A DNA stretch of 64,000 nt from Dehalococcoidia bacterium (GCA_965249275.1 CBDFLQ010000005.1:256001-320000), one strand, 5' to 3'. Shown: positions 1 through 64,000, counted from the first letter of the stretch. Translations and numbers: made by a program. The notes: generated from the sequence alone by a model not told the origin.

Positions 1-198
1 GCGCCGGACGCACGGATAACTATGGACGCGGAGCGGCTGCACCAGGTGGTCTATGGTCGGGGGAACATGGCAAAGATGTTCCTTTCGGGGCAGATCAAGC
101 TGAAGGGTGTGCCGATGTACAAACTGATGAGGTTCGTTCCCTTGCTGGGGCCTTTTCTGGACAGCTACCGGGAGGCGTGCGAGGAGGCATCCAGGTAA
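1..198 (+). CDS. C-terminal fragment, probable SCP2 sterol-binding domain protein
   Basis: Open frame 1 to TAA at 196-198: APDARITMDAERLHQVVYGRGNMAKMFLSGQIKLKG..., which resembles the SCP2 'mF.sG.ik..G' motif; truncated by the window edge. Confidence 0.5.
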   Translation, partial: APDARITMDAERLHQVVYGRGNMAKMFLSGQIKLKGVPMYKLMRFVPLLGPFLDSYREACEEASR

Positions 199-287
199 TG
201 TTAATCTAGCCGCACCCTGTGGACAGTCAACGAGGGCAGGCCATATAATGAGCCATCCTCATCGGTGACGGCGGTGCCCCAACTACA

Positions 288-1181
288 ATGACAGAAGCCT
301 CTACTAAACACGTCTCGACTTCCAGCACCCCTGCCAAAGCATCCGTGGCCGATGACCACCACGAGATCCCCCGACTCACCGTCGGGGAGATGGGCAGCCT
401 GACCCAGACCATCCGCCGCCACATCGTTCGTATGACCGCGGCTGCGGGAAGCGGCCACCCCGGCGGCTCTCTATCGTCGGTCGAAATACTGACAAGCCTC
501 TATTTCAAAGTTCTGCGGCACGATCCTCGGGACCCGGACTGGCCGGGACGCGACAGATTCATCCTGAGCAAGGGCCACTGCACCCCGGTCCTCTATTCCA
601 CACTGGCTGAAGCGGGATACTTCCCCGTAGAGGAACTGGCGACCTTCCGGCAGGTGGACAGCCGACTGCATGGCCATTGCCACAACACCACGCCGGGCGT
701 CGAGCAGTGCTCGGGGTCCCTGGGGCAAGGGCTCTCAGTAGGGGTGGGGATAGCGTTGGCTGGACGGCTGGACAACAGCCCGCACAACGTCTACGTGCTA
801 CTAGGGGATGGGGAATGTGACGAGGGACAGATATGGGAAGCGGCCATGGCTGCCTCGCACTTCGGGCTGGACAACATTACGGTCATAGTAGACCGGAACG
901 GCATCCAGAACGACCGGTGGACTCACGAGGTCATGAACCTGGAGCCCTTGTCCGACAAATGGCGGGCATTCGGTTGGGACGTGCATGAGGTTAACGGACA
1001 CGATCTTGGCCAGATGATGGAGGCCTTAAGCAACGCTTCGCAAAGGGACGGGCAACGGCACGCCATCATAGCTGCTACGGTGAAGGGTAAGGGCGTCAGC
1101 TTCATGGAGAACAACCCCGCCTTCCACGGTAAATCTCCCAACCCTGACGAGCTGCGGCTCGCGCTTGAGGAGCTGGCCTGA
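288..1181 (+). CDS. Transketolase, N-terminal subunit
   Basis: SGHPGGSLS, DRFILSKGH, GSLGQG and the TPP motif GDGECDEG. Confidence 0.93.
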   Translation: MTEASTKHVSTSSTPAKASVADDHHEIPRLTVGEMGSLTQTIRRHIVRMTAAAGSGHPGGSLSSVEILTSLYFKVLRHDPRDPDWPGRDRFILSKGHCTPVLYSTLAEAGYFPVEELATFRQVDSRLHGHCHNTTPGVEQCSGSLGQGLSVGVGIALAGRLDNSPHNVYVLLGDGECDEGQIWEAAMAASHFGLDNITVIVDRNGIQNDRWTHEVMNLEPLSDKWRAFGWDVHEVNGHDLGQMMEALSNASQRDGQRHAIIAATVKGKGVSFMENNPAFHGKSPNPDELRLALEELA

Positions 1182-1185
1182 CACC

Positions 1186-2133
1186 TTGGTTACGAAAGTC
1201 GCCACCCGGGAAGCATTTGGCAAGACCTTAGTCGAACTGGGGCATGGCAACCCAAATATAGTCGTCATCGGCGGGGACCTGAACAAGTCCACCATGACCA
1301 CTCTCTTCGCTAAGGAGTTCCCGGACAGGTTCTTCGACTGCGGGGCGGCAGAGCAGAACATGATGGGGATCGCCTCGGGGCTGGCGGCTTCCGGGAAAAT
1401 CCCGTTTGCGAGCACCTTCGCTGTGTTTGGCTCGGGGCGGCCTTTCGACCAGATTAGGATATCGATAGCCCAGGCGCGGGCCAATGTGAAGATAGTAGTG
1501 ACTCACGCCGGGATTATCACGGGCCCAGACGGTATGTCGGCGCACGGGATTGAGGATTTAGCCCTGATGTGTTCCCTGGTGGGGTTCACGGTGGTCGTGC
1601 CCGCCGATGCGGCGGAGACAGTGCAGGCGGTGCGAGCCATGGCCGATATGGACGGGCCCTGCTACCTGCGGCTCAGTCGCCCTGCGACGCCCATAGTCTG
1701 CCCGGAAGACTACCAGTTCCAAATCGGCAAGGCGACGGTATTCAGGCCGGGGAACGACGTCACCATCATGGCCACGGGCATAATGGTGGCAATGGCCCTG
1801 GAAGCTGCAGAGAACTTGGCCCGGGAATCCATCAAGGCCCGAGTACTTAACGTGTCGACGCTCAAGCCGTTTGATTTGGAGACGGTGGTGCAGTGTGCTC
1901 GGGAGACGGGGGCGGTTGTGACGGCGGAAGAGCACCTGAGGCACGGGGGTCTGGGAAGTATTGTGGCCGAGGCGTTGGGGGAGCACTGCCCCGTGCCCAT
2001 GTCCGTTGTGGCAATCGACGATGTCTACAGCCCTTCCGGGGAGGCAGAGGAGCTATTGAAAATGCGGGGCCTTACCCCCGAACGGATAGCTGACGCGGCC
2101 AAAAGCGTAGTTACAAGAAGGAAATCGCTCTAG
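1186..2133 (+). CDS. Transketolase, C-terminal subunit
   Basis: ATREAFG, AEQNM, DGMSAH, TAEEH motifs; TTG start at 1186 inferred, just after the upstream stop. Confidence 0.92.
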   Translation: MVTKVATREAFGKTLVELGHGNPNIVVIGGDLNKSTMTTLFAKEFPDRFFDCGAAEQNMMGIASGLAASGKIPFASTFAVFGSGRPFDQIRISIAQARANVKIVVTHAGIITGPDGMSAHGIEDLALMCSLVGFTVVVPADAAETVQAVRAMADMDGPCYLRLSRPATPIVCPEDYQFQIGKATVFRPGNDVTIMATGIMVAMALEAAENLARESIKARVLNVSTLKPFDLETVVQCARETGAVVTAEEHLRHGGLGSIVAEALGEHCPVPMSVVAIDDVYSPSGEAEELLKMRGLTPERIADAAKSVVTRRKSL

Positions 2134-2308
2134 CTAAACAATAATCTTGGAAAAGAACAACTCAGGGAATGTGGGGACGCAGTGTAGGGTAGATGATGCT
2201 TCATGTTGGGAGAGGAGGGCAGTGTATGGAAGTCTATCGGCCAGAGGGGAGTAAGTAGGGACCGTGAGCACGGGAGACTGGCTTACGGTCAGATGGGGAG
2301 GGAGTCGA

Positions 2309-3652
2309 ATGAGAAATGAAGCAAAGAGAACAGTCCGAAAGGTAAAGGTACGAAGGACTGCCCTGGGTTTTCTGACCATCCTGCTGGTCTTGGTTTTGGC
2401 AGTTGCGGGCTGTGGCGAGGCGGCAACTGCTACGCCCGAGCCCGCTGTGCCAACGGCGGCGCCCCAACCCACTGCAACGACACCACCCTCCGAGCCGGCG
2501 ACTGCCGAGCCCGACGAGCCAGAGACAGCAATTAGACCTTTGTCCGAATGGACCGTGGAGAACCCCGCCACCCTGGAGGAGATAGAGGCGGAACTGGAGA
2601 AGCACAGGGGTGAGACCCTCTCGTTCATATCCGAAGGCGGTGCATTTCAGGCAGCCATAAGACGGGCATGGTTGGACCCTATGCGGGAGAAATTCGGGCT
2701 GGAGATAGTTGAGGAAAGCCCGGGGCCAGGCATAGCCAGAGTTCGAACCCAAGCCGAAACCGGAAACATTTCGTGGGACATAATAGACTTGGGTACCGAC
2801 CAAGTAGCTGCCCTGCTAAAAACAGATAGCCTGGGCGAATACGATCCTGCAATTGTAGACGCCAGGGACCTCCTGGACATTGTTACGGCGCCAGGGCCAT
2901 ACATCGCCGGAGGGGGCATCACATGGTCCACTATTCTTGCCTACAACACAGATGTCTACCCGGGAGATACCGGCCCTAAGAACTGGGCTGACTTCTTCGA
3001 TCTGGAGAATTTCCCAGGCCGTCGCTCCCTACGGAACGAGGTCTCCTACGGGGGACAAATTCAAATCCAAAGATTGGCCCGCAATCCCGAATTGCTGAAC
3101 ACTCCGGAAGGAAAGCGTGAAGTTGCCACGCCCTCTCGGGAGCAGATGGAAGAAGACTTCGCCTGGTTTAAAGAGTGGACCAAAGAAGCAGGCAACGATG
3201 TCATATATTGGGACACGGGCTCCCAATGCCCGGAGTTTCTGATATCGGGTGAAGTCGACATGTGCACCGCCTGGAACGGCAGGATATTTGATGCCCAACA
3301 GACGGGAGCACCACTGAGGATCTGCTGGGAGTGCGGATTCATGACGGGCACAGGCGGATGGACTATAGCGAAGGGCCTAAAGGAGCAAGACCCGGTAAGG
3401 TACGAATTGGCAAATCTCGTGGTTGCCTGGGCGACCTTTCCGCAGAACAACGTGAGGATGGCCCAGTTCATCACTTACGGTCCCATTAACAAGAAATCAT
3501 TCGTGTACATGGATGCCCCGGAGTACGACGCCGTACGGGATGAGCTGCCTACATCGGGGGCAAACATCCCTTATTCTATTCTGTGGGACGAAATCTGGCT
3601 TGGGGAAAACCTGGACTGGGCCAACGAGCAGTACATAACAGCAACCCAGTAA
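2309..3652 (+). CDS. ABC transporter substrate-binding lipoprotein (PotD/PotF-like)
   Basis: Signal peptide with lipobox VAGC, P/T/A-rich linker, GPKNWADFFDLENFPGRRSL, AWNGR. Confidence 0.8.
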   Translation: MRNEAKRTVRKVKVRRTALGFLTILLVLVLAVAGCGEAATATPEPAVPTAAPQPTATTPPSEPATAEPDEPETAIRPLSEWTVENPATLEEIEAELEKHRGETLSFISEGGAFQAAIRRAWLDPMREKFGLEIVEESPGPGIARVRTQAETGNISWDIIDLGTDQVAALLKTDSLGEYDPAIVDARDLLDIVTAPGPYIAGGGITWSTILAYNTDVYPGDTGPKNWADFFDLENFPGRRSLRNEVSYGGQIQIQRLARNPELLNTPEGKREVATPSREQMEEDFAWFKEWTKEAGNDVIYWDTGSQCPEFLISGEVDMCTAWNGRIFDAQQTGAPLRICWECGFMTGTGGWTIAKGLKEQDPVRYELANLVVAWATFPQNNVRMAQFITYGPINKKSFVYMDAPEYDAVRDELPTSGANIPYSILWDEIWLGENLDWANEQYITATQ

Positions 3653-3711
3653 CAGTTCTTGAGCCGGAGGTTGAGGCCTGCGGCTTCTCGTAGCGGCCTA
3701 CTCTTGATCGA

Positions 3712-3747
3712 GAGGCCCCGGAACTGAATATTCAGTTCCGGGGCCTC
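3712..3747. repeat. Perfect 36-bp palindrome (possible terminator or repeat relic)
   Basis: GAGGCCCCGGAACTGAAT|ATTCAGTTCCGGGGCCTC. Confidence 0.8.
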
Positions 3748-3859
3748 ACCTTGTCCTTCAGTTAAAGCCTTGGCCGACAGTGCCATGACATTGCTATCGT
3801 ATGACGCATTTGACAAGCCTCGTCTGCGGATAGTAACGTGGAAAGCACAAAGAAATAGA

Positions 3860-4212
3860 CCACAAAGACAGTGAACGGGAATAGTAAGCCTCAAGCGGGG
3901 GCCAGAGAGTCGGGTTAGGTGTGAGCCGACCCCAGTGCAGAGGTTGAATGGGCCCGGGAGTCGCCAACCGAAACCCCGGTGTGAACCAGGAAAGTAGGCT
4001 TGGCCGGAGAGGGCACCGTTATCAGGGCCCAGGGTATCTCGTCGGGAGGCATCAGCGCCTTCCGGTGGACGTACCTGATCGAGATGTAGTCGGCTGACAA
4101 CCCCAAACGCCCCTTCTGCCGGGAGGATGGGTGAGTCAAACGGGTTGGGGCCGATCAAATTAGGGTGGCACCGCGAGAAACCCCCTCGCCCCTAAGGGCG
4201 AAGGGGTTTTTT
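3860..4212 (+). promoter_or_regulatory. T-box riboswitch, Trp specifier
   Basis: Stem I AGTA, AGAGAG and GGTG motifs; specifier GAA-TGG (TGG at 3949-3951); CCGTTATC stem IIA/B; T-box GGTGGCACCGCG at 4164-4175; lies directly upstream of trpE. Confidence 0.92.
4178..4212 (+). terminator. T-box intrinsic terminator
   Basis: AAACCCCCTCGCCC-CTAA-GGGCGAAGGGGTTTTTT hairpin with U tract. Confidence 0.85.
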
Positions 4213-4232
4213 ATGTCCGAGAGGATTGTGCC

Positions 4233-5705
4233 ATGACGAGCATAGCAATAAGCAGATACACGCCAGACCTGGCTACCCTGGAAGGGCTTTCCAGCCAGGG
4301 AAACCTTGTCCCTGTATACAGGGAGATAGACGCCGATCTGGAGACTCCGGTCTCCGCCTACCTGAAAGTCGCCAGGGGGGACTATTCCTTCCTATTGGAA
4401 AGCGTAGAGGGTGGGGAAAGGCTAGCGCGGTACAGTTTCATCGGGACGGAGCCCTACAAGCGGGTTGTTACCGGGCCGGGCCAGACCGACGGAGACGTGG
4501 ACCCTTTGAAGCTTGTCCAGGAAGAGATCGAGAGATCGTCGGTTGTAAGCGTACCGGGCCTGCCTCGGTTCCACGGTGGGGCTGTCGGGTACCTGAGCTA
4601 CGAGGCGATGCATCACTATGAGGATGTACCGTCGCCGGAAGTCGACACCCTGGGCCTGCCCGAGGCGCTCTTCATGTTCGCCGACACTCTGCTAGTCTTC
4701 GACCATGTAAAGCACAGCATCAAGGTCGTTTCCCATGTCCGGCTGGACGGCGGGGATACATCGTCGGCCTACCAGCAGGCCGTAGACAAGATAGACAAGT
4801 TGGTGGAGAGGCTTCGGCAACCCATAGAGCCTGCCCTGGCCGCTCTTCGGGGTGGGCCCTCGACCTCCTACCCAACCGAATCCAACCTGACCCAGGAGCA
4901 GCACGAAGCGAATGTAAGTGCAGCCAAGGATTACATCCGGGCCGGGGACATCATCCAGGCCGTCCTGTCGCAGAGGTTCTCCCGCAAGACCGACGTCCAC
5001 CCGTTCAACATCTACCGAACCCTCAGGACGGTGAACCCGTCTCCCTACATGTTCTACTTGAACATGGGCAGTTTCCAGCTGGTTGGGGCCTCGCCGGAGG
5101 TACTGGTGCGGGAGGAGGAAGGGCAACTGGACTACCGTCCCCTCGCTGGGACCAGGCCCCGGGGGAAGGACGACGAGGAGGACCTGGCCTTGGAGCGGGA
5201 CATGACGAACGACGAAAAGGACCGGGCCGAGCACATAATGCTCCTGGACCTGGGTCGGAACGACATTGGGCGGGTGAGCATACCGGGCACCGTGCAGGTA
5301 ACCGAGCTCATGGAAGTAGAACGGTACTCCCACGTCATGCACCTTGTATCCCACGTCCAGGGACGGCTGAGGCCCGACATATCCCCCTACGATGCTGTCT
5401 GGTCATGCTTCCCCGCTGGCACCGTTTCCGGTGCGCCCAAGCTCCGGGCTATGGAGATCATCGCCGAGCTGGAACCTGACAAGAGGGGCCCCTATGCCGG
5501 GTCTGTTGGGTACTTCAGTTTTTCGGGCAACATGGACACATGCATAACCCTCAGGACGATAGTGTTCAGCAACGGCGTGGCCCACTTCCAGTCCGGGAGC
5601 GGCATTGTTGCCGACAGCGTGCCCTATTCGGAGTACATGGAGACGGTCCACAAGTCCATGGCCATCAGGAGGGCAATCGATGAGGCTGAGGCCAGGTCGT
5701 GGTAG
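4233..5705 (+). CDS. trpE: Anthranilate synthase component I
   Basis: FLLESVEGG, NPSPYMF, AEHIMLLDLGRND, PAGTVSGAPK. Confidence 0.96.
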   Translation: MTSIAISRYTPDLATLEGLSSQGNLVPVYREIDADLETPVSAYLKVARGDYSFLLESVEGGERLARYSFIGTEPYKRVVTGPGQTDGDVDPLKLVQEEIERSSVVSVPGLPRFHGGAVGYLSYEAMHHYEDVPSPEVDTLGLPEALFMFADTLLVFDHVKHSIKVVSHVRLDGGDTSSAYQQAVDKIDKLVERLRQPIEPALAALRGGPSTSYPTESNLTQEQHEANVSAAKDYIRAGDIIQAVLSQRFSRKTDVHPFNIYRTLRTVNPSPYMFYLNMGSFQLVGASPEVLVREEEGQLDYRPLAGTRPRGKDDEEDLALERDMTNDEKDRAEHIMLLDLGRNDIGRVSIPGTVQVTELMEVERYSHVMHLVSHVQGRLRPDISPYDAVWSCFPAGTVSGAPKLRAMEIIAELEPDKRGPYAGSVGYFSFSGNMDTCITLRTIVFSNGVAHFQSGSGIVADSVPYSEYMETVHKSMAIRRAIDEAEARSW

Positions 5706-5736
5706 TATTTGACCGGTCATTAGGAGTACGCCGCAT

Positions 5737-6498
5737 ATGAAACTCGAGGGTAGAGCAGCGATAGTCACCGGAGGCAACCGGGGCATAGGCAGAGCCATTG
5801 CACTGGAGTTTGCCCGGCAGGGCGCCGACGTGGCGTTTAACTACCGGGGCGATGAGGCATCGGCGAAGGCTACTGCGTCGGAGATCGAGGCGTTGGGACG
5901 CAAGACCTTGGCTCGGCAGACCGATGTTACCGACAACGCTGCCGTCGAAAGCATGGTGGCAGAGGCCATCGACCTGTTCGGTGCTGTGGACATTCTGGTG
6001 TGCAATGCAGGGGTGGCGTCTCGAGGGAGCCACTTGGGAGAGACCGAGGCCCGCGAGATGCGTCGGTTGCTGGACGTGCACCTGTTCGGCGCTCTTCACT
6101 TCGCAAGGGCTCTGCTACCGTACATGAGGGACCAGGAGCGAAGCGACGTCCATTTCATTTCATCCACGTCACCCTTCAGGAGCGAGGCGGGGCACGGGCC
6201 CTATGCGACGGCCAAAGCGTGCGTGGAATCCCTGGCGATGACCATGGCGAAGGATGAACGTCAGCACGGGGTGCGGGTCAACGTGATTGCCCCGGGCCTG
6301 GTAGAGACGGAGATGGGCAAGCGGCTTGTAAAGGCCACCCAGGGAGTCGATGACATAAAAGATATTTACCCGGAATATCCGTTCGGGAGGGTGTGCCAGC
6401 CGGAGGATATAGCCAAGCTGTCGGTGTTCTTGGCGTCGGAAGACGGGGGCTATGTCTCGGGGCACGTGATCCACCTGGACGGAGGAATGTCCCGCTAA
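5737..6498 (+). CDS. Short-chain dehydrogenase/reductase (SDR 1 of 5)
   Basis: TGGNRGIG, CNAG, YATAK. Confidence 0.92.
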   Translation: MKLEGRAAIVTGGNRGIGRAIALEFARQGADVAFNYRGDEASAKATASEIEALGRKTLARQTDVTDNAAVESMVAEAIDLFGAVDILVCNAGVASRGSHLGETEAREMRRLLDVHLFGALHFARALLPYMRDQERSDVHFISSTSPFRSEAGHGPYATAKACVESLAMTMAKDERQHGVRVNVIAPGLVETEMGKRLVKATQGVDDIKDIYPEYPFGRVCQPEDIAKLSVFLASEDGGYVSGHVIHLDGGMSR

Positions 6499-6522
6499 AA
6501 GAAGACTAAGAGGAGACAGACT

Positions 6523-7329
6523 ATGGAACTAGAGGGAAGGGTTGCGCTGATAACGGGGGCGTCTCGGGGCATAGGGCAGGGGATCGCCAAATCCATGGCC
6601 GAGGCCGGGGCCAACATAGTAGTCAACTACCAGCGAAACAAGGCAGGAGCGGAGCAGACTGCCAGCGACGTCGAAGCGCTGGGCGCCAAGGCGCTCGTGT
6701 ATCAGGCCAACGTAAAAAACCTCAATGAGGTGCGGGCGATGGTGGACAAGAGCGTAGAGACCTTCGGCACGGTGGACATTCTGATCAACAATGCGGGCCA
6801 GCACTATTCGAAGTCGGTCATTGCGGATGATGCTTTAGACGTGTTCCACGACGTAGTCGGGACGCACATTAACGGGTCTTTCTACTGCACCCAGGCGGTG
6901 CTGCCTCACATGATGAAGAAGAAGAGGGGAGACATCCACTTCATCAGCTCTCTGGCCACCAAGCAGCTGTGGGCGGACGAGTGGGCTTACGCCAGCGCAA
7001 AGGCCTGGATGAACACTTTCGTGATGACCAGCGCCAAGGAACTCAGCTTGCACGGGATCCGGGTCAACGCCATTGCGCCCACCATCGTGGAGTCGGATAT
7101 GGGCCTGAAACTGGTCATGGACTGGGCACAGACGGACGACCCGCGGAACCTGGACGGCATAGTACCATTCGACCGGTTGATCCAGCCCCACGACGTGGGG
7201 AACATGTGCACATGGCTATGCAGCGACAAGGCCAGCCATGTCTCCGGTCAGGTGATCTACCTGGACTGCGGCATCGGGCCGGCTTCGCTCCGGGACTTCG
7301 TCACTCCTGAGGCTCGGGCGCAGAGATAG
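6523..7329 (+). CDS. SDR 2 of 5
   Basis: TGASRGIG, NNAG, YASAK. Confidence 0.92.
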   Translation: MELEGRVALITGASRGIGQGIAKSMAEAGANIVVNYQRNKAGAEQTASDVEALGAKALVYQANVKNLNEVRAMVDKSVETFGTVDILINNAGQHYSKSVIADDALDVFHDVVGTHINGSFYCTQAVLPHMMKKKRGDIHFISSLATKQLWADEWAYASAKAWMNTFVMTSAKELSLHGIRVNAIAPTIVESDMGLKLVMDWAQTDDPRNLDGIVPFDRLIQPHDVGNMCTWLCSDKASHVSGQVIYLDCGIGPASLRDFVTPEARAQR

Positions 7330-7366
7330 GATATGTCAGTAGGAGAATTGTTGCTCGATACCGCAT

Positions 7367-7407
7367 CCCCGCCCCAGATTCCTCGCGGGGCCTCGGAATG
7401 ACAGTTA
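7367..7407. repeat. Palindromic REP-like repeat, family A
   Basis: CCCAGATTCCTCGCGGGGCCTCGGAATGAC, recurring at about 16131, 16337, 25684, 26488, 33216 and 33432. Confidence 0.85.
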
Positions 7408-8222
7408 ATGAAAGCTCGCTGGAGGGCCGGGTCGCGCTTGTCACCGGCGGGTCCAGGGGAATCGGCAGGGCCATAGCTTTGGCTATGGCCAAGGCCGGCG
7501 CCGACGTGATGGTCAATTATGTCAGCGATGAAGAGTCGGCCAGCAAAACGGCGGACGAGATAAGGACGCTGGGCAGAAAGGCTATGACCTTCCAGGCTGA
7601 CGTGGCGGATGCTGATGCCGTCAAGGCGATGGCAGGGGAAGCGGTGGAGGGGTTGGGCAAGGTCGACATCCTGGTATGCAACGCGGGCATCATACGTCGG
7701 GACAGCCACGTCTACGAAGCCGACCTTGAGGAGTTCCGAGAGGTTATAGAAAACCACATTATGGGCGCGTTTAACTGCGTCCAGGCCGTATTGCCGAACA
7801 TGCGGCAGCAGCCTCGGGGGGACATTCAGCTTATCTCTTCGACAAACGTACGGATGCTGCCCCTGGGCCTGACCTCCTACAACGTCGCCAAGGCAGGTGT
7901 AGAAGTGATGGGTCGGGTTCTTTCCAAGGAGGAGAGGGAGCACGGGATCAGGGTGAACGTTATCGGTCCGACGACCACCGAGACGGACATGGCATCGGGA
8001 CTGCTGCAAAGATACGGCTTCTCCAGCTTCCGCGAGGTAGATCCGTACATGCCCTTCGGTCGTATGGCCCAGCCTAGCGACACGGCCAACTTGTGCGCCT
8101 TCCTCGCCTCAGAGGCCGGAGGACATATCTCCGGGCAGATCATCTATGTAGACGCATCGCAGGACAGAAAGCCGACGCAGGAGTTCTTTTCGTCGGCGGC
8201 GGGACAGAGGAGTGGGATATGA
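7398..8222 (+). CDS. SDR 3 of 5
   Basis: TGGSRGIG, CNAG, YNVAK; the ATG lies inside the repeat. Confidence 0.9.
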   Translation: MTVNESSLEGRVALVTGGSRGIGRAIALAMAKAGADVMVNYVSDEESASKTADEIRTLGRKAMTFQADVADADAVKAMAGEAVEGLGKVDILVCNAGIIRRDSHVYEADLEEFREVIENHIMGAFNCVQAVLPNMRQQPRGDIQLISSTNVRMLPLGLTSYNVAKAGVEVMGRVLSKEEREHGIRVNVIGPTTTETDMASGLLQRYGFSSFREVDPYMPFGRMAQPSDTANLCAFLASEAGGHISGQIIYVDASQDRKPTQEFFSSAAGQRSGI

Positions 8223-9025
8223 GAGTTGAAGGGCGGGTTGCGCTCGTTACAGGAGCATCCCGAGGAATCGGGGCGGGGATAGCGAGGTGCATGGCGCAGG
8301 AAGGCGCAGCGGTAGTGGTGAACTACGTGCAGTCGGAGGCGCTGGCGAATCAGGTGGTGAAGGAAATCCGGGACGGCGGCGGGAGCGCTATCGCAATTCA
8401 AGCCGACGTTGGGAACTATGCACAGGTGAAGTCGATGGTGGAGCGCTCGATTGCCGAGTTCGGCAAGGTGGACATACTGGTTAACAATGCCGGCATAGCG
8501 GGGCCGTCGGTTCCGATGGCCGACGTAACGCCTGAAGAGTTCGAGGAGGTGGTGAGGAACCACCTGATCGGGTCTTTCAACTGCACCCAATGCCTGCTGC
8601 ATCACATGCGGGGCCTTGGGCGGGGAGACGTGATCTTCATCTCGTCACGGCAGACATCCTTCTATCCGCCAAACTCGTCGCCGTACAACGCGGCAAAGGG
8701 TGGAATGGACGGCTTGGCCCAAGGGTTGGCTAAGGAGGAGCGCTACAACGGGATCCGGGTGAACGTAGTTGCCCCGGGCCTGGTGCCGACGGACATCCTG
8801 ATGAAAGATTTAATGGCGACCACGGGCAAGGACAGCGTAGAGGAAGTTGACAAGGTTATGCCCTTCGGGCGGATGCTTCGGCCGGAGGACATTGGTAATT
8901 TGTGCACGTTCCTCGCCTCCGAACAGGGGAGCCACATTTCCGGGGAAGTGATCTACGTGCGAGGGGCAGTCGGGGGAGAGCCGCCGTCTTTCTACGTGAA
9001 CGGGCCGAAGCCTTATTACGCTTAA
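8219..9025 (+). CDS. SDR 4 of 5
   Basis: MRVEGRVALVTGASRGIG, NNAG, YNAAK; ATGA overlap with SDR3. Confidence 0.92.
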   Translation: MRVEGRVALVTGASRGIGAGIARCMAQEGAAVVVNYVQSEALANQVVKEIRDGGGSAIAIQADVGNYAQVKSMVERSIAEFGKVDILVNNAGIAGPSVPMADVTPEEFEEVVRNHLIGSFNCTQCLLHHMRGLGRGDVIFISSRQTSFYPPNSSPYNAAKGGMDGLAQGLAKEERYNGIRVNVVAPGLVPTDILMKDLMATTGKDSVEEVDKVMPFGRMLRPEDIGNLCTFLASEQGSHISGEVIYVRGAVGGEPPSFYVNGPKPYYA

Positions 9026-9073
9026 TAGGCCACCCAAGTCTTTAGGTACACGAGTACAGAATAAAGAGGACAC

Positions 9074-9871
9074 ATGAGACTGGAAGGAAGAGTTGCAATA
9101 GTCAGCGGCGGATCCAGGGGCATTGGGACGGGGATAGCGAAGTGCATGGCCCGGGAAGGGGCGTCGGTGGTGGTGAACTACTTCAAGTCCGAGGGGCCAG
9201 CGCATGACGTGGTGCGGAACATCGAGGCGGTTGGCGGGACCGCTGTGGCAATAAAAGCGGACGTGGGGGATTACGGCGAGGTGGAGTCCATGGTGGAGGA
9301 GACGGTCTCCAAGTTCGGGAAACTCGACATCATGGTAGCGAATGCCGGGACCAAGGGGCACGGGAAGGCGCTCATAGAGCTTACCCACGACGAATTCGCT
9401 TACACGATCCGGAACCACCTGATGGGGGCCTTCAATTGCTCCCGGGCGGCCCTTCCCCACCTTAGGAATGGCGTGAGGGGAGACCTAATACTCATCTCCT
9501 CCCGAAGCACGGACATGCTGATGGCCAACGACTCTGACTACAACGCAGCCAAGGCGGCTATCGACGCCCTAGCCAAGGGAGTGGCCAAGGAAGAGCGCTA
9601 TCACGGGGTGCGGGTGAACGCGGTTAACCCTGGGCTCGTGCCTACGGACATGGCCTGGGGAGGCATTTCCCGGACCACGGGAATGGACACGTTCGAGGAA
9701 GTGGACAAGGGGATGCCGCTGGGGAGGATGGTCAGAGCGGAGGATATAGGGAATCTGTGCGTCTTCCTGGCATCGGAGGAGGGGAGTCACATATCGGGCG
9801 AGGTTATATACGTGCGGGCGGCGGTCGGGGCGGAGCTTCCGCCCAACTATCTGCCGAGTTCGGAGGCTTAG
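9074..9871 (+). CDS. SDR 5 of 5
   Basis: SGGSRGIG, ANAG, YNAAK; closest in sequence to SDR4. Confidence 0.92.
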   Translation: MRLEGRVAIVSGGSRGIGTGIAKCMAREGASVVVNYFKSEGPAHDVVRNIEAVGGTAVAIKADVGDYGEVESMVEETVSKFGKLDIMVANAGTKGHGKALIELTHDEFAYTIRNHLMGAFNCSRAALPHLRNGVRGDLILISSRSTDMLMANDSDYNAAKAAIDALAKGVAKEERYHGVRVNAVNPGLVPTDMAWGGISRTTGMDTFEEVDKGMPLGRMVRAEDIGNLCVFLASEEGSHISGEVIYVRAAVGAELPPNYLPSSEA

Positions 9872-9878
9872 CCAGGCA

Positions 9879-10460
9879 ATGTTAGCCCTGATAGACAACT
9901 ACGACAGCTTCACCTACAACCTCTACCAGTACCTTTGCGAGCTGGGGCAGGAAGTGGAGGTGGTCCGGAACGACAAGACCACTATCGAGGAGATAGCGGG
10001 TTGGCACCCTGAGCGGATCATCGTGTCACCGGGGCCCTGCACTCCCAAAGAGGCCGGGATTTCGGTAGACGTGATCCGGCATTTCGGGCCATTGCTTCCA
10101 GTGCTGGGCGTGTGTCTAGGGCACCAGTGCATCGGGGCGGCGTATGGAGGGGTGGTTGGGTATGCGGGGGAGATAATGCACGGCAAGTCGTCGACGATCC
10201 ATCACGATGGCAAGGGTATGTACCAGGGACTGCCAAACCCCTTCGAGGCCATTCGCTACCACTCCCTGGCAATCCAGCAAGAGGATTTCCCCGATTGCCT
10301 GGACGTTACCGCCCGGACTGACAACGGGATAATCATGGGGGTGCGTCACAAGGAATACAGCGTAGAGGGTTTCCAGGCCCACCCGGAGTCGATAATGACG
10401 CCCGATGGCAAGAACCTGCTCAGGAATTTCCTGGGGCAGGAAATTAGGGTTCCCGCATAA
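9879..10460 (+). CDS. trpG: Anthranilate synthase component II
   Basis: IDNYDSFTYNL, SPGP, GVCLGHQ, HPES. Confidence 0.95.
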   Translation: MLALIDNYDSFTYNLYQYLCELGQEVEVVRNDKTTIEEIAGWHPERIIVSPGPCTPKEAGISVDVIRHFGPLLPVLGVCLGHQCIGAAYGGVVGYAGEIMHGKSSTIHHDGKGMYQGLPNPFEAIRYHSLAIQQEDFPDCLDVTARTDNGIIMGVRHKEYSVEGFQAHPESIMTPDGKNLLRNFLGQEIRVPA

Positions 10461-10464
10461 GCTG

Positions 10465-11478
10465 ATGATCAGAGAAGCCATCGAGAAGCTGATAAGGGGC
10501 GCGGACCTCACACAGGAGGAAGCAGCCCAGGTCATGGAAGAAATCATGACCGGAGAGGCCACGCCGGCCCAATTCGGGGCATTCGTCATCGGGCTGAGAC
10601 TAAAGGGCGAGACGGTGGATGAGATGACAGGCCTCGCGGCGGTGATGCGGGACAAGTCGCTTAAGGTCGACTTCAGCGGCCCGTCTGTCGACACCTGTGG
10701 CACGGGCGGCGACGACCTGGGCACGTTCAACATCTCCACAGCGGCGGCATTTGTGGTCGCCGGTGCGGGGATCGCCGTAGCCAAGCACGGGAACCGGGCT
10801 ATGACATCCAAGAGCGGCAGCGCAGACGTGCTCGAGAAGCAGGGGGTCAAGATAGACCTGGGGCCGGAGGGTGTGAAGCGGTGCATGGAAGAGGTGGGAA
10901 TTGGGTTTATGTTCGCGCCCCGCTTTCATCCCGCTATGAAGTTTGCCGTACAGCCAAGGAGGGAGATCGGGGTCAGGACGGTGTTCAACATCCTGGGCCC
11001 CCTGACCAATCCCGCGGGTGCCGAGGCTCAGGTGCTGGGCGTGCCCACAGACTCGGTGGGAGAGAAGATGGTACAGGTGCTACAAAGAATGGGCTCGGAG
11101 CGGGCTATTGTGGTGCACGCCGAGGACGGGTTGGATGAGATTTCCCTGAACAGCAAGACGAGCGTTTGGGAGCTTACTGACGGGGAAATCAGGCAATACA
11201 CGATCTCACCGGAAGACTTAGGCCTCGCGCCCGCCTCGCTTGAATCTCTAGCGGGGGGCTCGGTGGATGAGAACGCGGAGATAATGACGGATGTGCTGAG
11301 GGGGGCGTCAGGACCGCGGAGGGACGTGGTAGTGGCAAACGCCGCCGGGGGAATTGTTGCAGGGGGCAAGGCAGCCGACCTCCGGGAAGGCGTGCAAATA
11401 GCCCAGGAGTCCATCGACAGCGGTCGGGCTATGGAGAAGCTGGAACTGCTCAGGAAAGTCAGCCAAGGGCTGGAGTAA
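10465..11478 (+). CDS. trpD: Anthranilate phosphoribosyltransferase
   Basis: DTCGTGGD, FNIST, KHGNR, GSAD. Confidence 0.96.
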   Translation: MIREAIEKLIRGADLTQEEAAQVMEEIMTGEATPAQFGAFVIGLRLKGETVDEMTGLAAVMRDKSLKVDFSGPSVDTCGTGGDDLGTFNISTAAAFVVAGAGIAVAKHGNRAMTSKSGSADVLEKQGVKIDLGPEGVKRCMEEVGIGFMFAPRFHPAMKFAVQPRREIGVRTVFNILGPLTNPAGAEAQVLGVPTDSVGEKMVQVLQRMGSERAIVVHAEDGLDEISLNSKTSVWELTDGEIRQYTISPEDLGLAPASLESLAGGSVDENAEIMTDVLRGASGPRRDVVVANAAGGIVAGGKAADLREGVQIAQESIDSGRAMEKLELLRKVSQGLE

Positions 11479-11506
11479 GCCGAGGCGGAAAGCTACTAGC
11501 GGGATC

Positions 11507-12328
11507 ATGGGCAAGACCGGAACAATACTCGACAAGATAGTGGCAGTGAAGCGCCTGGACCTGGAACGGGCCAAGGCTGAGATGTCGCGCTCGGTACTTG
11601 AGGAACGGGCCTTGGTGCAGAGTCCTCCCCGGTCCCTGATCGGGGCATTGCAATCGGAGGGAGTTGCTCTGATTGCCGAGGTTAAGAAGGCCTCTCCGTC
11701 CCGCGGGCTTTTGGCCCCGGACTTCGACCCGGTGGCCCTCGCCCGAACCTACGCGGAGAACGGCGCTGCCGCCATATCCGTGCTGACAGAGACACCACAC
11801 TTTCAGGGTCGGTTGGAATTCTTAAGGGAGATACGAGAAGATTTGGGCAATGGCTGTCCTCCCCTTCTGAGAAAAGACTTTATCTTCGACGGGTACCAGG
11901 TCTGGGAGGCTCGGGCCTGGGGAGCCGACGCAATACTTCTGATAGCGTCCATATTGGAGGAAGATGAGATGGGAGACCTGTTGGCAGCAGCACAATGCTT
12001 GGGCATGGACGCCCTCGTCGAGGCGCACACGGAGGGCGAGGTGAAGGCTGCACTTTCGGCGGGAGCGTCCCTTATCGGGATCAACAATCGGGACTTGGCC
12101 ACATTCGAGGTGGACCTGGATACGACCCGGAAGCTCAGGCCACTGGTCCCGGCGGAGAAGGTAGTGGTGGCTGAGAGCGGGATCTTCACGCGGGACGATG
12201 TGGCTATGGTGTCTGAGTGGGGTGTGGATGCGGTGCTAGTCGGGGAGGGGTTGGTGAAGTCGGGGGACGTGGGAGCGAAAGTGAGAGAGTTGGCCGCGGC
12301 GCACCTGGAGAGAGTTCCTCGTGACTAA
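11507..12328 (+). CDS. trpC: Indole-3-glycerol phosphate synthase
   Basis: IAEVKKASPS, LRKDF, GINNRDL, AESGI. Confidence 0.96.
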   Translation: MGKTGTILDKIVAVKRLDLERAKAEMSRSVLEERALVQSPPRSLIGALQSEGVALIAEVKKASPSRGLLAPDFDPVALARTYAENGAAAISVLTETPHFQGRLEFLREIREDLGNGCPPLLRKDFIFDGYQVWEARAWGADAILLIASILEEDEMGDLLAAAQCLGMDALVEAHTEGEVKAALSAGASLIGINNRDLATFEVDLDTTRKLRPLVPAEKVVVAESGIFTRDDVAMVSEWGVDAVLVGEGLVKSGDVGAKVRELAAAHLERVPRD

Positions 12329-13022
12329 GTTCAAAGTGTGCGGTCTCAGACAGGGTGAAGACGGACAGGTTGCTATCCGCGAGGGAGCAGGCTTTATAGG
12401 GCTGATCTTTGCCCCCAGCAAGAGGCAGCTAACGGCGGACGAGGCTCGGGAGATCCTGGGCATGGCTCGATCCGAACAAACCTCAGCAGACCGGCAACCG
12501 GAGGCCGTGGGTGTTTTCGTAAATGCCCCAGCGGACGAGGTCAACCGGATAGCCGATTACTGCGGTCTGGACAGATTGCAACTACACGGGGATGAGTCCT
12601 TGGAATATTGTTCAGCCATAGAAAAGCCCATCCTTAAGGTTGTGAGGATCGAGGCTGGGGCGAGGGGAGACGACCTTCTATCCGCCCTGGAGGATGAGCT
12701 TGGGGCAATAATTGCCGCCGGGCACACGCCGATGCTCGATACCGTGTCCAAGGGGCCGTACTACGGCGGCACCGGCCAGCCGTTCGACTGGGCTGTCGCG
12801 GCTGAGCTGGCGGAGAAGTTCGACTTTGTGCTGTCCGGAGGGCTGAACCCCGATAACGTGGCTAAGGCAATCGAGCAAGTGCGGCCCTGGGCAGTCGATG
12901 TGTCGAGCGGCGTGGAGACGGACGGAATGAAGGACCCGGAGAAGATAAAGGCCTTTGCACGGGCCGTCGTCCGTGCCGACAAAGCTATTACCAGAGGTCG
13001 GCCAGTCCCGAAACCAGCATGA
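12321..13022 (+). CDS. trpF: Phosphoribosylanthranilate isomerase
   Basis: KVCGL, QLHGDE, GGTG, LSGGL, DVSSGVE. Confidence 0.95.
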
Positions 13023-14236
13023 CTACTTCCCGCTCCTCTTCAACATACGCCTACCCCGATGAGTCAGGGCGCTATGGCGACTTCGGGGGCAAGTTCATCC
13101 CCGAGACGCTGATGCCCGCTCTGGATGAGCTGGAAGAAGAGTACCGAGCTGCGCGGGCCGATCCCGCATTCGGGGCCCGGGTAGCCGACCTTTCGGCCAA
13201 CTACGCGGGCCGCCCGACGGCTCTCTACCTGGCCGAGACCCTTACGACGCAGGCCGGGGGCACGAAGATATACCTGAAGAGGGAAGACCTGGCCCATACC
13301 GGCGCACACAAGATCAACAACGTCCTTGGGCAGGGGCTCCTGGCGCAAAGGATGGGCAAGCGGCGTATCATCGCAGAGACGGGGGCTGGGCAGCATGGGG
13401 TGGCGTCGGCGACCATCTGCGCCATGCTCGGGCTGGAATGTATCGTTTATATGGGTGAAAAGGACATCCAACGGCAGGCGCTGAACGTGTTCAGGATGAA
13501 GCTGCTGGGAGCGGAGGTGGTGAGCGTTAAGTCGGGGAGTATGACGCTGAAGGATGCGATCAACGAGGCGATCCGGGACTGGGTGACCAACGTGCGCACA
13601 ACACACTATCTGCTCGGGAGCGTGGTCGGGCCGCACCCGTACCCGATGATGGTGCGGGACTTCCAGTCGGTGATAGGCAGGGAGGCGCGGCAGCAGATGT
13701 TGGACGCGGAAGGTCGGCTGCCGGACTACGCTGTCGCCTGTGTGGGAGGAGGCAGCAACGCCATGGGCTTGTTTCACCCTTTCATTGGTGATGAGAAAGT
13801 ACAGTTGGTGGGCGTGGAGGCGGCGGGTGAAGGGATAGAAAGTGGACATCACGCCTCGTCCCTGGGACACGGCAGACCGGGAGTACTGCACGGGTCGAAT
13901 TCGTACTTGCTGCAAGATGCCCACGGACAGGTGATGGAAGCGCACAGCATATCGGCGGGGCTGGACTATCCGGGGGTCGGGCCCGAACACAGCCATCTGA
14001 AGTCTACGGGCAGGGCTTCCTATGTGTCGGTGACCGACGATCAGGCCCTGGAGGGTTTCCATTTGCTGAGCCGCTCCGAGGGCATAATACCGGCCTTGGA
14101 ATCCTCACACGCGGTGTACCACGCTGTGGAGCTAGCCAAGACCCTCAGCAAGGACCAAATAGTCCTGGTGAACCTGTCGGGGCGGGGGGACAAGGACATA
14201 GATACGGTGGCGCAGGCCACGGGGGTGAGGATTTAG
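13019..14236 (+). CDS. trpB: Tryptophan synthase beta chain (TrpB1 type)
   Basis: [40 protein letters not shown]. Confidence 0.97.
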
Positions 14237-14276
14237 GGGGCGGCTAATTGGCGCGGGGCAAAAACCTATAGGTACT

Positions 14277-14564
14277 CTAGACCTGAGCCTTGCGATCAAT
14301 CTCGGCCTTAGTTGCACGGTAGCTTGACTCCAGGTTAAGCCAGACTTGGGCTTTCAATCCGAGGACATTCTCCAAGGCGAGGGCTGATTCTCGGGTTATG
14401 GTTGTCTCGCCCGCAATGATGCCGTCGACAATTTCTACGGCGCACTCGAGACTTGAAGCTAATTCCGAGGGAGTCATTCTCCGGGCTTCTAGCTCTTCAG
14501 CCAGTAATTCTCCGGGGGGAATCGCTATATTGGAGCGCAAGCGGACTTTCTTCTCAGTCGCCAT
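14277..14564 (-). CDS. higA: HigA-family antitoxin (HTH)
   Basis: PPGELLAEEL, ITRESALAL, WLNLESSY. Confidence 0.85.
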   Translation of the reverse strand: MATEKKVRLRSNIAIPPGELLAEELEARRMTPSELASSLECAVEIVDGIIAGETTITRESALALENVLGLKAQVWLNLESSYRATKAEIDRKAQV

Positions 14565-14850
14565 AGTGTCTTGAAACCTCTACTACCCGGACTTCGTTAA
14601 CCGCCTCTTTTTCGACAATGAGTCGCCATCTATCGTGAATCGTTATCGCGAATTGGCCTGCCCGATTACCTCGTAGCGGGTGTAACCTGAGCGATCTGGC
14701 ATCATATAAGTCTTCCAAACGTTCGGTAGCATATAACAACTCTATCCTACCGACATATTTGCGTCCAGCTATATCGCCCCATGTGCGCCTTGCATGGTCT
14801 AAGTCTTCGAAACATCTTTGTAATTTGGCGGTTGAAAACCTGACTTCCAT
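14554..14850 (-). CDS. higB: HigB-family (RelE/ParE) toxin
   Basis: LHPLRGNRAGQFAITIHDRWRLI; toxin-first order, overlapping higA. Confidence 0.85.
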   Translation of the reverse strand: MEVRFSTAKLQRCFEDLDHARRTWGDIAGRKYVGRIELLYATERLEDLYDARSLRLHPLRGNRAGQFAITIHDRWRLIVEKEAVNEVRVVEVSRHYGD

Positions 14851-14873
14851 GACGGAGCTTTTAACATTGAGAA

Positions 14874-14893
14874 GGTGGCACCATAGTGTCACC
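14874..14893. promoter_or_regulatory. Imperfect palindrome upstream of higB, candidate HigA operator
   Basis: GGTGGCAC-CATA-GTGTCACC. Confidence 0.5.
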
Positions 14894-15046
14894 ATCTCTT
14901 AGTAAGCGAGACATTGTGATCGATACGGTGGCTCAGGCAATGGACGGAAAGACCCCTTTGGAGACCCTACAATCCCTCTAATTCTGTCAACGAATTACCT
15001 GACATCTACAGGAATGACGGAGGGGGCGGGTCTCGTTCCGTTTGAG

Positions 15047-16050
15047 TATTCAGTTGTGTGGGGTGAGGGTGGGGTTATTTGTCAGACGGGGACGGCTCCT
15101 TTCGGTGGTGGAGGGAAGGCGACCAGCCAGTCGGCCATACGTGGGAGGGAATGGGTTCACGCTTCCCGTAGGCGGACTTGCGACAGCCCAGGTTGAGCGG
15201 CAAAAGGGGATGGATTCCGGCTCGGGGGCCGGAAGGATGGAGTAAAGGGGCGGGAATGACGGAACGGGAGGGGGAGGGGATGGAAGGTCCCGGACGGTTG
15301 CGCAGGAAGACGGCGACGCCTGTACCGATGCGTGTTGTCCGCCACAGCGGATGTTCCACATTGGCGCCGGCTTTGCGACAGCCCCGTGCTTCTGAGAGGA
15401 TGTGGAGGAGACGCGAGGGAATCTCGGTGTGGGGCAGTCTCGACCACCAGAAGTGCCCGGCCATACGGAGATATGGGGGCGTGGACTCTCTGCCGTCGCT
15501 GTGTGGCATGGCCTCTCCGAGGGCAACGACGGTGGAGTCCGGTGAGGGGGAATTGCGCTCGGCCACTCGGAGGGGTGGTGGGAGCGGTGACTGACTGCCG
15601 TCGCCGGGTGAAAGGGGGTCTCCGAGAGGGACGACGGTGTAGTCCTGCAAGGGCGTGATGGCCCTTAGCCTGAGCCCGGGATATTTGGGCTCCTTGGATG
15701 CGCCGAGGGCGGATCCACTGCGCCCGGTGAGAGGGGCGCCTATCCGGCAGTTGCCTTTGGAAAGGGCAAGCCGTTTTTTGTCCGGGAACCTTCCATAGCC
15801 GGTCACGTAGACCGGGAGGGACAGTGATTGATCGCTGCGGAGGCGGAGGCGATGGGCCTTGGGGCAGCGCTTGTAGTGGGGGATGTGTAGTGGGACGGTG
15901 GGTGGAAAGGGGCAGGTGAAGAGGCGCGTGCCGGAAGCCGTGCGGTGCCATACCGTTCGGTTGCAACGGGGCCTATGAAGGCTGGTGCGACTCATGGGAC
16001 TCCTTTAGTCCTTTTCCTTATTAGGGCCGACGTTGGGAGTCGGGCCTGAG
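15047..16050 (-). ncRNA. Candidate large structured RNA, copy 1 (divergent)
   Basis: Shared promoter at 16055-16098; long-range arms 15781-15796 and 15280-15294; duplicated internal hairpins; C/A-rich tail. Confidence 0.4.
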
Positions 16051-16054
16051 GGGC

Positions 16055-16098
16055 AATATAGTACATGTGTTCAAGGCAAGTCAAGGGGTTAGTGTCAC
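16055..16098 (-). promoter_or_regulatory. Sigma70-type promoter with LexA-like box
   Basis: Minus strand GTGACAC-N7-TTGACT-N18-TATATT; the spacer contains GAAC-ACAT-GTAC. Confidence 0.65.
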
Positions 16099-16119
16099 AT
16101 TTGAGGGCGGGATGGGGAG

Positions 16120-16545
16120 GGAAGCCCCGCCCCAGATTCCTCGCGGGGCCTCGGAATGACGGGGGAGAAGGGGGTGGGTGGGTGGGGAGGGGTGTGACGG
16201 ATTGGTGGGGCGTGGGCCGCCCCCCGCTCGACCCTTCGAGTGCCTCAGGGTGAGCGGCCCCACGCCGCGGGATGGATTCGTGCCTCGGCGCTGGCATGAC
16301 GGAGTAAAGGGAGGGAGAGGGGACTGGACCCCACTCCCCAGATTCCTCGCGGGGTCTCGGAATGACAGTGTAAACGACCTCGCTTGGGAGTCAGGATAAC
16401 CACGACGGATTGGTAGTGCAGGGCCACCCCTCGCTCGACCCTTCGACATTGCTCAGGGTGAGCGGCCCCGTCCCTAGGGATGCCCTCGCCCCTACGCCGC
16501 GGGATGAATTCCGGCTCTCGGGGGCCGGAATGACGGAGGGGAGTG
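16120..16545. repeat. Cluster of REP-like palindromes (families A, B, C)
   Basis: Two cycles of AGATTCCTCGCGGGGCCTCGGAATGAC, GCTCGACCCTTCGA...CTCAGGGTGAGCGGCCC and GGATGGATTC...ATGAC. Confidence 0.85.
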
Positions 16546-16554
16546 GGGAGGGGT

Positions 16555-19452
<2,898 letters not shown>

Positions 19453-19644
19453 GGAATGCAGTCACCTAAACTAAGGGGGTCCGGGAGGCCGACGACAATT
19501 TTAGCATCGGGGTGGGGGGAGGGGAAAGGGTGTGTGCTCGTTCGGTAGATTAGTGACACACCGGGTTTTTATTCAGTTGTGGGGGGTGGGGTTTGATTGT
19601 TTTGGGGTTTCAGGCACGAGTTTGATTGTTTAAGGGGCGGGAAG

Positions 19645-19770
19645 GGAACCCTCACCCCCTTGATCCCCCTCTCCCTTAGGGCCTTCAAGGGAGAGGGGGA
19701 GAGAAGAACAGAGGCAGAGGTTGGCGCAGAAGCGCCAACCTCTGCCTCTAGTTCAATACTGGGGAGGGGA
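19645..19770. repeat. Two-hairpin repeat, family D
   Basis: GGGAACCCTCACCCCCTTGATCCCCCTCTCCCTT...AAGGGAGAGGGGGA followed by a second hairpin; first part near-identical to the copy at 31738. Confidence 0.8.
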
Positions 19771-19790
19771 TGACGGTGGGGAAGGAGTTG

Positions 19791-20385
19791 TTCAGTTGTT
19801 GGGTTTCGTTTTCCATTTTGTCTGTTGGGAAGGGGTAGGCGATGGAAGGTCCGGGACTCTTATGCAGGGGCGGGAGGCCGGCCTGCTCATCCCACTTGTG
19901 TTTTGTGAAGGCGGTACAGGGTGGAGAAAATCTCCCAGTGTGGGGGTTCCCCGTCCACCAGAAGGGCTCGATGGCCCTTGGAGCCCCGGGTTGCGGGGCT
20001 CATCCGATTCGCCGGCAAGTTCAATGCCGACCACGTAGTGCGCCCTGCAAGAAAGGCGCTGCATCTTTCGGCTGTTATGGCCCATCTCTTCGGCCCTTCC
20101 ATTAGGAGGGCCTGTGCCGGATAAAGAGGGGCTACATCGGCTGCGATGGCCCTTCCCTCAGGAGGGCCTGTGCCGGGTTGAGTCCAGGACATCTTCCATC
20201 GCCTGGGGATCAGGGAAGGGGCACGGGACCCGATGGGGATGAGGAGATGGCGACTGTCGCTTGTGCCGCGGGCCCCGTGTATGGGCCGTTGGGATGGGCT
20301 TAGACGTTGAGTCCTCGGGGCCGGGGCTGGTGTTCCCCCTGGGTTTTTGGTTCCTCCTTAAGGTAGTTAGGGTGATGTTCGAACG
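19791..20385 (-). ncRNA. Candidate large structured RNA, copy 2
   Basis: About 200 nt of 5' region alignable with copy 3; arms 20187-20204 and 19837-19852; serial hairpins; no credible ORF. Confidence 0.55.
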
Positions 20386-20391
20386 GTGAGG

Positions 20392-20435
20392 ATAATAGCA
20401 CGGAAGTTCTGGTCAGGTCAAGGGGGTGGTGTCAC
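20392..20435 (-). promoter_or_regulatory. Sigma70-type promoter with LexA-like box
   Basis: GTGACAC-N7-TTGACC-N18-TATTAT; the spacer contains GAAC-TTCC-GTGC. Confidence 0.65.
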
Positions 20436-20506
20436 ACTTTTTGGGGGGAGGGGAAAGGTGGGTGAAGTTCGATAGAGATGGTCGGTGGGGGTTCATTTCT
20501 ACAATC

Positions 20507-20761
20507 TCATGGACGTTGAACGGATCTCAGCCAACAACCTTCCGGAACATCAACCGAGTGTAGTGGAGAGGGAGGCGATATATGCAACCCCCCCTTTTCC
20601 ATTTCTTCCATCCAGTCCTGCATAGCGTCCCTGGCGTTGATCAGAGCATCTTCGACTGTGTAGCCCATGGCGACGCAGCCGGGGAGGTCGGGGAAGACAA
20701 CTCCGTAGGCGCCTTCACGACCATCCATGAGAGCAGGATAAGTTATGGGCCCAGCTTCCAT
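20507..20761 (-). CDS. HicB-family antitoxin-like protein (orphan)
   Basis: YGVVFPDLPGCVAMGYTVEDALINARDA; AGGAGG RBS. Confidence 0.8.
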   Translation of the reverse strand: MEAGPITYPALMDGREGAYGVVFPDLPGCVAMGYTVEDALINARDAMQDWMEEMEKGGLHISPPSPLHSVDVPEGCWLRSVQRP

Positions 20762-20912
20762 ATACAAACCTCCTATGATTTGTGGGACTTTGAGGACGAT
20801 ATTCTGATTGCATTCGTGCCTGTATCCTTGAACTTCGCAAGAATTTTCGTGGGGGCCGGGGTGGGGAGGCGGTTGAAGAGGAACGGGAAAAAGAGGTACA
20901 TGGGAATGGGAT

Positions 20913-20957
20913 ATTATAGGTGAGGGGTTCGGGGGTGGGTCAATGGGCCGGTGTCAC
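20913..20957 (-). promoter_or_regulatory. Sigma70-type promoter of the same architecture
   Basis: GTGACAC-N7-TTGACC-N19-TATAAT; only the GAAC half-site is present. Confidence 0.55.
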
Positions 20958-21002
20958 ACGGGACAGGGCGTTGCAGGTTAGACGAAAGACAAGGGGAGAA
21001 GC

Positions 21003-22154
21003 ATGAAAAACGGCGTGAAGGTATTTGATGCGGACATGCACATCATGGAGGACCTGAAGTTCGTGGAGTATATGGACCCGGAGTACCGGGACCGGGGCCC
21101 GAAAGCTGCCCCTGTCGACGAAAGCTTCCCGGACTTCACGGGGTCTACTCTAGAAGGGAAAGCGTTGTCGGGGCCCGCGCACATCTATCCCACCCCCGAG
21201 ATGAGACCGGGAGCAGCCTTGTCCAGACGCTCCTTTGCCGAAGGCATGGCCAAATATGTCGAGGGCCGGGCCGACGGGTTTGGGCCCAAGTCACAGATGC
21301 TGGCCCTGGATACCGAGGGGATAGACATCGCGGCACTCTATCCTTCTTCCACGATATTGAGCTTTCCCACACCCAAAACCGACGGCCTCGATCCGAAGCT
21401 GTCGGCGGCGATATGCCGGGGTTACAACGACTGGCTGACGGACTTCTGCTCGATAGACAGCGCGAGGTTGAAGGGTGTCGCGGCTACGCCTATTCATGAC
21501 GTGGAGGAGTCGGTGATCGAGATCAATCGGGCGGTGAAAGAAAACTCGATGGTCGCGGCATACATACGGCCCAACGTGATAAACGGCCGCAACCTTCACG
21601 ATGCCTACTACGATCCTCTCTATTCGACGCTGGAAGAGCTGAATATCCCGCTGGTGGTACACGAAGGAACGGCGGGCGGGCCGCCGGGCGCCGACCAGCG
21701 GTTCCTGGGCAACTGGGTGATGATGCACATGGCCGCTCATCCGCTGGAGCAGATGCTTGGCAGCGAGAGCATAGTGGTGGGAGGGGTGCTGGAGAGGCAC
21801 CCGAAGCTTAGAGTTGCGTTTCTGGAGTGCGGGTGCAGCTGGCTGGTCTACTGGCTGTGGAGACTGGACGAGGAGCTGGAAGCGTGGGGCTGGCACGAGG
21901 TGCCGTGGTTGAAGAAGAAGCCCAGCGAATATTTCATGGAGCAGTGCTGGGTGTCGATGGAAGGGGACGAGCCGGGGGCAAAGTACTACGTGGAGATGCG
22001 TGGGAATGACAGGCTGCTATGGGCGTCGGACTATCCTCACCCGGATGCCGGTTACCCGAATGCGACAGAGGAGTTCCTGGGTTTGGACGCGATATCCGAG
22101 GAGACAAAGAGGAAGGTGCTGTGGGACAACCCGATGGCGTTTTACGGGTTTTAG
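21003..22154 (+). CDS. Amidohydrolase family 2 protein
   Basis: DADMH, VVHE, HPKLRVAFLECG, WASDYPH. Confidence 0.9.
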   Translation: MKNGVKVFDADMHIMEDLKFVEYMDPEYRDRGPKAAPVDESFPDFTGSTLEGKALSGPAHIYPTPEMRPGAALSRRSFAEGMAKYVEGRADGFGPKSQMLALDTEGIDIAALYPSSTILSFPTPKTDGLDPKLSAAICRGYNDWLTDFCSIDSARLKGVAATPIHDVEESVIEINRAVKENSMVAAYIRPNVINGRNLHDAYYDPLYSTLEELNIPLVVHEGTAGGPPGADQRFLGNWVMMHMAAHPLEQMLGSESIVVGGVLERHPKLRVAFLECGCSWLVYWLWRLDEELEAWGWHEVPWLKKKPSEYFMEQCWVSMEGDEPGAKYYVEMRGNDRLLWASDYPHPDAGYPNATEEFLGLDAISEETKRKVLWDNPMAFYGF

Positions 22155-22232
22155 GGGGGAGCTTCAGGAACCTAGAAGTTAAAACGCGGAATTGATGATC
22201 ATGCCCTTACAAACGTCTACAGGACACCGAAA

Positions 22233-24155
22233 ATGAAAATAAGCACGATATTAAACCAGATAGATGCCGGAGCCATCGCACTACCGGTATTTCAGAGAGG
22301 TTACGTCTGGAATCGAGACCAAGTGAGAGGGTTGATGACATCCCTTTATAAGCGGCATCCTGTCGGCAGCCTGCTTACGTGGATCACTCGAACTGAAAAT
22401 GCAGATGCAAGGGGGGAGGGCCCTTTGCAGGCGGGATACGTAAAGCTGATTTTAGATGGACAGCAGCGTATAACCTCCCTATACGGAATTGACCGAGGAC
22501 ACGCGCCCCCCTTCTTTGAGGGAAACCCCGCGACGTTTACCGGTTTGTATTTCAACTTCATTAAGGAGGAATTCCAGTTCTACGCACCCATCCGGATGAG
22601 TCAGGAGGTCGGTTGGGTCAGCGTGACAGAGTTAATGCAAAAGAGCATAGACCCCTTTATTGAGATAATTCAGGCCGATCCGAGCCTTGCAGGCCAATTA
22701 GGAACATACATTGGAAGACTGAACAAGATTTTCACTATTGGCGACATTGAACTACACGCTGAAGACGTTACGGGCGAGGATAAATCCGTGGACGACGTAG
22801 TGGAGATATTCAATCGAGTCAACAGCGGTGGCACAAAACTGACCAAAGGTGACCTCGCACTGGCAAAGATATGCGCAGCCTGGCCAGATGCCCGCAAAGA
22901 AATGAACGCCCGACTGGACAAATGGGGGAAAGCCGGATTCTATTTCAGTCTCGATTGGCTTCTTCGTTGTGTAAATAGCCTAGTCACAGGGGAGGCTCTC
23001 TTTGCAGCTCTCGACAAAGTCAGCGCCGTAGCCATTCAAGAAGGGTTGAAGAGGAGTGAAAAACATATCGACTATTTGCTCAACTTGATTGCATCAAGGC
23101 TCGGTCTTGACCACAGCCGCGTCCTCAAGAGCGTTTTTGCTTTCCCGTTGATGATTAAATATCTGGACAAAAGGGGTGGAACCTTAGCCAATCACAAGGA
23201 GCGAGACCGGTTGTTGTACTGGTACATTCACACTCTGCTGTGGGGTCGCTATTCCACTTCCACCGAAACAGTATTGAATCAAGACCTGGAAGCCATTGAG
23301 AATATAGAAGGAGGTCTCGATAGACTTGTGGCGGGGCTTCGCCGGGATAGGGGCGACCTCACAGTTACACCTGTTGATTTCGATCAATGGAGCATGGGAT
23401 CCCGCTTTTACCCGCTGCTTTACATGCTAACGCGGGTTAGTCATGCGAGGGATTGGGATACCGGAATCGAGTTATCCAGCAATCTACTGGGCATACACAG
23501 CAATCTCGAGTTGCACCATATTTTCCCTAAGGCAAGGCTGTATGAAGCGGGGTACGCCAAAGCCGAGGTGAACGCTTTAGCGAACTTCACTTTCTTGACC
23601 AAGGAAACCAACCTTAAGGTATGGGCCAGGTATCCTTCCGAATACATACCGGCCTTCCTCGAACAGTATCCCGGCGCAATTGAGTCTCACTGGATACCAA
23701 TGGACCCGGAGCTTTGGGAAATCGAAAACTACCCCAAGTTCCTGGAAGCAAGGCGAGCATTGCTGGCGAATGCTACTAACGACCTCCTTCGCGGTCTATA
23801 TGAAGGATCAGCGCCGGAAGGCGTTGTCGTTCCGATGGGAGGAATTGCGGGTAAGGAAGAAGAGCAAGTGCTCCTCGACATCAATATATGGATCAGTGAA
23901 CTAGGCCTTCCCGAAGGTGAATTCGGCTACGAAGTTACAGACATGGCAACCGGCGAACTGCTGGCGACTCTAGATCTGGCATGGCCGAACGGTATGCAGG
24001 AAGGATACAGTCAACCGGTAGCCTTGCTGATCGACGAGCCTGAAGAAGTGTGGCACCGCGCTAGCCACGCCGGATTTCGCGCATTCACGGATGTGGAATC
24101 CATTAAAGCCTACGTGGACGATGAAATCTTGAGAGTGAAAGAGTCAGCGGCGTAA
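22233..24155 (+). CDS. DUF262 + HNH (GmrSD-like) putative modification-dependent restriction endonuclease
   Basis: LPVFQRGYVW, DGQQR, FNRVNSGGTKL, LELHHIFPK...NALANFTFL. Confidence 0.82.
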   Translation: MKISTILNQIDAGAIALPVFQRGYVWNRDQVRGLMTSLYKRHPVGSLLTWITRTENADARGEGPLQAGYVKLILDGQQRITSLYGIDRGHAPPFFEGNPATFTGLYFNFIKEEFQFYAPIRMSQEVGWVSVTELMQKSIDPFIEIIQADPSLAGQLGTYIGRLNKIFTIGDIELHAEDVTGEDKSVDDVVEIFNRVNSGGTKLTKGDLALAKICAAWPDARKEMNARLDKWGKAGFYFSLDWLLRCVNSLVTGEALFAALDKVSAVAIQEGLKRSEKHIDYLLNLIASRLGLDHSRVLKSVFAFPLMIKYLDKRGGTLANHKERDRLLYWYIHTLLWGRYSTSTETVLNQDLEAIENIEGGLDRLVAGLRRDRGDLTVTPVDFDQWSMGSRFYPLLYMLTRVSHARDWDTGIELSSNLLGIHSNLELHHIFPKARLYEAGYAKAEVNALANFTFLTKETNLKVWARYPSEYIPAFLEQYPGAIESHWIPMDPELWEIENYPKFLEARRALLANATNDLLRGLYEGSAPEGVVVPMGGIAGKEEEQVLLDINIWISELGLPEGEFGYEVTDMATGELLATLDLAWPNGMQEGYSQPVALLIDEPEEVWHRASHAGFRAFTDVESIKAYVDDEILRVKESAA

Positions 24156-24187
24156 GGGTCTTTGCCCCTAACTAGCCCTGTTGTCGA

Positions 24188-25495
24188 CTAAAGCTTGAGC
24201 AGGGACTCCAGCCTTTTGCGGGCGCGGGTGGGGCCTACTACTGTTAGGTTGAGTTTTTCGGTGCGGAGGAGGGTATCGGTGACGCGGCGGACGTCCTCCA
24301 GGGTGACGGCGTCGACGCGGCGGACGACTTCGTCGATCATCAGGACCTGGCCGGTGACCATCTCCTGGGCGCCAAACCAACCGGCCACGCTACGGGTGTC
24401 CTCGGTGCGGAGGAGCAGGCGGCCTTTGACCAGCTCTTTGGACTTTTCGAGCTCAGACTCGGTGATGCCCTCTTTGAGCTTCTGAAGCTCGTTCATTATG
24501 CCGGCGAGGGTCTCGTTGGTGCGGGAGGGGTCGACGCCCGCGGCTACGCAGAGAGTGCCGCAGTCCAGGTAGTGGTTGTTGTAGCTGTAAACATTGTAGG
24601 TCAACCCCCGGTTCTCCCTCAACTCAACGAAGAGCCGGCTGCTCATGCCATCTCCGAGGACGACGTTCAGAAGGTCAAGCGCGTAGCGGTCCGGGTGGTT
24701 GACGGCCAGGCCCCTGACGGCGAGGCTCAAGTGGACCTGCTCAATCTTCCGGTACTCGACGTGCAGCCTCGGGGAGTTCTGATCGTCGGGGGCTGGGGTA
24801 AAGGTGCGAGGCTCGACGGGCTGCCAACCGTTCAGGCGGGAGGCAAGGGCCTCGACAACCTCGTCATGGTCCACTGCCCCTGCGACGGAGACCACCGTGT
24901 TGTTCGGCGAGTAGTGGGCGGTGAAGTAATTTAGGAGCTGGTCACGGGTGATGGAGTTAATCGAGTCTCGGGTCCCGCCGATGTCCCTTCCCAAGGGGTG
25001 ATCGGGCCAGACGATCTGGTCGAGCAGTACCTCCCCCCACTGGTTGGGGGCGTCCTTGACCATGTTCAGTTCTTCGAGGATGACGCGTCGTTCTTTCTCG
25101 ATGTCCTCGGAGTCGAAGCGGGAGTTGCGGAGCATGTCGACGAGGAGGTCAAGGGCCTCGGGAAAGTGGGGAAGGGCAACCTTGGCCCAGTAGGTGGTTA
25201 CTTCCTGGTCGGTGCTGCCATTGAGAGAGCCACCTACGCCCTCGACGGGCTCGGATATCTGCTGAGGCAGGCGCCGCTTCTCTGTTCCCTTAAAGCAAAG
25301 GTGCTCGATGAAGTGGGAGATGCCAGCTTCGTTGTCGGCTTCGTATCGGGACCCGGTGCCAACGAGGATTATCATGCTCGCCGAGCGGGTGTGGGGCATG
25401 TTGCAGGTTATGATCCTCAGACCCGAGTCCAGGGTGGTCTTTCGGTAGGTCTGGTCGGCGACGGAGGGGGCGGTTTGAGTTTCAGCCAAGGGCAT
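24188..25495 (-). CDS. M16 family zinc peptidase
   Basis: HFIEH (HxxEH), SSRLFVELRENRGL. Confidence 0.93.
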   Translation of the reverse strand: MPLAETQTAPSVADQTYRKTTLDSGLRIITCNMPHTRSASMIILVGTGSRYEADNEAGISHFIEHLCFKGTEKRRLPQQISEPVEGVGGSLNGSTDQEVTTYWAKVALPHFPEALDLLVDMLRNSRFDSEDIEKERRVILEELNMVKDAPNQWGEVLLDQIVWPDHPLGRDIGGTRDSINSITRDQLLNYFTAHYSPNNTVVSVAGAVDHDEVVEALASRLNGWQPVEPRTFTPAPDDQNSPRLHVEYRKIEQVHLSLAVRGLAVNHPDRYALDLLNVVLGDGMSSRLFVELRENRGLTYNVYSYNNHYLDCGTLCVAAGVDPSRTNETLAGIMNELQKLKEGITESELEKSKELVKGRLLLRTEDTRSVAGWFGAQEMVTGQVLMIDEVVRRVDAVTLEDVRRVTDTLLRTEKLNLTVVGPTRARKRLESLLKL

Positions 25496-25559
25496 CTAGG
25501 AACCTCCAGAAGTGTGCCGAGGCACGGGTCCGCGGGAATGGTGGGGGCGGATTTACCAT

Positions 25560-25715
25560 CGTGGGCCACCCCCCGCTCGACCCTTCGACGGGGCTCAGGG
25601 TGAGCGGCCCTGTCACGGGGAATGGGATCACCCTCACTCTAGCCCCCTCCCATCGAGGGAGAGGGAACAGGAGGGAGCCCCGCCCCAGATCCCTCGCAGG
25701 GCCTCGGGATGACAG
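25560..25715. repeat. REP-like cluster (families B, D, A)
   Basis: Same palindromic units as at 16.1-16.5 kb. Confidence 0.8.
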
Positions 25716-25734
25716 GGACGACAGGGCGCCGGGA

Positions 25735-26373
25735 TCAAGAGTCCCAGGAGACGTGGCCGTGGATGTCGTCAGGGTGGGAGCGTGACTTGAAGCCGGCGTG
25801 GAGGCGTTTGCCCTCACTGAGGATGCCTTCTTCACCGTGGCCCGGGTAGATGTTTGTGTCGTCGTCCAGGACGAGGAGTTTGCTCTCGACATTACCGAGA
25901 AGTTGCTGGAAGTTCTCGGGGCTGGTGGTGTAGCCGGGACCACCGGGGAAAAGGGTGTCGCCGCTGAAAAGGTGCTTGCCCCAGATAAGGGAAGTTGCGC
26001 CGGGGGTGTGGCCGGGGTTGTGGATGGTCCTGAATGTGATATTCCCGAAGGAGAAGGCACCCTCGTCTTCCAAGTGCTTATCAGCCTTGACGGGAAGCTC
26101 GCCTTCGTCGTCAGGGTGGACTACCAGAGGCACGCCGAGGGCGTCCTTGAGGGTCTGGGCGCCATCGATGTGGTCGAAGTGGGTGTGAGTGAATAGTACG
26201 GCCTGGACGTTGGTGTCCTTGGCCTGATCGAGGACGCGCTCGGGCTCGGCGGGGGCGTCGATGATTACGCTCTCGTTGGTCTTGGGACAGACGACGAGGT
26301 AAGCGTTGTTTTCGTAGTCGCCAGTGACGATCTTCCTGATCTCGATATCTTCGTCCTTGTGCAGTACGGCCAT
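25735..26373 (-). CDS. MBL-fold metallo-hydrolase
   Basis: THTHFDH, PGHTPG, GD, PGHG. Confidence 0.92.
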   Translation of the reverse strand: MAVLHKDEDIEIRKIVTGDYENNAYLVVCPKTNESVIIDAPAEPERVLDQAKDTNVQAVLFTHTHFDHIDGAQTLKDALGVPLVVHPDDEGELPVKADKHLEDEGAFSFGNITFRTIHNPGHTPGATSLIWGKHLFSGDTLFPGGPGYTTSPENFQQLLGNVESKLLVLDDDTNIYPGHGEEGILSEGKRLHAGFKSRSHPDDIHGHVSWDS

Positions 26374-26479
26374 GATGTCCTCCAGAGGCGGCGTGTGCGG
26401 TGGTCAAGGGGTGGTGGTTGTGGGAGAAAGCTTAGCAAATGGGGGGTGGGGGTGCAATGGGGTAGAGGGGTGGGGACAA

Positions 26480-26827
26480 CCCCCAGCCCCAGATTCCTCG
26501 CGGGGCTTCGGAATGACAGAGAACGAGACGCCAGAGGGGTTGAGCGGATTTGACGTATTGGCAGTGCGGGGCCACCCCCCGCTCGACCCTTCGACTTGGC
26601 TCAGGGTGAGCGGCCCCTCACAGGGAGGGCGACCACGGGTGTTGCCTGTAGGGCGGAGAGGTGCGTTGGGAGCCAGGATTCCCGATCGGGGGCCGGAACT
26701 ACGGAAGGGTGGGGGTTAAGCGGATTTGACGTATTGGCAGTGCGGGGCCGCCCGCCGCTCGACCCTTCGATTTGGCTCAGGGTGAGCGGCCCCTCCCCAC
26801 GGGATGGATTCCCGATCGGGGCGGGGG
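26480..26827. repeat. REP-like cluster with an internal direct duplication of about 80 bp
   Basis: AGCGGATTTGACGTATTGGCAGTGCGGGGCC...GCTCAGGGTGAGCGGCCCCTC at about 26543 and 26719. Confidence 0.85.
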
Positions 26828-27796
26828 TTAGAGGAGGGGGGCGACCTTGTTGGCCATGAGGTCCATCTGGTGCATGAGGGTGTCGTGGGGTTCGACGCCG
26901 TGGCGGACGAAGTCAAAGACGAAGTGGTCGAGTCCCGCGTCCAGGTAGTTTGAAATGCGCTCGGCGCTCTGTTCCGGTGAGCCGGCAACGGTGACGCTGG
27001 TCGTGTCCACGGCGTACTCCAGGTCCATGAGGCCCGAGAAGTATTCTTCGATCTCGGAGTCCGACATTTCTCTGCCATCGGTGACTGTGGAGTAGATCCA
27101 GGCGCTGACCTTGGCCCTCCGGCCCCATTTGCCGATGGGGGCTTCGCCGAGGCGAGGAAGGTATACGTCGCTTAGCTCGTCGAAGGTGGGCCAAGGTGGA
27201 TTGATGTACTCGCAGTAGCGTGCGGCGCGTGGGATGGACACTGAGCGGCCACCCCACCAGATGGGTGGATAGGGCTTCTGGACGGGTTTCGGCTCCATGG
27301 AAACGCCGTTTAGCTTGTAGAACTGGCCGTCGTAGGTGACTTCGTCCTCGGTCCAGAGGCGGGTAATGATTTCGAGCTGCTCGTCGGCGATGGCGCCACG
27401 TTTCCGTCGGTCGGCGCCCACGGCGTGGAAGGCTTCATCGACCATGCCAAGGCACATCCCTACTATGACCCTGCCGTTGGATATGACGTCCAGACTGGCG
27501 AAATACTTGGCCCAGTCAAAGGGAGGGAGATAGGGGAGGGGAATGGAATCGACGGCAATCCTGATTTTGGAAGTGGCAGCAATGATGGCGGGAAGGAGGA
27601 CACGGGCGTCGAGGATGCTCTTGTTGCCGAAGCGGCCAAAGGGGCCAGCGTCGGGGATGGCGTTCATCAGGGGGACGTTGACGGAGTAGAAGCCGAGCTT
27701 CTCGGCGTACTGGGCGGCCTCCACAACCTCGGTCATGGTCGGGGGTTTGCGGCCCCACGGGAAGACGGCGACGCTGAAGTGGTCCATGATGGGCAT
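26828..27796 (-). CDS. LLM-class flavin-dependent oxidoreductase
   Basis: AEKLGF, SLDVISNGR, PKPVQKPYPPIW. Confidence 0.9.
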   Translation of the reverse strand: MPIMDHFSVAVFPWGRKPPTMTEVVEAAQYAEKLGFYSVNVPLMNAIPDAGPFGRFGNKSILDARVLLPAIIAATSKIRIAVDSIPLPYLPPFDWAKYFASLDVISNGRVIVGMCLGMVDEAFHAVGADRRKRGAIADEQLEIITRLWTEDEVTYDGQFYKLNGVSMEPKPVQKPYPPIWWGGRSVSIPRAARYCEYINPPWPTFDELSDVYLPRLGEAPIGKWGRRAKVSAWIYSTVTDGREMSDSEIEEYFSGLMDLEYAVDTTSVTVAGSPEQSAERISNYLDAGLDHFVFDFVRHGVEPHDTLMHQMDLMANKVAPLL

Positions 27797-27954
27797 GTGG
27801 ATTTGCCTCCGGGCTTGTTTATTAGGGGGAGTATATCAGGAGGGATGGAATGGGACGCGTGAGTGGTATGAAGAAGTTCAGGGATACTGTGAGAGTAAGT
27901 GTTATGATCTGGCGACCGAATTTTGAATTGTTCATGTATTTCGAAAGGTGAAAA

Positions 27955-28293
27955 ATGGGAAAGTACGTAGCGCTCTATTACTCATCGCCTGAGGTTATGG
28001 AGTCGATGAAGAATGCCTCTCCGGAGGACATGCAGGAAGGCATTAAGTCCTGGATGGCCTGGGGCCAAAAGTGCGGGGACGGCATCGTCGACTTTGGCTC
28101 GCCGCTAGGGGGTGGGATGAAAGTTGGGAAGTCGAGAAGCTCGCCGAGCGGCAGCGGTGTGATGATGTACTCGATTTTGCAGGCGGAGAGTATGGAAGGG
28201 GCGCTGGCCCTTGTGCAGGACCACCCGCACTTGAGTTGGCCGGGCGACGGCGAGATCGAAGTTTACGAGTGCATGAATCTCCCGCCTATGTAG
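27955..28293 (+). CDS. YciI-like small protein
   Basis: WMAW, GSPL, YSILQAESMEGA, HPHL, IEVYE. Confidence 0.6.
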   Translation: MGKYVALYYSSPEVMESMKNASPEDMQEGIKSWMAWGQKCGDGIVDFGSPLGGGMKVGKSRSSPSGSGVMMYSILQAESMEGALALVQDHPHLSWPGDGEIEVYECMNLPPM

Positions 28294-28377
28294 GAGCGCG
28301 CTCCGAAGTCCTACCTCAACACATTCAGGGCCCTCTTAGTTACTCCGCGGGCTCGTGTCCCATCCCCCCTGAATAAA

Positions 28378-28414
28378 GAAACGTGGGAAACTGCTAAGCA
28401 GTTTCCCACGTTTC
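28378..28414. terminator. Long inverted repeat between convergent genes
   Basis: GAAACGTGGGAAACTGCT-A-AGCAGTTTCCCACGTTTC. Confidence 0.6.
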
Positions 28415-28448
28415 ATATATTTAAGAGCGGCAAGGCCCTTCGCACCTG

Positions 28449-30884
28449 CTAAGCCACTATATTCACCAGCCGACCCGGTACGTAGACGACTTTCCGAGGG
28501 CCGTTCTTCATGAAGGCCCTTATTCGCTCGCTGGATAGGGCTATTTTCTTCGCCTCTTCCTCGGTGATGCCCGCCGAGACGGTCACCCGGTCTCTGACCT
28601 TGCCGTTGACCTGCACAACGAGGGTGACCTCTTCCTCTGCGGCGAGGGCATCGTCCCATTGGGGGAAGGGTTGATTGTGAATGCTGTATTCGTAGTCTTT
28701 TGCGGCCCACAACTCCTCGGAGAGGTGGGGGGCGGTTGGGGCGAGCATCAGCAACAACGCCCTTATCGACTCTCTCCAAGTCTCCCCGTCCACCGACCCT
28801 TCATCCAGGGCTCGGGCGAGGTGGTTGGTGAACTCCATCAGCGAGGCTAGTGCAGTGTTGAAATGGAACCGATCCAGGTCCTGGTGCACCTTCCTGGTTG
28901 TCTTGTGCAGCATGTGAATCGTCTGCTTCGACGACTTACCCTGCCTCAATTCCGGGTCGTCACGTTCCGCCAGATCCCAGACCCGGTTGTACCAACGCAC
29001 TATCCCGTTTATCCCCTGGTCGACCCACTCTCCACCCTGGTCCCACGGCCCGATGAACATCAGGTATCCGCGAACGACGTCGGCGCCTACGGTGTCGACG
29101 TACTCATCTGGCGTGATGACGTTGCCCCGGGACTTACTCATCTTCTGCCTGTCGCTGATGATAATGCCCTGGTTGTAGAGCCTGACGAAGGGCTCGTCGA
29201 AGTCCAGCAAGCCGATATCCCGCAGGGCCTTGACGAAGAAGCGGGCGTAGAGGAGGTGCATTACCGCGTGCTCGGCGCCGCCGGTGTACTGGTCGACGGG
29301 CAGCCAGTGCTTGATCTCCTCGGGTTTGAAAGCCGAGTCCCCGGAGTTGGGGGAAGCGTACTTTAAGAAGTACCAGGAGGAGCACATGAATGTGTCCATG
29401 GTGTCGGTCTCCCGGCGAGCCGGGCCTCCACACTCGGGGCAGGTCGTATTCACAAACTCTTCGTGGAAGGTGAGAGGAGACTCTCCCGTGGGCCTGAACT
29501 CGGCGTCCTCCGGTAGCAGCACCGGAAGTTGGTCCTCGGGGATGGGGACTATGCCACAAGCATTGCAGTAGACCATGGGTATCGGGGCTCCCCAATACCG
29601 CTGGCGGGATATGAGCCAATCACGGATACGGTAAGAGACTGTGCCGCCACCGATGCCCTGCTCCTCCAAGGCTCTTGTAACCGCCTGCTTCCCATCTTCA
29701 TTCCCAAGGCCCACGAACTGTCCTGAGTTGACCATCTCGCCGGATCCCGTATAGGCCTCCACAAGGTCCTCGCCGCTCCATCCAGGCGGAGCGATTACCG
29801 TCCTTATGGGCAGGTCATATTTCTTGGCGTAGGCGAAGTCCCGGGTGTCGTGGGCGGGGACGCCCATGACGGCACCAGTGCCGTAGGTGAGGAGTGCGTA
29901 GTCGGCGATGAAGATGGGGACCTTCTCGCCGTTCAGCCGGTTGGTGCAGTAGGCTCCGATGAATACTCCCGTCTTCTCCTTGTCCGTAGCAAGCCGCTCA
30001 ATCTCGGAGCGCCGCCTCGTTTCCTCGACGTAGGCTTGCACCTCTTCCTTTTTGTCAGGAGTAGTGAGCTGGGCAACAAGCGGATGCTCTGGGGCGAGAA
30101 CCATGAAAGTCACGCCGAACACGGTGTCGGGGCGGGTGGTGAAGACCCGTATTTCTTTTTCTTCCAGCCCATACTCCTCGATGCTGAATGAGATCTCGGC
30201 ACCCTGGCTGCGGCCAATCCAGTTGGACTGCATTGTATTTATGCGGTCGGGCCACTGGATGCTGCTGAAGTCGAGGAGTTCGTCGGCGTACTTTGTGATC
30301 CTGAAGAACCACTGCTCGAGGTCTCTCCTGGTCACCGAGGCACTACAACGCTCGCAGGTACCGTCGGGGAGGACTTGCTCGTTTGCTAGGGTGGTCTGGC
30401 AGGTCGGGCACCAATTGGCCGGGGCCTTGTTCCGGTACGCGAGCCCTGCGTGGAACAGCTTGAGGAAAAGCCACTGAGTCCACTTGTAGTAATCTGGCAG
30501 GGATGTCACGACCTCACGGTCCCAGTCGTATACAGCGCCGATACGCTTGAGCTGGCGGCGCATGTTCTCGACGTTGCGCATGGTCCACAAATGGGGATGA
30601 ATGCCGTTCTTGATGGCGGCATTCTCGGCCGGGAGTCCGAAGGCGTCGAAGCCCATGGGGTGGAGAACGTTGTAGCCCTGCATGCGCTTGAAACGGGCGT
30701 GGACGTCCGCGGGGGCCATGGCGTACCAGTGGCCGATGTGCAGGTTCCCGGAGGTGTACGGGAACATGGTCAGCTCATACCACTTGGGCTTGTCGGGGTC
30801 TTCCTGGACGCGGTACAGCCGGTCCTCAATCCACCTCTGCTGCCACTTGGTCTCTATTGCAGACGGGTCGTATCTGAGGGGCAT
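28449..30884 (-). CDS. leuS: Leucine--tRNA ligase
   Basis: MFPYTSGNLHIGH, KMSKS, CP1 editing motif FTTRPDT, SRQRYWG. Confidence 0.97.
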   Translation of the reverse strand: MPLRYDPSAIETKWQQRWIEDRLYRVQEDPDKPKWYELTMFPYTSGNLHIGHWYAMAPADVHARFKRMQGYNVLHPMGFDAFGLPAENAAIKNGIHPHLWTMRNVENMRRQLKRIGAVYDWDREVVTSLPDYYKWTQWLFLKLFHAGLAYRNKAPANWCPTCQTTLANEQVLPDGTCERCSASVTRRDLEQWFFRITKYADELLDFSSIQWPDRINTMQSNWIGRSQGAEISFSIEEYGLEEKEIRVFTTRPDTVFGVTFMVLAPEHPLVAQLTTPDKKEEVQAYVEETRRRSEIERLATDKEKTGVFIGAYCTNRLNGEKVPIFIADYALLTYGTGAVMGVPAHDTRDFAYAKKYDLPIRTVIAPPGWSGEDLVEAYTGSGEMVNSGQFVGLGNEDGKQAVTRALEEQGIGGGTVSYRIRDWLISRQRYWGAPIPMVYCNACGIVPIPEDQLPVLLPEDAEFRPTGESPLTFHEEFVNTTCPECGGPARRETDTMDTFMCSSWYFLKYASPNSGDSAFKPEEIKHWLPVDQYTGGAEHAVMHLLYARFFVKALRDIGLLDFDEPFVRLYNQGIIISDRQKMSKSRGNVITPDEYVDTVGADVVRGYLMFIGPWDQGGEWVDQGINGIVRWYNRVWDLAERDDPELRQGKSSKQTIHMLHKTTRKVHQDLDRFHFNTALASLMEFTNHLARALDEGSVDGETWRESIRALLLMLAPTAPHLSEELWAAKDYEYSIHNQPFPQWDDALAAEEEVTLVVQVNGKVRDRVTVSAGITEEEAKKIALSSERIRAFMKNGPRKVVYVPGRLVNIVA

Positions 30885-30999
30885 TAAACTGTCCGTTCTC
30901 CTAAGTGCGAATCCTCCCGACAATCGCAAAAGCTACCACGGGGGGCGGGGGGGCGCAAGGATGGGCACTCGGTCGGTAGGGTAGTGGCCACCGGGTTTT

Positions 31000-31657
31000 C
31001 TTCAGTCCTCCTGAGGCGGATCTTCGATTGTGGGGTTTGGGTTTTGGTTTCGGTTTGATTTGTTTGGGAGGGGGCAGGCGATGGAAGGTCCGGGACTAGA
31101 AACCAGGCCGGGGGTAGCTGCCGAGCCGTCGGCGCCGGGCTGGATTATCCCCACACGTTGCCGGCTGTGGTCAGGGTTGTGTGGGGCAGATCCCAAATCG
31201 TGAGCGGCACATGACCGGACCGCTGACGTGGAAGATGCCGCCTGAGGCGGTCTTTCAGAACCGGCGTCCCGGTGCATCCGCCGGGTAGACGGGTGGCAGG
31301 GACGGCGGGACAAACAAGGACACGAGGGCCTTGCTAAACCGGGGGTCGGTTGACCTACCGGGAAAACCGGCGCGCAATGGGCCGGGGTAAACGCACCCGA
31401 TGATGGGGGGCGTTGAATCGGCAGGGGCGTCCTTGGACGGGGCCTGCCGAGCAGAGTCTGTGGACATTCCATCGCCTGGAAGTAGGGGAAGGGATAGCCG
31501 GGGCCCTTGTAAAGAGGAGATGGCGGCGTTTGCTTGAGCCGCAGGCCGCGAGACGACCATTGGGATGGGCTGGGACGTTGAGTCCTCGGGTGGGTCGGGT
31601 GGGCTTCCCCCTAGGTTTTTGGTTCCTCCTTGAGATAGTTAGGGTGGTGTTCGAACG
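31000..31657 (-). ncRNA. Candidate large structured RNA, copy 3
   Basis: Homologous to copy 2 at both ends; arms 31462-31478 and 31075-31091; different hairpin-rich interior. Confidence 0.55.
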
Positions 31658-31663
31658 GTGGGG

Positions 31664-31707
31664 ATAGTAGCACGGGTGTTCAGGTAGAGTCAAGGGGTTC
31701 GTGTCAC
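31664..31707 (-). promoter_or_regulatory. Sigma70-type promoter with LexA-like box
   Basis: GTGACAC-N7-TTGACT-N18-TACTAT; the spacer contains GAAC-ACCC-GTGC. Confidence 0.65.
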
Positions 31708-31737
31708 ACTTGGGGGGACACCGCCCCAGCCCCACAG

Positions 31738-31895
31738 GGGAACCCTCACCCCCTTGATCCCCCTCTCCCTTAGGGCCATTAAGGGAGAGGGGGAAATAAG
31801 AATAGAGGTCCACGTGCGTGCCCTGCACGCACGTGGACCTCTAATTCAGTACTTGGGGGAGGGGGATGGATTCCCGATCGGGGTCGGGAATGACG
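31738..31895. repeat. Family D two-hairpin repeat plus a family C unit
   Basis: Matches 19645-19770. Confidence 0.8.
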
Positions 31896-32193
31896 GGGAG
31901 TGGGGGAAGGTTGACGGGTGTCGGGGGTGGGGATAGGGTGGGGGGTTAGGGGCCATAAGCATAGGATATATGCTGGCCACAATAACTACCCATCACTCTA
32001 TCAAAAGGGAATATTATTCTCGGATTTTAGAAAGCCAATCCCGTATCTTCTGTTCCATTACTGGATCTGGAGGCTGACTAAACAATTCTAGGTAGGGACG
32101 TTATTTTATGTTAATCACCGAACCCTCCACACTTGGTGAAACCCGCTCCCGGCTACTAACCCCGTCTCCCCACAAATAGCGAAGGTAAGAACG

Positions 32194-32946
32194 ATGCCGA
32201 TTACCGTGTTTCCCGAATATCAACAGGCATGCAAGATATGTGGACGTCGCATGGATGATTTAAGCAACTTGCGCGCTGTGATTGACGAGACACGGGAATG
32301 GATGAGTGGTGACCGAACCCCAGAGCGGCCTACACAGAATCGTGAACAGATGGAAGACATAACTGTCAAATATCAAGAAATTTATGGGGCGTTGTATGAG
32401 GCTTTACAATTCGCAGAGACAGTATTGTTCAACTGTGACGGTAATATGATTATCGCTGCCAGAGCTAATGCGCGAATGACGATGGACAGGTTTATGGCAG
32501 TTCAGCATATTATTGAGATAGGATTGGCATCGTGGGAACGATATCAGTATAAGCGAGGTATAGAGAACCTAAAAGACTACCCACACCACTTCGCTGACAT
32601 CGTGATACAAGCTCTAGAAGCTCGCTTGGCACAATTATCCAAACAAGGTACTGTCGCCTCATCATATAAACCAAATAAGCAAGACTGGTATCCGCAGTAC
32701 GCCGACTTATCACGATTCGGTGTACATTTCGAGATGGGCGCAGAAGGCGACCGAAAATCCGCAGATTATGGCCAGTTAGTAGGAGTCACGCATTTTTGTG
32801 TATGTGGTATCAGGGAGTACATGGAACCTGTGTGGGTAGAATATCGCGTAAACAGAAAGCCTATATGTGGGGTTCAAGTAGGGGCTGGCGTGGGGAGTCA
32901 ATGGCGAAAAAGGGAATTTAGGAGAGAAAGTCATGATACGAAATAG
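32194..32946 (+). CDS. Hypothetical protein (AT-richer than neighbours)
   Basis: 250-aa ORF with plausible composition and a GAAGG RBS; no family recognised. Confidence 0.6.
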   Translation: MPITVFPEYQQACKICGRRMDDLSNLRAVIDETREWMSGDRTPERPTQNREQMEDITVKYQEIYGALYEALQFAETVLFNCDGNMIIAARANARMTMDRFMAVQHIIEIGLASWERYQYKRGIENLKDYPHHFADIVIQALEARLAQLSKQGTVASSYKPNKQDWYPQYADLSRFGVHFEMGAEGDRKSADYGQLVGVTHFCVCGIREYMEPVWVEYRVNRKPICGVQVGAGVGSQWRKREFRRESHDTK

Positions 32947-33217
32947 GGGATGGAAGTGTCCGATTTGCAAGAAGTTCCTGCTTCACCTTGATATCTCAGA
33001 GTCGTTCAGGGAGTGCAGGAGTTGTGGGTTCATTGGTTGGTGGCTTGCTGACACCGTAGCGCCGGGGCCTGGCTTGGGCTACAAATGTGTAAATTGTCAG
33101 AAATCCACACTGCATTATTTTGCAACCAAGGCGGGTGTAGAGATTTACAGATGCACAAAATGCCTGTACTCGGGTGCTAAAGCTATAGATGGAGGAGTGG
33201 GAGGAGAGGCGCTGTAG
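32933..33217 (+). CDS. Hypothetical double zinc-ribbon protein
   Basis: CPIC, CRSC, CVNC, CTKC; AGGAG RBS; overlaps the upstream ORF. Confidence 0.6.
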   Translation: MIRNRGWKCPICKKFLLHLDISESFRECRSCGFIGWWLADTVAPGPGLGYKCVNCQKSTLHYFATKAGVEIYRCTKCLYSGAKAIDGGVGGEAL

Positions 33218-33470
33218 ATTCCTCGCGGGGCCTCGGAATGACAGTTAGGGAGGTGGGGGGGAATACTGGCGTGACGGTATGGCAGTCGTGGGCCTCCCCC
33301 CGCTCGACCCTTCGACTCGTCGCTCAGGGTGAGCGGCCCCTCCGACCGGGGATGGATTCCGGCTCTCGGCGGCCGGAATGAGGGATGGGGGTGGGTGGGG
33401 ATGAAGTAGGCGAGTGGTGGGCTTGCGCCTCAGATTCCTCGCGGGGCCTCGGAATGATAGTTATGCAAAG
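33215..33470. repeat. REP-like cluster (A, B, C, A)
   Basis: Same units as the other clusters. Confidence 0.85.
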
Positions 33471-33555
33471 GTTGCTGAAGGGGTGATCTATGCTCCCTCT
33501 GCTATAATCCGCTCAGTGGTCAATGTAGCTAAATTCCCCAGCGAGGTCCCCTGAA

Positions 33556-34959
33556 ATGTCTCCCAAAACCATGTTCGAAAAGATATGGGATGCCCATGTC
33601 GTCCACCAAGACCCGGGCCAGGACGCTATCCTGTACGTCGACCTTCACCTTGTACATGAGGTCACGTCTCCGCAGGCGTTTGAAGGTCTGCGGCTGTCCG
33701 GCAGACCGGTCCGCCGTCCCGAGCTGACCGTAGCCACCGTGGACCACTCCATCCCTACCTGGGAGCGTACGCGTCCTACGGAGGACCCCATCGCCGCGCA
33801 GCAGATCGCCACCATGCAGAAGAACGCGAAAGACAACCGTCTGCCGTTCTACGACATCCACAGCGACGGACAGGGCATCGTCCACGTGATCGGGCCTCAG
33901 TTGGGATACACCAGGCCGGGAATGCTCATCGTATGCGGGGACAGTCACACGTCCACCCACGGGGCTTTCGGGTCGATGGGAATGGCCATCGGGACCACGC
34001 AGGCGGAGCACGTTCTCGCTACCCAGTGCGTTCAGCAAGCCAACCTGAAGACTATGGAGGTGCGCCTGACTGGCAGCCTGGCCCCGGGAGTCGCCGCCAA
34101 AGACATCATCCTGGGCATTATCGGGGAGATAGGGATAGACGGGGCGAGTGGCTATGCAGTCGAGTACACGGGTGAGGCTATCCGGGGCCTATCGATGGAA
34201 GGTCGGATGACCGTGTGCAACATGTCAATTGAGGCGGGGGCACGGATCGGGATGGTTGCCCCGGACGAGACCACCTTCAACTATGTCAAAGGCCGACGGT
34301 TTGCACCCAAGGGCGACGCATGGGATGAGGCGGTCGAAAACTGGAAGAAACTACCGACCGACGCGGGTGCTGAGTACGACAGAGTTCTCGAAATCGACGC
34401 CTCTGCGATGGAGCCGTATGTGACCTGGGGCACGAACCCTGGAATGGTGGCTCGGGTGACGGGCAACGTCCCGGACCCGGCATCAATGGACTCGCCTGTA
34501 GAAAAGGAAGCCACGGAACGGGCCCTGCACTACATGGGGCTGGAGCCCGGTGAGGCAATTGAAGAGATCAAGATAGACCGAGCCTTCATCGGCTCATGCA
34601 CCAACTCCCGGATTGAGGACCTGCGCATTGCCGCCGAGGTTGCCAAGGGGCGTGCAGTCGATCCGAAAGTCTACGCCATGGTGGTGCCGGGGTCTTGGGC
34701 GGTTAAGCGTCAGGCGGAGGAAGAAGGGCTCGACAGGATATTCAAGGATGCGGGTTTCGACTGGCGGGAGGCGGGGTGCTCCATGTGCCTGGGCATGAAC
34801 CCCGACATTCTGCAGCCCGGCGAGCGCTGCGCCTCGACGTCTAATCGCAACTTCGAAGGCCGGCAGGGCAAGGGGGGCAGGACTCATCTCGTCAGTCCCG
34901 CAATGGCTGCTGCTGCAGCGATTACCGGGCACTTCGTCGATATTCGGGAGTGGAAGTAG
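33556..34959 (+). CDS. leuC: 3-isopropylmalate dehydratase large subunit
   Basis: [41 protein letters not shown]. Confidence 0.97.
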
Positions 34960-34970
34960 GAGGTTTCAAA

Positions 34971-35174
34971 GTGAAACTGACAGTAGTTTTGGAACCCAGC
35001 GATGAGGGCGGGTATTCGGTTTTCGTCCCCACTCTCCCTGGCTGCATCAGTGAAGGCGACACTCGGGAGGAGGCGTTGGGGAATATAGGGGAGGCCATTG
35101 AGCTGCACCTGGAGCTTACCGAACACGACTACACCATCGAGAAGAACTTGGAAATAGTAGAACTGGCACTCTAA
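34971..35174 (+). CDS. HicB-family antitoxin-like protein (orphan)
   Basis: EGGYSVFVPTLPGCISEGDTREEAL; AGGAGG plus GTG start. Confidence 0.85.
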   Translation: MKLTVVLEPSDEGGYSVFVPTLPGCISEGDTREEALGNIGEAIELHLELTEHDYTIEKNLEIVELAL

Positions 35175-35229
35175 AGCATACTTCAGTCGAGAATTGTGAA
35201 AGTATTTAGCCCCGAGGTCATATGCAACC

Positions 35230-35847
35230 ATGCAACCATTCACCACTCTTGCCGCTAGCGTAGCCGTTTTGGACCGCACGAACGTCGATACCGACCAGGT
35301 GATCCCAAAGCAATTCCTGAAGCGTATCGAGCGCACGGGATACGGAGAGTTTTTGTTCTTCGACTGGGGGCGTCTTGAAGACGGGTCTCCCAACCCAGAC
35401 TTTGAGCTGAACGCGCCTCAGTACCAAAACGCGGGCATCCTTGTTACCGGCCCGAACTTCGGGTGCGGTTCGTCCCGTGAACACGCTGTCTGGGCCATTT
35501 ATCAGCACGGGTTCAAGGCGATCATCGCTCCCTCCTTCGCCGAGATATTTCACAAAAACTGCTTCCAAAACGGCCTCTGCCCTGTGCTCCTAGAAGAGGC
35601 CCAAGTCTCCGACATAATGGCGCGGGCTCGGGCGCAGAGCCCCGAGCCGTACTCCCTCACCATCGACCTAGAGACCTGTCTCCTCTCCGACGGCGAGGGG
35701 CTGAGTCTTCCTTTCGTCATCCACCAGGACAAAGCCACTCACGATTTCCGTCGGCGCTGCCTTCTGGGAGGCCTCGACGAAATCGAACTTACGCTTCAGC
35801 ACGAAGACGCAATACTCGCCTACGAGAAAGCCCGCGGAATAGCATAA
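35230..35847 (+). CDS. leuD: 3-isopropylmalate dehydratase small subunit
   Basis: NVDTDQVIPKQFL, NFGCGSSREHA. Confidence 0.97.
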   Translation: MQPFTTLAASVAVLDRTNVDTDQVIPKQFLKRIERTGYGEFLFFDWGRLEDGSPNPDFELNAPQYQNAGILVTGPNFGCGSSREHAVWAIYQHGFKAIIAPSFAEIFHKNCFQNGLCPVLLEEAQVSDIMARARAQSPEPYSLTIDLETCLLSDGEGLSLPFVIHQDKATHDFRRRCLLGGLDEIELTLQHEDAILAYEKARGIA

Positions 35848-35859
35848 GGAAACCCGACT

Positions 35860-37344
35860 ATGGACTGGCGGGAAGACTACAAGCGCAAGCTGTGCTCACC
35901 GCAGGACGCAGCGGCCATGGTCAAGTCGGGAGACCTGGTCCACACGGGACTCATCCCCATGCCACGGCTGATAGCCGACGCTATAGTCGCCCGCAGGGAT
36001 GAATTCGAGCATCTCTACGTCACGATGGTCGGACCTGAATACGATCCTGGATTCCTAAGCAGTGCGAACTCAGACAAATTTTCCGTGACGGTCGAGCTTC
36101 ACATTGGCATCGGCACCCTGGCCATCGACGCCATGGACGAACGTCGGATCGACTACTCCCCAGTCCTGTTCTCCACATGGTTCAAGCCCGCCATCGACCA
36201 GCACTTAAACGCCCGCACCCCCGACATCTTCCTGTGCACCGTATCCCCTCCAGACCAGAACGGCTATTGCAGCTTCGGTTCAGACCTGTGGAACAAGCGC
36301 ACTTTCGCCAAGCTCTCCCGCACCGTATTAGCCGAGGTAGACGAGCGCTTTATCCGCACCTATGGGGATAACTATATCCATGTTTCGGAGATAGACGCAT
36401 TCGTCGAGAACACGCCCCAGCCGATGTACGACGAGGAGTTGTACGAGATCATCTCAGCGATCCCGGACGCCGAACGCCGACAGGAACTTACCGAGATAGC
36501 TTCCAAGCTGGAGTTTGAGCGCCGCCGGGACTTCATCCCCCAGGTGGCCGGCCTGGACCTTGCCCAAATGCGCATTTGGGCTGCCTTCTACGCGGGCGTC
36601 TCCGACCCGGGCCCCAAGGCCCGCCGTATGGCCGAGTTCGTCACAGAATGCGTACCCGACGGCGCCACAATCCAGATCGGTACAGGTACTCCCTCCACGC
36701 TTCTCCCCACCCTCGGGGCGTTTGATGACAAGCACGATCTCGGCATACACTCCGAGATGGCGGCTCCCGGCCTGATCGACCTCATTGAGCGGGGTATAGT
36801 GAACGGCCGCTACTCCAACACCCACCCGGGAGTGGCCCGGCTCAGCGCCCTAACTGCAACCAACATCAGGGAGCAGAAGTGGGCCGAATATAACCCGAAG
36901 CTCGAACTGCTGGAATCCAAAGACGTAGTGAACATTAGAGAGGTCTCGCAGATCGACAAGATGTTTACTATCAACAACGCACTGTCGGTTGACCTGGGCG
37001 GGCAGACCAACTCGGAGACGGTGTTCGGGGGGAGGCTCGTGGCAGGGTCGGGGGGCCAGACTGATCTGCACATCGGGGCGACACAGTCGAATGGGGGTCG
37101 TGGGATCATCCTGCTTCGGTCGACGGCCTTGGGAGGCTCGGTGTCGCGAATCGTTCCCCAGTTCGAGGAGGGGGCCATAGTCACCATACCCCGCACATTC
37201 GCGGACATTGTGATCACCGAGTACGGCGTTGCGCAGTTGATGGGCAAGTCGAATCGTCAAAGAGCTGAAGAGCTGATCAACATCGCGCACCCGGACTTCC
37301 GGGCCGAGCTGCGTCGGGAGGCGCGGAAACTGTTGTATCCATGA
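35860..37344 (+). CDS. Acetyl-CoA hydrolase/transferase (4-hydroxybutyrate CoA-transferase-like), 1 of 4
   Basis: VSPPD.NGYCSFG, TIQIG, LGIHSEM, GGQ, VITEYG, IAHPDFR. Confidence 0.9.
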   Translation: MDWREDYKRKLCSPQDAAAMVKSGDLVHTGLIPMPRLIADAIVARRDEFEHLYVTMVGPEYDPGFLSSANSDKFSVTVELHIGIGTLAIDAMDERRIDYSPVLFSTWFKPAIDQHLNARTPDIFLCTVSPPDQNGYCSFGSDLWNKRTFAKLSRTVLAEVDERFIRTYGDNYIHVSEIDAFVENTPQPMYDEELYEIISAIPDAERRQELTEIASKLEFERRRDFIPQVAGLDLAQMRIWAAFYAGVSDPGPKARRMAEFVTECVPDGATIQIGTGTPSTLLPTLGAFDDKHDLGIHSEMAAPGLIDLIERGIVNGRYSNTHPGVARLSALTATNIREQKWAEYNPKLELLESKDVVNIREVSQIDKMFTINNALSVDLGGQTNSETVFGGRLVAGSGGQTDLHIGATQSNGGRGIILLRSTALGGSVSRIVPQFEEGAIVTIPRTFADIVITEYGVAQLMGKSNRQRAEELINIAHPDFRAELRREARKLLYP

Positions 37345-37369
37345 GTCAACGTGGACGGGCAAGAACAGG

Positions 37370-37575
37370 ACTGTGCTCCTAGACGTAGAGCCAGTCATGC
37401 CCGACCCCACCTATTCCATGCCCTCGGCCTGAGCCGCCCATTTGCCATCCATCAAGCCAAAGCAACCCACGATTTCCCGCGCCGCTGCCTGTCGTACAGG
37501 CTGGACAAAATCGACCTCATTGTCCGGCACGAGGATGCTATACTCGCCTTCGAAAAGGCCCACTGCATAGGCTGA
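37370..37575 (+). pseudogene. leuD: Duplicated leuD 3' fragment
   Basis: GLSRPFAIHQAKATHDFPRRCL...HEDAILAFEKA versus LeuD GLSLPFVIHQDKATHDFRRRCL...HEDAILAYEKA. Confidence 0.85.
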
Positions 37576-37587
37576 GGAGACACGACT

Positions 37588-39066
37588 ATGGACTGGCGGG
37601 AAGACTACAAGCGCAAGCTGTGCTCACAGGAGGAAGCCGCGGCCATGGTCAAGTCGGGAGACCTGGTCCACACGGGAATCCTTCCCATGCCCCGGCTGAT
37701 AGCGGATGAGATAGTCGGACGTCGTGACGAATTCGATCATCTCGACGTCACGATGGTGGAGCCGGAATACGATCCGGGCTTCCTGGAAAGCGCCTATTCC
37801 GACAAGTTCTCCGTAACTGTCGAGATTCACATTGGCACCGTGGCCAAATACGCTCACGATGAAAGGCGCGTTGATTACTCTCCCGTACTCTTCTCCACGT
37901 GGTTCAAGCCCTCCCTGGACCCGCGCCCGAACGCCCGGACCCCGGACGTATTCCTGTGCACCGTCTCGCCTCCAGATGACAACGGCTATTGCAGCTTTGG
38001 CGCAAACCTCTGGAACAAGCACACGTTCACCAAGCTCTCCCGTACCGTCCTGGCAGAGGTGGACGAGCGTTTCATACGCACCTACGGGGACAACTATGTT
38101 CATGTCTCGGAGATAGACGCGTTTGTGGAAAACACTCCTCCCCCCATGGATGACGAAGAACTTAAGGGCATCCTCTCCAGTATCGGAGACGAGGAGCGCC
38201 GAAACGAACTAGCGGAGGTTGCATCCCAGCTGGAGTACGATCGGCGCAGGGACTTCATTCCCCAGCTTGCCAGCCTGGACCTCTCACAAATGCGCCAGTG
38301 GGCCGCATTCTACGCAGGCCTTTCAGACCCGGGCCCAGCGGCAAGGCGAATCGCAGAATACGTGTCCGAGCTAGTGCCAGATGGGGCGACCATCCAGATC
38401 GGAGCGGGAACACCCTCGACACTGCTCCCGACCCTCGGTACCTTCGACGGCAAGCACGATCTAGGTATCCACTCGGAGATGGGCGCTCCGGGAATGATCG
38501 ATCTCATCGACAAGGGAATAGTGACCGGCCGTTACACAAACACGCACCCGGGAGTGGCCCGACTATCTGCCCTGACCGCCACAAACATCAGCGAGCAGAA
38601 GTGGGCCGAGTACAACCCGAAGGTCGAACTGCTGGAATCGCAGGATGTGGTCAGTATCAGGGAAGTCTCGCTAATCGACAACATGTGCACCATCAACAAC
38701 GCGTTGTCGGTGGACCTGTTCGGCCAAGTCAATTCGGAGACGGTGTTCGGGGGCAGGCTGGTGGCAGGGACTGGCGGGCAGACGGAGCTGCATATCGGGG
38801 CGACGCAGTCAAAGGGTGGCAGAGGGATTATTCTCCTAAGGTCGACGGCGTTGGGAGGGTCGGTGTCCCGGATAGTGCCCCAGCTTGAAGAGGGCGCAAT
38901 AGTCACCATACCCCGCACGTTTGCGGATATGGTGGTCACGGAATACGGGGTAGCCCAGCTGATGGGGAGGTCGGACCGCCAGAGGGCGGAGGAACTGATC
39001 AACATAGCGCACCCGAACTTCCGGGCCGAACTGCGTCGGGAGGCGCAGAGGCTGCTTTATCCGTAG
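37588..39066 (+). CDS. Acetyl-CoA hydrolase/transferase, 2 of 4
   Basis: Close paralog of 35860-37344. Confidence 0.9.
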   Translation: MDWREDYKRKLCSQEEAAAMVKSGDLVHTGILPMPRLIADEIVGRRDEFDHLDVTMVEPEYDPGFLESAYSDKFSVTVEIHIGTVAKYAHDERRVDYSPVLFSTWFKPSLDPRPNARTPDVFLCTVSPPDDNGYCSFGANLWNKHTFTKLSRTVLAEVDERFIRTYGDNYVHVSEIDAFVENTPPPMDDEELKGILSSIGDEERRNELAEVASQLEYDRRRDFIPQLASLDLSQMRQWAAFYAGLSDPGPAARRIAEYVSELVPDGATIQIGAGTPSTLLPTLGTFDGKHDLGIHSEMGAPGMIDLIDKGIVTGRYTNTHPGVARLSALTATNISEQKWAEYNPKVELLESQDVVSIREVSLIDNMCTINNALSVDLFGQVNSETVFGGRLVAGTGGQTELHIGATQSKGGRGIILLRSTALGGSVSRIVPQLEEGAIVTIPRTFADMVVTEYGVAQLMGRSDRQRAEELINIAHPNFRAELRREAQRLLYP

Positions 39067-39189
39067 CTTGTTGCCTTCTTCGTGTCCTACTCATGGCTAG
39101 GCACGACTATATTTTCGTTGATGAGTCTGGGGACCTTGGGTACAAGAGTGTTCTTTGCCTAACTTACTAGCTAGTATGCATTGGAGGAA

Positions 39190-39305
39190 GGGGATCACCC
39201 TCACCCCAGCCCTCTCCCGTCAAGGGAGAGGGGGTAGGATTCCCCGCCCCAGATTCACGCCTGAGGCGCATCTTCGACCTCGAGGGGCATCGGAATGACA
39301 GTTAG
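39190..39305. repeat. REP-like units (D and an A variant)
   Basis: CCCTCTCCCGTCAAGGGAGAGGG; CCCAGATTC...CGGAATGACAGTTA. Confidence 0.7.
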
Positions 39306-39459
39306 GCTACAGCGAACAGGAGTGGGGAATAGCCGGAGAAATGTCGTGGGCTAGGTCGGACCTCCATGTTTCGGGAGATCTGCCTAGCCCGGTGATAGGC
39401 TGCAAATTAATGCAACCTATCTACCTATAAATTTAGTGAATACCACTGAGACTGTCAAC

Positions 39460-40941
39460 ATGGACTGGCAAGAAGAGTACAAACGTAAGTTAGTTTCTGC
39501 GGACGAGGCTGTCACTCTTGTAAAGTCGGGGGACCGGGTGGAGATTTCCATCTACCCCACCCCTACCCTTCTTCCCCCTGCTCTGGCCAAGCGTCGGGCG
39601 GAGCTGCGGGACGTTGAGACTGTCATGCCGGAACCCGTCTATCCCATGCCGTGGTTCGAGCCGGGATTCGAGGACTCGTTTTCTACAACCCTAGAGCTTC
39701 ACGTAGGCATGGGGGGCGCAAGACCTATCATCGACGAGAAGCGCGCCGACTACTACCCCATCCTCTTCTCATTGTGGCACAAACCCTACATAGACAGGCC
39801 CGAGTCCGCGCCACCTATCGACGTGTTCATGTGCACAGTCTCGCCGCCCGACCAGAACGGCTATTGCAGCTTCGGCGGTCACCTGTGGAACAAGCGCGTG
39901 CTGGCCTCACACGCGAAAGTGGTCCTGGCCGAGGTCGACGAGACGTTCATCCGGACTCACGGTACGAACTACATCCACGTCTCGGAGATTGACCGCTTCG
40001 TCGAGAATCGGCCGGAGTTGATGCCTGACGACGAACTGGAACGCATCATACAAGACATGCCGGACGAGGAGGGGAGTCGTGAGCTCAGGGCCGTATCCAC
40101 GCGAGTCGAGGTGGAACGGCGCTACGATTTTATTCCCAAGCTCGCACTTATGGACGGCCCCACTATCCGAGGGTGGGCCCAAGTGTACGGCTATCAGAGC
40201 GAAACGGAGCCAATTGCTCTGACCATCGGCAAATATGTTGCCGAACTGATACCGGATGGCTCGTGCCTGCAGGTCGGTGGGGGAACACCATCAACGCTGA
40301 TCCCCGGGATGGGTGTGCTGGACGAAAAGCACGATCTAGGGGTGCACTCCGAGATGTCGGCGAGGGGACTGGCAGACCTGGTACGGAAGGGTATCGTCAC
40401 CGGCAAGCGCAAGAACTTCCATCCGGGCAAGTACATAGTCTCCGCTCTCACCGCATGCTCCCAGGACGAGATAAGGTTCGCCCATAACAACCCGAGCTTC
40501 GAGCTCTACGACTCCCACTATGTCGTCAACATTGCCAACGTGGCGGCGAACGACAATATGGTATCCATCAACAGCGCCATTGCCATAGACCTGACCGGCC
40601 AGATCACCTCCGAGACGGTATTGGGGGGCAGGCTGATTGCAGGAACCGGGGGCCAGCCGGAGCTTCACATGGGCGCAATAAACTCCCGGGGAGGACGCGC
40701 AATAACCTGCCTGCGGTCCACGGCTGTGGGAGGTGTCGTGTCCCGCATCGTGCCACAGCACGACGCCGGAACTGCTATCACCGTCACGCGGGGGTTTGCC
40801 GACTACGTGGTTACGGAATACGGTGTGGCCAGTCTTTTGGGCAAGACGTTCAGGCAGCGGGCCGAGGAGCTGATAAGTGTCGCGCACCCGGACTTTCGGG
40901 CCGAGCTTCGGCAGGAAGCCCAGAAACTCTTCTACCCATGA
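39460..40941 (+). CDS. Acetyl-CoA hydrolase/transferase, 3 of 4
   Basis: MDWQEEYKRKL, HSEM, GGQPEL. Confidence 0.9.
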   Translation: MDWQEEYKRKLVSADEAVTLVKSGDRVEISIYPTPTLLPPALAKRRAELRDVETVMPEPVYPMPWFEPGFEDSFSTTLELHVGMGGARPIIDEKRADYYPILFSLWHKPYIDRPESAPPIDVFMCTVSPPDQNGYCSFGGHLWNKRVLASHAKVVLAEVDETFIRTHGTNYIHVSEIDRFVENRPELMPDDELERIIQDMPDEEGSRELRAVSTRVEVERRYDFIPKLALMDGPTIRGWAQVYGYQSETEPIALTIGKYVAELIPDGSCLQVGGGTPSTLIPGMGVLDEKHDLGVHSEMSARGLADLVRKGIVTGKRKNFHPGKYIVSALTACSQDEIRFAHNNPSFELYDSHYVVNIANVAANDNMVSINSAIAIDLTGQITSETVLGGRLIAGTGGQPELHMGAINSRGGRAITCLRSTAVGGVVSRIVPQHDAGTAITVTRGFADYVVTEYGVASLLGKTFRQRAEELISVAHPDFRAELRQEAQKLFYP

Positions 40942-40948
40942 TCCGCTG

Positions 40949-42430
40949 ATGGACTGGCAAGAGCACTATAAAAGAAAGCTCGTCACCGCCGACGATGCTG
41001 TCAAGCTGGTGAAGTCGGGGGACAGGGTAGAGATTGCCATGTCGCCAACTCCTACGGTGTTGCCCCCGGCCCTCGGGAAGCGCTGGCCGGAGCTCCAAGA
41101 CGTGGAGACCGTAATGGCCGAACCGGGCTACCACATGCCGTGGTATGAGCCGGGTTTCGAGGAATCGTTTTCCACGACGTTGACCGTCCACGTCGGGGTG
41201 AGTGGGGGTGGAACGGTGCTCGACGAGAGGAGAGGCGACTACTATCCAAGCCTCTTTTCACTGTGGCACAAGCCCGCCATAGATAGGCCCGATGCAGCTC
41301 CCCCAACCGACGTTTTCATGTGCACCGTCTCGCCACCTGACAGGAACGGCTATTGCAGTTTCGGGCCTTACCTGTGGTACAAGCGGGAACTAGCCAAGCA
41401 TGCAAGGGTGGTGCTGGCGGAGGTAAACGACACCTACATACGGACGCACGGGACGAACTATATCCATGTCTCGGAGATCGACCGCTTCGTCGAAAACTCG
41501 CCCAGGCTGATGCCCGATGACGAGATGGAGTCCATGATCCAGGGCATGGCGGACGAGGAGGCAAGAGATGAGCTAAGGGCCGTATCAGACCGGATCGAAC
41601 CCGAGCGGCGATACGATCTAATACCGAGGCTGGTGAAGATGGACGCCCGGGTCATGCGGCGATGGGCCGAATCGACGGGGTTTCAAAGCGAAACCGAACC
41701 CGTTGCCCTGGCCATATGCCAATACGCCGCAGAGCTCATTCCGGACGGGGCCTGCCTTCAAGTCGGGGGTGGAACGCCATCTACGCTGCTTCCGAGCCTG
41801 GGGGTGCTGGACGAAAAGCGTGACCTTGGGTTCCATTCCGAGATGTCGCCGAGAGGGCTAATCGACCTGGTGCGGAAGGGAGTAATAACAGGCAAACGAA
41901 AGAACTTCCATCCTGGTAAATATGTCACCTCATCGCTTTCCAATTGCACGCAGGAAGAGATCCTGTTCGCGCACAACAACCCGATGTTCGAGCTGCGCGA
42001 TACCTCATACGTCGTAAACATCGCCAACGTGGCGGCGAACGACAACATGGTGTCCATTAACAGCGCCTTGGCCATAGACCTGACCGGCCAGATTAACGCC
42101 GAGACGGTATTCGGAGGGAGGTTGATAGCCGGTACCGGGGGCCAACCGGAGCTTCACATGGGGGCGATTAGCTCCAGGGGTGGGCGAGCTATCACGTGTC
42201 TGCGTTCTACTGCGATGGGGGGAGTCGTGTCACGAATAGTCCCGCAGCACGACGCTGGAACGGCCATCACCGTGACCCGGGGCTTTGCCGACTACGTGGT
42301 GACCGAATATGGAGTTGCCAGCCTGTTCGGTAAGACATTCAGGCAGAGGGCGGAGGAGCTGATAAGCGTCGCGCACCCGGATTTTCGCGCCGAACTCCGG
42401 CGAGAGGCCCGGAAGCTCTTCTACCCGTGA
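40949..42430 (+). CDS. Acetyl-CoA hydrolase/transferase, 4 of 4
   Basis: Close paralog of 39460-40941. Confidence 0.9.
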   Translation: MDWQEHYKRKLVTADDAVKLVKSGDRVEIAMSPTPTVLPPALGKRWPELQDVETVMAEPGYHMPWYEPGFEESFSTTLTVHVGVSGGGTVLDERRGDYYPSLFSLWHKPAIDRPDAAPPTDVFMCTVSPPDRNGYCSFGPYLWYKRELAKHARVVLAEVNDTYIRTHGTNYIHVSEIDRFVENSPRLMPDDEMESMIQGMADEEARDELRAVSDRIEPERRYDLIPRLVKMDARVMRRWAESTGFQSETEPVALAICQYAAELIPDGACLQVGGGTPSTLLPSLGVLDEKRDLGFHSEMSPRGLIDLVRKGVITGKRKNFHPGKYVTSSLSNCTQEEILFAHNNPMFELRDTSYVVNIANVAANDNMVSINSALAIDLTGQINAETVFGGRLIAGTGGQPELHMGAISSRGGRAITCLRSTAMGGVVSRIVPQHDAGTAITVTRGFADYVVTEYGVASLFGKTFRQRAEELISVAHPDFRAELRREARKLFYP

Positions 42431-43695
42431 TCACTCGCCTGCCCTCCTTCCTGTCATTCCTGTTTCGACGGTCCCTACCCAACGACTACCTGACCATCCA
42501 ACTGGAAAGGGCCTGTCGAGAAGATATCTGTCCCATCTGCATCTTCGAGGGCGAGTCACGGTACACCTGGCTCTGGTCATTCCTCTGGGAGCATGTCAAC
42601 GACCCCGAGGCGCGGGACCAGTTCATAGAAGCGGGTGGCCTCTGCCCCGCCGACCTCTGGCGCGCCGTCGAGCTTGCGCGCCATGTCATCAAGAGCTCCC
42701 TTGGCGTTGCGATGGTGTTTCAACACCTGATCAAGATCATCACTCGGGCCCTGGAGACCGGACGCTCCAGCGCACCCTGGATAAGCACTTCGCCGTGGAG
42801 GTTTGACCTGGGCAGCGGTTGCCAAGCCTGCGCCACTGCAGAGAGCGCAGCGGGGTATTCAGCAACTCGGCTGCTCCTCGCCGCCTCGGTTCCCACCCCA
42901 CCCAGCTGGCTTGAGTCGGCTTTCCTCCTCTGCGGCCGCCACTTTCAGGGCTTGGTATCCAAGGCTTCCAATTCAGAGTCCCGCACTCGGCTATACAACT
43001 TCCAAGACTCGGCGGCGAAAGCCCAAGGTACGCCTAGCTCCGCCCGCCACTTGGAGGCCGCGGTTAAGCCTCTTCCAGCCTTCTTCCCGGTGCCCGTCAA
43101 GTCCGAGAGCTTGTACGAGAACGCGTCGGAAAGGTGTCCAGTGTGCGAGCGCATGACTCGGCTTGAAAGGGACTCGTCTTCTCCCTCAACCACGACACTT
43201 CACTCCTGCCTGGCCCATTACCGGGCCTTCGCCAGGGTAGGGACGGCCCTATACGCCCGGTTTGTACCTGAAGACGATTCGCAAGCGGTTATTCAGCGTT
43301 CAGGCTGCCCTTCTTGCAGTCAACGCCAAGAACTCGAGAGCCAAGCCCTCGATTACACCGTTTCCCTAATTCAAGAGCGCGGGGCTCAGGACCTGCTCTG
43401 TCTAACTCACCTTACCCGGGTTTTGGCCATGCTTGCCAGGGATAGGGGTGCTGCGTTCATGCAAGACCAACTGGACCGGCTGAACACCCTGATAAAAGAC
43501 CTGGACGACTTCATTGCGCTTCACGATTACCGGTACGGTAAGCAGCCGGCGGAGAACCCCGACTCTCCCTATCGGTGGGCACTCCGCTTCCTGTCTTCAG
43601 AGCCTTCCATTTATGCACATCTACTGCCTCCCGGCGGGTCCGAAAAGTTCCTGCGCTCGAAACGTCGCAGGCGGGCCTCGCTGCCCAATCCTTGA
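42427..43695 (+). CDS. Cys/His-rich protein, DUF6062-like
   Basis: CPIC...EHVNDP..R...GGLC, repeated CxxC and CxxH, C-terminal HDYRY; GTGA overlap. Confidence 0.6.
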   Translation: MITRLPSFLSFLFRRSLPNDYLTIQLERACREDICPICIFEGESRYTWLWSFLWEHVNDPEARDQFIEAGGLCPADLWRAVELARHVIKSSLGVAMVFQHLIKIITRALETGRSSAPWISTSPWRFDLGSGCQACATAESAAGYSATRLLLAASVPTPPSWLESAFLLCGRHFQGLVSKASNSESRTRLYNFQDSAAKAQGTPSSARHLEAAVKPLPAFFPVPVKSESLYENASERCPVCERMTRLERDSSSPSTTTLHSCLAHYRAFARVGTALYARFVPEDDSQAVIQRSGCPSCSQRQELESQALDYTVSLIQERGAQDLLCLTHLTRVLAMLARDRGAAFMQDQLDRLNTLIKDLDDFIALHDYRYGKQPAENPDSPYRWALRFLSSEPSIYAHLLPPGGSEKFLRSKRRRRASLPNP

Positions 43696-43752
43696 CATAG
43701 CACCCCTCCTCTTTCTAAAATCCCAATAGGCCAATACGTCACAACGACAGGA

Positions 43753-44112
43753 ATGACACCAGCCATGACTACAGCAACCCCACTCCCTACCATTCACGTT
43801 ACCGAGCAGGCGGCCAAGCAAATGATGAAGATAGCCGCCAAGGAGGGCTACGACGAATTCGGCCTCCGCATGGCCGTCAAGGGCGGCGGCTGCTCGGGCC
43901 TCACGTACAAGCTCGGCTTCACCGAAACCCCCAAGAAGGACGACAAAGTCATCGAGGAGCACGGCGTCAAGCTTTTCATAGACTTCAAGAGCATGTTCTA
44001 CTTGGGCGGCACCGTTCTCGACTTCTCGGGCGGGCTGAACGGCAAGGGATTCGAGTTCACGAATCCCAACGCCAAGACGACCTGCGGGTGCGGGAACTCG
44101 TTCTCGGTCTAA
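43753..44112 (+). CDS. iscA: Fe-S cluster assembly accessory protein (IscA/HesB)
   Basis: GGGCSG, NPNAKTTCGCGNSF. Confidence 0.9.
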   Translation: MTPAMTTATPLPTIHVTEQAAKQMMKIAAKEGYDEFGLRMAVKGGGCSGLTYKLGFTETPKKDDKVIEEHGVKLFIDFKSMFYLGGTVLDFSGGLNGKGFEFTNPNAKTTCGCGNSFSV

Positions 44113-44215
44113 TCGCAGTTCCAGCCATACCTTAGCCTCTTTGGGGTCTTCCAGTTGATTGGAAGGCCCCTTTCTTCTACCATTGAAGCGTAAAGCACTA
44201 GAAGGACTTGCCGTT

Positions 44216-45232
44216 ATGACCCAGACAGCAAAGCTAACCACTCCCGAGACTGCCCTCCGTGCCGCCCGAGAAAGCGCCGTCTTCGCACATAAGCCGGCCC
44301 CCGGCATTCTCAGAGTGACCGGCGAGGACGCCCTGGACCTTATCAATCGCCTTTCCACGAACGAAGTCGAGGAGATGGCCGACGGTTCGGGGTTGTCCAC
44401 CGTGCTCACCACCAACAAGGGCAGAGTCGTCGATTTGCTCACCATGTTCTATCTCCCCGACCACTGGCTGGTTCTTACCTCTTCCGGCAACCAGCAGAAG
44501 GTCATAGACTGGATAGAGGATTTCACTTTCGGTGAGGAGATCGAGGTAGAAGACGTTACTGCGGATACCGTCGTGCTCACCATAGTCGGGCCTCGTGCCC
44601 CGGACATCATGCACACCCTAACGCAGGCTGACTTCTCGGCTCTGCCTACCCACCATTCAGTCCAGACCACGATTTCGGCAACCGAGGTCCTGGTCTCGAA
44701 AGCCGACTCGGCCCTCGGCGAGGCTTTCACCCTTCTGGCACCCATCGCTTCGGCTCCGGCCCTCAGCGCTGAAATCCTTGCCGCCGGCGAGGCCTTCGGC
44801 ATGAGAGAGATGGACGCAGACTCTTACGAGGCGTTCCGCATAGCTGCGGGGGTCCCGGCCTATGGCCCGGAGCTCGGCGAGGAAGTGAACCCCTTGGAAG
44901 CCGGGCTTTGGGATTCCGTTAGCTTCACCAAGGGCTGCTACGTCGGGCAGGAGGTCGTGGCCCGGCTCAACACCTACGAGAAGGTGAAGCGTTACCTAGC
45001 GATGCTGAGCCTTGAAGACGGGACTATCCCTGACGCCGGGACCCCATTAACCGTAGACGGCAAAGACGCCGGTAAGCTCACTTCCGTGTCCCCCATCCTG
45101 ATTTCGGGCCGCAGGCCCGCGCTCGGCTACGTGAGAAAAGCCTATGCGAACCCCGAGACTGCGTTGACGGTGGAATCGGGTGACGGGCCAGTGGCTTGTG
45201 AGTTCGTAAGGCGGGTAGGGACTCGAGACTAG
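44216..45232 (+). CDS. ygfZ: Folate-binding YgfZ/GcvT family protein
   Basis: KGCYVGQE signature. Confidence 0.88.
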   Translation: MTQTAKLTTPETALRAARESAVFAHKPAPGILRVTGEDALDLINRLSTNEVEEMADGSGLSTVLTTNKGRVVDLLTMFYLPDHWLVLTSSGNQQKVIDWIEDFTFGEEIEVEDVTADTVVLTIVGPRAPDIMHTLTQADFSALPTHHSVQTTISATEVLVSKADSALGEAFTLLAPIASAPALSAEILAAGEAFGMREMDADSYEAFRIAAGVPAYGPELGEEVNPLEAGLWDSVSFTKGCYVGQEVVARLNTYEKVKRYLAMLSLEDGTIPDAGTPLTVDGKDAGKLTSVSPILISGRRPALGYVRKAYANPETALTVESGDGPVACEFVRRVGTRD

Positions 45233-45234
45233 GG

Positions 45235-47331
45235 TTAGCGAAGCGGCAGTCCGAAGGTCTTCAGGGTAGATTCAAGAACGGTGGGGTCGTTGGTCGGGAG
45301 GGCGCAGGTGTTCCCCGCACACACGTAGACCTGGGGACCCGCTTCTCGTGACATCATCCCCTCTACCGCAGGCGGCAGTTGACCTGGACTGCTTTTTGCG
45401 GGGTCGTACAAGGAGACCAGCTTGTGGGGCCGATAGGTGGCGAGGGCCTTGCGCCAAAGCTCCTGGGTCAGGGGATCCCCTTCGGAACCGACTATCACCG
45501 CATGGGCGGGCGGATTGAGGTGCTGTTCCAAGGCCAGGAAATAGGTGCTGGCGAACAGGCCGTACTGGGCACCTATCGGCCCAAAGAGTTTCAGCGTCTG
45601 CTCAGCCTTTTCCCGGTAATCCTCCCGGTGAGTCAGGTAGTAGAGCCGATCCAAGGTGAGCGCGGCGACGGAGTTCGTGCCGGGTGTGGGAGAGTCCTGG
45701 ATGGGTTTCTCGGCGCCCTCCAACCCCACCGAGCCTAGCTTCCAGTCCGCCAGATCGAAGAAGCCGCCTTCCACGTCGTCCCAGAAATGGACGATGGTGA
45801 AGTCCATCAGTTCTTGGGCGAGATCCAAGTACCGGGCCTCGCCGGTGGCTTCGTGGGCATCGATCAAGGCTCGGGCCATGTGGACCTGGTCGTCTAGGAG
45901 GCCGTCGACCTTCGCTTCTCCGTCGGCGAGGCTGTGGTAGAAGCCGCGCCCCGGCTTGTACGCTTCCTCGATGAGCCGGTCAATGGCCTTCAGCGCCGAC
46001 TCCCTGCACCCCTCCAACCCCAATCCCTTGTACGCCTCCAGGTGTGCAGAGGCCATCATGCCGTTCCATCCAGAATAGACCGTCGTGTCCACGTAAGGCA
46101 CGGGCCTATTTGAGCGCGCTTCCAGCAACGCTAGGCTCGACTCCCGGATGCGCTTGTTGACAAAGTCCTCGTCCAGCTGCAGCCGGCGGGCTATCGCGTC
46201 GGGCTGCATGTCGACGAAGAGGACGTTCTTTGCAGGGTTGTGGTGCATCTCACCTCTGGCCTCGACGTTGTAGAGGAGTGAAATGATCCGCGCGTCCTCG
46301 GGGGGCAGGGTCTCTTCCACCTCATCGAGCGTCCAGGTGAAATAGTCGCCGTCGTCTTCCATACCGACATCGGCGTCCTGGCTGGCGTAGAAGCCGCCGC
46401 GCTCGGGGTCGGAAGCCACCTCTGAAACCCACTTAACAATTCCTTCGGCGACCTCTCTGAACAGCGTCGATCCCGTGGCCTGATATCCGTGGACGTAGTT
46501 TCTGAGGAGCTCCGAGTTGTCGTAGGACATCTTCTCGAAGTGTGGAACTATCCAACGGTCGTCGACGGAGTAGCGGTGAAAGCCCCCGCCCAGCTGGTCG
46601 TAGACTCCGCCGAGGGCCATCTTCTCAAGGGTCTTGTTGATCATAACGCTCAGCCAGTCTTCCCGCGTCTCGTAGTATCGGCTCAGGGCCAACTCGATGG
46701 CCGAAGTGTGGGGGAATTTCGGGGCGCGGCCGAAGCCACCGTGCACCAGGTCGAACCCCTGCCCGATGGACTCCAGTGCAGCGTCCAAGGCGGAGACCCG
46801 GAGCTCGTGGCCCTCTTCGTGCTGGACGGTCAGTTTGCCCAGGTGTTCCTTTATTTTCCGGGCGTTTTCCAGCGCCGATTCCTTGTTGTCCCGATAAAGC
46901 TCGCTTACGCGGGTCAGCAGGGACTTGTAGCCGGGCCTGCCGTGCATGTCGTTCTTGGGGAAGTAGGTGCCGCCGTAGAAGACCTGTCCCCGTTCGGTGA
47001 GGAACGCGGTGAGGGGCCAGCCGCCCTGCCCTGTGATCGCGCCTACGGCGCTCTGGTATCGGCGGTCAACCTCGGGTCTTTCATCCCGGTCGACCTTCAC
47101 GGCGATAAACCGATCGTTGATGATGGCCGCCACTTCCTGGTCTTCGTAGCTCTCCCGGTCCATTACGTGGCACCAGTGGCACCACACCGCGCCGATGTCC
47201 AAAAGCACGGGCTTTCCTTGCTCGGCAGCCAGGCGGAAGGGCTCGTCGCCCCACGGATGCCACCGGATCGGCTGGTCGGCTGCGCTTTTCAGATAGGCAC
47301 TGGTCTCGTGGACGAGGCGGTTGGTGGTCAT
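45235..47331 (-). CDS. Thioredoxin domain-containing protein (YyaL/DUF255)
   Basis: WCHWCHVM, KVDRDERP, GGWPL, VPHFEKM. Confidence 0.92.
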   Translation of the reverse strand: MTTNRLVHETSAYLKSAADQPIRWHPWGDEPFRLAAEQGKPVLLDIGAVWCHWCHVMDRESYEDQEVAAIINDRFIAVKVDRDERPEVDRRYQSAVGAITGQGGWPLTAFLTERGQVFYGGTYFPKNDMHGRPGYKSLLTRVSELYRDNKESALENARKIKEHLGKLTVQHEEGHELRVSALDAALESIGQGFDLVHGGFGRAPKFPHTSAIELALSRYYETREDWLSVMINKTLEKMALGGVYDQLGGGFHRYSVDDRWIVPHFEKMSYDNSELLRNYVHGYQATGSTLFREVAEGIVKWVSEVASDPERGGFYASQDADVGMEDDGDYFTWTLDEVEETLPPEDARIISLLYNVEARGEMHHNPAKNVLFVDMQPDAIARRLQLDEDFVNKRIRESSLALLEARSNRPVPYVDTTVYSGWNGMMASAHLEAYKGLGLEGCRESALKAIDRLIEEAYKPGRGFYHSLADGEAKVDGLLDDQVHMARALIDAHEATGEARYLDLAQELMDFTIVHFWDDVEGGFFDLADWKLGSVGLEGAEKPIQDSPTPGTNSVAALTLDRLYYLTHREDYREKAEQTLKLFGPIGAQYGLFASTYFLALEQHLNPPAHAVIVGSEGDPLTQELWRKALATYRPHKLVSLYDPAKSSPGQLPPAVEGMMSREAGPQVYVCAGNTCALPTNDPTVLESTLKTFGLPLR

Positions 47332-47363
47332 ATGAATCTCGTTATCGTAGGTGAGTTTGGGAG

Positions 47364-47744
47364 TTATTCATGCAACGGGAGTTTTTCAATGAGGATGTCT
47401 CCATTATCACTGGCTTCTATTGTAATCCGGCTGCCCCATAACAAGTTCATTCCAACCATCGACGTTCCTTGGGATTCGACGATTATGACGTCGCGAGGCT
47501 CTTCATGCCAGTTAGCCCTACCCAAGTACGTGTTCATCACGGAAACTTCACCGTCAGCCAGAGTGAACCTTCGCTGCCCCATAGGTCTTAGCTGCAGGCG
47601 GCGTATTGTGGGTATGGGAAGGGATACATCACCGTTAAAGCCGGTATCCAGGACTGCGGCCATCGGCACCAAACGCCCCAACCCATCCAAGACTTCCAAT
47701 CGAATTATTGGAGTCCTATCGGCAGTTACGCGGCCCTTAATCAT
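47364..47744 (-). CDS. Clan AA aspartic protease-like protein
   Basis: AVLDTGFNG, LADG, VGMNLL. Confidence 0.8.
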   Translation of the reverse strand: MIKGRVTADRTPIIRLEVLDGLGRLVPMAAVLDTGFNGDVSLPIPTIRRLQLRPMGQRRFTLADGEVSVMNTYLGRANWHEEPRDVIIVESQGTSMVGMNLLWGSRITIEASDNGDILIEKLPLHE

Positions 47745-48012
47745 GGACTGAAGGCCGAGTAGAAAGCCAGACGTAGGGCGTAGGATAGCCAACACGAACC
47801 GCCCAAGTCATGGCGTCAGGTCGTCGGTCCAGGAGGCGGCGGGTGGCGTCCGCGTCACGTTCGCCTATTTCGTAGTCGCCGGTGTAGACATCTATGACCA
47901 CGAATTTTCCATACTGTCCGGGCTCAACCAGCGACCGAATAGTGCGCTCGTAGATTGCCGTGCCTCGGGCCGGAAGGTCTGCGGGCATCCGCTCAATAGG
48001 ACTGATGCTCAT
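47737..48012 (-). CDS. Small hypothetical partner of the aspartic protease (DUF5678-like)
   Basis: [15 protein letters not shown]...RVG; overlaps the protease gene. Confidence 0.6.
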
Positions 48013-48147
48013 GCCGTAATGCTAACACGGCTAAGTCCCAGGGTCACAACCCCGAACCAACGCTCTACCTACCCATGTATCACCGAGGCGCGTATTGGGC
48101 ATCCCGAACAACAATGGTATATTACCTCTGCAGGAGGAGAATTCCCC

Positions 48148-48936
48148 ATGAACAACCACAACAAATCAGCCGCCGACGTCAGGGCAGAGATCCGCTCCGG
48201 CGCCTTCGCCGGGATTACCGCGGGTCTCGCCCCCGGCGCCACACAGGCTAACCTGGCCATACTTCCCAAGGAGTACGCCTTTGACTTTCTCCTCTTCTGC
48301 CAACGCAATCGCAAACCCTGCCCACTCATTGAGGTGCTGGAACCTGGTCAGCCCGAGCCCTTAGCCTCGGCGCCCGGGTCCGACATCCGTACCGATTTGC
48401 CCGCCTACCGCATCTACCGCGACGGCGTCCTGGAAGCCGAGGTCCCGGAGATAAGCGAATACTGGCGAGACGACCTGGTGTCGTTCCTGATGGGATGCAG
48501 CTTCACTTTCGAAGAGGCCCTGATCCGGGCGCAAATACCAATGCGTCACATAGAGGAGGGGACGAACGTCTCCATGTACGTCACCAATATGGAGACCCGA
48601 AGCGCGGGCGTCTTCTCGGGGCCTATGGTGGTCAGCATGCGCCCCATTCCGCACTCCCAGGTAGTGAAGGCCGTCCAGGTCACGTCCCGATACCCGGATG
48701 TGCACGGGGCTCCCGTTCACATTGGGAACCCTGAGGCTATCGGCATCTGTGACATTTCCAAGCCCGACTACGGAGACCCCGTAGAAATCCGGGAGAACGA
48801 GACCCCTGTATTCTGGGCCTGCGGCGTGACACCGCAGGCCGTCGCCGAAAAGTCCCGGCCCTCCTTGATGATCACTCACGCCCCGGGCTACATGTTCGTA
48901 ACAGACATACCCAACGAGACTACGGCGGCGCTATGA
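48148..48936 (+). CDS. Putative hydro-lyase DUF1445 (D-glutamate cyclase family)
   Basis: [36 protein letters not shown]. Confidence 0.9.
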
Positions 48937-49784
48937 CGATAGAAGACATAATCCTCAGCGGCGACACCCGCGGCGTATCGCGGCTCAGGAGGAGGCTGCC
49001 TGCCGACTTCTGCCAAAGCGCCGCCCAGTACGCGCTCGACTCAGAGGGGCCTGTGCTCATTCTAACGGGCTTCTACGTCAAGGGTTCATGGGAGTCCGAC
49101 GGGCCGCCCGGCGCCGTTGCCATAGGTCGCGCGCTGGAGGCGCTGGGCCGCAAGGTCATCTACATCACCGATGGGGCCGCCCCCATGCTTCGTGGCCTGG
49201 TCGGCAGACCGAAGGACAAGGTCCGCGAGTTTCCCATAACCGGACGTGAGGCCAGCAAGATTGCAGCCAGGTCGATTCTGACAGCAGTGAAGCCGGGACT
49301 CGCCATATCCATCGAGCGATGCGGAATGACCAAGGAGTCCAAGCTCTACCTTAACATGCGCGGTATCGACATCTCCGAGCACACTGCGAAGCTGGACTAC
49401 TTGTTCCAGGGCGTCAAAAAAAACGTCGCTATCGGAGACGGTGGCAACGAGATAGGAATGGGGTCAGTGTATGAGCACATCCCCGCCGTATCGACGCTAG
49501 TGCCAGATCCTGCGGTCACTCCCGCCGACCACCTGATCATCGCGAGCGTGTCCAACTGGGGGGGCTACGGCCTGGTAGCTTGCCTGTCAATTCTCACCGG
49601 CAAGGACCTTCTCCCCTCCGCGGAAGAGGAGTTCGAGATGGTCAAGAAGTGGATCGACCTGGGAGGCGTGGACGGGATCTCGGGGGAGAAGGTCTATACG
49701 GTAGACAACATGGATGCCGGACAAACTGCCAACATTCTGTCGCGACTCCACCAAGAAGTCGCAGCGGCGAGGGCGGCGGCATGA
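48933..49784 (+). CDS. DUF4392 (glutamate cyclase C-terminal domain) protein
   Basis: [29 protein letters not shown]. Confidence 0.85.
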
Positions 49785-50719
49785 AGATCTGCTCGCTGCT
49801 ACCCAGCAGCACCGAGATAGTGTTCGCCCTGGGGCTCGGAGGCTCGCTGGTCGGGGTGTCCCATGAATGTGATTTCCCCTCGGAGACCGCCTTCATTCCT
49901 TCCGTAACCTCCAGCGTGGTCAATGGAGAGTCGATGACCGGCAGGCAGATCCACGATGCGATCACCGGCCTCGTACACGGTGGAAGCAGCATCTACAACC
50001 TGGACCGCGAGCTGTTGGACGAGGCCAGCCCCGACCTTATCCTGACGCAGGAGCTCTGCGACGTCTGCGCCGTATCCTACAAACAGGTCGAGGCGGCGGC
50101 TTCCATGCTGCAATGCGACACCCGAGTGGTATCCCTGGAACCAAACACCCTGGACCAGATCCTGGATACGATACGCATCGTGGGTGAGCTTGCCGGGGTC
50201 GAATCGCAGGCTAAATCCGTTGTCTCCGGCCTCCGTGCTCGTATAGACAGGGTTGGAGAAATTGCCGCTCGGGCCCAACAAAAGCCCAGAGTCCTCTGCA
50301 TGGAATGGATTGACCCAGTCTTCATCGGCGGGCACTGGGTGCCGGAGATGGTCGCTCTTGCCGGTGGAGAAGACGGCCTGGGCATTGCCGGGAAGCCATC
50401 CTTCCAGGTCGATTGGCCGCGTATTGCCGAATACAACCCTGCTTTGATAGTCGTCATGCCCTGCGGGTTCAGTGCAGGACAGGCTTTGAAGGAGTTGGAG
50501 CAGACAGTCTTGCCGGATGAGTGGCATGGCCTCGACGCCGTGACCGGCGGGGAGGTCTACGTGGTCGACGGCTCGTCGTACTTCAACCGTCCCGGACCCA
50601 GAGTCGTGGACGGGCTCGAAATCCTTGCCCAGATTTTCCATCCCGAGCTCTTCTCCCGCCCCGAGGCCAAGTTCGGAGGGCTGATCAAGACACCGTACCC
50701 CATCCGTACCGGGAGCTAG
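49781..50719 (+). CDS. Cobalamin-binding (BtuF-like) protein without signal peptide
   Basis: SLLPSSTEI, VGVSHECDFP, TQELCDVCAV, FNRPGPR. Confidence 0.8.
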   Translation: MKICSLLPSSTEIVFALGLGGSLVGVSHECDFPSETAFIPSVTSSVVNGESMTGRQIHDAITGLVHGGSSIYNLDRELLDEASPDLILTQELCDVCAVSYKQVEAAASMLQCDTRVVSLEPNTLDQILDTIRIVGELAGVESQAKSVVSGLRARIDRVGEIAARAQQKPRVLCMEWIDPVFIGGHWVPEMVALAGGEDGLGIAGKPSFQVDWPRIAEYNPALIVVMPCGFSAGQALKELEQTVLPDEWHGLDAVTGGEVYVVDGSSYFNRPGPRVVDGLEILAQIFHPELFSRPEAKFGGLIKTPYPIRTGS

Positions 50720-50726
50720 AGGTCTC

Positions 50727-51128
50727 ATGACCGCCGATCGGGATGCCATATCAGAGGTGACTGCGGCCAATGAAAGGTTCTACCGCGCTTTCGAAAGCCT
50801 GAACGTTGAGCAGATGGCTCGGGTGTGGGTGCAGGACGATACCGCACAGGTTGTTCATCCCGGCTGGAGTATCAAGCTAGGCTGGGATGAGGTAAGGGAC
50901 AGTTGGGCCGCCATTTTCGCCAACACGAGGTACATGGAGTTCCACCTGACGGACGTGCATGTACTGGTGTCGGGGCCGTGGGCACGGGTCACGTGTGTTG
51001 AGAACCTGAGAAGCGTCGCCGGTGGGCAGGAGAATATGGGCCAAGTCCAGGCCACCAACCTTTTCACCCTAACGGGCGACGAATGGTTGATGGTCCATCA
51101 CCACGGCTCGCCTATTTTTACGGGCTGA
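50727..51128 (+). CDS. SnoaL/NTF2-like protein
   Basis: NERFYRAFE, HPGW, ATNLF, HHHGS. Confidence 0.8.
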   Translation: MTADRDAISEVTAANERFYRAFESLNVEQMARVWVQDDTAQVVHPGWSIKLGWDEVRDSWAAIFANTRYMEFHLTDVHVLVSGPWARVTCVENLRSVAGGQENMGQVQATNLFTLTGDEWLMVHHHGSPIFTG

Positions 51129-51259
51129 TTGGGGCTAAGGATCGAAGTCGTACCGTGATCCCTTGATGCACTGCATTATGGAACGGCTGTTAGGTCCCAA
51201 TTCTGAAGAGTGTTAGCATTGGGGTGAAATGGGGATGAGGTGTCCCAATAGAGGTCAGG

Positions 51260-51450
51260 AACACCCTCACTCTCCTCGGCGAGCCTACGGCCCTCCCCGG
51301 CGAGTCTTCGACCCTAGCCCTCTCACGCCTCGGCGCATCTTCAACCCATCAAGAGACTTTTGCGTAACTGATGATCGCATCTGCTGTGCCGTCCAGATCG
51401 CCTAACACCCCCCGCTCATACTTCGAGAGCCTCAGCACGAGCGGCCCCAC
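51260..51450. repeat. Degenerate REP-like units
   Basis: ACCCTCACTC..., CCCCGCTCATACTTCGAGAGCCTCAGCACGAGCGG. Confidence 0.55.
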
Positions 51451-51499
51451 GCCCCTCCACCACAGGTTATGCAAAGGTCTCATCAAGGGAGATGTGACA

Positions 51500-51883
51500 G
51501 TGAAGATCAAACTTACGAGCGTATTTGTCGAGGATCAGGAGAAGGCACTCAGGTTCTATACGGAAGTCCTGGGCTTTGTTAAGAAAGAGGATTCCCCGAT
51601 TGGGGAATTCAAATGGTTGACGGTTGTCTCCCCCGAAGAGCCGGATGATGTCGAGCTGCTTCTTGAACCTAATGAGAACCCGGCTGCCAAGAGTTACCAA
51701 AAGGCTCTGTTCGAGCAGGGTATTGCCCAGGCAGCATTCGCCGTTGACGATATTCACAAAGAATACGAACGATTGAAGGGGCTGGGCGTGGCGTTCATGA
51801 TGGATCCCACAAGCGCAGGGCCGGCGACGATAGCCGTGTTTAATGATACCTGCGGCAACTGGATACAGATCTATCAGGAGTAA
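51500..51883 (+). CDS. VOC/glyoxalase family protein
   Basis: VEDQEKALRFYTEVLGF, DTCGN. Confidence 0.88.
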   Translation: MKIKLTSVFVEDQEKALRFYTEVLGFVKKEDSPIGEFKWLTVVSPEEPDDVELLLEPNENPAAKSYQKALFEQGIAQAAFAVDDIHKEYERLKGLGVAFMMDPTSAGPATIAVFNDTCGNWIQIYQE

Positions 51884-51885
51884 GC

Positions 51886-53316
51886 TTACTCCTCGATTCG
51901 GGCGAGGCGTCTCACTTTCTCCGCTGCTGCATCGAAGTCGTAGCCGTGGATGGTCATCATCTTCTGGGCCTGGGGGGAGCCCGCGCCGTGGTATTGGCTG
52001 ACGAGGAAGTGGCTGGCGTACTCGTCGGCGGCCAGGTCTCGCACGAAGTTGTAGAGCCTTAATCGCTGGTCGGCGGTGGCCTTGTCGCCGCCCGAGAGGT
52101 ACTTCCTGAAGGTAGCGTGGAGGTCGGGGTGATTGTAGTCGGTCTCCCAAGGCTGGGTCGCGATTATCGCGCCGCCGATATCGATGAGATGCTTGTACAT
52201 GTCGCTGAGCTTGTCGGTGAACATGTACTTCGCGACGTTGGTGATCACGCCGTTTGGTATGGCCATGCCGTCGGAGATTGTGCAGGTCATGGCAGCGGAC
52301 GTTACAAAAGCGTCCATTGAGCTTGCCAGCATGGCGAACTCGAAGAGGTGGTCACGGATGTGGGGCGCCCTTTCGACGCCGTTATACTTGGCCAGGAGAT
52401 AGGCTGTACCCGCCAATACCTCCGCATCGTGTTTCATGGAGCACAGCGCCGAGTAGCGGAGCAGCAGACCCAAGCCTCGGGCTATGGGCTGGGACAGCCA
52501 GTCCTCTCCATTCTGGATGACGCGCTCCCAGGGCACAAACACGTCGTCGAACCAGACGAAGCACTCGGAGCCCGGCTCGTCATGGCTGATCGGGTACTCA
52601 AAGCTCGACCCCACCATCCGACGGGGTCTCATGAGCAGCTTCACACCCTCCGTGCCCGGCGAGACAACGCAGGTCACCGAATATTCCGACTCGTCGGGCT
52701 TCATTCTCTTGGTCGGCATAACCACGAGCTCGTGCATGTAGGCGGCGCCGGAGATGTGGGCTTTCATGCCCCGGATCACGATACCATCGTCCCGCTCCGC
52801 AACCTTGTGCACGTACATGTCGGGGTCTGCCTGCTGGCTGGGATGGAGGGACCGGTCGCCCTTGGTGTCGGACATGGCGACGGCCATGATCAGGTCTTCC
52901 TCCCGGAAACGGCGGTAGAGTGAGTCTACGTTGGTCTTGTACATGGGGTTGGCCTCGGCCAGCTCCCCGGACACCATGTAGAGCGAAAGCATGGCATCGC
53001 TCAAAGCTACCGCTGCCCCGTAGCCCAGTTGGCCACCCGTTTCCAGCGCTTTGGCCCGCTTGAGCAGGTCATCGGAAGTCCTGGGTGGGATCAGGAAGAG
53101 GTCCGCCGGGTTTCCAGTCTCGGGGTCGGGGGCGGTGAAGATGTCCTTCAGTGCCGGGTCGTGGAACCGCTGATACTCCCGGGAGAAGAAGAGGGCACCC
53201 TGCCGGGTGATGGGGTGTTCGGTGACGTCGGTGATCTTTTCGCCGTCGGCGTAGATTACCCTGCCGTCTCGGATGCTCTCAAGGTAGTCTTCGGGTGTTT
53301 TGAAGGTCTTGGTCAT
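51886..53316 (-). CDS. 4-hydroxyphenylacetate 3-hydroxylase / 4-hydroxybutyryl-CoA dehydratase family flavoprotein
   Basis: YLESIRDGR, AMSDTKGDRS, FDDVFVPWERV, HGAGSPQAQK. Confidence 0.85.
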   Translation of the reverse strand: MTKTFKTPEDYLESIRDGRVIYADGEKITDVTEHPITRQGALFFSREYQRFHDPALKDIFTAPDPETGNPADLFLIPPRTSDDLLKRAKALETGGQLGYGAAVALSDAMLSLYMVSGELAEANPMYKTNVDSLYRRFREEDLIMAVAMSDTKGDRSLHPSQQADPDMYVHKVAERDDGIVIRGMKAHISGAAYMHELVVMPTKRMKPDESEYSVTCVVSPGTEGVKLLMRPRRMVGSSFEYPISHDEPGSECFVWFDDVFVPWERVIQNGEDWLSQPIARGLGLLLRYSALCSMKHDAEVLAGTAYLLAKYNGVERAPHIRDHLFEFAMLASSMDAFVTSAAMTCTISDGMAIPNGVITNVAKYMFTDKLSDMYKHLIDIGGAIIATQPWETDYNHPDLHATFRKYLSGGDKATADQRLRLYNFVRDLAADEYASHFLVSQYHGAGSPQAQKMMTIHGYDFDAAAEKVRRLARIEE

Positions 53317-53359
53317 GGCGTTGTCTCCCCTGTTTGGTCTCGGGCTGGGTTTCTGAACC

Positions 53360-54142
53360 TTGACCCGCGCCCCTTACGATTCCTATACTCGCCCCGTGCG
53401 CCCCCTCAGCTATTCCCAGATATCAGCTTATCAGACCTGTCCCCTATTCTACAGGTTCCAATACATCGATAAGCTGCCGACCAAGCCGAGGTTCTACTTC
53501 AGCTTCGGTAACACGCTGCACCGTTGCGCGCAGTTTTTCTTCAAGAAGAAGGGGCAAGGCCCCCCGTCCCTTGAGGACTTTCTGGAATTTTATAATCAGG
53601 CATGGAGCTCGGCGGGGTATTTCAGCAGGAGGCAGGAGGCAGCGGACAAACAAACGGGCAGGGAGATACTCACGCAGTTCTGGGAACTCAACTCAAGGGA
53701 CTATCATCTCCCCCTCGCAACCGAAAAGTGGTTCACGGTCAACGTAGGGGGTGTTCCATTCCGGGGCTACATAGACCGGGTGGACATATCACCAACCGGG
53801 GGACTCAACATCCTGGACTACAAGAGCGGGAAGAGGGACATATCCAAAGACGAGGTGGAGGAGAGCCTTCAGCTGAGCATGTACCAGATCGGGGCGCAGG
53901 GGACTTGGCTTCTACCAGTCGAGAAGTTGTCCCTGTACCACCTGCGCTCCAATACCAACGTGGAGGTCGAGGCCCGTGACGATAACACCATCAAACGGGC
54001 CGAGGACACGGTCACCACGGTTTCACAGTCAATAGAAAACAAAGAGTTCGAGCCCCGACTCAACCCCTCGTGCCCGTGCGAATTCTCCGAACTATGCCCG
54101 CTGTTTAATCCCGACGCGGACCCTGAGGCTCCCGGGTCCTGA
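53360..54142 (+). CDS. PD-(D/E)XK RecB-family nuclease
   Basis: SYSQI...CP, GNTLH, GYIDRVD, DYKSG, QLSMY, CPC...CP; start uncertain. Confidence 0.85.
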   Translation: MTRAPYDSYTRPVRPLSYSQISAYQTCPLFYRFQYIDKLPTKPRFYFSFGNTLHRCAQFFFKKKGQGPPSLEDFLEFYNQAWSSAGYFSRRQEAADKQTGREILTQFWELNSRDYHLPLATEKWFTVNVGGVPFRGYIDRVDISPTGGLNILDYKSGKRDISKDEVEESLQLSMYQIGAQGTWLLPVEKLSLYHLRSNTNVEVEARDDNTIKRAEDTVTTVSQSIENKEFEPRLNPSCPCEFSELCPLFNPDADPEAPGS

Positions 54143-54662
54143 CCTTTTCTCCCTTGAGCAAGGCCTCGGCGGCCAGGACTATTGCGCCCAGTTCCACGGG
54201 CAGCGCAGTCAGCGCCTCATCCAGCACTTTTCTGGACTGTCTGGCATACCGCATGGGTTCGTGGAACAAGAGGTTCCCGTCCAGCATAGCCACCTCCTTC
54301 GCCACCCCGACGCCCGGGACGGAATTCCAGAGTCCGGAGAGGGCCTTTTCTCGAAGCGCTTCAGGACTCGCCTTTTGACCATTGCCAAGAACTGCCGAAA
54401 GCATCTCCGCGATGGACGTGTGCGTCACACCCGAATCGGCGAGGCGAAAGGCTTCCCTCAGCGGGCCTGGAGGAATGAACCGTGCCGCAATCCGGGAGCC
54501 GACCAGCCACGCCACTCCTTTACCCAACCCCGAGGCACTGGCGGTCTTGGCAAGGGAGTCGGCCCAGCGTTTGGCCGAGGGGCCTGACAGCACGCCGGCA
54601 TTTTCCGATAGTGCCATCTCGGCCGCCTGACCTATGGCCGCAGCGAGAATACGCATTTCCAT
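54105..54662 (-). CDS. Hypothetical protein
   Basis: Ala/Leu-rich ORF co-oriented with the GNAT gene; start uncertain. Confidence 0.45.
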   Translation of the reverse strand: MEMRILAAAIGQAAEMALSENAGVLSGPSAKRWADSLAKTASASGLGKGVAWLVGSRIAARFIPPGPLREAFRLADSGVTHTSIAEMLSAVLGNGQKASPEALREKALSGLWNSVPGVGVAKEVAMLDGNLLFHEPMRYARQSRKVLDEALTALPVELGAIVLAAEALLKGEKVRTREPQGPRRD

Positions 54663-54696
54663 GCGTTTGCTTATGAGAACTCGGCGAAGGAGCATA

Positions 54697-55326
54697 TCAA
54701 GCGCCTTCCAAGGGTTTTTCCATCCGGTGCATCTCTTCCGCGGTGGTGGCCAACCTTACGAGGAAGCCCCGTTCCGTATGCGTAATCCTGTAACCCAGTC
54801 GCTGGTACAGGTGTATCGCGCCCATGTTTTCGCCTAACACGTCCAGGCACATCTTCAGCTTTCCCCGGGACTTAGCTTTTTCCTCCGCTTTCAGCATCAA
54901 GGCGCTACCGATGCCGAGGTTCCGGAACGTCGGGTCTACCGCTATCGTGTCCACCTTGAATTCGTCGGGGGTTATGGAGTCTCCCCACGCCAGCAGGGTC
55001 AGGTTAAATAGCACACGGACCGTCTTTGGGGGCCAGAACGTAGTAAAGAGTGTCGAAGTCTTGAGCTCATAGAATTTACGTTCCTTTGTCTTAACGGCGA
55101 GAATCCCTGAAAGCCGACCATCCACTATCGCCGTCAGGCAACTGTCCCTGTCAACCGAGTCTCTAAAGAGGCGAACGAAGTCCTCAGCATTTCTGAAACC
55201 GATACGGAACTTCTTGGCGAAGGCTTCGTAAGTGACTCTAAGCGCATCGTCAACGTGTTCCTCCGCGAGCCCGTCTACGATTTCAACTGCCGGGGTCGTC
55301 ATCAGTGCCTGAGTCCCGGCCGACAT
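54697..55326 (-). CDS. GNAT acetyltransferase
   Basis: IAVDPTFRNLGIGSAL, N.GAIHLYQRLGY. Confidence 0.85.
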   Translation of the reverse strand: MSAGTQALMTTPAVEIVDGLAEEHVDDALRVTYEAFAKKFRIGFRNAEDFVRLFRDSVDRDSCLTAIVDGRLSGILAVKTKERKFYELKTSTLFTTFWPPKTVRVLFNLTLLAWGDSITPDEFKVDTIAVDPTFRNLGIGSALMLKAEEKAKSRGKLKMCLDVLGENMGAIHLYQRLGYRITHTERGFLVRLATTAEEMHRMEKPLEGA

Positions 55327-55333
55327 ACACAGC

Positions 55334-56560
55334 CTATGAGCAAATTGTCTCCGCGGTCAGGGCCAGGACCCGGCTGCAGAGTTCCATCTCGTCGATGTCC
55401 GAGTAGTCGTTGCCGTAGGAGCCGCCTGCGGGCCCGTAAATCGGCGCGGGTATGCCTGCAAGCCACAGGTGGGCGTCGTCGTCGCCGTACCTGGCTGAAA
55501 GGGCCGAGGCTGGGAGTCCGACGCCTTTGGGATCGTTACCGGTCACTTTCCGGTAACTGTCGGACACCGCTCGTACAATCTCCTCATCCTCGGACATGTC
55601 CATGGGCGGGTGGTCCAGAATCCAGGTCTTGAACTTCCGCTCGATGGGGTTCACCAACTCGTATTCGAAGTCGGGATCTTCTTCGCGAAGCGCGCTGAGA
55701 GTAGCTTCCAGGTCGGCACGTATGGTGTCCGCGGTCATGCCAGGCACCGTGCTTATGGCGATGAACGCCGTGCACAGGTCACAATTCCGGCTGACGGAAC
55801 GCATGTCGTAGCTTTCGCCCCTCCCACCGATAATCGAGCCGATTTTCAGCCACGGCAGCCCTTCGACAATCCAGGGGGCGTGGTTCAATTTCGTGGCGTA
55901 TATGGCCTCAATGGCCTTCATCATCTTGGGGATTGCGTCCACGCCGGTAACGTCGGCGCCATGGGGGTGTCGGCCCTTCACGTGTAGGGAGAACTTGCTC
56001 ATGCCACCGTGTTTGGTGACCACGTAATGTGCGCTGTATGGTTCCGTGACCACGGCCACGTCGGTCCGATAGCCGTTCTCTATCAGGTACTTGGTACCAA
56101 GGCCACCCTGGAGTTCTGCGAGGACGCAGGCCACCACGACGTCTCCCCGCAGCTTTACGCCTGATTTTATGATGGCGTCGGCGGCGTGGACCATTGAGGC
56201 CACACCGCTCTTCATGTTCCTTATGCCCGCGCCGTAAAGCCTGTTACCTTCGACCCACGGTTCGTACGGGTTCCGGGTCCAGCCTGCGGCAATAGGGTTG
56301 CTGTCCAGGTGGCCGTTGAACATGATGCTGCGTCCCCCACCCGACCCCCGAATTACGCCGACCGTCTGGAACCAGCCGGGCTCCACTTCTTGCAGCTCCA
56401 CCTCGAAGCCTCGGGCCTTCATGTACTCGGCGACCCAGCGGGCTGCTGCGGTCTCTTCCCCAATGGGGCTCGGTATCTTGATCAGGGACTTACCGAGCTC
56501 CACAAGCTCGTTACGGTCGATCTTGCTCAATATGGGGTGGTTCGACGTGTCTTCCGGCAT
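55334..56560 (-). CDS. M20 family metallopeptidase (ArgE/DapE-like)
   Basis: FNGHLD, LYGAG..NMKSG, VTEP. Confidence 0.85.
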   Translation of the reverse strand: MPEDTSNHPILSKIDRNELVELGKSLIKIPSPIGEETAAARWVAEYMKARGFEVELQEVEPGWFQTVGVIRGSGGGRSIMFNGHLDSNPIAAGWTRNPYEPWVEGNRLYGAGIRNMKSGVASMVHAADAIIKSGVKLRGDVVVACVLAELQGGLGTKYLIENGYRTDVAVVTEPYSAHYVVTKHGGMSKFSLHVKGRHPHGADVTGVDAIPKMMKAIEAIYATKLNHAPWIVEGLPWLKIGSIIGGRGESYDMRSVSRNCDLCTAFIAISTVPGMTADTIRADLEATLSALREEDPDFEYELVNPIERKFKTWILDHPPMDMSEDEEIVRAVSDSYRKVTGNDPKGVGLPASALSARYGDDDAHLWLAGIPAPIYGPAGGSYGNDYSDIDEMELCSRVLALTAETICS

Positions 56561-56562
56561 AG

Positions 56563-57786
56563 CTAGATAGCTCCCTCTTTCTCCAGAGCGGCAACTTCAT
56601 TTTCCGAATAGTCCAGGAGGCCCATGAGCACCTCTCGGTTATGTTGACCGAGGGTCGGGGCGGGGGCGAAGGTCTCGTCCTCGGTGTCCGACATCTTGAT
56701 CGGGTTCCCGGCGGCCTTGTATTTGCCGCTCACGGGATGCTCCTGCTCGACGACCATCTCGCGGTGCAGTATCTGCGGGTTGGACAGGGCCTCGGCGAAG
56801 TTGTTGACCTTGGCTGCGGGCACCTGTCCGTCGGCGAGCTCTTGCAGCCATTGCTCCACAGTCTTGGCAGAGAACGCTCTCTGGATGATCTCCTCCAGAG
56901 CCGCTTTGTTCTCATGCCTAAGGTTGGGCGAGGCGAAGCGAGGGTCTTCAGGAAGATCGGAGAATCCGTCCATACGGGAGATGATAACGGCCAGGTTTTC
57001 GTAGAATTTCTGGGTCGGGCAGCTTATTTGGACGTAAGCGCCATCGCTGGTCTGGAAGGCACCGATGGGGACGTTGGTCTCGTGGCTGTTGCCTACGGGA
57101 TTCGGGAGGTTGCCGGAAACCAGGAACAGCTGCCCTACGTGGGCCTGGAGGGCGATCTGGACGTCAAGGAGGCTGATGCTTACCTCCTGTCCTACCCCCT
57201 TCTGCTCCCGGGAGTAGAGGGCAGCGAGAATCCCCTGCACCGCGTATAGGCCGCCGCCCAAATCGCCCATCGGGTATCCCATCAGGGCCGGGGGGCCTCC
57301 CTTGAAGCCCGTGACGCTCATTGCGCCGCCCATGGCCTGGATCATCCCGTCAAAAGCGGGATTATTCTTCAGCGGGCCCGATGTCCCGAAGCCCGATATG
57401 GAACAGTAGATTATCCTCGGGTTTATCTGTTTCAGGGCCTGGTAACCAAAGCCCAGCCTGTCCAGCACCCCGGGCCTGAAGTTTTCGAAGACCACGTCCG
57501 AAACCTTCACTAGGCCGCGGAATACCTCCTGGCCTTTTTCGCTTTTCAGGTTGAGCGTTAGACCCTTCTTGTTGCGGTTCATGCCTAAGAAATAGGCACT
57601 CTCTCCCTCCAGATAGTATGGCGGGAAGCGCCGGCTGGAGTCGCCGACCCCCGGCTGCTCGATCTTCAGGACCTCGGCGCCGAGGTCTCCCAAGATTCGG
57701 GAGCCGAAGGGCCCCGCCAATGCCTGACTCATGTCCAGCACCCTCACTCCGGCGAGGGGCAGGCTGCTACTGCCGTTACTACCCAT
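56563..57786 (-). CDS. CaiB/BaiF family III CoA-transferase
   Basis: LGDLGAEVLKIE, NRNK, ENFRPG, SGFG, APTLGQH. Confidence 0.93.
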   Translation of the reverse strand: MGSNGSSSLPLAGVRVLDMSQALAGPFGSRILGDLGAEVLKIEQPGVGDSSRRFPPYYLEGESAYFLGMNRNKKGLTLNLKSEKGQEVFRGLVKVSDVVFENFRPGVLDRLGFGYQALKQINPRIIYCSISGFGTSGPLKNNPAFDGMIQAMGGAMSVTGFKGGPPALMGYPMGDLGGGLYAVQGILAALYSREQKGVGQEVSISLLDVQIALQAHVGQLFLVSGNLPNPVGNSHETNVPIGAFQTSDGAYVQISCPTQKFYENLAVIISRMDGFSDLPEDPRFASPNLRHENKAALEEIIQRAFSAKTVEQWLQELADGQVPAAKVNNFAEALSNPQILHREMVVEQEHPVSGKYKAAGNPIKMSDTEDETFAPAPTLGQHNREVLMGLLDYSENEVAALEKEGAI

Positions 57787-58573
57787 AGGCTTTTCCTTCC
57801 AGGGCCAGTATGCCCTTGGTCTCTTGCCAAAGCTCTTCCAGCTCTGCGAAACCCATCTTCATGAGGTTGAGCCGACGTTCCCGGCAGAGCTCTTCCATCC
57901 GGGAGAAGCGCCGGATGAACTTCCTGTTTGACTTGCGCAGGGCCGCTTCCATGTCGAGGTCCAGCTTACGGCCCACGTTAACGAGGGTCGAGAGGACGTC
58001 CCCGAACTCCTCTTCTCTGTGCTCGGCCGTCGACGCCTCTTTAAGCTCCGCGATCTCTTCGTCGAGCTTGTCCATTGCGCCGTCCAAGTCGTCCCAGTCG
58101 AAGCCTGCGTTCGCAGCCCTCCGGTGGATCGATTGGCTGTGGGCGAGTGCGGGCATCGCCGATGGAACACCGTCGAGCACCGACTTCCGACCCTTTTCTT
58201 TCAGCTTGTTCGTCTCCCAATTGCTCTCTACCTCCTCGGCGGTAGCAGCTTTGTCATCGCCGAAGACGTGGGGATGCCGACGCACGAGCTTGGCAGTCAG
58301 ACTGGACACTACATCTTCCACGCTGAACAGACCTTTATCCTCGGCAATCCGGGAGTGGAGCATCACCTGGAGCAGGATATCACCAAGCTCTTCCTTGATC
58401 TTGGCCGGATCGTCCTCGTCGAAGGCTTCAAGGGCCTCGTAGCACTCTTCGACGAGGTGTTTGCCAAGAGACTGGTGGGTCTGCTTCCGGTCCCACGGAC
58501 ATCCTCCGGGGGCGCGAAGCTTTGCCACTATCTCAGTCAGGGTATCGAAATTGGACTGGTCTTCGTCGTTCAA
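57779..58573 (-). CDS. mazG: Nucleoside triphosphate pyrophosphohydrolase
   Basis: GGCPWDRKQT, EELGD, RRHPHVF, EEFGD; TTG start after GGAG. Confidence 0.93.
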   Translation of the reverse strand: MNDEDQSNFDTLTEIVAKLRAPGGCPWDRKQTHQSLGKHLVEECYEALEAFDEDDPAKIKEELGDILLQVMLHSRIAEDKGLFSVEDVVSSLTAKLVRRHPHVFGDDKAATAEEVESNWETNKLKEKGRKSVLDGVPSAMPALAHSQSIHRRAANAGFDWDDLDGAMDKLDEEIAELKEASTAEHREEEFGDVLSTLVNVGRKLDLDMEAALRKSNRKFIRRFSRMEELCRERRLNLMKMGFAELEELWQETKGILALEGKAYG

Positions 58574-58753
58574 GGGCGTCCGGCTCCTCTCCCGCCCCGT
58601 AGAGGCGCCGAGGGCGATTATAACGGCCCGCCCCTTTCCTTGACAACAAATTGACCATCTCCCTACCATCCCTTAGATGACCCTACAGGCTCGGCATCTT
58701 GGCCTCGTTGCCCAGGCCTGCAATCGCCACCAGTCCCAAGCAGGAACTTTGTT

Positions 58754-59299
58754 ATGGGCCTACGCCTCAATCGGGAGATTAAAGCATACTGCCCCGACTT
58801 CGTACCGGCCCGGCGAGTTCTCCGGGATTTGGGCGCGGTCTTCATTGAGGCTAAAGACCAGGTGGATTACTTCTACAATCTGCCGGTTAGCAGAAACGCC
58901 GAGGGAAAGCGTCGGCTGAAACTCCGTGTCGAAAACGGAAAGAGACAGCTAATCTATTACTGCGACCGCCAAGAAGGAGGCGCCCGGACCAGCATGTTTC
59001 AGCTGTGGGATATAGATGCCCCCAAAGTAGAGGAAGCATTGGATGCCGTCCTGGGCACCCGTGCTATAGTCCGAAAGCATAGAGAACTATGGCATAAAGA
59101 AAATGTCATCTTCAACTTGGATACGGTGGAGGGGGTGGGGCAAATTCTCGAGGTGGAGGTACAGGACAAGGATGGACACGACATCAACTGCCAAATTGAG
59201 GAGTACGGTCGTCTATTGGGACCTTTCCTAGGTCGCTACATCAACGGATCCAACGAGGACCTCGTAGCTGCGGCGGTACGCTGCCGCACATCTATCTAA
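58754..59299 (+). CDS. CYTH domain protein (class IV adenylate cyclase-like)
   Basis: EIK, QVDYFY, LKLR, VRKHR, LDTVEGVG..LEVE. Confidence 0.8.
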   Translation: MGLRLNREIKAYCPDFVPARRVLRDLGAVFIEAKDQVDYFYNLPVSRNAEGKRRLKLRVENGKRQLIYYCDRQEGGARTSMFQLWDIDAPKVEEALDAVLGTRAIVRKHRELWHKENVIFNLDTVEGVGQILEVEVQDKDGHDINCQIEEYGRLLGPFLGRYINGSNEDLVAAAVRCRTSI

Positions 59300-59338
59300 A
59301 CAAATACACAAATTCCTCGTCTCCTCCCGATACCACCA

Positions 59339-60082
59339 ATGACACCCAACACTCGCGCCATCCATCTTTCCTTCCGATTTGCTGTGGCCCTCGCGGTCGT
59401 AGCCATCCCCGTGCTCCTGGTGACGAGCAGCCTGCGCTTTGCCATCAATGCCGGGGGCCTCTACGAGTACGGTTTCGACCGGTACAACATAAGCCTCCGC
59501 ACTGGAATATCCAATGCCGAACTGTCGCGCATCGGTGAAGAGATTCGAGACTATTTCAACGACGATACCGAGCTAATCGATATCGATGCCATCATCTACG
59601 GAGATGTTCAGCCTCTGTTCACCGAGCGGGAAATCATCCACATGCAGGACGTCAAGGGTTTAATTCACGCCGTATATATGTGGCAGTGGATATCGCTGGG
59701 ATACCTGGCCGCGTGCATGGCCGGTTACGCCTGGTTGAGGCGGAGGGAGGCGATTCCGGGAGCCGTGCGGGTGGGGTTCTGGGGAGGGGTGGTCACGCTG
59801 CTGATTATCGGGGCGTTGGGACTGGGGTCCCTGGTTGGATTTGAGGCCCTCTTCCTCAAGTTCCACCAGCTGAGCTTTGCCAACGACCTGTGGAGGCTGA
59901 ATCCAAGAATCCACAACCTCATCGCCATGTTCCCGGAGCCCTTCTTCCGGGACGCCACTCTTTTCGTCGCGTTGATGGCTATCGGGCAGGCGTTGCTCCT
60001 GGTCTGCGTAGGTATCGGGGACAGGCTCAGCCGTCGATTCTCGATGCAAAGAGAAAGGGCCGCTGGCAGCGGCCCTCAATAA
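59339..60082 (+). CDS. Integral membrane protein, TIGR01906/DUF1461-like
   Basis: REIIHMQDVK, FHQLSF.NDLW, LIAMFPEPFF. Confidence 0.8.
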   Translation: MTPNTRAIHLSFRFAVALAVVAIPVLLVTSSLRFAINAGGLYEYGFDRYNISLRTGISNAELSRIGEEIRDYFNDDTELIDIDAIIYGDVQPLFTEREIIHMQDVKGLIHAVYMWQWISLGYLAACMAGYAWLRRREAIPGAVRVGFWGGVVTLLIIGALGLGSLVGFEALFLKFHQLSFANDLWRLNPRIHNLIAMFPEPFFRDATLFVALMAIGQALLLVCVGIGDRLSRRFSMQRERAAGSGPQ

Positions 60083-60097
60083 TGCGTTTCCGGTTAT

Positions 60098-60331
60098 TTA
60101 GCTTGCGCAACCACATCCAGTGGTAGAGCAGGGGCCTCAGCCCACGCCTGCGCCAGCAAGGGGAGTGACCGAGCCGTCGTTGCTCATCGAGAAGGAAGCG
60201 AACACCGAGAGTACCCTCTGAGCGCCGTTGTTACACGATCGACAGACGGCGGGCTCGTTGGCTTCCCGCATGGGTCTCAGCATCTCGAACTGATGGCCGC
60301 AGTCGGAGCATCGGTATTCGTAGAGGGGCAT
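60098..60331 (-). CDS. FmdB-family zinc-ribbon protein, probable selenoprotein (UGA at 60139-60137)
   Basis: MPLYEYRCSDCG...CRSC; read-through gives G-U-GPCSTTGCGCAS-TAA. Confidence 0.75.
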
Positions 60332-60459
60332 GGTGTTCCTCCGGGATATCTAAGGCCATACTAGTCAGCCGTTTAAGATTCTGTCAAGATTATGGCTCCG
60401 TATCAGCTGCTGGGACGCCTCGAGAATACTTCCCAACCAACGCAAACAACAAGCCAAAA

Positions 60460-60894
60460 ATGCAGAAATCAACCAAGCAACCGTGGATGCCCGCCGACGA
60501 GTATGGGCGCACCCTTCCGCCCCTGTCCTTTAACCTGCTGGTACGGAAATTGTCACGGTCCATTCCCTTTTACGAGAACGTGCTGGGAGCGGAGGTTGTT
60601 TACTGGGACGAGGATTTCGCGGCACTGAGAATCGGCGGGGTCGACTTCATGCTCCATGCCGACCACACCTACGAAGACCACCCGTGGGTCGATCCGCTAG
60701 CTTCGGGGATGATGCGGGGTCTCGGGGCTGAGCTGAGGGCGCTGGGTCTGGATCCCGATGAGGTCGAGGCACGGGCGCGTGGGGCTCGGGCGACTATCGT
60801 GGAGCCGGCAAAGGACAAGCCACACGGGTGGCGGGAGACAATGATCGCGGACCCGGACGGGTACGTATGGGCAGTGGGGGTCAAGATCCCCTAA
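60460..60894 (+). CDS. VOC family protein
   Basis: FYENVLG, KPHGWRE...DPDGYVW. Confidence 0.8.
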   Translation: MQKSTKQPWMPADEYGRTLPPLSFNLLVRKLSRSIPFYENVLGAEVVYWDEDFAALRIGGVDFMLHADHTYEDHPWVDPLASGMMRGLGAELRALGLDPDEVEARARGARATIVEPAKDKPHGWRETMIADPDGYVWAVGVKIP

Positions 60895-60941
60895 TCCTCT
60901 TCGATACGACAATGAGGAACTCCTAGGAAAGCTATCTCCGT

Positions 60942-61682
60942 ATGCCTGCAACGATTTTTGTACGATCTCCGATTGTGTCTGCACGGCCGCCTGTTTTGCT
61001 AGTGCACGGGGCTGCCAACTCGTCATCGGCCTGGAAGTTCTGGCAAAAAGCTCTCGCCCGGCGAGGCTGGAGCAGCTATGCGATAGACCTTCGGGGGCAC
61101 GGTAAGAGCGGTGGCTCGGTGGACGGGGCACTGATGTCGGACTACGTCGCTGATGTCACGGAGGTGGCGAATGAGCTCTCGGTAAAGCCGGTAGTGATGG
61201 GATGGAGTATGGGAGGGCTGGTCGCCTTGATGACCGCCGCGGCGGGTCGGGCGAGGGCGTGTGTAGCTTTATCTCCGACCCCACCGGCTACCGAGCGGGA
61301 CATGAGCGTCGAGATCCGCCGAGGTGTGTACGGCTCAGAGGAGTATGGAATCAGAAGCGCCGACCCAGCCATACAGCCTGCCATGTGCGATCTCGACGAA
61401 GAGGAACGCTCGGTTGCTCTCGGATCCCTATCCCAGGAATCCCGATCGGCGAGGGATGAGCGAAAGGCGGGAGTCGTTATTTCGTCAATGCCCTGCCCTT
61501 TGCTTCTAGTCACGGGGAGCGAAGACCGAGTCTTTCCGCGGTCGGAGTATGCAGAGATGGGTATTGGGGCCGAGCACCTGGAGGCAGAGGGAGCGTCACA
61601 CTGGGGTCTCGTGGTCAACCGGCGCGTGCTGCCGAGTCTGGCAAGAAGTGTGACCGAGTGGTTGAACGGGAAGGTTGGGTAA
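60942..61682 (+). CDS. Alpha/beta hydrolase
   Basis: LVHG, DLRGHG, GWSMGG, SH. Confidence 0.85.
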   Translation: MPATIFVRSPIVSARPPVLLVHGAANSSSAWKFWQKALARRGWSSYAIDLRGHGKSGGSVDGALMSDYVADVTEVANELSVKPVVMGWSMGGLVALMTAAAGRARACVALSPTPPATERDMSVEIRRGVYGSEEYGIRSADPAIQPAMCDLDEEERSVALGSLSQESRSARDERKAGVVISSMPCPLLLVTGSEDRVFPRSEYAEMGIGAEHLEAEGASHWGLVVNRRVLPSLARSVTEWLNGKVG

Positions 61683-61694
61683 GCCGGACCGTTC

Positions 61695-62861
61695 TTAGAC
61701 TCGCGTCTCCGCCCCTAGGCCTTCCAGCAATCCCTTGACCCGGGCCAGGAACCTGATTGCCTGGTCGCCGTCCAGGGCGCGGTGGTCGAAAGATAGGCAG
61801 AGATTCATCATCGAGCGGACGGCGATGGCGTCGTCGCCGATGACGACGGGACGCTTGACTATGGCCTCGGTGGTCATGATGGCGGCCTGGGGCGGGTTGA
61901 TTAGAGGCATACTCAGCACGGACCCCAAAGCTCCCGTATTGTTCACGGTGAAGGTGCCACCCTGCACGTCGGTGGGGCCCAGCTTGTCATCCCGCGCCTT
62001 TTCGATGAGGGAGTTCGCGTCCCGGGTAAGCTCGGCGACAGTTTTCCTGTCGGCGTTCTTGAGCACCGGTACGATCAGTCCCTTGTCTCGGGCGACGGCG
62101 ATGCCGAGGTTGATCTCGTTCTTAAGGACGATTCTGTCGTCCTGCCAGGAAGAGTTGATCTCGGGAGCAGAGCGCAGGGCCGAGGCCACGGCCTGAAGGA
62201 TGAACGGCAGGTAGGTGAGGTTCACACCCTCTCGACTACGGAATTCCTCCTTCAGCCCCTTCACCAGCGCCACGAGTCCAGAGACGTCCACTTCCATCAT
62301 CGTCCATGCGTGGGGTATGTCTCGTGCGCTCTGAGTCATCCTTAGGGCGATGGCTCGTCTCACGGGGTCCAGAGCCCCGCCCGTGGCCGCAGCAGCGACT
62401 TCACTCCCTGCCCCGCGTTTCTCCGCCGCCTGTAGGACGTCGGCCTTGGTGATCCGCCCACCGGCACCCGTGCCTTGCAGAGAGGAAAGGTCAATGCCGT
62501 GTTCGTCGGCGAGTCTGCGCACCAGCGGCGAGTGACGTGCTTGCCGGTCATTCGTACTCTGAGTGGCGTTCTCAGGGGTCGGTGGTAGAGGCGGCGACAC
62601 TGACTTAGGAGCTTCGGATACGACAGTGGCTTCGATGATCGCTATAGGGGTGTCGACGGCAACGGTTTCGCCTTCGGCAACCAGCAATTTGCCCATGAAT
62701 CCGGCAGCCGGGGAGGGCAGTTCAAGGGTGACCTTGTCGGTAACAATCTCGGCTATGGACTCATAGCGCTCGACGGGGTCTCCGGGATGCTTGAGCCACC
62801 GGGCTATGGTGCCCTCGACGATGGTCTCGGCGACCTCGGGCATGGTGACTGTTACGGACAA
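61695..62861 (-). CDS. 2-oxoacid dehydrogenase E2 (dihydrolipoamide acyltransferase)
   Basis: Lipoyl motif TDKV, GTGAGGRITK, FDHRALDG. Confidence 0.93.
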   Translation of the reverse strand: MSVTVTMPEVAETIVEGTIARWLKHPGDPVERYESIAEIVTDKVTLELPSPAAGFMGKLLVAEGETVAVDTPIAIIEATVVSEAPKSVSPPLPPTPENATQSTNDRQARHSPLVRRLADEHGIDLSSLQGTGAGGRITKADVLQAAEKRGAGSEVAAAATGGALDPVRRAIALRMTQSARDIPHAWTMMEVDVSGLVALVKGLKEEFRSREGVNLTYLPFILQAVASALRSAPEINSSWQDDRIVLKNEINLGIAVARDKGLIVPVLKNADRKTVAELTRDANSLIEKARDDKLGPTDVQGGTFTVNNTGALGSVLSMPLINPPQAAIMTTEAIVKRPVVIGDDAIAVRSMMNLCLSFDHRALDGDQAIRFLARVKGLLEGLGAETRV

Positions 62862-62907
62862 CGCGGGTTCCTTTCAGCAGGAAGATCTTGCGGACATGAG
62901 CAGGCGG

Positions 62908-63891
62908 TCAATATGCCGCGAGTTCTCTGAGGGCGGCGGCGATTTTGGCGGGATTGGGCAGGGCGTCGAACTCCATGGTCGGGTGAAAGGGCATTGATGG
63001 AATGTCCGGGGAAGCGACCCTCATCACCGGCCCGTCGAGATATTCGAAGGCCTCCGAGGCGAGTATGGCGGAAAGTTCGGCACCGTAGCCCAGGGTCAGG
63101 TTATCCTCGTAGACAATCAGCGCCTTGCTGGTCTTCTTCACGGAGTCGAGTAACGCACTTTTGTCGAGTGGTGAGAGTGTCCTCAAATCGACGACCTCCA
63201 CGCTCACGCCCTCATCTGCAAGTTCCTCCGCGGCCTCCAGGGAGTAGTGCACCATAAGCCCGTAGGCGAATACGCTTATGTCCGTACCCTCACGCTTTAT
63301 GTCGGCGACGCCGAGAGGCACGGTGTAGTCCTCGTCCGGCACCTCACCTTTGATGAGCCTGTAGGTGCGCTTGTGTTCCAGAAACATCACGGGGTCCGGG
63401 TCCCGGATGCTTGACTTGAGCAGGCCCTTGGCGTCGTAGGGAGTGGACGGGGCTACAACCTTGAGGCCCGGGATGTGAGCGAGCTGCACCTCGATGCTCT
63501 GGGAGTGGTACAGACCACCGTGTATCCCGGCACCGTAGGGTGTTCGCATAACCATCGGCACGGTGAATGCGCCGTCTGAGCGGTAGCGGAACTTGGCAGC
63601 CTCGTTGACGAGCTGGTCGTAGGCAGGGAACATGAAGTCGGCGAACTGTATCTCGGCGACGGGACGCATGCCGTTGACTGCCATGCCTATGGCTATGCCG
63701 ACAATGGCAGTTTCCGCGAGGGGGGTATCTATGATTTGGCGCTCCCCGAAGCGGGCCAAGAACCCCTCCGTAGCCCGGAAGGCCCCACCCATGTTACCAA
63801 CGTCCTCGCCCATGATGACGACACTGTCGTCGCGCTCCAGCTCTTCGGCGAGGGCCTCTTTGATCGCCTCCAGAACCGTCTTTTCCGCCAC
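62908..63891 (-). CDS. 2-oxoacid dehydrogenase E1 beta subunit
   Basis: GEDVG, DTPLAE, EIQFADF, HSQS; GTG start at 63891. Confidence 0.93.
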   Translation of the reverse strand: MAEKTVLEAIKEALAEELERDDSVVIMGEDVGNMGGAFRATEGFLARFGERQIIDTPLAETAIVGIAIGMAVNGMRPVAEIQFADFMFPAYDQLVNEAAKFRYRSDGAFTVPMVMRTPYGAGIHGGLYHSQSIEVQLAHIPGLKVVAPSTPYDAKGLLKSSIRDPDPVMFLEHKRTYRLIKGEVPDEDYTVPLGVADIKREGTDISVFAYGLMVHYSLEAAEELADEGVSVEVVDLRTLSPLDKSALLDSVKKTSKALIVYEDNLTLGYGAELSAILASEAFEYLDGPVMRVASPDIPSMPFHPTMEFDALPNPAKIAAALRELAAY

Positions 63892-63892
63892 G

Positions 63893-64000
63893 CTACACCC
63901 CGTCCGTGGAGTAGATCCGGGTGTACGCGCTAGCAGAGGTGGGATCGGGGCTTGCCTCTGCGGAGTCCACAGCCTCATCCAGTATCGTCATCACTTCTTC
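63893..64000 (-). CDS. E1 alpha subunit, C-terminal fragment
   Basis: ...ILDEAVDSAEASPDP...IYSTDGV* immediately upstream of E1 beta. Confidence 0.7.
   Translation of the reverse strand, partial: EEVMTILDEAVDSAEASPDPTSASAYTRIYSTDGV

Follow-up and report, generated by a model that had tools for sequence, protein, structure and literature searches.

Three intergenic blocks of a Dehalococcoidia genome are probably copies of a genus-restricted, high-copy, non-autonomous mobile element with a promoter-driven structured RNA as cargo

In silico inspection of a 64,000-nt stretch of DNA from a Dehalococcoidia bacterium (hereafter the window, with positions counted from its first letter) has revealed three intergenic blocks, lying upstream of a HigB-like ORF (copy 1), uvrA (copy 2) and leuS (copy 3), that share a minus-strand promoter and a long-range inverted repeat, and this raises the question of what kind of genetic entity they represent. 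The initial annotation regarded them as a three-copy family of large structured RNAs or, alternatively, as long leaders of the genes downstream. Our data uphold a paralogous family of promoter-driven, heavily base-paired minus-strand RNAs of ~0.6-1 kb that is unmatched in Rfam, and we conclude with good confidence that each block is one copy of a high-copy, non-autonomous mobile element that is restricted to a single genus and bears such an RNA as cargo; this confidence covers the identity of the element (mobile, non-autonomous, with a promoter-driven structured RNA), not its function. The Rfam check proposed at the outset yielded no relevant match: at gathering score in Rfam 15, the sole match in the window was a T-box at 3862-4196, and at E <= 5 over 14800-32100 there were 12 sub-threshold chance matches, none of them relevant. 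Literature searches found no published description of the element family.

The count of three turned out to be far too low. In the 2.9 Mb genome, 53 copies with both arms of the inverted repeat belong to family 1, which includes copies 2 and 3, and copy 1 belongs to a sister family (family 2) of 13 copies, thus having 12 paralogs of its own. A covariance model of the 5' domain (R1), which gave copy 3 a score of 178 bits, matched 23-71 times per genome in all nine genomes of the genus, with zero matches in three other genera of the same family (3/3) and in 146 other genomes of the class.

Each element, about 0.75-1.1 kb long, carries a near-consensus promoter and a C-rich RNA of ~0.6-0.7 kb. 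The minus-strand promoters claimed for all three copies proved to be the three best promoter-like sites in 14800-32100, namely 20421-20392 in copy 2 (TTGACC / TATTAT, 10/12), 16084-16055 in copy 1 (TTGACT / TATATT, 10/12) and 31693-31664 in copy 3 (TTGACT, an 18-nt spacer by scan and TACTAT preceded by TG, 9/12), from which transcripts are inferred to start near 20385, 16048 and 31657, respectively. This sigma-70-type promoter, positioned just inside the left end, would transcribe toward the host gene. Comparison and folding predict an RNA in four sections. A conserved 5' domain of ~170 nt opens with an unpaired SD-like AAGGAGGA that lacks a start codon, and leads into a closing helix that hardly varies in sequence; the helix encloses a multi-hairpin interior of one of at least 10 kinds, swapped between copies in cassette-like fashion, and an unstructured C/A-rich tail follows. 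All six arm positions of the closing helix reported earlier were recovered on the minus strand, with 15796-15781 (ATGGAAGGTTCCCGGA) pairing with 15294-15280 (TCCGGGACCTTCCAT) in copy 1, 20203-20187 (GGCGATGGAAGATGTCC, with a 2-nt bulge) with 19852-19838 (GGACCTTCCATCGCC) in copy 2, where arm comparison and fold concur with the sequence, and 31476-31462 (GGCGATGGAATGTCC) with 31091-31077 (again GGACCTTCCATCGCC) in copy 3, as seen from arm comparison.

Copy 3 (30964-31710, minus strand; family 1, left-end type a, interior type 0) could be delimited from an empty site in one sister genome (G001) and from junctions in eight genomes. Its conserved 5' domain (31657-31477, by the covariance model and comparison of copies) harbors the start-less AAGGAGGA at 31631-31624, GAGGACTCAACG at 31587-31576, a variable hairpin at about 31559-31543 and CATCTCCTC at 31522-31514. 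Between the arms lies the multi-hairpin interior (31461-31092, by fold and typing), followed by the C/A-rich tail (31076-31001), which contains one tail module ATCCGCCTCAGGAGGA (31021-31006) and ends in ACTGAA (31006-31001), and finally by the right terminal-repeat module (31000-30964, ending ..CCCGGTGGCCACTACCCTACCGACCGAGTGCC; end comparison). Copy 2 (19533-20438, minus strand), a family 1 member with a type a left end and a type 6 interior, whose right end corresponds to C5 498324, has a first C/A-rich tail at 19837-19791, ending in ACTGAA (19796-19791), then other repeats nested in the tail (about 19790-19620), and then a second tail with the right terminal repeat (19620-19533, ending ..ACTGAATAAAAACCCGGTGTGTCACTAATCTACCGAACGAGCACA; end comparison). 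The ends initially assigned were therefore too short, as copy 3 reaches 30964 and copy 2 reaches 19533. The claim of C/A-rich tails ending in ACTGAA was borne out, with base fractions of A 0.38, C 0.40, G 0.13 and T 0.08 and the exact ACTGAA in 40/53 copies, as was that of an alignable 5' segment in copies 2 and 3 (77% over 292 columns). Copy 1 (15020-16100, minus strand) resembles these two, as initially described, only in promoter, arms and short motifs. The proposal that the interiors differ holds in part: they are indeed hairpin-rich, but they are not unique to a copy, since typing of 52 copies gave 10 kinds of interior, 13 copies being of type 0 (that of copy 3) and two of type 6 (that of copy 2).

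What points to mobility is the structure of the ends. Complete copies start with TGATCCCGTTCAC... and finish with ...CTACCGAACGAGTACA, forming terminal inverted repeats that are imperfect, span ~30 bp and have TG...CA at their tips; alignment of the left consensus TGATCCCGTTCACATAGAGGGGTGACATCACC with the reverse-complemented right consensus TGTACTCGTTCGGTAGGTTAGTGACACACC gave a score of 7, a value reached by 1 of 2000 shuffles. Perfect 5-bp direct repeats flank 10 of 17 left-right end pairs, with a chance of 1 in 1024 for each, and are absent at the other seven. The family also exhibits insertion polymorphism, the site being empty at leuS in G001 (occupied in the other eight of nine genomes of the genus), at uvrA in G003, and at the copy 1 locus in G001, G002 and G005 (filled in G000 and G003). 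If these were instead ordinary cellular RNA genes, immobile and multiplied by duplication or recombination, one might expect what is seen in most copies, that is, absence of one or both terminal repeats: the outer left repeat is found in only 15/53 copies and the right-repeat module in 24/53, and most copies, including the left sides of copies 2 and 3, are not bounded by both repeats and show no duplication at their left ends; in addition, modules are shuffled as if by gene conversion. We nevertheless consider this explanation extremely improbable in the face of the 5-bp duplications at 10 of 17 complete copies, precise empty sites in sister species, insertions in exact register with -35 boxes (see below) and a load of 23-71 copies per genome with none outside one genus. 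The initial annotation had set a match to a transposon or MITE against its structured RNA; mobility is now evident, and the structured RNA stays, as the cargo of the element.

The position of the right end relative to host promoters is exact: it lies 5 bp upstream of the -35 hexamer, leaving the promoter intact. At least four of six TTGACA bases were found at +6 to +11 in 16/25 right ends (3.1% of random positions), TAnnnT at a spacing of 16-18 nt in 21/25, and both the -35-like match and TAnnnT in 13/25 (0.03% of random positions). At leuS, CATCC (30963-30959) separates the end of copy 3 from the -35 TTGCGC (30958-30953), and beyond the right end of copy 2 CACCC precedes, on the minus strand, the uvrA promoter (TTTCCC ... 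TGCTAAAAT). These findings bear directly on the possibility that the RNA is a cis-acting long leader, i.e. a 5' UTR of higB, uvrA, leuS and others that senses a signal or tunes expression. Such a role would fit with the location of the elements directly upstream of genes (co-oriented with the downstream ORF in 39/53 copies), with the occupied leuS site in 8/9 genomes, and with a scan that found no intrinsic terminator between copy 3 and leuS. However, the host -35/-10 is situated downstream of the right end of the element rather than upstream of it, and it stands alone at the empty sites of leuS (G001) and uvrA (G003); the downstream ORFs tested (10/10) are ordinary genes of unrelated function; in 14/53 copies a crude ORF caller did not place the next long ORF in the orientation of the element; the interior type at one site differs among species, which is unexpected for a gene-specific sensor; and Rfam gave the elements no riboswitch or leader match. 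Between copy 1 and the HigB-like ORF there is a remnant insertion sequence, and between copy 2 and uvrA the terminator scan disclosed an intrinsic-terminator-like hairpin with a 19-bp stem followed by TTCTTCTCTC (19750-19709, minus strand), belonging to a different repeat nested in the copy 2 tail. This strong hairpin would end the copy 2 transcript ~685 nt from its start and argues against read-through at the uvrA site. We thus find it unlikely that these RNAs are leaders, as had been suggested for higB, uvrA and leuS.

As to the RNA itself, minus-strand folds were more stable than expected (z of -3.7 for copy 3 and -2.9 for copy 2 vs. -1.6 for the plus strand of copy 3), and the closing helix is present in the minimum-free-energy folds. 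Across copies, 96.4% of cells in the 13-bp closing helix are paired, falling to 44-65% when the partner is slid by 1-3 columns; both partners have changed in three pairs and a single partner in five, each of these five becoming G-U. Among arm variants of the 53 copies, 22 cells are G-U-compatible on the promoter strand vs. 3 that are G-U-only on the other strand. In the 5' domain, the RNAalifold consensus, in which AAGGAGGA is unpaired, shows compensatory change in 6 of 25 pairs, and the interior types have 0-10 compensated pairs each. The hairpin after AGCCCAUCCCAA occurs in 32 distinct sequences, 31 of which fold into a hairpin with 4 bp or more at one common offset, but only 14 of the 32 clearly beat shuffles. 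These figures are pair counts with shuffle and slide controls, which only approximate significance against phylogeny, and invariant positions, whether in the closing helix or in the SD/anti-SD-like motifs, are uninformative for or against pairing; the whole-element MAFFT alignment is non-structural in the variable parts, and its use was therefore confined to that helix and to the SD/anti-SD-like pairing. Taken at this value, the compensatory and strand-specific G-U changes support selection at the RNA level.

In all three copies the interior is covered by RNA-library contigs, drawn from two studies, with 2/233 differences at 15510-15742 (copy 1), 5/153 at 20068-20220 (copy 2) and, over 31094-31459 (copy 3), three differences per piece of 94-166 nt; among the pieces listed, those on neighboring genes are only about 90-93% alike. 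These contigs give cover only, without strand, ends or level, DNA carry-over is possible, and their depth cannot rank elements against genes; likewise, no inference was drawn from stretches of the window lacking such cover (e.g. 20510-25317 in runs X1 and X4). The runs holding the element include libraries labelled 'sponge metagenome'.

Strand bias alone is not proof of an RNA because single-stranded DNA also tolerates G-T wobble, and the conserved pairing might act in DNA hairpins that are recognized when the element transposes or recombines, in the manner of IS200/IS605 ends or integron attC sites. The arms, nearly invariant in sequence and not merely in pairing, and the interiors, behaving as exchangeable cassettes between them, would be in keeping with this notion. 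Yet a near-consensus promoter is aimed into the structure in every copy, the interiors are covered by RNA-library contigs, and the ends with 5-bp duplication are of the DDE (rve-type) kind, elements of which act on double-stranded DNA; moreover, none of 541 matching interior segments is inverted. We deem a single-stranded DNA function highly improbable. The same count (0/541 in opposite orientation) led us to reject an inverton, that is, an invertible promoter switch.

Sequence comparison of family 2 brought up a further alternative, namely that at least this family encodes protein. Copy 1 has a 306-codon open frame running across the RNA (16005-15075, minus strand; SD AAGGAG at 16005-16000, ATG at 15995-15993), and its counterparts are open in 13/13 paralogs (216-365 codons), so that the assertion of non-homologous ORFs fails for copy 1. 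The product would be a basic, proline-/arginine-rich disordered protein. Several features are compatible with coding: AAGGAG and ATG are kept in all 13 paralogs, frame 0 has 0 stops in 3637 codons vs. 71 and 58, mostly at copy-specific places, in the other frames, indels are mostly multiples of three, and 385 database ORFs match at E <= 0.001, although frames that are not open never enter a protein database, which biases that count. Protein constraint, however, is not apparent, with dN/dS of 0.91 in frame 0 vs. 0.89 and 0.81 in the two control frames, and the differences are spread evenly over codon positions (2107, 2093 and 1987). Pfam at E <= 1 gave zero matches for 10/10 ORFs on both strands of the three copies, the 306-aa ORF being without a family; AlphaFold2 on 69 sequences returned a mean pLDDT of 50.4, a pTM of 0.14 and zero secondary structure; the RNA arms and hairpins occupy the same copy 1 sequence as the frame; and family 1 has neither a start codon past its SD-like site nor any consistently open frame. 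A protein-coding role thus appears quite unlikely to us, and we regard the frame of the copy 1 family as one that is kept open without protein-like constraint.

With the element taken as mobile, one has to ask what moves it. Pfam searches of both strands of the three copies and of the 306-aa ORF identified no transposase gene inside the element, and in the genome no transposase is enclosed by any left-right element pair. The genome has 22 integrase-core (rve) matches, from which three groups (2, 8 and 11 members) were aligned and their ends defined; one representative of each had its best match in the IS481 family (3/3). In group C, the insertion sequence is tipped by TGT...ACA and flanked by a 5-bp duplication, and its left end shares 23 identical columns with the right end of the element (reached by 0/2000 shuffles), but this likeness is significant in one of four end comparisons only. 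Very specific targets are common to the element and the IS481 family, as are the tips and the duplication; the element differs in having no internal transposase, and group C inserts into ATTCC within REP-like hairpins rather than at promoters. Element end motifs were found at 0/12 transposase loci of the genus, and the search for an autonomous partner, which covered this genome and these 12 loci, found none. We postulate that, of the IS481-family transposases filling these genomes, one moves the element in trans and may locate promoters through an inner repeat motif (GTGACA / TTGACA) resembling a -35 box. An antisense or sponge RNA against transposase mRNAs was also considered and rejected, as no conserved complementarity to three IS481-type elements was found beyond the shared flanking repeats.

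Among known systems, promoter-bearing MITEs, chiefly the Correia elements of Neisseria, and mobile insertion cassettes (MICs) share features with the element. According to the sections of PMC10969869 drawn upon here, Correia elements of Neisseria and similar MITEs are non-autonomous and have terminal inverted repeats, target duplications and many copies; promoter-bearing MITEs lie mostly just upstream of genes, with sigma-70-like promoters and stably folding transcripts, and QMITE1/2 of Coxiella give rise to small RNAs (PMC10969869). Measured against those sections, our element is likewise non-autonomous, repeat-ended, multicopy, gene-upstream and promoter-bearing with a folded transcript, but it is GC-rich and 0.75-1.1 kb rather than AT-rich and roughly 0.1-0.3 kb, it folds as a multi-domain RNA (170-nt 5' domain, invariant closing helix, exchangeable interiors) rather than by pairing of its two ends, and its exact 5-bp register with the -35 box is not among the MITE features they report (PMC10969869). 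Complete copies, with left and right ends 738-1198 bp apart (n=17), exceed the few hundred bp at most of a MITE, and the family was therefore placed among large non-autonomous elements, nearer to MICs than to strict MITEs. In MICs, insertion-sequence terminal repeats surround passenger genes and are moved in trans; the element has similar ends around non-transposase cargo and probably also moves in trans, but its cargo is an RNA gene with its own promoter instead of protein genes, and its copy number is far higher.

Structured RNAs are also made from other mobile elements, such as HEARO / IscB and TnpB omega RNAs (IS200/IS605) and the IS110 bridge RNA, for which ORF-less copies are known. The element resembles them in encoding and transcribing a structured RNA, and differs in having no Rfam match (HEARO included), DDE-type ends with a duplication and no adjoining nuclease or recombinase. 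The orphan large RNAs OLE, ROOL, GOLLD and raiA are comparable in size, intricate fold and possession of their own promoter; however, they number one or a few per genome, have a wide distribution and are not known to be bounded by transposon ends, whereas the element is mosaic and present in dozens of copies in one genus only. Pneumococcal BOX elements have a modular make-up of interchangeable, variably repeated sub-units as well, but the modules of the element are much larger, one being a promoter. The start-less AAGGAGGA recalls STAB-SD of Bacillus thuringiensis cry3A, a 5' mRNA stabilizer, in being a strong SD-like sequence near the 5' end in an RNase J-bearing organism; by contrast, the site in the element heads a non-coding RNA, with family 2 having a real SD and ATG there.

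For function, our best guess, which we hold tentatively and at somewhat less than even weight, is that the unit works as an expression cassette complete in itself and thereby renders its insertion tolerable. The strong promoter would supply transcription toward the host gene, a 30S subunit on the SD-like site would shield the 5' end from RNase J (present in 3/3 genomes tested), the closing helix would keep the fold from interfering with downstream parts, and the C-rich, G-poor tail might serve either for Rho termination of the untranslated RNA or as a linker. Rho is present in 8/8 sister genomes; it was not found in this genome's own assembly, probably because that assembly is 87% complete, given its presence in all the sister genomes. 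A more doubtful possibility is that the RNA is needed for the element's own spread, and the remaining probability may lie with a host-level trans-acting RNA or something else. A sponge for a CsrA-type protein was dismissed: GGA is enriched (812 vs. 458 +/- 17 in shuffles), but CsrA was found in 0/5 genomes. We also entertain, as a very unlikely scenario, an RNA-assisted DDE transposon in which the transcript of the element tethers or guides a trans-acting IS481-type transposase to promoters, amounting to a self-propagating promoter-homing RNA gene. The loops of two hairpins, UCAAC (in GGACUCAACGUCC) and UCAAG (in CGGCUCAAGCG), do not vary within the genus and are complementary to (G/C)TTGA, which in this scenario would be the start of the -35 box beside every complete copy; the invariant closing helix would then mark the bounds of an exchangeable specificity or cargo domain. 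If true, this would be a kind of system not described for the DDE transposase superfamily.

Returning to the reading we favor, that of a mobile element with an RNA cargo, its truth would mean that more than 1% of the genome in one uncultured genus of the class Dehalococcoidia consists of a transposon whose sole cargo is a strong promoter and a folded RNA of 0.6-0.7 kb. With dozens of diverged paralogs in each genome, one could work out how a large RNA folds without cultivation, and the swappable interiors constitute a natural experiment in RNA domain exchange. The family 2 frame, open without signs of protein-level selection, may offer a clean example in which translation as such is selected for, e.g. 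for shielding the RNA from Rho or nucleases, and gene callers already deposit such frames as hypothetical proteins (the 385 matches above). Finally, the single-base register beside host promoters, which has few bacterial parallels, makes recognition of a -35 box, be it by a DDE transposase or by its RNA, an inviting subject for mechanistic work.

Each of the three intergenic blocks, read on the minus strand (copy 1, 15020-16100; copy 2, 19533-20438; copy 3, 30964-31710), harbors the parts that the initial annotation had ascribed to it. The minus-strand promoters at 16084-16055, 20421-20392 and 31693-31664 (10/12, 10/12 and 9/12 in the promoter scan) rank first to third among promoter-like sites in 14800-32100; the long-range inverted repeat has its arms exactly where they had been placed, at 15280-15294/15781-15796, 19837-19852/20187-20204 and 31075-31091/31462-31478; a C/A-rich tail with ACTGAA closes each block; and the 5' segment aligns between copies 2 and 3 at 77% over 292 columns, with copy 1 resembling them solely in the promoter, the ATGGAAGG/CCTTCCAT core of the arms and short motifs. 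The absence of a known RNA class at the blocks was likewise confirmed, Rfam at gathering score giving in the whole window a sole match, to a T-box leader (3862-4196, plus strand; 100.7 bits vs. a gathering score of 93), and none at the elements; a permissive scan gave 12 matches, all sub-threshold and at chance level.

However, the idea of a three-copy family has to be abandoned. With the 5' segment of copy 3 as query, we found 53 places in the 2.9 Mb genome where the two arms, GGCGATGGAAG and CTTCCATCGCC, occur at a distance of 300-530 nt, and copy 1 belongs to a separate sister family (family 2) with 12 further paralogs in the genome. A covariance model built from 5' domains yielded 23-71 matches per genome in 9/9 genomes of the genus, 0 in 3 other genera of the family and 0 in 146 other genomes of the class (110 other genera), in agreement with blastn (present in 8/8 sister genomes, 0/32 others). 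Genus-wide, the copies number roughly 400. The copies are modular. Three kinds of left end/leader were recognized by eye, a motif count assigning 47 of the 53 copies and leaving 6; the leader is followed by a common core, AAGGAGGAAC ... GAGGACTCAACG ... AGCCCATCCCAA, then a variable hairpin, then CGGCxCAAGC ... CGCCATCTCCTC ... CTTCCC and the 5' arm. Ten interior types can be told apart (type 0, with 13 members, includes copy 3; type 6, with 2, includes copy 2), and tails hold 0, 1 or 2 TCCGCCTCTGGAGGA-like modules, terminating in GGTGTGTCACTAAnCTACCGAACGAGTACA in 24/53 copies. The 22-nt module GGAACATCCGCCTCTGGAGGA, which in the window lies at 31006-31021 (minus strand), has 44 genome matches, 15 of them elsewhere and 29 within elements, where it is part of the tail or, in certain copies, sits in the 5' domain as an insert; its behavior is that of a small inserted or repeated unit.

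As judged by sequence comparison, the elements are mobile: 1) the outer left end, where kept, starts with TGATCCCGTTCACATAGAG, and pairing left ends with the nearest right end defined 17 units of 738-1198 bp (a complete copy lies, e.g., at C6 778340-779107 of the genome under study); 2) a perfect 5-bp direct repeat flanks 10 of these 17 units, although one of the ten may be a single locus assembled twice (contigs C4 and C7); 3) the left and right end consensus sequences are imperfect inverted repeats, with a score reached by 1/2000 shuffles; 4) empty sites exist, the leuS site in sister genome G001 running from ...ggggcatcccc straight into ATCCTTGCA... while 8 other genomes have the element there, the uvrA site lacking it in G003, and the copy 1 locus being filled in the genome under study (G000) and G003 and empty in G001, G002 and G005. 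At the empty uvrA site of G003 (locus L053, ~2280-2330 in gene orientation), a solo element-type promoter, GTGACATCAGCCCATTGAC ... TATAAT, precedes the uvrA promoter by ~200 nt and is not followed by an RNA domain.

Occupied sites differ between species in their interiors. At leuS the interior is of type 0 in G000 and G002, type 1 in G003 and type 5 in G005, and at uvrA it is of type 6 in G000, type 9 in G002, type 4 in G001 and type 2 in G004. Because G000, G002 and G005 nevertheless have site-specific right-end variants in common, these comparisons favor an exchange of the interior through recombination among copies over a fresh insertion. We also considered the arms as sites of an invertible switch and rejected this, since none of 541 matching interior segments was inverted.

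As the mover of the elements, we infer an IS481-type transposase. Among 22 integrase-core (rve) matches in the genome, three groups (2, 8 and 11 members) could be aligned with defined ends, and one representative of each had its best match in the IS481 family, that of group C falling below the curated cut-off. The group C insertion sequence, ~1056 bp with 11 aligned copies in the genome (a full copy being, e.g., L075:170-1132), has the tips TGT...ACA (TGTAAG.../...CTACA) and a 5-bp target duplication, ATTCC, within REP-like hairpins GTCATTCC...GGAATC. Its left end and the right end of the element share 23 identical columns (0/2000 shuffles as good); the other three end comparisons were not significant, and no transposase was found within the element's own ends, either in this genome or at 12 transposase loci of the genus. 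A REP-like palindromic cluster (GTCATTCCGrGGCCCCGCGAGGAATC and variants; 16130-16550, minus strand) lies between copy 1 and the uvrA end, and units of this type are group C targets elsewhere in the genome. A second repeat family, a terminator-like hairpin with a 19-bp stem followed by CTCCCCCTCTCCCTT..CCCTAAGGGAGAGGGGGATCAAGGGGGTGAGGGTT (19635-19750 and 31740-31843, minus strand), lies directly upstream of several elements, immediately precedes the leuS promoter in G001, where the element is missing, and is itself a target of a group B IS481-like element.

The initial annotation had offered, as another possibility, that the blocks are long leaders of higB, uvrA and leuS, the genes next downstream on the same strand. 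In keeping with that orientation, the next long ORF is co-oriented with the element in 39/53 copies, as judged with a crude ORF caller. Right after the 5 bp that flank the right end, however, a -35-like hexamer (at least 4/6 TTGACA bases) was present at 16/25 right ends, TAnnnT at 16-18 nt spacing from that position at 21/25, and both at 13/25, the figures at random positions being 3.1% and 0.03%. The spacers of these promoters vary among copies, and empty sites have the same promoters on their own, indicating that they belong to the host and not to the element. In addition, all 10 downstream ORFs tested were ordinary genes of unrelated function, among them amidohydrolases, luciferase-like monooxygenases, a class I Glu/Gln-tRNA synthetase and an FAD synthetase. 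The register with host promoters 3' of the right end and the unrelated downstream genes make a leader very unlikely, and the remnant of a group C insertion sequence (~14860-15000, its right end read on the minus strand) that separates copy 1 from the HigB-like ORF adds to this case. The ORF named higB in that annotation (14554-14895, minus strand) scores just 24.7 bits with Pfam HigB-like_toxin, whose cut-off is 27; for the adjoining 95-aa ORF (14277-14564) there was no match.

The cargo of the elements appears to be an RNA under structural selection. The minus strand folds more stably than shuffles (z -3.7 for copy 3 and -2.9 for copy 2), the plus strand of copy 3 less so (z -1.6), with the closing helix present in both minus-strand folds. 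In this 13-bp helix 96.4% of cells are paired (39 sequences, 9 genomes), vs. 44-65% with the partner shifted by 1-3 columns; three pair changes are both-sided and five are one-sided, to G-U, and beyond the invariant core the helix differs by interior type yet remains complementary (GGUCC/GGACC, GACGC/GCGUC). Arm variants among the 53 copies gave 22 cells with G-U on the promoter strand vs. 3 with G-U only on the other strand. The variable hairpin after AGCCCAUCCCAA has 32 distinct sequences, of which 31 fold, at one common offset, into a hairpin with 4 bp or more, only 14/32 being clearly better than shuffles. For 38 5' domains, RNAalifold predicted 25 pairs, 6 with a compensatory change, including a long-range GGGAA/UUCCC pairing and leaving the SD-like AAGGAGGA unpaired; interior types show 0-10 compensated pairs each, with 0.2-4% non-pairing cells. 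In family 1 (copies 2 and 3 and their relatives), no start codon lies behind the SD-like site and no frame is consistently open. Contigs from RNA libraries of two studies cover the interiors of all three copies (31094-31459 on copy 3, 3 differences per piece; 15510-15742 on copy 1, 2/233 differences; 20068-20220 on copy 2, 5/153 differences), these contigs carrying no strand, ends or level and possibly including DNA carry-over; the listed pieces on neighboring genes differ at ~7-10% of letters. The highest summed RNA-contig depth, 85 and 163 in runs X2 and X3, falls in the bin 25318-25918, where loose ends (~25628, ~25665) and joints to 15206-15225 and 31064 suggest that the signal comes from a short dispersed repeat and not from a gene.

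An SD (AAGGAG) and an ATG are retained in copy 1 and its 12 paralogs, with a frame open for 216-365 codons that has 0 stops in 3637 codons, vs. 71 and 58 in the other frames, mostly at copy-specific positions. The dN/dS of 0.91 is the same as in control frames (0.89, 0.81), differences are spread evenly over codon positions, and the simplest reading is that selection acts on the open frame, i.e. on translation through the RNA, and not on the protein. A disordered basic protein is a much less likely alternative. AlphaFold2 (69 homologs) gave no secondary structure, with a pLDDT of 50.4 and a pTM of 0.14, and the ORF had no Pfam match. Gene callers have deposited 385 such ORFs (E <= 0.001).

As to the function of the RNA, three candidates were dropped: a CsrA sponge (despite an enrichment of GGA, CsrA was found in 0/5 genomes), an antisense RNA to transposase mRNAs (no conserved complementarity) and a decayed terminase gene (Pfam match in 0/10 ORFs). 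We tentatively postulate that the element is a putative self-contained expression cassette, a possibility that falls somewhat short of probable. Its strong promoter points at the host gene, and its exposed, start-less SD-like site could keep RNase J (present in 3/3 genomes) off the 5' end in the manner of the 5' mRNA stabilizer STAB-SD. The fold closes on itself, and the unstructured C-rich, G-poor tail (G 0.13) resembles a Rho loading site. Rho is encoded as one 450-453-aa protein in each of 8/8 sister genomes, and no Rho RNA-binding domain was found in the G000 assembly; given that this assembly is 87% complete and that all eight sisters have Rho, the absence is probably an assembly gap. A putative role of the RNA in the element's own spread seems rather unlikely.

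A full-text literature search returned no description of this element family. The closest described elements are promoter-bearing MITEs such as Correia (PMC10969869), from which the present element differs in size, cargo and insertion register. Our analysis contributes a census of copies, a typing of the interiors with the signs of their exchange, the confinement of the family to a single genus and the anomalous open frame of family 2.
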